From Mizuhopecten yessoensis (taxonomy: Eukaryota), in contig NW_018404492.1 of the NCBI RefSeq assembly GCF_002113885.1, forward strand, positions 6,164 through 70,163: DNA of 64,000 bases, in the 5' to 3' direction. The notes below the pieces were generated by a model that was not told the origin of the DNA, made no database searches, and was given only the letters and a program-made list of their open reading frames with translations. This document shows positions 1-64,000 of this stretch, piece after piece. Within the stretch, counting starts at the first letter, position 1. Each line of letters opens with the position of its first letter. The position numbers were made by a program, and so were the translations under genes.

Positions 1-3000
1 CTTTATCTGTCTGAATGCTCTGACTGGTATTTTATTATTTATCTGTCTGAATGCTCTGACTGATATCTCATTATTTATCCGTCGAAATGCTCTGACTGGT
101 ATTTCATTATTCATCTGTCTGAATGCTCTGACTGACATCTCATTATTTATCTGTCTGAATGCTCTGACAGATATCTCATTATTTATCTGACTGCTCTGAC
201 TGGTATTTCAATATTCATCTGTCTGAATGCTCTGACTGATATCTCATTATTAATCTGTCTGACTGGTATTTCATTATTTATCTGACTGCTCTGACTTGTA
301 TTTCATTATTCATCTGTCTGAATGCTCTGACTGACATCTCATTATTTATCTGTCTGAATGCTCTGACTGATATTTTATTATTTATCTGTCTGAATGCTCT
401 GACTGATATTTTATTATTTATCTGTCTGAATGCTCTGACTGGTATTTCATTATTTATCTGTTTAAATGCTCTGACTGGTATTTCATTATTTATCTGACTG
501 CTCTGACTGGTATTTCAATATTCATCTGTCTGAATGCTCTGACTGATATCTTATTATTTATCTGTCTGAATGCTCTGACTGGTATTTCATTATGTATGTG
601 TCTTATTTATCCGTCGAAATGCTCTGACTGGTATTTCATTATTCATCTGTCTGAATGCTCTGACTGACATCTCATTATTTATCTGTCTGAATGCTCTGAC
701 TGATATCTCATTATTTAACCGTCGAAATGCTCTGACTGGTATTTCATTATGTATCTGCCTGACTTCTCTGACTGGTATTTCATTATTTATCTGTCTGACT
801 GCTCTGACTGATATCTCATTATTTATCTGTATGACTGGTATTTCATTATTCATCTGTCTGATTGCTCTGACTGATATCTCATTATTTACCTGTCTGACTG
901 CTCTGACTGGCATTTCATTATTTATCTGACTGCTCTGACTTGTATTTCATTATTCATCTGTCTGAATGCTCTGACTGACATCTCATTATTTATCTGTCTG
1001 AATGCTCTGACTGATATTTTATTATTTATCTGTCTGAATGCTCTGACTGATATTTTATTATTTATCTGTCTGAATGCTCTGACTGATATCTCATTATTTA
1101 TCTGTCTGACTGGTATTTCATTATTCATCTGTCTGATTGCTCTGACTGATATCTCATTATTTACCTGTCTGACTGCTCTGACTGGTATTTCATTATTTAT
1201 CTGACTGCTCTGACTGGGATTTCATTATTCATCTGTCTGATTGCTCTGACTGATATCTCATTATTGATCTGTCTGAATGCTCTGACTGGTATTTCATTTT
1301 TTATCTGACTGCTCTGACTTGTATTTCATTATTCATCTGCCTGATTGCTCTGACTGATATCTCATTATTGATCTGTCTGAATGCTCTGACTGATATCTCA
1401 TTATTGATCTGTCTGAATGCTCTGACTGGTATTTCAGTATTTATCTGTCTGAATGCTCTGACTGATATCTCATTATTTATCTGTCTGACTGATCTGACTG
1501 GTATTTCATTATTTATCAGTCTGACTGCTCTGACTGGTATTTCATTATTTATCTGTCTGAATGCTCTGACTGATATCTCATTATTTATCTGTCTGACTGC
1601 TCTGACTGGAATTTCCTTATTTATCTGACTGCTCTGACTGGTATTTCATTATTTATCTGTCTGAATGCTCTGACTGATATCTCATTATTTATCTGTCTGA
1701 CTGNNNNNNNNNNNNNNNNNNNNNNNNNNNNNNNNNNNNNNNNNNNNNNNNNNNNNNNNNNNNNNNNNNNNNNNNNNNNNNNNNNNNNNNNNNNNNNNNN
1801 NNNNNNNNNNNNNNNNNNNNNNNNNNNNNNNNNNNNNNNNNNNTCATTATTTATCTGTCTGAATGCTCTGACTGGTATTTCATTATTTATCTGTCTGACT
1901 GTTCTGACTGATATCTCATTATGTATCTGTCTGAATGCTCTGACTGATATCTCATTATTTATCTGTCTAAATGCTCTGACTGGTATTTCATTATTTATCT
2001 GTCTGTATGCTCTGACTGGTATTTCATTATTTATCTGTCTGAATGCTCTGACTGGAATTTCATTATGTATGTTTCTGACTGCTCTGACTGGTATTTCATT
2101 ATTTATCTTTCTGAATGCTCTGACTGGTATCTCATTATTTATCTGTCTGACTGGTATTTCATTATTTATCTGACTGCTCTGACTGGTATTGCATTATTTA
2201 TCTGTCTGAATGCTCTGACTGGTATTTCATTATTCATCTGTCTGAATGCTCTGACTGATTTCTCATTATTTATCTGTCTGAATGCTCTGACTGATATCTC
2301 ATTACTTATCTGTCTGAATGCTCTGACTGGTATTTCATTATTTATGTGTTTGTCTGCTCTGACTGATATCTCATTATTTATCTGTCTAAATGCTCTGACT
2401 GGTATTTCATTATTTATCTGTCTTACTGCTCTGACTGATATCTCATTATTTATCTGTCTAAATGCTCTGACTGGTATTTCATTATTTATCTGTCTTACTG
2501 CTCTGACTGATATCTCATTATTTATCTGTCTAAATGCTCTGACTGGTATTTCATTATTTATCTGTCTTACTGCTCTGACTGATATCTCATTATTTATCTG
2601 TCTAAATGCTCTGACTGGTATTTCATTATTTATCTGTCTGTATGCTCTGACTGGTATTTCATTATTTATCTGTCTGACTGCTCTGACTGATATCACATTA
2701 TTTATCTGTCTGAATGCTCTGACTGATATCTCATTACTTATCTGTCTGAATGCTCTGACTGGTATTTCATTATGTATGTGTCTGACTGCTCTGAATGATA
2801 TCTCATTATTTATCTGTCTGAATGCTCTGACTGGTGTTTCATTATTTATCTGTCTGAATGCTCTGACTGGTATTTCATTATGTATGTGTCTGAATGCTCT
2901 GACTGATATCTCATTATTTATCCGTCGAAATGCTCTGACTGGTATTTCATTATTCATCTGTCTGAATGCTCTGACTGATATCTCATTACTTATCTGTCTG

Positions 3001-4209
3001 AATGCTCTGACTGGTATTTCATTATTCATCTGTCTGAATGCTCTGACTGATTTCTCATTATTTATCTGTCTGAATGCTCTGACTGATATCTCATTACTTA
3101 TCTGTCTGAATGCTCTGACTGGTATTTCATTATTCATCTGTCTGAATGCTCTGACTGATATCTCATTATTCATCTGGCTGCTCTGACTGGTATTTCATTA
3201 TTTATCTGTCTGAATGCTCTGACGGGTATCTCATTATTTATCTGTCTGACTGGTATTTCATTATTCATCTGTCTGAATGCTCTGACTGATATCTCATTAT
3301 TTATCTGACTGCTCTGACTGGTATTTCATTATTCATCTGTCTGAATGCTCTGACTGATTTCTCATTATTTATCTGTCTGAATGCTCTGACTGGTTTTTCA
3401 TTATTTATCTGTCTGAATGCTCTGACTGGAATTTCATTATGTATGTTTCTGACTGCTCTGACTGGTATTTCATTATTTATCTATCTGAATGCTCTGACTG
3501 GTATCTCATTATTTATCTGTCTGACTGGTATTTCATTATTCATCTGTCTGAATGCTCTGACTGATTTCTCATTATTTATCTGTCTGAATGCTCTGACTGG
3601 TTTTTCATTATTTATCTGTCTGAATGCTCTGACTGATATCTCATTATTTATCTGACTGCTCTGACTGGTATTTCATTATTCATCTGTCTGAATGCTCTGA
3701 CTGATATCTCATTATTCATCTGGCTGCTCTGACTGGTATTTCATTATTTATCTGTCTGGATGCTCTGACTGGTATCTCATTATTTATCTGTCTGACTGGT
3801 ATTTCATTATTCATCTGTCTGAATGCTCTGACTGATTTCTCATTATTTATCTGTCTGAATGCTCTGACTGATATCTCATTATTCATCTGGCTGCTCTGAC
3901 TGGTATTTCATTATTTATCTGTCTGGATGCTCTGACTGGTATCTCATTATTTATCTGTCTGACTGGTATTTCATTATTTATCTGACTGCTCTGACTGGTA
4001 TTTCATTATTCATCTGTCTGAATGCTCTGACTGATTTCTCATTATTTATCTGTCTGAATGCTCTGACTGATATCTCATTACTTATCTGTCTGAATGCTCT
4101 GACTGGTATTTCATTATTCATCTGTCTGAATGCTCTGACTGATTTCTCATTATTTATCTGTCTGAATGCTCTGACTGGTATTTCATTATTTATCTGTCTG
4201 AATGCTCTG
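1..4209. repeat. 36-bp minisatellite (aatgctctgactgRtatYtcattatttatctgtctg), runs off the left edge
   Basis: Tandem units read directly. ggtatttc and gatatctc variants often alternate, and 4-bp and 8-bp deletion variants recur. The unit explains the NALTGISLFICL / NNEISVRAFRQI ORFs. Confidence 0.97.
1704..1843. other. Assembly gap (140 N) inside the satellite
   Basis: Run of N flanked by the same repeat on both sides. Confidence 0.99.
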
Positions 4210-4428
4210 TGTTAGAACGTTATTATGATATGATGATATTGTACTCGTGCATCACTGTTGTACCACATTCTGGAATAGGACAATAGTATCATCAATTTTA
4301 GAACATATTCTAAAAACTGGCATAACGATTTCAGAATATGTTACAATGTTGTAAGGAATACAAATGCACGTGTACGTTCCTTTGGTATCAATTTTAGAAC
4401 AGATTCTGGAAGTTAATTTGTTATAAAG

Positions 4429-4643
4429 TTTATTTATTTTACAACAATTATGAAAATTTCACATCAACTTAAATGGATTATTCCTGTGGTCTGGATGTTG
4501 GACCTCGGATGTCTTAATGACGGAGGAGACAAGGCTACCAAGGGGAAACCCAAGTGGTCGGGCAAGTGACCCATACCTTTACCTGTCGATTAGGAATCGA
4601 AACCCGGCTGACGTTTTGAAAGGCAAGTGCGCCACCCGACCGC
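4429..4643 (-). mobile_element. tRNA-derived SINE, possibly V-domain type
   Basis: Minus strand reads gcggtcgggtggcgcac...gggtttcgattcc (A/B-box-like), core gtaaaggtatgggtcacttgcccgaccacttgggtttcc and tail ttgtaaaataaataaa. Flanked by direct repeat tataaag (4422-4428, 4644-4650). Homologous to the copy at 50424. Confidence 0.75.
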
Positions 4644-5322
4644 TATAAAGATTCTGGGATTTGACAGTACCTATTCAGATTCTAGAGATTGGCAGAACAG
4701 GTTCTATAATATAACGACGTTCCCATCTTCTGGAATATGCCAATATGTTCCCCGTGCATCAATGAAACAACATGACGATACTTTCATTTTTCCTCAATAT
4801 TAGAAAAGGGTCTAGAATTTGACAGCATATCCCCCCTAGTATGCCAATGTTAGAACATCATCTGGAACATGATTGTATTCTTTTATTCATCGATATAAGA
4901 ACATATTCTACAATATAAATTCGGCTTAAAGACGTCAGTTAGTTATCGGCGAAGGACTCCAGACTGCAGGACGACAGTTTATCATTGATGTTATTGTAAA
5001 CAGGCACCAGGAAGACAATACGTATTTCACAATGCTCATTGTCCTGTGTTGCTGTCCTATACTAAAAGCCTCTCTGTGAGCAACATGTTACTGTGTTTCT
5101 GTCGGAATAGTCAACCCACCTTTTATATCATATTGAACAAAGCTATATGTATTGCTGCTCGAAATTGATTACAGGCTACCCGTCAGTCATATGAATCGAA
5201 ATATATAATTGTAGTTAACTTTTTGTTCAAACTCAATATCAGCGCTCACAACCAGTTTGCATACGGCTTGGCTCGGCAATAATGATATTGTGGGTAAAAC
5301 CTCCACAAGATGTATCATTTAC

Positions 5323-5519
5323 CGACATGAATTTGGTCTGTAACTATAGAATGATAAAAGACCGCAACGCCCTCCTTGATACCAATTGACCCTTCGATCG
5401 GTAGACCAGACAACGAAAATGTTCTGATGTATTTTTGCGGCTGAAATGCTTCGATGGAGGGATCTGTTGTTCATGCCCCTCTCTGTTGGGTTCCTTTGAA
5501 GGTGATATTTCAAAAAGTA
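5323..5519 (-). CDS. Candidate internal exon of an unidentified minus-strand gene
   Basis: ctacag| acceptor and |gtaaat donor with an open phase-0 frame (YFLKYHLQRNPTERG...RPNSC). No recognisable domain. Confidence 0.2.
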
Positions 5520-6351
5520 CTGTAGATGACGTAACTAATATTTGTGGAAGTTTAAATACAATGAACCAAGTACACACCAATATGTTACCTCATTTACATT
5601 TCTGCCTTTCATGTAGTTTTGAGCTCTATTATACAATGTGTATGTGTTGTGTAAAGTGGTTTCTTGCACAGCATTATCGATTTCACCAACTCTAAAATTC
5701 ATGTCTATATGATACTGAATTTATCATAATTACTATTCTATAGTAATAAGCAAATTAAAACATAGATATCAGGAACGAATTTAAATGTGTCGGGTAAGTG
5801 GGTTTGTCCGATATTATGGGATTGCAAGAATATAAACTCAGCGTTCTTTTAGTACATTCGCACTACATTTCATGTATATGCTTTATGCTTTAACATGTTG
5901 CTCTGGCACTTCTCAACTCTTTCCTGTGTTTCTCTTGGTATGGTTAGCAGTCTGTAATACACAAAATCAATGCGTCTCTATGCCTGCAGCAACACATTAC
6001 TGAACCTCACGTCTTGTTTTGTCTCGCAGAAATGTGTGTAGTTATCACTGAACTGATGCCTTGTGTGCACAGTGTCACACCACTTACACACAATACCGGC
6101 ATATACTACTGCAACTCACGTGTATTGTAACAGTAGACTTAGTGTGCAGGGTGACACACCACTTACACAGAATACTGTCACACATTACAACTCACCTTTT
6201 GTGTGACGGTAGACTAAGTGTGCATAATGATGTGCGCTGCTTACATATAACGTGTGTTGAATGGTATGCACTCGTCAAATCATTCCTGTACTCTAAAATA
6301 TACTATAACTATTTTTACTTTCATCAATAATAAACTATCACTAGTTCATAC

Positions 6352-6506
6352 TTGTAGTCGTTGGCGTAGGTTATCCATGATAAAATAACTACGCATGATA
6401 GTCTGATTTGAACATTCTTTATTCACGCACTGTAGGCGTGGCCTGAATTTGTTTACCATAACTTCAGGAATTTGTTGGCTGACTTCTGCTTTAGCTTGCA
6501 GTTGCA
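6352..6506 (-). CDS. Candidate exon upstream of 5323-5519
   Basis: Open frame ...MVNKFRPRLQCVNKECS...DNLRQRLQ ends at caa|gtatga in phase 0, matching the next candidate exon. 5' boundary uncertain. Confidence 0.18.
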
Positions 6507-6747
6507 CTTGTAGTTCGAAATTATGATATTTGAAACAGGTACATGCATACATGCAAGCCAAATGTAAAGGTAAATATCAACAAAACACATCAATGTTTAA
6601 AAACAATGTACCCTCGATAAAAACTGACTATCAATTCTTTCCATATCTTATATATTTTGGACATCGCCAAAATGATATACCTCATACCCCTTGTCACTTT
6701 GTCTTGTATGCTTCTATGTACACACCACTGGCACTATTGTCACACAA

Positions 6748-6903
6748 GATGGTTCCCCCGTTCTGACCTATACAAACCTTAGTTTGATGGTTCCCCCGTT
6801 CTGACCTATACAAACCTTAGTTTGATGGTTTCCCCGTTCTGACCTATACACACCTTAGTTTGATGGTTCCCCCGTTCTGACCTATACACACCTTAGTTTG
6901 ATG
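6748..6903. repeat. 38-bp tandem repeat x4
   Basis: gatggttcccccgttctgacctatacaMaccttagttt at 6748, 6786, 6824 and 6862. Confidence 0.95.
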
Positions 6904-7588
6904 CATTGTATAACATTTACACTGATAACTACCATACACTGACATTACACCGATAACTACCATACACTGACATAAGACGTATTACCTAAACGTATACATA
7001 TACAGTTTGTGTCTATCCTCACTGAAAACGATGTAATAAGTGGAAGAATGATTTTCCAAGAACCTTTTAAAAATTTATGATTTCATTTCGATGGGCGATA
7101 TAATGTCTCTCAAGCAATAACGTAAAGGCTGTTATAGTGTTATGTTTCACCAATGATAAAACAGTCTTTGACGCACAATCAAAGACTTGAGTGCCTAGTA
7201 ATGTGAAAATTATGATATTCGAGGGTTGTTCGCGAACGGCACATGCAAAGGTAAATCTCTCAATTCCCCAAGACCTTCAGATCGATAGATCGTCTAGCAT
7301 TAAATAGTTACACTTTTTGCATTTGGAGTTTACGTTGAGTAGTGTGATAATATAGACCTAAAATTGAACGAGTGTACACGTCTGACATTTCAATTTATAT
7401 TTGGGGATCGGCATAAATACGGAAATTAAATTAGCTTTCTTCCGAAGCGAAATTTGATATAGATTCCATGAACTTAACTTCTACTTAGGGTTCAATTGAG
7501 ACGACGTCAGGGATCACGTGATTCAGTCTTCAGAGTCTGTATTACGAATTCTCATACTTCAACTTGGTGGGAAAAAACCCGGGTTGGG

Positions 7589-7706
7589 CAATTGAACCCT
7601 AAGTAGAAGTTAAGTTCATGGAATCTATATCAAATTTCGCTTTCGGAAGAAAGTTCATTTAATTTCCAATTCCATGAACTTAACCTACTTAGGGTCCAAA
7701 TGAGAT
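7589..7706. repeat. DIRS internal complementary region (ICR)
   Basis: 7589-7667 is the near-exact reverse complement of the terminus at 7421-7498. 7668-7706 is the reverse complement of 12882-12920 (38/39 match). Confidence 0.93.
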
Positions 7707-7871
7707 TTCAGAGATGAAATTCGTGTTACGGTAATAATCAGATACATTGTGTACACAAATCAGAAATCAATATATAATTCAAACTGTAACTGTATGTTTA
7801 ACTCTATTTACAGGTTATATATACAAGTACATGACCAGCCCATAAAGTTAACAGTCTGTCTGTTAATATGT

Positions 7872-8950
7872 TTAGTTCTTTGTTGTAGAATTTATGAAAC
7901 TCGCTGTCACAAGCCCATCCGGCTGTTTCATAATGGTAGGCATCGAAACATTGGCTGCTTTAGCAGCGGACACTGGGACGCTTCTAGTGCTGTGCGGTTT
8001 CAAAATAGTCACGTCCACATCAGACAATATGAGTACTTTCCTAATCCAGTTGGATATAGTTTGTTTACAAACAGGATGATGTGTTGCATTTTTTGCTAGA
8101 AACAGTCGAGTATGGTCACTGTTTCGCATAGTTTGTGTTCGTCTCAAATATACCAATAAAGTCTGCACTACACACAATCTATGGTCTTGTTTAATCGCCA
8201 TTAGTTTGATTGGACTTATGTGCTGTCCAGGTCTTGGTTGTTTAAGTAGATCTGTCACAACAAACGTCGCACAATCTGAGTTTACAGTGATATTACGTAC
8301 ATCAAGCATATGAATTGTTTGACATATTTGACTTGTGAGAATTGCTAACAACATGACTAATTTGTAACTAAGTAACAGAAAAGATATGGTATTTACAGGG
8401 CTTAAGGTTTCCTGGTATTCTAACACAATCGATGCATCCCATGTATTGGTATATCTCGGCAGAGCTGGACGTTTCTGAAAAATACCCTTCATAAACCGTT
8501 TAACAATGTTACTGTCTATAGTATTCTTGTTTCCCACTATTTCTAACAGGGAACTAATACATGATTTCGCGGTATTGATGGAACTGTAAATAAGGTCCAT
8601 TTTAAACATGTCCTGCGATAAATCTAATATGTCAGTTAGAGATGGACAAAGTGGATCACTCTGTCGTTCACTACAAAATGACATCCATCTGCGGAGATGT
8701 ACCCCATATTGTTTTTGTGTAAGACTTTCGTCATGCTGCCATGATAATTTCGGCAGATTTCTTCGAAATTCCTCGATTCTTTGTCCCTGATAACTTGCAA
8801 GCAATCAGTCGAAGATTCTGTATCGGATGTTCCTTGTTTGGTTTGTTGATCAGACGTAGAATTGGTCCTCTGTTGGGGAGTAGAACTGGTGTGTCTACCA
8901 GAAGTCGAAGTAACGTTGGGAACCAGGTTGGCGTTGTCCATAGTTGGGCC
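7872..8950 (-). pseudogene. DIRS tyrosine recombinase, inactivated
   Basis: KQY..HLRRW..FC, YSSINTAKS, KRFMKGIF..RP.LPRY..TWD, LCVV..L..YL.RT and HSTR motifs. The expected first catalytic Arg reads SQICQ. A 1-nt frameshift near 7925 moves AGW...FHKFY (probable catalytic Tyr) out of frame. Confidence 0.92.
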
Positions 8951-11430
8951 ATTACTACAGTTGTGGGACCGCACAACGCACCAAAAATAGCGTGCGCACA
9001 CCGTGCATACATCGTTCACACACCGTCCTCACATCGTCCACACATGGTGCGCACAACTGTGCACAGTACTACAGCGACCGTCAGGCTGTCAAGAATGTTT
9101 GGCTCCAAGGTAACAAAACAGGCAAATAACAAATTTTATGAGTGTCCGGAGTTTTACCTGACCAGTGCCTGACACACAGAGCTGATATACGATACCGTTT
9201 GACCGTAATGAATAGTATTTGTAATTTGCATTCGTTTGCCTATAGCTCCCCTTCACCTGGATTTTCACACCCCCGGCCTTACCCGACGAGTTACGTAAGT
9301 GCCCCAGGCGGGGAGAAAACTAAGGTCCAGGTACAGGTACAAAGCGGTTATGTTTACCTGTATACGGGATTGTGTTGTAATTTTTTACATGTGTCGATTA
9401 AGTTTGTTTCAAAAACACAGAAAACACAATTTCTAAATATAAGAATGTATAGACAGAAAGATAAGTGTATAGATGGTGCTAGAATATAGAAACATACGTA
9501 AAAATCAAGTTTATATGATTAAACACGAAACCGTATAAAGTGTTAAGGCATTCCTCAATTTACACCAACCACGATTGTTATCGCACAACGTCCGTCCATC
9601 GTGCGCACAGATGTGCGCAAGCAATGATCGTCCAGCTTTCTACAGATCGCCCATCGTGCATACACCGTTCGCACACCGTGCACACATCGTGCGCACACCG
9701 CACATCGTGTAACGTTGTGCGATCCCACAACTGTATCATCTCTGCCCCCTCCTCCTTCTCCTCTGCTTTCTGTATCACTCGGCCAATGATGCTGAAAGAA
9801 GGAAAGGCATAACATAGTTTAAAGGTAGCCCATGGCATGGTGAACGCATCAACAGCCACTGCTGTTAGGTCAGGAAGGAAAGAGATATAAGTATCAATAT
9901 GAGCATTAACACGTGACGCGAAAAAAGCAATGCATGGATTGCCAAAATGTACACATATGCTTTGGAATATGTTGGGGTGTAGGCGCCATTCCAAGTCATC
10001 AGAAAGCTTCCGTGACAAGTTATCGGCCTGAGTATTGTGAATCCCTGGTGAGTGGCATGCCGATAGCCATATGTCCCTATGTATGCACCACAACCAAATC
10101 TCTCGTGCGAGGTCAGTTAGCTCGCGTGTCTTGCCACCCATATTTTTAATGTAATTGACAGCCACTGTGTTGTCCAAATAAAGTCTTACATAAATATCGG
10201 ATTTGCTCCCACAAAAACACTGTAGTGTTAGGAAGGCTGCCCATAGTTCAAGATAGTTCTTGCTCGACATAAGACCAGTGTCCCTCAGTTTGTAGTACTG
10301 TACTACCGCGCACTAGACCACCCCAACCTGTACCTGAGCTATCAGACTCTAGCGAAATATCAGGTGGTCCACGATGTACTGGTTTCTCACTAGTGGTAAT
10401 GTTATATTACCACCATGAATTGATCTGTCGCGCGTTTGTAGATAAAATCATTGTCTTCTCAGACCGACCTTTCGAAAGTTTTAATGCATTATCTTTCTCA
10501 TGTTCTAGCGGCTTATAGAATAAAGATGCATGTGGTACTGCTGGTTCACATGCTACGAGCTTCCCTATAAGTTGAGCCACATGTCGAATGGAATGTTCGT
10601 GCTTTTGTAAAATCTCTTGACACTTTTGTTCAACGTCCTTTGCTTTCCTGGTTGTCAATCTGATTGTAATAGTTTTAAAGTTAAGCAGAGACCCTAAGAA
10701 CTCAATGCATTGTGTCGGTGCCGATACTGATTTCTCTAGATGAACAGTCAATCCTAGCGAATCAAGGAGATGCACTGTGTCTGTGATGTTTGCCTGACAA
10801 CTAATGACCGTGTCAGCTTTCACTAAGGTGTCGTCAATATATGCAAAGTTTGCATATCCTCTTTACCGAAGCGTAGAAAATACAGGTTTCATCACCTTAG
10901 TAAATATCCGAGGTGCTGAGCTCATCCCAAAAGGAAGACAACAAAATTGAACAATTGTCAATCCACAAAAATCTAAGGTACTGCCTTTCTTTTCTTCTGA
11001 ACAGGTCCGGAGTAGTACGCATCTTTGAGGTCACTAGATGCAAACCAGCAGTCCCTCGTCATTAGAGTGATGTCTGACTTCAGTGTTTCCGTCTTGAAGT
11101 GTATGTGTTCAATATCATCATTGAGTTTTTTGAGATTTAGGATAAGACTATACGATCCATTCTTTTTTTGGTCTTAAGAAAATTGTCGATATGACCTCAG
11201 AGTATATACGGTCTTCTGACGATATCAACTGAATGACTTGTGTTCGTTGCAGTTTATTGGCTTGATCATCCACAAAAACGTGTTCATCTTTGGAAATTTT
11301 TAGTGGTGATGGTGGTTTCTGTTGATGAGGAATTTGGAGAAATTCAATAAAATAGCCTTGATTTTGTGTTAAGAGCCATCTATCTGATGTGATAGATTTC
11401 CAAGCATCCATGTCTGACCTTCCCTGCACA
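8790..11430 (-). pseudogene. DIRS pol: reverse transcriptase, RNase H and DNA adenine methyltransferase-like domain; frameshifted and interrupted by a MITE
   Basis: RT: IFLRPKK, LNLKKLN, DLKDAYYS, LPFGMSSAPRIFTK, AYIDD. RNase H: SDSSGTGWGG, NYLELWA, LDNTVAV, ADNLSR. MT-like: FASRVN, VDAF, YAFPSF. Confidence 0.92.
8958..9733. mobile_element. Tc1/mariner/pogo-type MITE nested in the DIRS element
   Basis: 21-bp TIR cagttgtgggaYcgcacaacg (20/21 match). TA on both sides (8956-8957, 9734-9735). About 12-bp subterminal repeats (cacaccgtgc/cacatcgt). Removing it restores AEMI-VMAQLWTTPTWFP. Confidence 0.93.
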
Positions 11431-11521
11431 AAAAAAATCAGAAGTGTTAAGAAGTTGTGAAAGAATGCTTTTACTTACACCTACATCCATCTGGTGAGTG
11501 ACTGTGTCAGTTATTCTTTCT

Positions 11522-12650
11522 TCATGTGTTTGTGGCGGTCCTGTAGTGTTCTTGTGGCTTGAACCTCTGCCCCCTCCGTATGAGCCTTGGCGGTGTTGGC
11601 CATACTGGTTCTGACCCTGATAATAATTTTGCTGATGCGTTGTGCGTCAGAGAGTTCTTTAATTTTGTTTTCAAGGTCATCTCCCAAAAGCCATTTCGTA
11701 GGTGGGTCTGAACCATCACACAGAGCCTTGAAGTCTGAATGTAGAAACGGCTTTAAGGCCTGTCGGCGGCGGTAGGTTACATCACTGAAACCTACTTATA
11801 ACAATCTGAATGTATCATGCGCCAGCGTGAGACAATCTTTCACTGCTGTCGGTGATAAACCTCTGCTTCCCTTAGTTAATATGTTGGTCAGGTGTACCAA
11901 ATGATACATGGCACCACATATGTATGTTTGTGTGAGTCGAAGACCGCTGTCTTTGGTTTTTGTTCCAACTCTTTAGAGTGGAAGTGACACTGCTGATGAT
12001 TTTTTTGGACTGTCAATTCACAGTTCTCCGGACACAATTGTTTCTGTAACAACTCCTTGCGTTGATCGTCAATATCCTGAAGGAAGACATGAGTGTCAAA
12101 ATCTTCCTCTTCGATTTCTTCTTACGCCTCCGCGTCAGAGCTGACCTCGTGCGTAGATCGATGGCCATGGTCTAACGTCCCTGGCATTCCCTTGTTGGAC
12201 GATAGGTCGCTGAAGTTATCAGCTGGCGACTCGTCCGATTGTCTCTGTGGAGTGGTTGGCGGTCGAGTTATGGTCGCCGTTTGGTGTCCTCTTGACATTT
12301 GCGAAAGCAGCATCAGCATAGATTAATTCTGTGCCAGTGACATAGCACTGTTCGCATTGTTCATGGGCGCGGCCTTATTGGATCCCGCGGCCTCTCGTCC
12401 TACCACGTTTGTAAATGCGGCACATGTTCATTTGCATAATTAACGCTGGGCATCGGAGACGATGATGGAGGTTGAACAGAATGGCGACCGGCCACTGTTG
12501 TGATCGTCGCTGCAGACATAAATGTTTCACACAGAACGTTCAATGGCAGAATTATCGCTCCGGTAACGGAGTTCATCCAAGAAATGGGTAGGTGTGGACC
12601 AGAAATGGTGTTTTGAGTCGAAGTCTGATTGTCAGACATGGCGTACGTAG
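11522..12650 (-). pseudogene. DIRS gag-like ORF1 remnant
   Basis: Fragmented coding-like frames between the left terminus and RT (e.g. RRRQALKPFLHSDFKALC...WLLGDDL). Assigned by position. Confidence 0.6.
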
Positions 12651-15049
12651 ATGAGTACAGGAGGTCGACCAGTGTGCTGACCCAAAACGTTAACAACACG
12701 AGACCACGTGGTCCGTAAGTGGTGAAAACCACACTAAAATGACGATCGTCACTTTCTTTACAAAGTCGCTAATCCAAGTGGTGTAATTCTTGTTAAATTC
12801 CTGGAATAAAAAGGAAATTTGAGAGCACAAACAATAGTTGCTGTTGCTGAATCAAGAACAATCTTGTCTCTGAATCACGTGATCTCATTTGGACCCTAAG
12901 TAGGTTAAGTTCATAGAATTAGCGCATTTGTCGAACGTTTCTCTAGTACATGTATGATGGGAACTTTTGATAGCTGATAGTTATCTGGACTAACGTTTAC
13001 GATGTAGTCCGGTCGGGATTTTATATCAAAAACATTCAAAACCTACCATTATGTGATCCTAATGAAGGACATAAACGAATTGATAAGCAATGTTTTATAT
13101 GCTTTCTCAGAATTGATCATGTATGCTGGTACCACACTCTCTAATAAACAGCAAATCAAAGAGAATTTTTTCGGCTAATTAACATAAAAGATGGAAAATG
13201 TACCGTTGGAGTTTACAAAATTTATAAATATACACATTAATATAAGGATCCTATAAACAATGTATAAACAAGGATCCTATATGCTTAAACGCCTGTTGTT
13301 TGCAACATACGTGGGTCTGTAAGGACTGTTTGCGATATAAACGATAGTATACATCTGAAAGGAAATCGTTTTCAGAATATACTTCCTATATACTCGATAT
13401 CTGATGCTAATAAAGATTCCAAGTATTGTTTTGACGACATTATGATGTTGAATAACATCCAGTGTTTAGATTTTAATATCAACTTATTCAACTTTTATTA
13501 AATGTAAACTTGCACTGTGTCTAGTTTTTTCTTCTTCTGCGTTGTTGTATTCTTTATCGAGGCTGTTTGGTGTCACTCGACATATAATGAACGAGTCTTG
13601 TTCTGGCCGTCTGTATCAGCGAACATATCCCACTGATTTGTTATTGCTTCCTCGTCGGTACAATCGCCGGCCAATCTCCTGTTCAATCACACGCCTAACG
13701 GAGCAGTCGTTTAGTCTACGCTGAGTTAGTAGTGTCTTTATCATTGTTCGAATTCTTCAGGGAACAGTGATATGATTGATTAGTTGGATACTCTTTAATT
13801 AATCTTGCGTCCCTGGTCCACCGGGGATATTCTTAGGATACTGGGCTCTCCCGAACATATCACAATGGGACAAAAATCAACGCACGAAATCGTAACAAAA
13901 CATGCACATATGTAAGCCACGTGAACCTCTCTAGTGGCGCCTCCACCATTATCTATTGCATCAGTAGTATATTGATGTTGTTGTGCCACAAACAAGCACA
14001 CATTCGACAGAGTGGCAATCACTCATACTCAATATGCTGCACAAACATTGCAGGACAAAGTTAACATAACATATTGGCTGGGATATGTCCCATAGGACTA
14101 ATTTTGAAGATGTGCATGCATATATGGGGAAAGTGTTTGCTCATTGAAGCATGCAGGTTAAATAGAAAAGCACATGCATGTGAGTGACATTAACCATTTA
14201 TCGTTTCACCGATGTAGGTAATTACGTGTACTGTATACACAGCCACAGGAGACTGTAATTACTCCCCACCCAATCACACCATCTGTCGGCAACGTGTGCA
14301 GAGAGTACCGTGTGAGGAGTACAGGGTTTGCTTTATAAAGGTACGAACAGAACTCTTTCTCACATTTTCCCCTCATTGTTTGAAGGTCAGGTATTCCACT
14401 TGCGCGGTAATTTGCTACAGGAAACCCTTTTTTTATACCGTATACTATTGATTTAACGTAATGTCTACCCACTGTAAAAATAGATGTCTGTCTCATATAT
14501 CTGTTTCTGCAACGAATGGTCCCTGTTGAACAGTTTCCATGTCAAGCATTGAACGGTACAGATGTCGGTTACTCAGAAACGGTAATGAATATGTTAGTTA
14601 ACACATTCTATCATTTACAATCCTAAACTACGGAACATTGCAACTTGACTATTACAGCCATTTGACTTGTTGCTTTTCTATGAACGGTATCCATCTACAA
14701 TGTGGTAACATAATAAACAAATGGAGAGTAATTAGCTTTTCAACACAAAGTCGATTACAATCGAACCAAATAGCCTTTTTGTAGTACTCCAAAATAAACT
14801 ATTAACTAATTGAACTGAACTCACAACATTTTGACTTGTTCGGACTTTAGTGACGTGACCTCAAACGTTTAATAAGAGTCATTTACAAATGTATAGCATG
14901 TTACCCCATCGGGATATAACCATAAACGGATAGGCATATAACCAGGAGGCTTACATATGAGAAGTGTTAACGTCGTAAAACACATGAGGCATTTAAAGTC
15001 AGTCAAAGTAAATAATAGATACAGTATTGAATAAAGTTCAAGAGGTTTC

Positions 15050-18000
15050 TTGTAGTGTTGAATACGTATGTTGGGTGTGTTGGATGCTAAATATGTATGT
15101 TGGAAAGTGTTATGTGTTAAATATGTATGGTAGGTGTGCTGTATATATGTACGTATGCAGGTTTCAGTTGTTGTTGTATATGTATGGTATGATTTGTTGG
15201 TATGCTGTATACGTATGTTGAGATGTGTTGTGCGTTGTATATGTATGGAAGGGTGTGTTGGTATGCTGTATACGTATGCTGAGATGTGTTGTGCGTTGTA
15301 TATGTATGGTAGAGTGTATCGGTATGCTGTATCCGTATGTTGAGATGTGTTGGGCGTTGTATATGTATGGTAGGGTTTGCTGGTATGCTTTATACGTATG
15401 TTGAGATGTGCTGGGCGTTGTATATGTATGGTAGAGTTTGTTGGTATGCTATATACGTATGTTGAGATGTGTTGTGCGTTGTATATGTATGGAAGGGTGT
15501 GTTTGTATGCTGTATACGTATGCTGAGATGTGTTCTGCGTTGTATATGTATGGTAGAGTGTATCTGTATGCTGTATACCTATGTTGAGATGTGTTGTGCG
15601 TTGTATATATATGGTAGAGTGTATCGGTATGCTGTATATATATGTTGAGATGTGTTGTTCGTTGTATATGTATGGTAGAGTGTATCGGTATGCTGTATAC
15701 GTATGTTGTGATGTGTTGTGCGTTGTATATGTATGGTAGAGATTGTTGGTATGCTTTATACGTATGTTGTGATGTGTTGGGCGTTGTATATGTATGGTAG
15801 AGTGTATCGGTATGCTGTATATATATGTTGAGATGTGTTGTTCGTTGTATATGTATGGTAGAGTGTATCGGTATGCTGTATACGTATGTTGTGATGTGTT
15901 GTGCGTTGTATATGTATGGTAGAGATTGTTGGTATGCTTTATACGTATGTTGTGATGTGTTGGGCGTTGTATATGTATGGTAGGGATTGTTGGTATGCTG
16001 TATACGTATGTTGAGTTGTGTTGTGCGTTGTATATGTATGGAAGGGTGTGTCGGTATGCTGTATACGTATGCTGAGATGTGTTGTGCGTTGTATATGTAT
16101 GGTGGAGTGTATCGGTATGCTGTATACGTATGTTGAGATGTGTTGGGCGTTGTATATGCATGGTAGGATTTGTTGGTATGCTGTATACGTATGTTGAGAT
16201 GTGTTGTGCGTTGTATATGTATGGTAGAGTTTGTTGGTATGCTTTATACGTATGTTGTGATGTGTTGGGCGTTGTATATGTATGGTAGAGTTTGCTGGTA
16301 TGCTGTATATGTATGTTGAGATGTGCTGGGCGTTGTATATGTATGGTAGAGTTTGCTGGCATGCTGTATATGTATGTTGAGATGTGTAGGGCGTTGTATA
16401 TGCATGGTAGGATTTGTTGGTATGCTGTAGATGTATGTTGGGATGTGTTGGGCGTTGTATATGTATGGTAGTGTTTGTTGGTATGCTGTATACGTATGTT
16501 GAGATGTGTTGGGCGTTGTATATGCATGGTAGGATTTGTTGGTATGCTGTATATGTATGTTGGGATGTGTTGGGCGTTGTATATGTATGGTAGGGTTTGT
16601 TGGTATGCTGTATACGTATGTTGAGATGTATTTGGCGTTGTATATGCATGGTAGGATTTGTTGGTATGCTGTATACGTATGCTGAGATATGTTGGGCGTT
16701 GTATATGTATGGTAGAGTGTAGCGGTATGCTGTATACATATGTTGAGATGTGTTGTGCGTTGTATATGTATGGTAGAGTGTATCGGTATGCTGTATACGT
16801 ATGTTGAGATGTGTTGGGCGTTGTATATGTATGGTAGAGTGTATCGGTATGCTGTATACATATGTTGAGATGTGTTGTGCGTTGTATATGTATGGTAGAG
16901 TGTATCGGTATGCTGTATACGTATGTTGGGATGTGTTAGGCGTTGTATATGTATGGTAGAGTGTATCGGTATGCTGTATACGTATGTTGGGATGTGTTAG
17001 GCGTTGTATATGTATGGTAGAGTGTATCGGTATGCTGTATACGTATGTTGGGATGTGTTAGGCGTTGTATATGTATGGTAGAGTGTATCGGTATGCTGTA
17101 TACGTATGTTGGGATGTGTTAGGCGTTGTATATGTATGGTAGAGTGTATCGGTATGCTGTATACGTATGTTGGGATGTGTTAGGCGTTGTATATGTATGG
17201 TAGAGTGTATCGGTATGCTGTATACGTATGTTGGGATGTGTTAGGCGTTGTATATGTATGGTAGAGTGTATCGGTATGCTGTATACGTATGTTGGGATGT
17301 GTTAGGCGTTGTATATGTATGGTAGAGTGTATCGGTATGCTGTATACGTATGTTGGGATGTGTTGTGCGTGGTATATGTACGGTAGAGTGTATCGGTATG
17401 CTGTATACGTATGTTGGGATGTGTTAGGCGTTGTATATGTATGGTAGAGTGTATCGGTATGCTGTATACGTATGTTGGGATGTGTTAGGCGTTGTATATG
17501 TATGGTAGAGTGTATCGGTATGCTGTATACGTATGTTGGGATGTGTTAGGCGTTGTATATGTATGGTAGAGTGTATCGGTATGCTGTATACGTATGTTGG
17601 GATGTGTTAGGCGTTGTATATGTATGGTAGAGTGTATCGGTATGCTGTATACGTATGTTGGGATGTGTTAGGCGTTGTATATGTATGGTAGAGTGTATCG
17701 GTATGCTGTATACGTATGTTGGGATGTGTTAGGCGTTGTATATGTATGGTAGAGTGTATCGGTATGCTGTATACGTATGTTGGGATGTGTTAGGCGTTGT
17801 ATATGTATGGTAGAGTGTATCGGTATGCTGTATACGTATGTTGGGATGTGTTAGGCGTTGTATATGTATGGTAGAGTGTATCGGTATGCTGTATACGTAT
17901 GTTGGGATGTGTTAGGCGTTGTATATGTATGGTAGAGTGTATCGGTATGCTGTATACGTATGTTGGGATGTGTTAGGCGTTGTATATGTATGGTAGAGTG

Positions 18001-19075
18001 TATCGGTATGCTGTATACGTATGTTGGGATGTGTTAGGCGTTGTATATGTATGGTAGAGTGTATCGGTATGCTGTATACGTATGTTGGGATGTGTTAGGC
18101 GTTGTATATGTATGGTAGAGTGTATCGGTATGCTGTATACGTATGTTGGGATGTGTTAGGCGTTGTATATGTATGGTAGAGTGTATCGGTATGCTGTATA
18201 CGTATGTTGGGATGTGTTAGGCGTTGTATATGTATGGTAGAGTGTATCGGTATGCTGTATACGTATGTTGGGATGTGTTAGGCGTTGTATATGTATGGTA
18301 GAGTGTATCGGTATGCTGTATACGTATGTTGGGATGTGTTAGGCGTTGTATATGTATGGTAGAGTGTATCGGTATGCTGTATACGTATGTTGGGATGTGT
18401 TAGGCGTTGTATATGTATGGTAGAGTGTATCGGTATGCTGTATACGTATGTTGGGATGTGTTAGGCGTTGTATATGTATGGTAGAGTGTATCGGTATGCT
18501 GTATACGTATGTTGGGATGTGTTAGGCGTTGTATATGTATGGTAGAGTGTATCGGTATGCTGTATACGTATGTTGGGATGTGTTAGGCGTTGTATATGTA
18601 TGGTAGAGTGTATCGGTATGCTGTATACGTATGTTGGGATGTGTTAGGCGTTGTATATGTATGGTAGAGTGTAGCGGTATGCTGTATACGTATGTTGGGA
18701 TGTGTTAGGCGTTGTATATGTATGGTAGAGTGTATCGGTATGCTGTATACGTATGTTGAGATGTGTTGTGCGTGGTATATGTACGGTAGAGTGTAGCGGT
18801 ATGCTGTATACGTATGTTGAGATGTGTTGTGCGTTGTATATGTATGGTAGAGTGTATCGGTATGCTGTATACGTATGTTGGGATGTGTTAGGCGTTGTAT
18901 ATGTATGGTAGAGTGTAGCGGTATGCTGTATACATATGTTGAGATATGTTGGGCGTTGTATATGTATGGTAGAGTGTATAGGTATTCTGTATACGTATGT
19001 TGAGATGTGGTGTGAGTTATAAATGTATAGTCGAGTTTCGTGGAGTAGACGTATGTTGAGATGTGTTGAGATGTG
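15050..19075. repeat. 61-bp GT-rich minisatellite
   Basis: Unit gttgtatatgtatggtagagtgtatcggtatgctgtatacgtatgttgggatgtgttaggc. Degenerate edges, near-identical core at about 16900-18750. Confidence 0.97.
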
Positions 19076-22000
19076 TTTGGTTTTGAATATTTATGAAAGG
19101 GTTAGTTGGATATGATTGGGCTGATCATTTTGTTCTCTAGAATCAATTTACTGACGTAATGGCGAGTTTATTGTGTTCTGTTTTATTGAGAAATGGGAGT
19201 CGTATTGATTACGTTCTATTATGCTATTACATTATTTCCATTGTATAATTGGCGTATATCAATGCAACTGAAACCCAGCTATAAAGTATATGGACATTGG
19301 TTATATGTTTTCTAGGAATACAATTTACATAGGCAATCATGCACGCTTTACCCACGACTAGGGAGCACTATATACGTGTACAATTCATTTTGTTGAAAAG
19401 ATATCGTCCTACCGCAGTGTTCGGGGCGACTCTGGGTTGATTAGTCGGCCATAGCTGGTATTCATGTGCCAGGGATGTACTGTTTTAACCTATTCGAACC
19501 ATTTAGGGTTTGATGTTGCCGTTGATACTTTTGATTACAGACAGAACTCCATGTGTAACGAAGACTTTGTATCAAGGGCGTACATGTTAAACAAGTCTTT
19601 TTGGCGTCTCCAGCAGAGCTCCTAGTGTCAAAGGCGTAACCTGTTCCATACTGTACTAGATTTGTTGTTGATGTAGAAGTTTTTGTCAGCAGCAGTGCTC
19701 CCTGTGTCAATGGCATACACATTATACAAAATGTTTAGAGTTTAATGCTGCACGTGTTGTTTTAGTCACCGTCAGAGCTCACAGTGTCAATCATATACCT
19801 TAATTGCCATGGTAAGCAGTTGGAATTTTAGGTCATAGCAGAATACGATATACCTTATTTATACCATTGAAGTTTGGAACTGCCGTGAGAATCTTTGTCG
19901 CTAAATCATCTCCCATTGTCAGGGGAGTTCCTTTCCCCAATCCCTGTCGTGGATATATCGCAGACACAAAGAGCAATCAGAAGACAAAAAAATGCTCCCA
20001 CAATGAGCGATGGAGTCGCAGGGTAAATTGAAAACAATCGAAACTGTGTGCTTCCGTGGCGTGCGTGTATAGCCCACCATTGGTGCAATGTACACCTGTC
20101 CTCGGTGCTGTGCTTTCTGGCACTGTTTTAATGAAAATTCTATTGATTCGCCAGCCATGTTTAATCATGCGAGCGCTGACACTACTCCCCAAGCGTGACA
20201 AGTCATAGAAGACACTGGTCTCTGTACCAAGCCTACGGTGAATCTACCATAGCTAGCCTTTGGATATTGTTAGAATATGTGTGTTTTACGGTTTTAAAAT
20301 GCTGTTATGTTCCCATGGTTACGCGGATATTGAAACATATCGCACAACACATGTTCTTTCTTGGAAATTCCCTAAAGCATGTCTCCTAATGTGAAGGAAG
20401 TAGGTAATGGATGGTTGGTGATTTTCGCTGAAACGTTCGATGGACAACCGCCGTAATTGTGTATTTAACCGTGCTGTGTAGAGCTGGCACCTCGGTGGTT
20501 GTGTTACATGTGGACCTGATTCGGTGACCAGGACGACAGGATGGACCTGTCCAGGATTATGGATATCCTCCCCTCCTTTGAGGTTGTATACTTAATCTTC
20601 TGATCCCCATGTATTTATTTATGGTTCATCTGGGGCTATTCTGCTGTATTTAAACGAGATATTTAGTTTATCCTATTATGTAGGTTGCTTGTACAATATT
20701 TTATATATTTATGTAAAAATGATCATTTTTAATATTTTCAAACATATTTGTTTGTAGTAACTTAATTTTAACTTGATGTATTGTAAAAAAAGGTAAAATG
20801 CTAATTCAATTTTCAAATCGTTCGTTATATTTTTGTAAACAAGGATTTGCATAGGAAATTGGTAGTGAGCTTCTCTTTAGCGTGATTTAATCTAGTACAA
20901 TGCATATTTCTCATGAATCAATACATTGCTGGTGTCGTATTACATTTAAAGTGTTAGGTATACATCTAGCCTCTATAACCTAGATACTGCTGCCATTCCT
21001 GTGTATCTTACTTAACAACAAAAGCCTATTGACATTTAGTATTGATTAAGTCGTAAAGACTGACACTGGCACCTCTATTCGCCATCAAGCACATGTTTGA
21101 ATACGTAGTTACCTCCCTTACATCCTTGTTCGATCGTTTACGGCTACGCAAGCAGAAAACCGATATAATTTAATATCAAATTTGCTTTAAACGGCTATGT
21201 AAATAAATATCATCAGACGGCATCGATTCTTCCCCATACATAACCTCGTAGAGATGAGTTATTTGTGTTCTGCCGCTATATTAAGGCCTGGCGACCCAGT
21301 GGAGAACACAGACCTGCACCATTATCCCGTAATGTGATGTGCTATGAATATTTTAAGGATTCACTTACACAAACTATTTGTCGCCGTACAAGCGTTTGAT
21401 AAAATCGGCTATAGCAAGGCGACCGTTATTGCTATGCCCTCGCAAACACTGGCTTTACCGTGGAAATCATGTTTATTCTGCGATAACACAAGTCTGGTAC
21501 TACAATGTATGTGTTGTAATATTCTGGTATATGAGGAGACCATTGATAGTCATAACGGTTTCTAGTATAACATACAAATAAAAATCTTGGAATATTTCCC
21601 AGCTGAGCAGGTCACTAAATGTTAAGGTGGTATTGCCGGATAAATTGTTACATATACAGACCTATATTTGATACCGACAAGCTGTACAGCTTCACTTAAT
21701 CAAAACAATTGAAACGTGTAAATGAGGTTTACATGAAATATAATCCCAAGTGATACATTGGCAAAGGATTTCATTACAAGAAATACATTAAGATTACACA
21801 TGAGATATCATAACATCATTATAAACACATCATTATAACTGATCCATTGGGGTTTACATGATATGTCACTATTTATTATATAATACAGGCTATTTCCGTG
21901 CAATATTGCCGTTCAATAAAAACGTTATAGCACACGTACAATAAACATGCAAATGAGTCTTGTCACCGTGAGAAACAGGTCATATTCCTACGCACTACAA

Positions 22001-22635
22001 CTTCTACGTTTGTAAACAAAATGTCTGACCGAGTTACTGTTTGCAATGATAGCAGAGGCAGGGGCACTGGGAGGATAAAATTAACAAAAGAATTTAATAA
22101 ATTCAATATTATATAAACACGAGTGTCAGCTTCACACAAATTTAACACCTGCATGTTCAACTTCCACTTGGACTTCTCCGAAATACACACAATCAATGGC
22201 GAACACGTGTAACCGGTCAACTTCATCAGTGTTCCAGTTTCATGGCGGATTCCACAGTATATTTTCTGGCTCAGTGACAGGCGGAAACATCGAGGTTCAC
22301 ATTCAAAAACAACCCTCTCCAAAAACAATGCGCTTGTGTTACAGAGAGTGACAATCACTGCAGTCCCTGTATGTATATTGTGATGACCTTAAACTTGACA
22401 GTGCACGCGCCGTTGTGCCAAATATATGACGTCACTGCTTTTTCGTAAACACCAATTCGTTGAATGGTTGTCGTATAAAAAAATATTATTAATGTTGTTA
22501 TGATAGTTATTAAAACATTGGTTGATGAAGAAAACTTAAATGATTATAAGTTTCTGAACCTATTTTTGTTTGTGGCGCAGCGAGCTCTAAACAAAATGCA
22601 TGTAATGTGTCCTTTCGTCAGCCATCGGTACAATT

Positions 22636-22792
22636 TATATAGAGGAGACGAATTATATAATAAATAGAATCTAACACTCGTGTTCATGTAAAATTGAATT
22701 TATCAAACTCGTTTATTGATTTCATATGAAAATAATAAACTCGTTCAATAAATTCAATATTACATGAACACTCGAGTCAGATCCTCTATATA
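22636..22792. mobile_element. Long imperfect hairpin, probable non-autonomous TE terminus (Crypton-like, tentative)
   Basis: Outer arms tatatagagga / tcctctatata. Inner arms gtgttcatgtaaaattgaatttat / ataaattcaatattacatgaacac. A third arm copy lies at 22096-22129. Confidence 0.55.
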
Positions 22793-25573
22793 TGATACAT
22801 GCACATTGAGGATGAAATGGAGATAGCCATTAATTAATGTTAGTTGATCATATTATGGCAATGGCAAGTTCACGTTCTGATGGTATTTAGTGTGTATCCA
22901 AATCATACATGGAGAGGCATCAACAAAGCAAAATGAACATCTTGACAAACAGTGTTTTAATGCTAGCTTAATTTGCACGTAGTGTTACCCTAGAAGTCTA
23001 TTAATTTATATTGTTCCAGTGTCTCTGAGTATATACTGGTCTTGTAAGCAATAGTCGGCGAGGAGTCCGGAAATAAATACAACGAATACGAAAAGTTTTT
23101 GTCATATGTAGGACTCTCCCCTTGGGAAATCTACGTCTCTGTAAAGACCACATCCATCATTTATTCGTCCTGGCTTAGCTGTCTCTCAAGTGTGTCAAAG
23201 GGAAAGAGAAAATAGCGTGTGTCAGTGTGTCAATACGATACCGGCGTAGACGTCATCTTGTACCATCGCTCGTTCGAAAATAAGATTAGTTATAATAGGA
23301 CAATCTTATATTAGTATTCAGCAGGGGCGACCATCGAAGACGTGTGCTGACTCTGGATAGGGCTGGAATAATAGCTCTCGATATCAGTTTACTAGGCATT
23401 ACCTTGGAGAGACATCCAAACTACAATCTCTACAATGAGATTCGTTCTGCTTTTTTTGATGACTCTAATTTAATATTTCAATAATCTGCAAGATTCTTAC
23501 CGGGAGAATGAATTTTATATTGTTGTGACATTCTTGATTGTAGTCTGTCACCGTTTCGAAATATTTACTTCTTGTCGGCAAACATTACTTCCATATATAT
23601 ATATATTTCACTGGTTGTGCTATATTAACCTCAGCGTTGTTTCCAAAGGATCCTGGAACCACAAGCTCAAACACAAGTCCAGTTCAACTTTCACATCCCT
23701 GTTTGAGACCTATCTTATATTGATCAGGTACTTAGATGTTTCCCATGACTCTCTTCCCTGGTTTGATAACTTTGTTCCCTTAATGTCCCGCTCTCTCACT
23801 AGTTTTAATCTTTTTTTCTCTTTAAGGTGTCTGCTGTGACCTATAAGACGTTGTCATTCCTCTATTTGTTCCTTCAATGAACCCTATCAGAAAGCTTATT
23901 TGTACCTAGACAAGACGTTTGACAATATTCCCCTTCCTCGTCATAGTTTGCTGCATAGATCTTCCATCAGTCGTCACTGATGCAGAATAACGGGTAATTC
24001 CTGGAAAAGCTCCATCCTCTACAATGAAACCCATGTCATTTTCCTCTCAGGAAGGTTTCGTCCGGTTCATGAAACCTGGTTGTCAATTTGTCACTTCCAT
24101 CTCTTCCTCTTCTTATCTTTCTGTACTACTTGTCATATTTGTCACCTACTGCTTTAAATTTAGGAAACCAACATCTTGTCTTCCGATTCAGTTGTTCCTG
24201 ATGATATGGAACAAACACATTTATATTCTTTACTTCCCACACCACAGTGGTTGTAGTCAACGTTTTCCGTGTTCTTGTTTTTGTTGACTCGCAGTTATTC
24301 GTGCATTTGAAGTCCTCCAGTGCCATCTGCATGCTACATTTTACGACTATCAACGCCTTATTATAGTTCGATCTTACTGCTCTAAAAGACAGCCTTTCCA
24401 AAGATGTAACTCATGTATAAAACAAAGAAAATTGGTCAAAATGCATTATTCAACTAAATAACGTAGTTAAACATGAGTAGTCATGATTAACGTATTTGAT
24501 GTACTATGTAGTTTTACATCCTTTCTCGATAAACAATCGTATTTCAATTTCCTTGTAAAGTCTGATCGTGGCAAGGATTGTTATTCCATAGAGGGTTTTC
24601 TAACGTCTGAAATTACAAGTTGTAAATACATCTTAGGAATGAACGAATCGATTAATCTCAAAACTGGAAAACTTGGAGTGATATTGTATTACATTGTTTT
24701 ATGGATTGGAGTCCATGTACTTTACCAACACACATATCCGACACCTAGAAATCGATACTCCTATCCTCCGGTTTATACCTCAGAAATGGGGTTAGTATTG
24801 CTACGTCCATAAAGAAGACGATTGGTTTGTCATCAGCGTTGCTGTTTTACTGACAGGTCCAAAAATCAATGGTATGGTGTGAGGTTAGCCCGTGCACGCG
24901 CTCCGTCATAGAGCACTTCACATATAGGGTGACGATTCGTTCAACAAATCCAATTGAAAAACGCTTCCACAAATGGTTCGTCATTTCGACATTAAATATT
25001 AATAGTTCAAACTGTCATTGTATCTATAGATAGAAAAAAGGTGGTGAAACCATGATGAACAGCGGTAATGGCGGGTATACACACTATAAAACGGCATGTT
25101 AGACTAGAAGGCCCAGTTAGACCCATGTGTCCTGTACAATATGTGTTCGTGTTGGTTAGGGATCATGTATATTACAAGGGGTGGGAACTAAAAAGAACGC
25201 TGGAATTAAGTGTACATTTGTGATAAGTGAAGGTTCTGTGGAATTATATTACATAAACCGTAGAAATGGAGACATATAACCGAGTGGGACCCCAATCACC
25301 CAAATATGGAGCAAAGGTCTTCACCATGGGCTTGGAGTATGGTATGGTATTAAACAATCTCGGTTTTTTTTATACTGAAAAACATCAACAGTGTTGTGTT
25401 TACAGTCCCTAACAAGACTGGCTACAACACACACGTTCTAAACTCATTTAGAGTTAGAGGTTCCTTCAGCTTCTACTGTAAAGCTAGTAAATGACTTTTT
25501 TTACAAATTATGTGAGGTTTCAAAATATTTGTCTATCAAAAAAAAACAATCAACTTACAACCAAGAAATGTTC

Positions 25574-26753
25574 GTGTCATACCGGATTCCTCATGTCATA
25601 CCGGAAGCTTTTGTTGACTCGGTGCTTTATTTTTGTTCAATTCCTGGTGTCATACTGAATTCTGGTATTGATTCGGTGCTATGTTTCTGTATAAAGCCTC
25701 GTGTCATACTGGAATCTGGTGTTGACTCGGTGCTTTCTTTTTGTTCAATTCCTGGTGTCATACTGAATTCTGGTATTGATTCGGTGCTATGTTTCTGTAT
25801 AAATCCTCATGCCATACCGGATTCTGGTATTGATTCGGTGCTATGTTTCTGTATAAATCCTCGTGTCATACTGGAATCTGGTGTTGACTCGGTGCTTTCT
25901 TTTTGTTCAATTCCTGGTGTCATACCGGATTCTGGTATTGATTCAGTGCTATATTTTAGTACAAATCCTCGTATCATATCGGAGTCTAGTGTTGATTCGG
26001 GGCTCTATTTATGTACAAATTCTGGTATCATACCGGATTCTGGTATTTATTCGGTGTTTTATTTTTGTACAAATCCTGGTGTCATACCGGATTATGTTAT
26101 TGATTCGGTGCTATATTTATGTACAAATCCCGGTGTCATACCGGATTCCTCATGTCATACCGGATTCTGGTATTGATTCGGTGCTATTTCTTTTTCAATT
26201 CCTGGTGTCATACTGGATTCTGGTATTGATTCGTTGCTATGTTTCTGTATAAATCCTTGTGTCATACCGGAGTCTAGTGTTAATTCGGGGCTTTATTTAT
26301 GTACAAATCCTGGTGTCATACCGGATTCTAGTTTTGATTCGGTGCTTTATTTTTGTACAAATCCCCGTGTCATACCGGATTCTGGTATTGATTCGGTGCT
26401 ATGTTTCGGTATAAATCCTCGTGTGATACCGGAGTCTAGTGTTAATTCGGGGCTTTATTTTTGTACAAATTCTGGTGTCATACCGGATTCTGGTATTGAT
26501 TCGGTGCTTTATTTTTGTACAAATCCCAAATTCATACCGTATTCTGGTATTGATTCGATGCTATGTTTCTGTATAAATCATCGTGTGATACCGGAGTCTA
26601 GTGTTAATTCGGGGCTTTATTTATGTACAATTCATGGAGTCATACCGGATTCTGGTATTGATTCGGTGCTTTATTTTTGTATAAATCCTCGTGTCATACC
26701 GGATTCTGGTGTTGATTCGGTGCTATATTTTTGTGCAAATTCTCGTGTCATAC
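25574..26753. repeat. 54-bp minisatellite
   Basis: Unit gtgtcataccggattctggtattgattcggtgctatgtttctgtataaatcctc, about 21 diverged copies. Confidence 0.95.
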
Positions 26754-41100: not shown

Positions 41101-42220
41101 AAGGAGTCATTTGACAAAAGATCTAGGAAGTAAATATGTTTGAACATTTGACAAAGAATCTAGGAAGTGAACATGTTTGAATGAGACATTTGACAAAGGA
41201 TCTAGGAAGTGAACATGTTTGGAGAATACTTTTGACAAAGGATCTAAGAAGTGAACATGTTTGAAGGAGTCATTTGACAAAGGATCTAGGAAGTAAATAT
41301 GTTTGAATGAGACATTTAACAAAGGATCTAGGAAGTGAACATGCTTGAAGGAGTCATTTGACAAAGGATCTAGGAAGTGAACATGTTTGAATGAGACATT
41401 TGACAAAGGATCTAGGAAGTGAACATGTTTGGAGGAAACATTTGACAAAGGATCTAGGAAATGAACATGTTTGAAGGAGTCATTTGACAAAGGATCTAGG
41501 AAGTAAATATGTTTGAATGAGACATTTAACAAAGGATCTAGGAAGTGAACATGTTTAAATGAGACATTTGGCAAAGGATCTTGGAAGTGGGAATGATTGA
41601 ACGACCATTTAACAAAGGATCTTGGAAGTGAACATGTTTGAATGAGACATTTGGCAACGGATCTTGGAAGTGGGAATGATTGAACGAGACATTTAACAAA
41701 GGATCTAAGTATTGCAAATGTTTGATTGAGACATTTGGCAATTTTTCTAGGAATTTGAAAAGTGTGAATTAGATATTTAGTGACGGTTCTTGGCAGTGGT
41801 AATGTTGTAATGAGACGTTGGCAACGGTTCTATGTTATGGTCATGTTTTAATGAGACATTTGGCAAAGATCTAAGTTGTGCGAATGTTTGAACGATACAT
41901 ATGGCAACGGTTCTCGGTAGCTGGAATGTTTGAACGAGACATTTGGCAATAATTCTAAGTCGTTGAAATGTTTGAATGAGTTATTGAGCAATAATTCTAA
42001 GTAGTTGAAATGTTTGAATGAGTTACTGAGAAGGTTGAAAAAGACATTCCGAGACGGATCTTGGGTGTGTAAGTCCTTGTTGGAGATATCTACTAAAGGG
42101 TCTGTGTGACAAGGATGTTTGAATGATACATTTGTACATTTATATGGGTCTTAGGAGTGTTGACTTTTGAACGATACATCTGTTGAAGATTTTTGGCAGC
42201 GGAGACATTCGGTAAAGGGT
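38135..42220. repeat. 42-bp minisatellite with degenerate flanks
   Basis: Unit gaatgagacatttgacaaaggatctaggaagtgaacatgttt. Homogeneous at 39260-41740, decayed copies on both sides. Confidence 0.96.
38614..39257. mobile_element. Non-autonomous DNA transposon inserted in the 42-bp satellite (PIF/Harbinger-like, tentative)
   Basis: TIR ggtagcag.g.a.agtag / ctactgtacactgctacc. 3-bp direct repeat TAG (38611-38613, 39258-39260). Excision rejoins one satellite unit. Confidence 0.75.
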
Positions 42221-42575
42221 CAAAGTAATAGAAACGATTGAAAATGCATACAGCATGTACATGTATAATACAGCTGACCGCGTCTACGTTTGCTACTAGC
42301 CCGCAACACGAGAATAAATAATTGATGGTTCGGAGTCGGTGGGCCTATGATCCGGAGCGTACGTGCGATACACGTGTGCTCGTTAAGACGTTTTAAGATA
42401 GCAATAGAAGCATGGCCATTAAGTTCGTGACTGTTTTTCTGGTAAGATAAACATGACACCAACAAAGCCCCACATGCTTTCTTGCATCATGTTTCTTTGT
42501 GTAAGTTCTTCAAATATTTAGAAACATTAACGATGATAACAAATCAAATCGTTGCACATAGAAATATACAATATA

Positions 42576-44082
42576 TACTAGCGGATAAAAATAACTGTGC
42601 ATGCATAAAATGTGTTGTAAAAATAAATGTGTATGACGTAGAACAACAAGGTTTTCGGGGATAATTTATTTGTTATTTAATAACAGTCACATTCCATTTT
42701 CCACGTTATGGAATCAATACGTTCCGCTCAGGAGTGACGTAAACACAGCAGTGGTCAATACCGAGTTCACAAAGTTAATACCTCGTATGTCGACCGTTTG
42801 CCTAAATGCAAGCCTGGTAACGTCGACGCATGGAGCCTATCAGACGGTTCAAGAATGCTTGTGGGAGGGCATTCCAGATCTGTACCAACGCTGCAGCCAA
42901 ATCAGTCAACGTCACCGGTTGATTAGGTAATGCCCGTAATCTGCGCTTCCTTTCATCCCAGACGTGATCAATGGGCGACAGATCGGGGGATACAGCAGGC
43001 CAGGACAACACGTCAACGTTCTGCTTGGCCAGAAAGTCCATAGCGACATGAGCTGTGTGTGTCCTGGCGTTGTCCTGCTGTAGCGTTATGTGACGTTGCT
43101 GCCCTTGCACGATTAAACGACGTGAGTCCGGAAATCTCGTCACGGTAACATAGCGCGTTTAAATTCCCGTCAACAACCACCAGAGGCATTCTCCCGTTGG
43201 CTGTGATGCCGCCCCAAATCATAACGCTGCCTCCGCCGAAAGAGCGTCGTTGTACCACACACGCGTCACGGAAACGTTCTCCAACGCGACGATACACTCT
43301 GAAACGGCCGTCACTACTATCCAGGTGGACTCGCGACTCGTCCGTTAAAAAAAATGCCTGCCCAATCCCGTCGAGTAAATCGCAAATGCCTTCTATACAG
43401 TTCAGACGTGCTACACGATGACGTGGCAGAAGAACTGGGCGGATTGCAGGACGTCGCGGACAGATAGCTCGTTCACGCAATCGGTTCTGTACAGTTCTCG
43501 GGCTTATTGGTAGCAACCCAGAGATTGTCCGTGCAGTCAAACTTGTCGTTTAGAAGCAATTTCTCAAATGGACAAGCCGAACATGGTTGTCCTGTTGACG
43601 TGACGTCACACGTGGACGTACCGCACGAGGTCGATCGCCGACGTGGCCAAACTGTTGATGTCGTCTCCACAAATCCCGGATTGTGTTTCGATGGACATGA
43701 GAACGTGTAGAGACAACGGCTTAGCCCATACCAGCTTGAAGCATACCAATAATCTGGAGGCGGTCATTTTCATTGAGCCTCGGCATAGTATTAATCACAA
43801 ATTAAAACGTTATAATGCTCTTTTTACTGTTCACTGGTCTCAACAGAGTGACCCAACAGTTGAAAAATAAACTTTCATTGTCGAATTGGATGGCTGGCCG
43901 AGAAAAACGTGCAAACTGGTCAACGCCTATAGAGAGCAAACTACACGGGAAAAACTGTCAATGACACACGGATAGTGTGTATGTGCCATACTCGGTCATG
44001 TGTGTGAATTTTCATGTATATACAGTTGTTAATACATGTTCTATAACAATTCTTCGCATACACAGTTTCTTTTCCGCTAATA
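42576..44082 (-). mobile_element. Decayed Tc1-family DNA transposon
   Basis: Degenerate TIRs of about 30 bp (tactagcggataaaaataactgtgcatgc / gcatacacagtttcttttccgctaata) in TA runs, enclosing a transposase remnant. Confidence 0.85.
42775..43786 (-). pseudogene. Tc1-like DDE transposase pseudogene
   Basis: MPRLNENDRLQIIGMLQAG..., ISPRTVQNRLRE, FLTDESR, FGGGSVMIWGGI, LQQDNARTH, WPAVSPDLSPIDHVWD, CI*ANGRHTRY. Several stops and frameshifts. Confidence 0.93.
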
Positions 44083-45625
44083 TATATATATAAGTACTGA
44101 AAATGTGCACATATATCCAAACACACGCGGGCACTTAGTGAAATTTCCAATCTGAGAACACTTCAGTTATATAGTCTCTTTGTGCTTTCCAGTATAGATG
44201 TTTCCATAGAAACGGATATTGATATTTTTAAGATACTGGAGAGACTCGCCACATAGTGTGTTATACTGCTTCGTGACGGTGCTACATAGCGCTGACCTTG
44301 TAATGGCTGTGTGTGTACTGAATCCATATTCACATCCAATCATTCTGATGTAAAACTCAATCAACGTATCTATTATACTGTAAATTATCTATAAATTTCC
44401 TGACTTCTTCCCGCCTTAGTATGGTATACTAGTGTTCCTCATATCTCATCAATCGTCTGTTGTATATCGTGTCTTCCTAGAAGAGGGTATTGGCTACGGG
44501 CATCATGATTAATGCTTACATAATGTCACTGAGAACCCAAATACCTGATTTCAATTAATTATGAATGATTATATATTACAGCCAGATATGCCAAACTGGA
44601 TGCAGTGTATAGTTAGCATTGCCTTTACATACACTGTGCTTCATATTATATACAGTGTATCTTGTGCATTGTGGGGGGAAATCTTAATGAAGACTGCATG
44701 TGTCGCCGGTCTCAAATCAATGACATATTAAACTGTGTCGTGGTTTCCTTTGTTTTTTTGTAAAAAAATTAATCGAACATGCAACTGTGCAGATATTCGA
44801 AATATTTTATCTTTACATGTGGAGACGCATGTGGAAGACGCCACTCTTAGTATGGTCCAACGGCAATCGAACGTTCTATTCTTTGCGTAGATTTTCAGTT
44901 TCAAGTTTATGATGAAGCAACGGCAGAATAAGTGGTTGTGTGTTCCACCTATGCAGCCTACATTATTGTTTTTACATAAATACACTATTAATATCATTTT
45001 TGTCTGGAAATCCTGACGCTTTAACCCAGAAGACGGTTGATATTTTATCCAGAGGAACATTGTCAATAGAAATAATTGTAACAATCGCTGCTTCTCTTTT
45101 TTAGAAGATGACGTCATTACCTAATCGTTGACATTTAAACGTACATAAGCGTGATGTGTGACAAATATTGAGTGACAATGGTGCTAAATGCATAATTAAT
45201 GCCATTAACTATTTATAAAATAAATATAATTAAATTAATTGAAGTATGCAGGATCCGTTCCCTCGAGGTTGTTGGACTGTCAGTTACTCATTTTCATAAA
45301 AAAGAGATTGTGGTCCAGCAGGTTTGCTGCATTTTCAACCAAATTTGACAGCCAATGGTTTTGCGCTAGTTATGCGACGTATTTTAAGATTGGCCATTGA
45401 GAGAAATAAAGCAATCTATATAGATTAAGAATACCGGTGTTCTCACATATCTCATTAAAAATCATACCAATCTTGACAAAAGTATAAAGTTTTGATGATG
45501 AAGCTGGTCTAAATGAACATCCTTCGTGGATATCTTGGTGACAGCTTTGTTTTATTTGAACTTTTGGTCTCTCGCACCCGCTCGGAGATATCAAAAATAG
45601 CATCCAATCGATTATCTACAGGGGA

Positions 45626-45741
45626 AGCCCGAGTCTCCTCTGGCCCTAACACCAAACGTAGTCACTTTGACATATATATATAGATGTCTGTCAACATGCA
45701 TATGTCTAAGTCTGTTGTAAGGGTCAGAGGGAACTCTGGCT
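45626..45741. mobile_element. Small MITE-like element
   Basis: Imperfect TIR of about 27 bp, agcccgagtctcctctggccctaacac / gttgtaagggtcagagggaactctggct. No clear TSD. Confidence 0.55.
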
Positions 45742-46309
45742 ACTACATTGTACCTGCGACCAAACGATATAGCGGATATAACAATAAAAATATCCCAGAA
45801 AAACCACAACTGCCGTCCATTTATTTCAAATATTGAATGGCGAAAACATTACTTCTATATTATAACTTAGTTGAAAGAATGAGAGAAAAATGATGCATTT
45901 ACCTCAAGCATGCTTGTAACAATAGTATCGATGCATCTACCACAATATACAATTATGTCGGCCCCTGTAAATATTGTTCAGACCAGGTCCGTAACTCAGG
46001 GATAGACCGAAACGGAAGTCCACAATTGTTTTATTATATGACATTTTACAATGAGATTAATAATGTTTTATGTCGTAAACATATGGAGGGCATGGACCAT
46101 TTTAGAATCACAGAGTGAAGGACTTCAAATTCAAAATAACATACACAAAAAATTGAATTTCAGATTCAATTCATGTGCTATTTAATTTCAAGTAAATATT
46201 ATTTGCCCAATCGACATCATCAATAATTACATAGTTCAGAACTTGATGAGATAATTCATTTGTAGTTGAATTCAGCTGTGTGATTGGTAACAGAATTACA
46301 GACTAGCCT

Positions 46310-46550
46310 GGGAATTACCTAGGCCTATTTTTAGTAGTGGTTTGCGTCACTTTTCTATTTATAGGTCGAGGTCTGTAACACTTTTCTACTTAAAGAACGA
46401 GGTCTGTAACTGATGATTTGATTGCAATTGGCTGTTAATCGATGTCTTGGAAATTACCCAGGTATATTTTTAGTAGCGATTTGCAACACTTTTCTATCTA
46501 TAGATCGAGGTCTGTACCTTTTTTCTTTTCATAGAACGAGGTCTGTAACA
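46310..46550. repeat. Diverged local duplication (about 100 bp, 139-bp spacing)
   Basis: ggRaattaccYagg..tatttttagtag...cgaggtctgta...gaacgaggtctgtaac occurs twice. Confidence 0.8.
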
Positions 46551-47197
46551 TATTTACAGACTCGTCACATAACGTCGCTCCTCCAATCAGGGCGGGGAAT
46601 TAGCACCAGGCATTTAATTATGTGTGGTATTGCATGTGGTTTTGCAGTCACTCAGTTTTCCCGAGGAAACCAAACATCCATTTGTTAATGGGATGCATAA
46701 TGTACATTGTAAATATATACTCCAGGTATATTGCCAATTTTCCACAAAATTACCTATTTAAACTACAGGTAGCATTCATGCTGATGAATAAACCGTACTT
46801 TATAGTTAAGATATGTATGAAAGTCAGCAGTAGTAAGAAAAATATACATACAATGAATATACATGTATATGTATATGTGTATATATATAATTGATCTACC
46901 GATTGACAATGGTTTAGTATGGCGTTTACCTTGTTTATTTTACATAGTAAATATCTTAAATTCACAACCGATGAGTTGGTTTTAATGCTGCTGTTTCTGG
47001 ATGAGAGGCCAGGAACAGCGAGATATTTGCCATTGTAGCTATTCAACCCGATCTAACTGAGAATGTTCATTGTAGGTGTGCGCCCAAGCAGCATACACAC
47101 GCATTGTGTATAGAGTGACTATTATATTAAGTTTATCATATCTACAAATATGTCATCTTTTAAAATGATGTTTAAATTCAGTTCATAGATTGTAGAT

Positions 47198-47349
47198 CAG
47201 TGGCGGATCCAGAGGGTTGAAGAAATCCCCCCACCCTGAGAAGTTTCTTTAAAAATCATGTATTTTTCATCACTTCCTCAAATTTTCCCCGTATTGAAAC
47301 TCCTTGGAAATTTGGAAACCGCCCGAATAGATCTCTGGATCCGCCACTG
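47198..47349. mobile_element. 152-bp MITE with hAT-like TIRs and a 5-bp TSD
   Basis: Perfect 17-bp TIR cagtggcggatccagag / ctctggatccgccactg, with tagat directly repeated on both sides. Confidence 0.9.
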
Positions 47350-47605
47350 TAGATACATTTGTACTTAGTCCATATGCTGTTTTTACATTTTATAATATTT
47401 TTTGACACGTAATGATCTAGGTGTACACTATATCCTTACTGACCGTGGCCAAAACTTCAACGGATTCACACCAACCAAAACCTTACTGTACCCGATAAAA
47501 TGAAACTATGTTATTTGTATGAAGTTTTCTATTGAAACTTTATGAAATATATTAAAGTTTATTTACATACAGTTTCTCTGTTCTCGTTAAAGTTGTTTGG
47601 GAAAC

Positions 47606-48067
47606 GCCATTGTACCTATATGCCTACCTATGCCATTGTACCTATTTGCCTACCTATGCCATTGTACCTATATGCCTACCTATGCCATTGTATCTATATG
47701 CCTATGGCATTGTACCTATAAGCCTACCTATGCCATTGTACCTATATGCCTAACTATGCCATTGTACCTATATGCCTACCTATGGCATTGTACCTATATG
47801 ACTACCTATGCCATTGTACCTATATGCCTACTTATACCATTGTACCTATATGCCTACCTATGCCATTGTACCTATATGCCTACCTATGCCATTGTATCTA
47901 TATGCCTACCTATGGCATTGTACCTATATGCCTACCTATGCCATTATACCTATATGCCTACCTATGCCATTGTACATATATGCCTACCTATGGCATTGTA
48001 CCTATATGACCACCTATGCCGTTGTACCTATATGCCTACCTATGCCATTGTACCTATATGCCTACCT
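47606..48067. repeat. 26-bp minisatellite
   Basis: tatgcctacctatgccattgtaccta, about 18 copies. Confidence 0.96.
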
Positions 48068-50423
48068 TTGTTCGGCTAGTATTCCACATTCGTTTGCATT
48101 ATCAATATAAGCAAATGTATTGGAGCATTCAACATTTTACCTTACTCAGTAGAATATAAACGAAGTGCCTGTTAATTGTCATTATAAGGTATATCGAATG
48201 CTTAAGTGGCTAAGCCGAAACCTTAATCTAAGACTGTTGTGAGTGCGAGTCATGCTAATCCTGACAGTTTCATTCCCACCTTAAGCTTTGAATCCAGAAA
48301 CACTTCGGAATACAGACTGGAAAGCTGTCTCCCGAAAATAATAGCTGAATATATAGCTGCATTATTGCATCTCCGGAGGCTGGATTAGGGTTAAGAGTTC
48401 TGAAGGGAAGGAAATGGAGTCAGAATCTAAAAAAGAAGATATATACTATGACACATGACATGTCAACGTTATTGTTGTCTGAACGATAAAATTTGATAAT
48501 TGAAGTGATATGAAAGGGATCCTCACTTCATACATTCCTGCTGAGACAACTGTTAAGAATCTGCAGTAACAACACGGTACTATCCGGCCTACAGTGGATG
48601 CTATATCAAAAAGAGAGCGTTCTACTCAAATAGATTAACAATGGAACCTACCACTCGAAGGCTGAATAATAATTCGATAATAATCGTTTTTCTACAGTCT
48701 ACGTAAAGCTTGAAACCGTTTAGATGACTTGTAAATTCAGCCTTTCATTCACTTTAATGTGTGACAGGGACTAAACTTAATACAATCGGTCGTGAACAAC
48801 ATTTTGAGGAACACTTTGTCTCATTTGCTAACAGCAATATCTTCTCTCAAAGGAATCAAATATATGTCTTAGCTTTGAATACAAGTGACCGTTTAAATGC
48901 TTGATCGATACGGTGGCTGGTTTGCTGTCGAGATGGCGTCCCCAGAAGGCTAAACAAATCGCTACGTCACAGATACATCATTCATTAATCCGGTGTAATT
49001 GTCAGGCCAGAATGGTTTAGCTGTGACCGCTACAGACACCAATGTTTTGCATGCGTTGGTCCCACTTTCACCCTCCGCTCTCTCGTCCATATCTCAGCGT
49101 TTATGGAGCCTGATCTCGCAATATACTGGATGTCTGTTTATTTCTTTTGTGAATATGTGGTCCAACGATTGCGAGGTCTTACACTCAAGTAAGTACAGTA
49201 TGGCATTGTCCACGCAATGCAGCCTATTTTGTTTGTGTCATCGCAATGTATTTAGTGTTATGTTTCCCAATGCATTCTTTGAAAGCCTCGGCTACATAAA
49301 ACATACTCTTTTAGCACTAAACGTTTAAGACCCTGTTTAGGACTCCGTAACGCTAAGTGTTCATCTATCAAAGTTAATGCATACTGACCTGTAGCTTGCA
49401 TATTGCCATTTGATAAGACACGCCCGCCTCTACATGATGGGATTAGCAATCGTATGTCGTGAGAGTGTAGCCATGCAGTAACATGTACATGTACCAAAGT
49501 ACATGTTTACCGGCGTTTTCGGTAAACTGGTCGTCTGCTCAGGAACAAGCGTACTGAGACTAAATACTGTACATTGCAGAATTGCATGACGATGTTTCTA
49601 CATGTTGCGTTCTGTCCGCTTTGCAAGTATGGAAGCATGCATCATTGCCATTAAGGAGCTAATGCCTGTTTCAAAACTGATTAACACTCTGCCATGTAGA
49701 CTGCCGTCACGTGGTTCAACAATACATCTAGTCGAATTGCTGAACAGACGAGTATATAACACCAAGAGCATACTTCTTTTGTGTTTTGTCAGCCCTTTGT
49801 ATTATTATATGATCGACAATTTAGTTTCTTTATTTACTGAGACTTTAAAATGAAATTATTTCTTAATCGAAATTTCCGTCAAAAGCTACAAATTGTTCCC
49901 ATATCTAAATTGCTCAATCTGCTGCATGCTGCTGTTTTCTCTGATTTGTCAAGACCAGAGCCAAGTTAAACGCCACCTTTGTCTAGTGTCTGTCAGACAT
50001 TCCTTTCACATCCGTACTTCAGACCACTGTAAGTGATGTCTGTCTGTATGTCATTACAGAGCTGCTGCACAGACTAAAACAAAATGAGAAATATTTACTC
50101 CTTTGTGTATTTGCGTATGTCTGGCGAGCCAATCTCATGTTTTTAAGAATTGGTCAAAGTACAATGGATTACTCCCAATTAACTTTCCTGGCGTGGATCC
50201 CGTGACTTGCCTGGGTCTCTCGATCTTTGGTTGATTATAAGTCAATTTAGACTTTGCTAAATTTGCTCCCTTGGATGTTTGATTTTATGTTTGAAACTAG
50301 GCAGATATAAGCTAGTAAAATAATGTTGGAAGTCAGTCAATAAGTACCCCTTACGTATGGTACAAAGTGTACAGTCGTTTTTAACAATGAGACAAGGGTA
50401 GACATGGTAATCGCTATATAGGT

Positions 50424-50649
50424 GTGGTCGGGAGGCGCAGTGGACAGCGCACGCGCGTTTCGCCAAGATGGCCTGAGTTCAGTTCCCCGATCAGACGTGT
50501 AAAGGTATTGGGTTACCTTGCCGATCACGTGTTGTTTTCCATTACTCCAGTTTCCTTCCTCAATAAGGCCATGTTCGCTTCAATCCGAGCCAAAAAGAGT
50601 TATAACTATCAGTTGGAAGAACTGGTTTTATAACTGTTGTAAAATAAAT
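50424..50649 (+). mobile_element. tRNA-derived SINE, same family as 4429-4643
   Basis: gtggtcgggaggcgcagtgg (A-box-like), gagttcagttccc (B-box-like), core gtaaaggtattgggttaccttgccgatcacgtg and tail ataactgttgtaaaataaat, all shared with the other copy. Confidence 0.75.
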
Positions 50650-52556
50650 GTATATACAACCTCTCTATAGCTTGGTCGGACTGTAAACTTTCCTTATGGA
50701 TAAAGTAAAATAAATGTATATACAACCTCTCCATAGGATGGTCGGACTGTAAACGTTCCTTATGGATAAGGTAAAATAAATGTATATACCACCTCTCCAT
50801 AGCTTGGTCGGACTGTAAACGTTCCTTATGGATAAGGTAAAATAAATGTATATACAACCTATCCATAGCTTGGTCGGACTGTAAACTTTCCTTATGGATA
50901 AGGTAAAATAAATATATATACAACCTCTCCATAGCTTGGTCGGACTGTAAACTTTCCTGATGGATAAGGTAAAATAAATGTTTATACAACCTCTCCATAG
51001 GTTGGTCGGACTGTATACTTTCCGTATGGATAAGGTAAAATAAATGTATATACAACCTCTCTATAGCCTGGTCGGACTGTAAACGTTCCTTATGGATAAG
51101 GTAAAATAAATGTATATACAACCTATCCATAGCTTGGTCGGACTGTAAACTTTCCTTATGGATAATGTAAAATAAATATATATACAACCTCTCCATAGGT
51201 TGGTCGGACTGTATACTTTCCGTATGGATAAGGTAAAATAAATGTATATACAACCTCTCTATAGCCTGGTCGGACTGTAAACGTTCCTTATGGATAAGGT
51301 AAAATAAATGTATATACCACCTCTCCATAGCTTGGTCGGACTGTAAACGTTCCTTATGGATAAGGTAAAATAAATGTATATACAACCTCTCTATAGCTTG
51401 GTCGGACTGTAAACTTTCCTTATGGATAATGTAAAATAAATATATATACAACCTCTCCATAGGTTGGTCGGACTGTATACTTTCCTTATGGTTAAGGTAA
51501 AATAAATGTATATACAACCTCTCCATACCTTGGTCGGACTGTAAACTTTCCTTATGGATAAAGTAAAATAAATGTATATACAACCTCTCCATAGCTTGAA
51601 CGGACTGTAAACTTTCCTTATGGATAAGGTTAAATAAATGAATATACAACCTCTCCATAGGTTGGTCGGACTGTATACTTTCCTTAGGGATAAGGTAAAA
51701 TAAATGTATATACAACTTCTCCATAGCTTGGTCGGACTGTAAACTTTCCTGATGGATAAGGTAAAATAAATGTTTATACAACCTCTCCATAGGTTGGTCG
51801 GACTGTAAACTTTCCTTATGGATAAGGTTAAATAAATGAATATACAACCTCCCCATAGGTTGGTCGGACTGTATACTTTCCTTAGGGATAAGGTAAAATA
51901 AATGTATATACAACCGCTCCATAGCTTGAACGGACTGTAAACTTTTCTTATGGATAAGGTTAAATAAATGAATATACAACCTCCCCATAGGTTGGTCGGA
52001 CTGTATACTTTCCTTAGGGATAAGGTAAAATAAATGTATATACAACTTCTCCATAGCTTGGTCGGACTGTAAACTTTCCTTATGGATAAGTTAACAAAAA
52101 ATGTATATACAACCTCTCCATAGCTTGGACGGACTGTAAACTTTCCTTATGGATAAGGAAAAATAAATGTATATACAACCTCTCCATAACTTGGTCGGAC
52201 TGTAAACTTTCCTTATGAGTAAGGTAAAATAAATGTATATACAACCTCTCCATAGGTTGGTCGGACTGTAAACTTTCCTTATGGATAAGGTAACAAAAAA
52301 TGTATATACAACCTCTCCATAGCTTGGTCGGACTGTAAACTTTCCTTATGAGTAAGGTAAAATAAATGTATATACAACCTCTCCATAGCTTGGTCGGACT
52401 GGAAACTTTCCTTATGGATAAGGTAAAATAAATGTATATACAACTTCTCCATAGCTTGGTCGGACTGTAAACTTTCCTTATGGATAAGGTAAAATAAATG
52501 TATATACAACCTCTCTATAGCCTGGTCGGACTGTAAACGTTCCTTATGGATAAGGT
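50639..52556. repeat. 66-bp minisatellite, about 29 copies
   Basis: gtaaaataaatgtatatacaacctctccatagcttggtcggactgtaaactttccttatggataag. Confidence 0.97.
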
Positions 52557-52806
52557 TAGTACAGTATCTATTTCAACAGCAGAACAAACAGGTTTCACAT
52601 GTTTCGATACATCTCCGTGACAAATCAAAATCATGGTCATATATAAGAAGCTGAAACCCTAGTCGGCATTATGTTTCCTTTATAAGTTCAAAATGATGAT
52701 GAAACTATTAATCAAAAGTTTGTGCAAAACGTATGGCAAAAGAATTGCTCGTTTGGAAAAAAACAAAAGTATGTTTAGTTATTGCCTTTAAATAACGAAG
52801 TCAAAA

Positions 52807-52894
52807 TGATCATCCAAAACACGATAATGGTCATCCAAAACACGATAATGGTCATACAAAACACGATAATGGTCATACAAAACACGATAATGGT
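52807..52894. repeat. 21-bp tandem repeat x4
   Basis: atggtcatMcaaaacacgata. Confidence 0.92.
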
Positions 52895-55425
52895 GCTCAC
52901 AAACAGACGATGAGTGATAAACCCGCTAAATGTCTCAGGAAGTCTAGACTATGTCCGTCAACTGTCTCTTCGTCAGATGATCTAGAGGTGTTATATTAAC
53001 AACTATGTGTCGCCACTAGTTCTGGCAATATCCTAATTATATCGACTGAGAGTAAAAGTCTACGACATCTTTTGATGAGTTTTTGCGACCCGAAATAAAT
53101 GATGCTGATTGATGGTTTATCTGGTGACCGATATCAAAAAACGGAATGTTGTGAGAGGGTGTATATGATTGGTTCAGTAAAATTACTCGTTACCAAGTCA
53201 GTAAATGGCAGATGTGACATGTGGAATACTTCCAAGGAAAACAATGTTTATGCAATAAATAAGGAACATATTGAGCGTGATGTTAGGATGATGACATGTA
53301 AAAGATTTGTTTACTGCACTAATTTTTTTTTACTCAAGATTCAAATTGTTAAACATTAAACACGTGATATTTTAACTACTGTAAATTTAACATTCAAATA
53401 CCTTAGACATTTTGTCAAGTAGATATTTCATTGTTTGCTTACGTGCCCGCAGGAAGGGACGAAAGTGAGGGTAAGAAACGAAAATGTTAAATCACATACA
53501 CTATTCAAGATTCAATGAGAAGGAGGTAATAAGGAAAAGAGTTATTGGCCAGCATACCCTCATACAATGTTTCCCCGCTGTTGACCTATACAATGAACCA
53601 CAGTCACAGTTTTCAATGGAATTTTCAGTATAACTGTATCAACATCATAAGTATACTTCAAGTAGTCATCAGACACAAAACAAATAGAGAAAATATCGAC
53701 GTTTGTCAATTTTGTTTAATTAATCAGTTTCCTTTGAAATCGTATATTTCAAATCATTTGTATGAAAACAGTTTAATTATGAAGAGAACTAGCACGTAAA
53801 CCATCCAAAAGCATCATATACTAGTGAATCAAACGTATTTATTATAAATAGAAGTTGAGCAAAACTAAAGTAAAGATAATACAGCAAATCACATAACTGA
53901 TCCATTTTACTATGTCTTACTGCTATGTCATAACTATGGTATTACACATCTGTAATAAAATACTACTTTTATCACAATACAACATGATACATTAACTGTA
54001 ATTTTAAACTAATTTGAAAAGTTTGTTTTGGTATTTTCACTGCCATTTAAAACTGTACATTATTTATTTTTAAAAAGAAAGAAAAAATCTTGAACTACTT
54101 TGCACTGCACAGAACGACAATACCATGATCGGCAGTTTTAACTGTCAACTGAGAACACAAAATTGTCTCTGAATTTGTTTGGCAAATTATGAATAGTATG
54201 TGATATATAAAATCTTCCATTCGTGGTCATGTCATATTGAATTCATACATGCATGTATTAATATATAACACGCATTTATTTCTACAAACAAACAAAAACA
54301 ACTCCAAATTCTAACACCGTATCCGGTCTCGTGTACAACACCAGGATCGATTGAACACCTGGAGTTTATCATAAGGCTGCCACATGTGGACTCCGGTGGG
54401 GAGGGAATATAATAACAGTGCTCTATCATGCAAATCCCTTGCTGACACTGGCAATGATTTAGGACTACTAGTACTAGACAATCACTCCTATTATTCAACA
54501 TCCCCAACATAACTATATTGATCACTTTGAGCTGCTATTGACATAGGCCATACCCGGTGATTAATTTCAATTACAATCGTGTGCGTTCACGCTCGGTTAT
54601 TTTCCTTCATGTTAATTTGTTGTGTTCCGAAGTTCCCGCAAAGTACATACAAGATAGTCACTTGCTTTCAGTACGCGCTCACATGAAACATATCTTCTGG
54701 TGCATTGTACAGAAGAAGAATTGTTCGAGTTTCGAGCATGTTTCGAGCATTGAAAAAAACACCTTCTAATAAGCTTAGAAGACATTAGTCCCACTCAGGC
54801 CCTGGCCACTGTCGATCCTACACTTCGTCAATGATGCTACTAAGAGTTTGTAGAGTTATTGTTCTGTGTCAAACTGAAAGACGAATACCCCACCAATGTA
54901 AGTATATATACACCCGAACTGCATGATAATAACATGTTTTTCAATTTGTGTGAGAGGAAAGGCTAAAGTTACATGTATATAAGTTCGTTGACGGTAACAC
55001 GAGTCCACGTTACAAAAAATGTACTACCTTAATATTTAGTAATGAGTGACTTCGTAAAAAAAACAATGTTTTAATGTCATTTGTATTTATTGAGTATATG
55101 AATAAACGAGTTACATGTTTGCTTCGCAAATTTGAAGCCAGCTTAGTTCCGTTACAGTAAGTACACATTACTGGTATCTAGAGCCACAGCTGTGTAGCTG
55201 TTACATTGTACACGAGTTTAATCACGGGTTAGGGACCAGACATAGCAATGATGTAGAGACCGGATTCCACAAACGTATGCGATATTCAATATATGTCATT
55301 GATTGTTAGCGAGTATTGCGTATGAATACCAGATCAATGATAAGATTTCATCTTTACAGAAAGTGACAAACATTTCTCATATGTGACAGGGATTTTACAC
55401 ATATGTAAGTCCGAGTTGATAAATC

Positions 55426-58400
55426 GTGTTGACAGTGTCTCGGTGTAGATGAACATTGTGTAAGCCTATACTTGTTTGTGTTGACAGTGTTCCGGTGTAG
55501 ATGAACCTTGTGTAAGCCTATACTTGTTCGTGGTGACAGTGTCCCGGTGTAGATGAACATTGTGTAAGCCTAGCCTATACTTGTTGTGGTGACAGTATCC
55601 CGGTGTAGATGAACCTTGTGTAAGGCTATACTTGTTCGTGGCGACAGTGTCCCGGTGAAGATGAACATTGAACCTTGTGTAAGGCTATACTTGTTCGTGG
55701 TGACAGTGTCCAGGTGTAGATGAACATTGAGTAAACCTATACTTGTTTGTGGAGACAGTGTCCCGGTGGAGATGAACATTGGGTAAGCCTATACTTGATC
55801 GTGGTGACAGTGTCTCGGTGTAGATGAGCATTGTGTACGCCTATACTTGTTTGTGGAGACAGTGTCCCGGTGAAGATGAACATAGTGTAAGCCTATACTT
55901 GTTTGTGTTGACAGTGGTCCGTGTAGATGAACATTGTGTAAGCTTATACTTGTTTGTGGTGACAGTGTCCCGGTGTAGATGAGCATTGTGTAAGCCTATA
56001 CTTGTTTGTGTTGACAGTGTCCCGGTGAAGATGAACATAGTGTAAGCCTATACTTGTTGTGTTGACAGTATCCCGGTGTAGATGAACATTGTGTAAGCCT
56101 ATACTTGTTTGTGGTGACAGTGTCCCGGTGTAGATGAACATTGTGTTAGCCTATACTTGTTTGAACATTGTGTAAGCCTATACTTGTTGTGGTGACAGTA
56201 TCCCGGTGTAGATGAACATTGTGTAAGCCTATACTTGTTTGTGGTGACAGTGTCCCGGTGTAGATAGACATTGTGTAAGCCTATACTTGTTGTGGTGACA
56301 GTATCCCGGTGTAGATGAACATGGTGTAAGCCTATACATGTTTGTGTTGACAGTGTCCCGGTGTAGATGAACATAATCCTAAATTATACTTGTTTGTGGT
56401 GACAGTGTCCCGGTGTAGAGGAACATTGTGTTAGCCTATACTTGTTTGAACATTGTGTCAGCCTATACTTGTTGTGGTGACAGTATCCCGGTGTAGATGA
56501 ACATGGTGTAAGCCTATACATGTTTGTGTTGACAGTGTCCCGGTGTAGATGAACATCGTGTAAGCCTATACTTGTTTGTGGTGACAGTGTCGCGGTGTAG
56601 GTGAACATTGTGTAAGCCTATACTTGTTTGTGTTAACAGTGTCCCGGTGTAAATGAACATTGTGTAAGCCTATACTTGTTTGTGTTGACAGTGTTCCGAT
56701 GAAGATGAAAATTGTGTAAGCCTATACTTGTTTGTGTTGACAGTGTTCCGATGAAGATGAAAATTGTGTAAGCCTATACTTGTTTGTGTTGACAGTTGTT
56801 GTGGTGACAGTATCCCGGTGTAGATGAACATTGTGTAAGCCTATCCTTGTTTGTGGTGACAGTGTCCCGGTGTAGATGAGCATTGTGTAAGCCTATACTT
56901 GTTTGTGTTGACAGTTGTTGTGGTGACAGTATCCCGGTGTAGATGAACATGGTGTAAGCCTATACATGTTTGTGTTGACAGTGTCCCGGGGTAGATGAAC
57001 ATTGTGTAAGCCTATACTTATTTGTGTTGACAGTTTCCCGGTGTAAATGAACATTGTGTAAGCCTATACTTGTTTGTGGTGACAGTGTCCCGGTGTAAAT
57101 GAACATTGTGTAAGCCTATACTTGTTTTTCGACAGTGTCCCGGTGTAGAGGAACATTGTGTAAGCCATACTTGTTTGTGGTGACAGTGTCCCGGTGTAGA
57201 TGAACATTGTGTAAGCCTATACTTATTTGTGTTGACAGTGTCCCGGTGTAAATGAACATTGTGTAAGCCTATTCTTGTTTGTGTTAACAGTGTCCCGGTG
57301 TAAATGAACATTGTGTAAGCCTAGACTTGTTTTTGTTGACAGTGTCCCGGTGTAGAGGAACATTGTGTAATCCTTTACTTGTTTATGGTGACAGTGTCCC
57401 GGTGTAGATGAACATTGTATAAACCTATACTTGTTTGTGTTGACAGTGTCCCGGAGTAAATGAACGTTGTGTAAGCCTATACTTGTTTTTGTTGACAGTG
57501 TCCCGGTGTAAATGAACATTGTGTAAGCCTATACTTGTTTTTGTTGACAGTGTCTCGGTGTAGATGAACATTGTGTAAGCCTATACTTGTTTGCGTTGAC
57601 AGTGTCCCGGTGAAGATGAACATTGTGTAAGCCTATACTTGTTTGTGTTAACAGTGTCCCGGTGTAAATGAACATTGTGTAAGCCTATACTTGTTTTTGT
57701 TGACAGTGTCCCGGTGTAGAGGAACATTGTGTAATCCTTTACTTGTTTATGGTGACAGTGTCCCGGTGTAGATGAACATTGTGTAAACCTATACTTTTTT
57801 GTGTTGACAGTGTCCCGGTGTAGATGAACATTGTGTAAGCCTATCTATACTTGTTTGTGGTGACAGTGTCCCGGTGTAGATGAACATTGTGTAAATCTAT
57901 ACGTGTTTGTGGTGACATTTTCCCGGTGTAGATGAACGTTGTGTAAACCTATACTTGTCCGGTGTAGATGAACATTGTGTAAGCCTATACTTGTTTATGT
58001 TGACAGTGTCCCGGTGTAAATGAACATTGTGTAAGCCTAGACTTGTTTTTGTTGACAGTGTCCCGGTGTAGAGGAACATTGTGTAAGCCATACTTGTTTG
58101 TGGTGACAGTGTCCCGGTGTAGATGAACATTGCGTAAATCTATACGTGTTTGTGGTGACATTTTCCCGGTATAGATGAACGTTGTGTAAACCTATACTTG
58201 TTTGTGTTGACAATGTCCCGGTGTAGATGATCATTGTGTAAACCTATACTTGTTTGTGTTAACAGTGTCCCGGTGTAAATGAACATTGTGTAAGCCTAGA
58301 CTTGTTTTTGTTGACAGTGTCCCGGTGTAGAGGAACATTGTGTAATCATTTACTTGTTTATGGTGACAGTGTCCCGGTGTAGATGAACATTGTGTAAATC

Positions 58401-59614
58401 TATACGCGTTTGTGGTGATATTTTCCCGGTGTAGATGAACGTTGTGTAAACCTATACTTGTTTGTGTTGACAATGTCCCGGTGTAGATGATCATTGTGTA
58501 AACCTATACTTGTTTGTGTTAACAGTGTCCCGGTGTAGAGGAACATTGTGTAATCCTTTACTTGTTTATGGTGACAGTGTTCCGGTGTAGATGAACATTG
58601 TGTAAGCCTATACTTGTTTGTGTTGACAGTGTCCCGGTGTAGATGAACATAAACCTAAACTTGTTTGTGGTGACAGTGTCCCGGTGTAGATGAACATTGT
58701 GTAAATCTATACGTGTTTGTGGTGACATTTTCCCGGTGTAGATGAACGTTGTGTAAACCTATACTTGTTTGTGTTGACAATGTCCCGGTGTAGATGATCA
58801 TTGTGTAAACCTATACTTGTTTGTGTTAACAGTGTCCCGGTGTAGATGAACATTGTGTAAACCTATACTTATTTGTGTTAACAATGTCCCGGTGCAGATG
58901 AACATTGTGTAAACTTATACTTGTGTGTGGTGACAGTGTCCCGGTGTTGATGAACATTGTGTAAGCCTATGCTTGTTTGTGTTGACAGTGTCCCGGTGCA
59001 GATGAACATTGTGTAAACCTCTACTTGTTTGTGGTGACAGTGTCCCGGTGTAGATGAACATTGTGTAAACCTATACTTGTTTGTGTTAACAATGTCCCGG
59101 TGTAGATGAACATTGTGTAAACCTATACTTGTTTGTGTTGACAATGTCCCGGTGTAGATGAACATTGTGTAAACTTATACTTGTGTGTGTTGACAGTGTC
59201 CCGGTGTAGAGGAACATTGTGTAAGCCTATACTTGTTTGTGGTGACCGGGTCCCGGTGTAAATGAACATTGTGTAAGCCTATACTTGTTTGTGTTGACAG
59301 TGTCCCGGTGTAGATGAACATTGTGTAAGCCTATACTTGTTTGTGTTGACAGTGTTCCGATGAAGATGAAAATTGTGTAAGCCTATACTTGTTTGTGTTG
59401 ACAGTGTCCCGGTGTAAAGGAACATTGTGAAAGCCTATACTTGTTTGTGGTGACCGGGTCCCGGTGTAAATGAACATTATGTAAGCCTATACTTGTTTGT
59501 GTTGACAGTGTCCCGGTGTAGATAAACATTGTGTAAGCCTATACTTGTTTGTGTTGACAGTGTCCCGTTGTAGATGAACCCTGTGTAAGCCTGTTCTTGT
59601 TTGTGTTGACAGTG
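55426..59614. repeat. 52-bp minisatellite, about 80 copies, ending at an exon acceptor
   Basis: cctatacttgtttgtgKtgacagtgtcccggtgtagatgaacattgtgtaag. Confidence 0.97.
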
Positions 59615-59716
59615 ACCAAGGGTGAAATCAACTTCCACAATGCTGCCAAAGAGAACGATTTACCGGCCATAGAGAAACTTCTCTCGGACAGAGTGGACAT
59701 CAACTGTAAAAACAAC
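59613..59716 (+). CDS. ANKDD1A: Ankyrin repeat and death domain-containing 1-like protein, exon (TKGEINFHNAAKENDLPAIEKLLSDRVDINCKNN)
   Basis: ttgacag| acceptor and |gttagt donor, 104 bp, phase 1 to phase 0. Encodes an ankyrin repeat and joins in frame to 61047. Confidence 0.88.
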
Positions 59717-60183
59717 GTTAGTTTGTTTTCTAATTTTGTTTTGGTGTGTCCTGACTTTGAAGAATAAATATTTTCAATACGTCGTGTGTAAAAACGTAAT
59801 ATTTAGTTATTCTCCTCCATTGGACATTTGGAAAGATTATATTTTTCTGTAACAGTTAGATAGATGTTCACTTACCGATGACCAATTATAATAGCACTGC
59901 CATTGTGCAAACATATAGGCATTGCTTTACATAAGTGTATTTTCCTTTTTGACATTTGATCTTGTGGATAATGATAAAGTAAACACATCTTTACCAATCT
60001 TAATGGTAGGGAAACGAAATATCGACTCTTAGGGAAGAGCATTGACTTTCTAACCTTCGGCTAAAGTGAAAAAAACTGCCTCCGATTAAACTATCACAGT
60101 AGTCTCTTTAGGGGGATGATTTCTCAATCCTACCCTCAGGGCAAGGACTATCCTTTTCTTCGCATTCAAAATGTCTCATATGC

Positions 60184-60644
60184 GTATTGCTTTGTTCTGT
60201 TTATTGACCGTTTGACATTATTACTACACATACTCATCCAGTGTATGGGTATTACTTTGTTCTGTTTATTTACCGTTTGACATTATTACTACACATACAC
60301 ATCCATTGTATGGGTATTGCTTTGTTCTGTTTATTGACCGTTTGACATTATTACTACAAATACACATCTATTGTATGGGTATTGATTTGTTCTGTTTATT
60401 GACCGTTTGACATTATTACTACACATACACATCCAGTGTATGGGTATTACTTTGTTCTGTTTATTGACCGTTTGACATTATTACTACACATACACAGCCA
60501 GTGTATGGGTATTACTTTGTTCTGTTTATTTACCGTTTGACATTATTACTACACATACACATCCATTGTAAGGGTATTGCTCTGTTCTGTTTATTGACCG
60601 TTTGACATTATTACTACACATACACATCCATTGTATGGGTATTG
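60184..60644. repeat. 65-bp tandem repeat x7 (intronic)
   Basis: gtattgctttgttctgtttattgaccgtttgacattattactacacatacacatccattgtatgg. Confidence 0.96.
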
Positions 60645-61046
60645 GTTAATATTAATGCAGTTAAAGAGATGATGTGAATGAGGCCAAAAGTGACACAATT
60701 GATCTGGTTAATAAGATTCTTATTATATGTTAAATAGATAATACTGTATATGTAATAATAACTTTGCCCTGTTGTTGCTTCCTTTAATTGCGTTGTTTCT
60801 TGTTTAATTGTAAACGCCTGTATGACTCTCTAATCAAACAATTTCTATAAGCTTCCTTCTTTTATTTTAATTAAAATATATAACATGCTGATCTACTGAT
60901 CACTGTTTTAAGTGTGCTTGCAGAATTCTCATTGGTTGAATCAATGCCAAGCTAGCTGAAATTTGCAAGAAAAATATTTTTAGTGCTTTCTTCTGACACA
61001 GTTAGTACAATTTGTATTTGATCTTACTGTTAATTTTTAACCACAG

Positions 61047-61145
61047 CTGGACAGAACAGCGCTTCACTGGGCTGCTGCTAATGGCAATACGGCTATCATT
61101 GAGAAATTGATCGAAGGAGGAGCGGATCTGGAGGCTAAGGACAAG
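61047..61145 (+). CDS. ANKDD1A: ANKDD1-like exon (LDRTALHWAAANGNTAIIEKLIEGGADLEAKDK)
   Basis: ccacag| acceptor and aag|gtaatg donor. 99 bp encoding one canonical 33-aa ankyrin repeat, phase 0/0. Confidence 0.95.
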
Positions 61146-61669
61146 GTAATGACACCTACAGGGCTACCAGCTATACATAGACTCATGTCTAATTTGTCTT
61201 GTTAAGATGCGACTAACAATTGCAAATGCTGTATGTTGTAAGAAAGCGAACCCCTTTACAATCAAGTACTAGTACTATACCACTTCTTTCTCGTGACGTA
61301 TCGAGAATGTTCTTTCATTACGTGACGATCATGGATACATTTTTGAAAACTTGGTTCAAGATTTAGGATGTGGGATGTAAGCAAATACATCATACAACAT
61401 ACAAAATTTGTCATAAAATATACGGTTCATAATTATTTCATTAAGCATTCCTCTTGCTTTCCGAATGATTTAAACAAGTTTTAAATCTCTACGCATGCCG
61501 CTTTCCTTAGATATGTTATTTAAAGAGCATATTCCATTTAAGTTCCCTTATATTTAAAGTTTGACATCAGCCATTTACATCTCACACATATTTTTAAATC
61601 ATTTTGATAATTTCCTTTTATCATGGTCATTTTCATTTCCATTTGCTGTATCTATGATTTGCATATTGG

Positions 61670-63280
61670 GTCGACTTGTTGTTTCGGCAACTGATCCTGG
61701 TGTGTCGACTACTAATCATGTTCTGTCAACTACCAATCATGTAGTGTTTATTACTGATCACGTTGTGTCGAATACGGTTCATGTTGTGTTGATTACTGAT
61801 CACGTTGTGTCGCCTATGGATCATGTCGTGTTGATTACTGATATGATCGCATATTGATCATGTTGTGTCGACCATTGATCATGTTGTGTCGACCATTGAT
61901 CATGTTGTATATTGTGTCGACCATTGATCATGTTGTGTCGACCATTGATCATTTTTTGTGGACTATTGGTCATGTGTAGGCAACTGGACATGCTGTATGG
62001 ACTACTGATCATGGCATGTCGACTACTAATCATGGCATGTCGTGCTGTGTCGACTATTGATCATGTTGTGTCGACCATTGGTCATGTGTATCCTGTATGG
62101 ACTACTGATCATGGCATGTCGACTACTGATCGTGCTGTGTCGACCGTTGATCATATTTTGTCGACTATTGGTCATATGTGTGCTGTATGGACTACTGATC
62201 ATTGCATGTCGACTACTGACCGTGCTGTGGCGACTATTGATCATGTTGTGTCGACCATTGATCATGTTGTATATTGTGTCGACCATTGATCATGTTGTGT
62301 CGACCATTGATCATGTTGTGTCGACCATTGATCATATTTTTTCGACTATTGGTCATATGTATGCTGTATGGACTACTGATCATTGCATGTAGACTACTGA
62401 TCGTGCTGTGTCGACTATTGATAATGTTGTGTCGACCATTGATCATATTTTGTCGACTATTGGTCATATGTATTCTGTATGGACTACTGATCATGGCATG
62501 TCGACTGCTGATCGTGCTGTGTCGACTATTGATCATGTTGTGTCGACCATTGGTCATGTGAATCCTGTATGGACTACTGATCATGGCATGTCGTCTACTG
62601 ATCGTGCTGTGTCGACTATTGATCATGTTGTGTCGTCCATTGATCATATTTTGGTCGACTATTGGTCATGTGTATGCTGTCTGGACTACTGATCATTGCA
62701 TGTCGACTACTGACCGTGCTGTGGCGACTATTGATCATGTTGTGTCGACCATTGATCATATTTTTTCGACTATTGGTCATATGTATGCTGTATGGACTAT
62801 TGATCATGGGATATCGACTACTGATCGTGATGTGTCGACTATTGGTCATATGTATGCTGTATGGACTACTGGTCATTGCATGTCGACTACTGATCGTGCT
62901 GTGCCGACTATTGATCATGTTGTGTCGACCATTGGTCATGTGTATCCTGTATGGACTACTGATCATGGCATGTCGTCTACTGATCGTGCTGTGTCGACTA
63001 TTGATCATGTTGTGTCGTCCATTGATCATATTTTGGTCGACTATTGGTCATGTGTATGCTGTATCGACTACTGATCATTGCATGTCGACTACTTATCGTG
63101 CTGTGTCGACTATTGATCATGTTGTGTCGAACATTGGTCATATTTTGGTCGACTATTGGTCATGTGTATGCTGTATGGACTACTCATAATTGCATGTCGA
63201 CTACTGATCATGCTGTGTCGACTATTGATCATGTTGTGTCGACTATTGATCATGTTGTGTCGGCAACTGATCATGTTGTC
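61670..63280. repeat. 21-bp minisatellite with 90/111-bp higher-order units (intronic)
   Basis: Monomer gtcgaccattgatcatgttgt. The marker tatggactactga recurs at 62096, 62186, 62367, 62478 and 62568. Confidence 0.94.
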
Positions 63281-63395
63281 ATGACTTCAGAACAGTGAGT
63301 TGGCTATTTGTTATGCTGTGTATGCAACTGCTCCTGATTTACCGCCTGCATATCTTCTGTATTGGCTTCTGACGATGCTGTTTATTTTATTTCAG

Positions 63396-63494
63396 TATGG
63401 TATGCGGCCAGTTTTATGGGCAGCCTGGTTTGGTCACTTGGACGCCCTCAAACTACTCATTAACTCTGGTGCTACTGCTAAATGTTCTAACAAG
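63396..63494 (+). CDS. ANKDD1A: ANKDD1-like exon (YGMRPVLWAAWFGHLDALKLLINSGATAKCSNK)
   Basis: tttcag| acceptor and aag|gtgcgt donor, 99 bp. The GM...L.AWFGHL..L..L.NSGA...C..K pattern matches my recollection of vertebrate ANKDD1A. A versus B orthology cannot be resolved here. Confidence 0.93.
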
Positions 63495-63837
63495 GTGCGT
63501 TACTTTACGTATTCGTGATTCATTCCAACCTCGTTGAATCCCTGAATTTGATTATAATTTTTTATAGTATCAACTGAAAGTTTGCTATATTATAACGTTG
63601 TTTTCATAATCCATCAACATCTATGATGAAAACAACTGTAAAGTTTAGAATGAAACATAGTATATATATATATATAAAATACCTTTGTCTTTCTGTAGCA
63701 TGGCTTGTGGCGTATTCATTATGTCTCAGTGATTGTTTTGTTTTCGTTTTTGCTTTTTGACCTTTTAAACATGGTGAACAATTACTGTCTTTTGATTAGT
63801 TAAATGTGCGTAACAATTCCAGATATCTGTGTTTCAG

Positions 63838-63942
63838 CAAGGGATGTGTATACTCCACTGTGCTTCACAGAACAACAACGTTAATGTCATAAATTTCGTG
63901 CTGGAATCTCTCGAAAACGTCGACGTCAATGAAATGGAAAAG
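63838..63942 (+). CDS. ANKDD1A: ANKDD1-like exon (QGMCILHCASQNNNVNVINFVLESLENVDVNEMEK); gene continues beyond the window
   Basis: tttcag| acceptor and aag|gtagta donor, 105 bp, phase 0/0. LHCA.Q and F..E.LE.V resemble ANKDD1A. The death domain is not in the window. Confidence 0.93.
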
Positions 63943-64000
63943 GTAGTACGTATTCAATAAGTATGACAAGGTTCATGTCAATTTTCGAAGGCAAATCGTA

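Follow-up and report, generated by a model that had tools for sequence, protein, structure and literature searches.

A locus-specific 52-bp minisatellite ending in the 3′ splice site of a scallop ANKDD1A-like exon: a probably neutral boundary array

Introduction

Can a long tandem repeat whose last unit is the 3′ splice site of an exon influence the splicing of this exon, and how does such a repeat originate? The question is raised by an ankyrin exon in the Mizuhopecten yessoensis stretch of 64,000 nt analysed here (the window), which is immediately preceded by a 52-bp minisatellite. The initial annotation, made from the letters alone, proposed that the repeat arose by amplification of the intron end and that it could act as a bank of decoy acceptors or of 24-nt cassettes coupled to NMD, with copy number tuning expression. 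We addressed these proposals using RNA reads, the structure of the array, splice-site scores, and a census of comparable arrays in the same genome.

The array-bearing gene and its splicing

Judged by its sequence, the array-bearing gene is scallop ANKDD1A-like. The protein cluster to which it belongs has members in Ylistrum, Pecten, Argopecten, and Mizuhopecten, and the cluster proteins combine ankyrin repeats with a weak death-domain match. The representative search returned generic ankyrin matches only, and the ankyrin family search, which gave mostly long open frames, was left unused. The annotated protein P0005 maps as 16 exact pieces, from position 20541 of the window onward into L016 (Table 1).

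Junction evidence comes from X24, a poly(A) run made without NMD inhibition, of which roughly one quarter was read. All 11 loose ends before 59613 read the end of the exon at 34375, and all 13 at 34375 continue into the beginning of the ankyrin exon; the acceptor-side and donor-side reads overlap and represent a single run. Since the loose ends agree from both sides, the intron is 34376–59612. Splicing into the array was seen in 0/13 donor-side and 0/11 acceptor-side reads of this shallow sample, the former giving an upper bound near 21%. Runs X23 and X20 had two partly aligned reads each, below the listing threshold, X22 and X14 had none, and raw RNA depth on 59540–59605 was absent in three runs (19, 1, and 0 reads aligned). 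In the reads of this one shallow run without NMD block, regular splicing is undisturbed by the array. All X24 junction reads, within these limits, use 59613, which leaves the proposed function as a decoy-acceptor or NMD cassette bank unsupported, without refuting low-level use, and makes the caveat of the initial annotation that the repeat may be silent the better reading. The phase 1 which it assigned to the gene is borne out by the RNA junction and by P0005.

The X24 reads start near 34151 (34151–34302), with no listed loose end upstream, and this fits a promoter-proximal isoform with an ATG at 34270, which shares 11 identical residues with Pecten isoform X3. The predicted exon 49155–49188 has a strong donor and resembles Pecten maximus isoform X4 in 8 of 11 residues. 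Two Pecten isoforms carry different N-termini ahead of the junction, one of them with a counterpart at 49155–49188, and none of eight scallop proteins has an insert at the exon junction. The exon-like stretch 55360–55404, which lies 21 nt before the array, begins after AG, ends at GTAAGT, and has mid-range scores, is unused in the reads; as a candidate upstream exon it was ruled out, the reads joining 34375 instead.

Table 1. Features of the window and of the splice-site arrays sampled elsewhere in the genome
Feature	Coordinates	Strand	Remarks
52-bp minisatellite	55426..59612	+	81 full units and one partial unit; locus-specific; occupies the 3′-terminal 4.2 kb of the 25.2-kb intron (34376-59612)
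Terminal unit	59561..59612	+	bears the 3′ splice site in use
Exon with first ankyrin repeat of ANKDD1A-like protein	59613..59716	+	104 nt; phase 1 in, phase 0 out
Upstream exon	34303..34375	+	donor CAA/GTAAGC joins 59613 in all listed reads
Predicted alternative first coding exon	49155..49188	+	MWSNDCEVLHS; donor CAA/GTAAGT; would share acceptor 59613; absent from reads
First coding exon of annotated P0005	20541..20582	+	protein match alone
Next ankyrin exon	61047..61145	+	RNA joins to 59716; protein match
Two further ankyrin exons	63396-63494, 63838-63945	+	P0005 match; gene continues past the window in L016
Ten other minisatellites, first five	2-4209, 15173-19068, 25588-26753, 28365-29240, 34979-36034
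Ten other minisatellites, last five	39272-41949, 47606-48067, 50639-52556, 60179-60644, 61690-63279
Acceptor-spanning minisatellites	L145:3108-3250, L153:4255-5254, L147:7004-7994, L175:6022-6701	+, +, -, -	at LDLa/TSP1 exons
Donor-spanning arrays	L148:1-2140, L082:4-464, L136:2908-4312, L157:9419-10000	-, -, -, +

The array and its units

The array of about 80 copies reported in the initial annotation is real: a 10-nt partial unit is followed by 81 full units, and the assembly across 55426–59612 is free of N gaps. The claimed register with the exon also stands, the AG of the last unit being the acceptor that is spliced in RNA. Outside the array the 52-bp unit was not found in the genome, since 35/35 DNA matches and 39/39 pattern matches, the DNA search giving lower bounds, fall inside it. 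A dispersed satellite or a transposon-borne repeat is ruled out by this absence of matches beyond the array. Because the unit is confined to one locus, the array grew in place. Blocks of four units recur within it at offsets of 5–11 units, as expected from unequal exchange. In run X1 the depth was 175.9 on the repeat versus 3.3 on unique intron, a ratio that is not taken as copy number.

One may ask whether the array was mis-joined to the exon during assembly, as no aligned read or contig crosses from the terminal unit into the exon with 31 nt to either side. Nevertheless, the units carry ordered variants without a gap, all 15 sampled words of 59561–59760 are present in four runs of one sample (possibly the source sample), and the acceptor is itself the AG of the unit, so that the exon needs it. 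An assembly artefact is therefore extremely unlikely.

The window as a whole is minisatellite-rich. Its ten other long arrays have unrelated units, and none of them touches the mapped P0005 exons. Two broken mobile elements also lie here on the reverse strand: reverse-transcriptase frames at 31360–32723 (RVT_1 matches), in an intron, presumably a LINE relic, and a Tc1-like transposase in two frames at 42802–43549 (DDE_3 and HTH_Tnp_Tc3_2 matches), within the array-bearing intron.

The AG at the unit boundary is kept in 64/81 units by the census and in 68 by a looser count of ACAG-T, so the description of the array as about 80 near-identical acceptors was overstated. By the same census, AG followed by 24 nt and GT occurs in 58/81 units, by GTAAG in 42/81, and by GTAAGC in 41/81; the last pattern, ascribed earlier to most units, thus belongs to about half. 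The in-frame TGA of the typical cassette was confirmed, being present in the gene’s phase-1 frame in 39 of the 42 units with AG and GTAAG. The stop-free variants that keep GTAAG were found as well, with GAGGAAC and GTAAGC, in units beginning at 57136, 58059, and 59197; in a further five stop-free units the motif is GTAATC or GTTAGC. Read-through was examined from four internal AGs, and a stop is reached within 6–9 codons. The +5 G of the donor is missing in 24/36 units at positions 38–73, in 2/37 early units, and in 0/8 last ones. Recursive splicing was rejected as a candidate, the AG of the unit preceding TG and not GT, which leaves no ratchet point.

The terminal unit has a distinct tract, as had been noticed (CCTGTTC versus CCTATAC elsewhere). 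Its overall divergence is unexceptional: it differs from the consensus at 5 positions, and at least 5 differences are present in 16/60 ungapped units, itself included, although its three private changes tie for the most. The hexamer GTAAGC is common to the repeat unit and the real donor of the intron (34376–34381); we read this as coincidence, and 4/181 sampled donors have it.

Splice sites were scored with matrices built from sampled LDLa/TSP1 sites of this genome, which are phase-1 biased, the donor matrix being from 261 picks. The used acceptor is at the 83rd percentile and the internal acceptors have a median at the 66th, 2/68 of them matching or beating the used one. The cassette donor TGT/GTAAGC scores at the 4th percentile, or at the 36th when intron positions alone are counted, so its suspected weakness holds, while the internal acceptors come near to real ones. 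The exon’s own donor is also weak (9th percentile). Since the internal acceptors are competent and the exon’s own donor is weak, scores alone cannot exclude internal use. None of three branch-point motifs tried was found in the terminal or internal units, and they do not separate the two.

These properties bear on the possibility that the array is a bank of poison microexons or decoy acceptors, whereby 24-nt units with TGA are included, the transcripts are degraded, and copy number tunes the ANKDD1A-like output. NMD targets are depleted in poly(A) reads, which counts in favour of this possibility. It is also in line with the abundance of units with AG, 24 nt, and GTAAGC, with the in-frame stops, with the acceptor scores, and with the ABCA7 precedent, for which PMC5954066 gives one-unit retention of ~2% and a length effect. 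Against it stand the junction reads, shallow and without NMD block as they are, the weak cassette donor with its frequent loss of the +5 G in the middle units, and the lack of a counterpart of the array elsewhere in the genome. Moreover, the cassette look needs no selection, because chance alone places a GTRAG at a multiple of three in 24/744 (~3%) simulated 52-nt boundary units. Boundary arrays are also common in this genome (see below), which argues against a decoy or NMD function. Such a bank is very unlikely.

Origin of the repeat unit

A resemblance between the 24-nt part of the unit and the initial ~20 nt of exon 59613–59716 was spotted by eye and tested post hoc. The exact overlap between unit and exon is 2 nt, the ~20 nt being degenerate. 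Anchored alignment of the unit with the exon start gave p 0.04–0.09 versus random AG sites and 0.23–0.41 with the shared TG fixed; this score is matched by 7/187 real exon starts and by 2/21 of those starting with TG. In the profile test, also post hoc, the log-likelihood ratio of 2.1–2.7 is reached by 2–4/186 real exon starts, 5/600 random AG sites, and 37–40/400 AG-TG sites. Overall the resemblance is marginal, with p about 0.01–0.1 versus AG sites or exon starts and 0.09–0.41 given TG.

For comparison, LDLa and TSP1 module exons were mapped in the genome, which gave 187 acceptor and 181 donor calls; they come from large module genes and form a non-random sample. One acceptor (L145:4556) proved to be a false call inside an array and was dropped, leaving 186. 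Arrays span 4/186 acceptors, with an exon overlap of 8–17 nt in all four; at the donors, an array lies within 12 nt in 11/181 cases, and 4/181 are spanned, with an exon overlap of 12–51 nt. The eight spanning cases are spread over seven contigs. Arrays cover 14% of the sampled regions, and random seeding predicts roughly 1.8–3.7 spanning cases versus 8/367 observed, an excess of 2–4 times over this rough estimate (P 0.0007–0.035). For this genome, these data give an initial rough estimate: arrays span about 2% of the splice sites sampled.

The four sampled acceptor-spanning arrays have periods of 37, 38, 44, and 54 and 4–26 copies, and their units contain clear exon-start sequence. Because all four of these other acceptor-side arrays include the exon start, the most plausible reading of the weak resemblance in the ANKDD1A-like gene is an exon start that has decayed. 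Thus the unit likely began, as far as its sequence indicates, as a short duplication across the intron–exon boundary, and the 24-nt “microexon” may be what is left of the exon’s own beginning, a marginal match at present. The initially proposed amplification of the intron end is thereby retained as a local process, the unit being found nowhere else, and extended, since ~20 nt of exon start were probably included as well. On the donor side, the L148 array has a 63-bp unit in at least 34 copies with 100% match, each containing the donor and about 50 nt from the end of the exon; this array is very young and would test splicing better than the 52-bp array.

One can also suppose a neutral repeat with a purely intronic seed, the terminal 52 nt of the intron, in which case the unit would resemble the exon start by chance. 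The exact overlap of just 2 nt, the loss of significance given TG, and several sampled donor-side arrays that begin right at the splice site and include hardly any exon sequence, or none, speak for such an origin. Conversely, the profile favours common origin roughly 8–14 to 1, and the other sampled acceptor-side arrays hold the exon start in 4/4 cases. We therefore consider an intron-only origin unlikely.

Discussion

The presented data suggest that the array is a locus-specific minisatellite derived from a boundary duplication, the last unit being the used acceptor and the internal copies being skipped, and that it is probably neutral; as a whole, we regard this reading as probable. If boundary-duplication and intron-only origins are taken together, a probably neutral array of the type called mirage in amphioxus is strongly favoured.

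We suppose that the seed comprised about 30 nt of intron end and about 20 nt of exon start, which slippage or unequal exchange may have amplified and homogenised. The intron-derived half of the last unit would have kept evolving together with the array, while the exon, constrained at the protein level, would have diverged from the copies. By exon definition, a 104-nt exon is preferred to pseudo-exons of 24 nt. The last AG may win in this way, since it alone opens the 104-nt exon and has the best tract, while the internal units would offer just 24-nt pseudo-exons with a weak donor. The locus is a natural test of how, among about 65 near-identical acceptors, the spliceosome selects the last one.

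The array would matter more if splicing or expression changed with its length, as in the case of the ABCA7 VNTR. It would act as a copy-number dial if each of the ~40 intact units were usable as a stop-bearing 24-nt microexon, longer alleles leading to more mRNA decay. Such a dial appears highly improbable; if it were true, the rate of ~2% of sampled scallop splice sites would imply wide, unrecognised expression variation in bivalves.

Splice-site repeats are known in human genes. The 25-bp VNTR in intron 18 of ABCA7 contains a donor, and PMC5954066 relates its length to exon skipping. Like the scallop array, it is a long intronic repeat including a real splice site; it differs in lying on the donor side and in having a demonstrated functional effect, whereas no such effect is seen in the scallop. 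The 37-bp VNTR in IVS7 of human F7 repeats a splice site, the pseudo-sites being potentially functional and normally silent according to PMC1557585. There, on the donor side, the first site wins by scanning, while in the scallop array, on the acceptor side, the last site wins.

The closest counterpart is provided by the mirage minisatellites of amphioxus, for which we found no report in molluscs in the open-access literature. PMC3087553 describes them as tandem copies of intron–exon boundaries, many with AG/GT, which are length-unstable and leave splicing undisturbed, and PMC3902484 agrees; the boundary units are excluded from homogenisation (PMC3087553). The genes named in the two papers are Adh3, the globins BflGb6 and BflGb9, troponin C, and PGBD5.

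Apart from its exon content, which is marginal (2 nt exact and ~20 nt degenerate), the scallop array behaves like an amphioxus mirage on the features tested. It shares with mirages the tandem copies in an intron, which probably derive from an intron–exon boundary, splice signals kept in many but not all units, normal mRNA splicing, a distinct boundary unit with concerted evolution, a unit within the mirage range of 10–160 bp, and the register with a real splice site. In BflGb6 the repeat joins the 3′ intron end and a 5′ exon part, as is likely for the scallop unit. The differences are the host, a bivalve instead of a cephalochordate, the 81 copies versus 3–6 in BflGb6, the putative exon-derived part decayed to borderline recognition, and the donor-like hexamer in each unit. 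The scallop array represents a large, clean bivalve example of the repeat type named in amphioxus.
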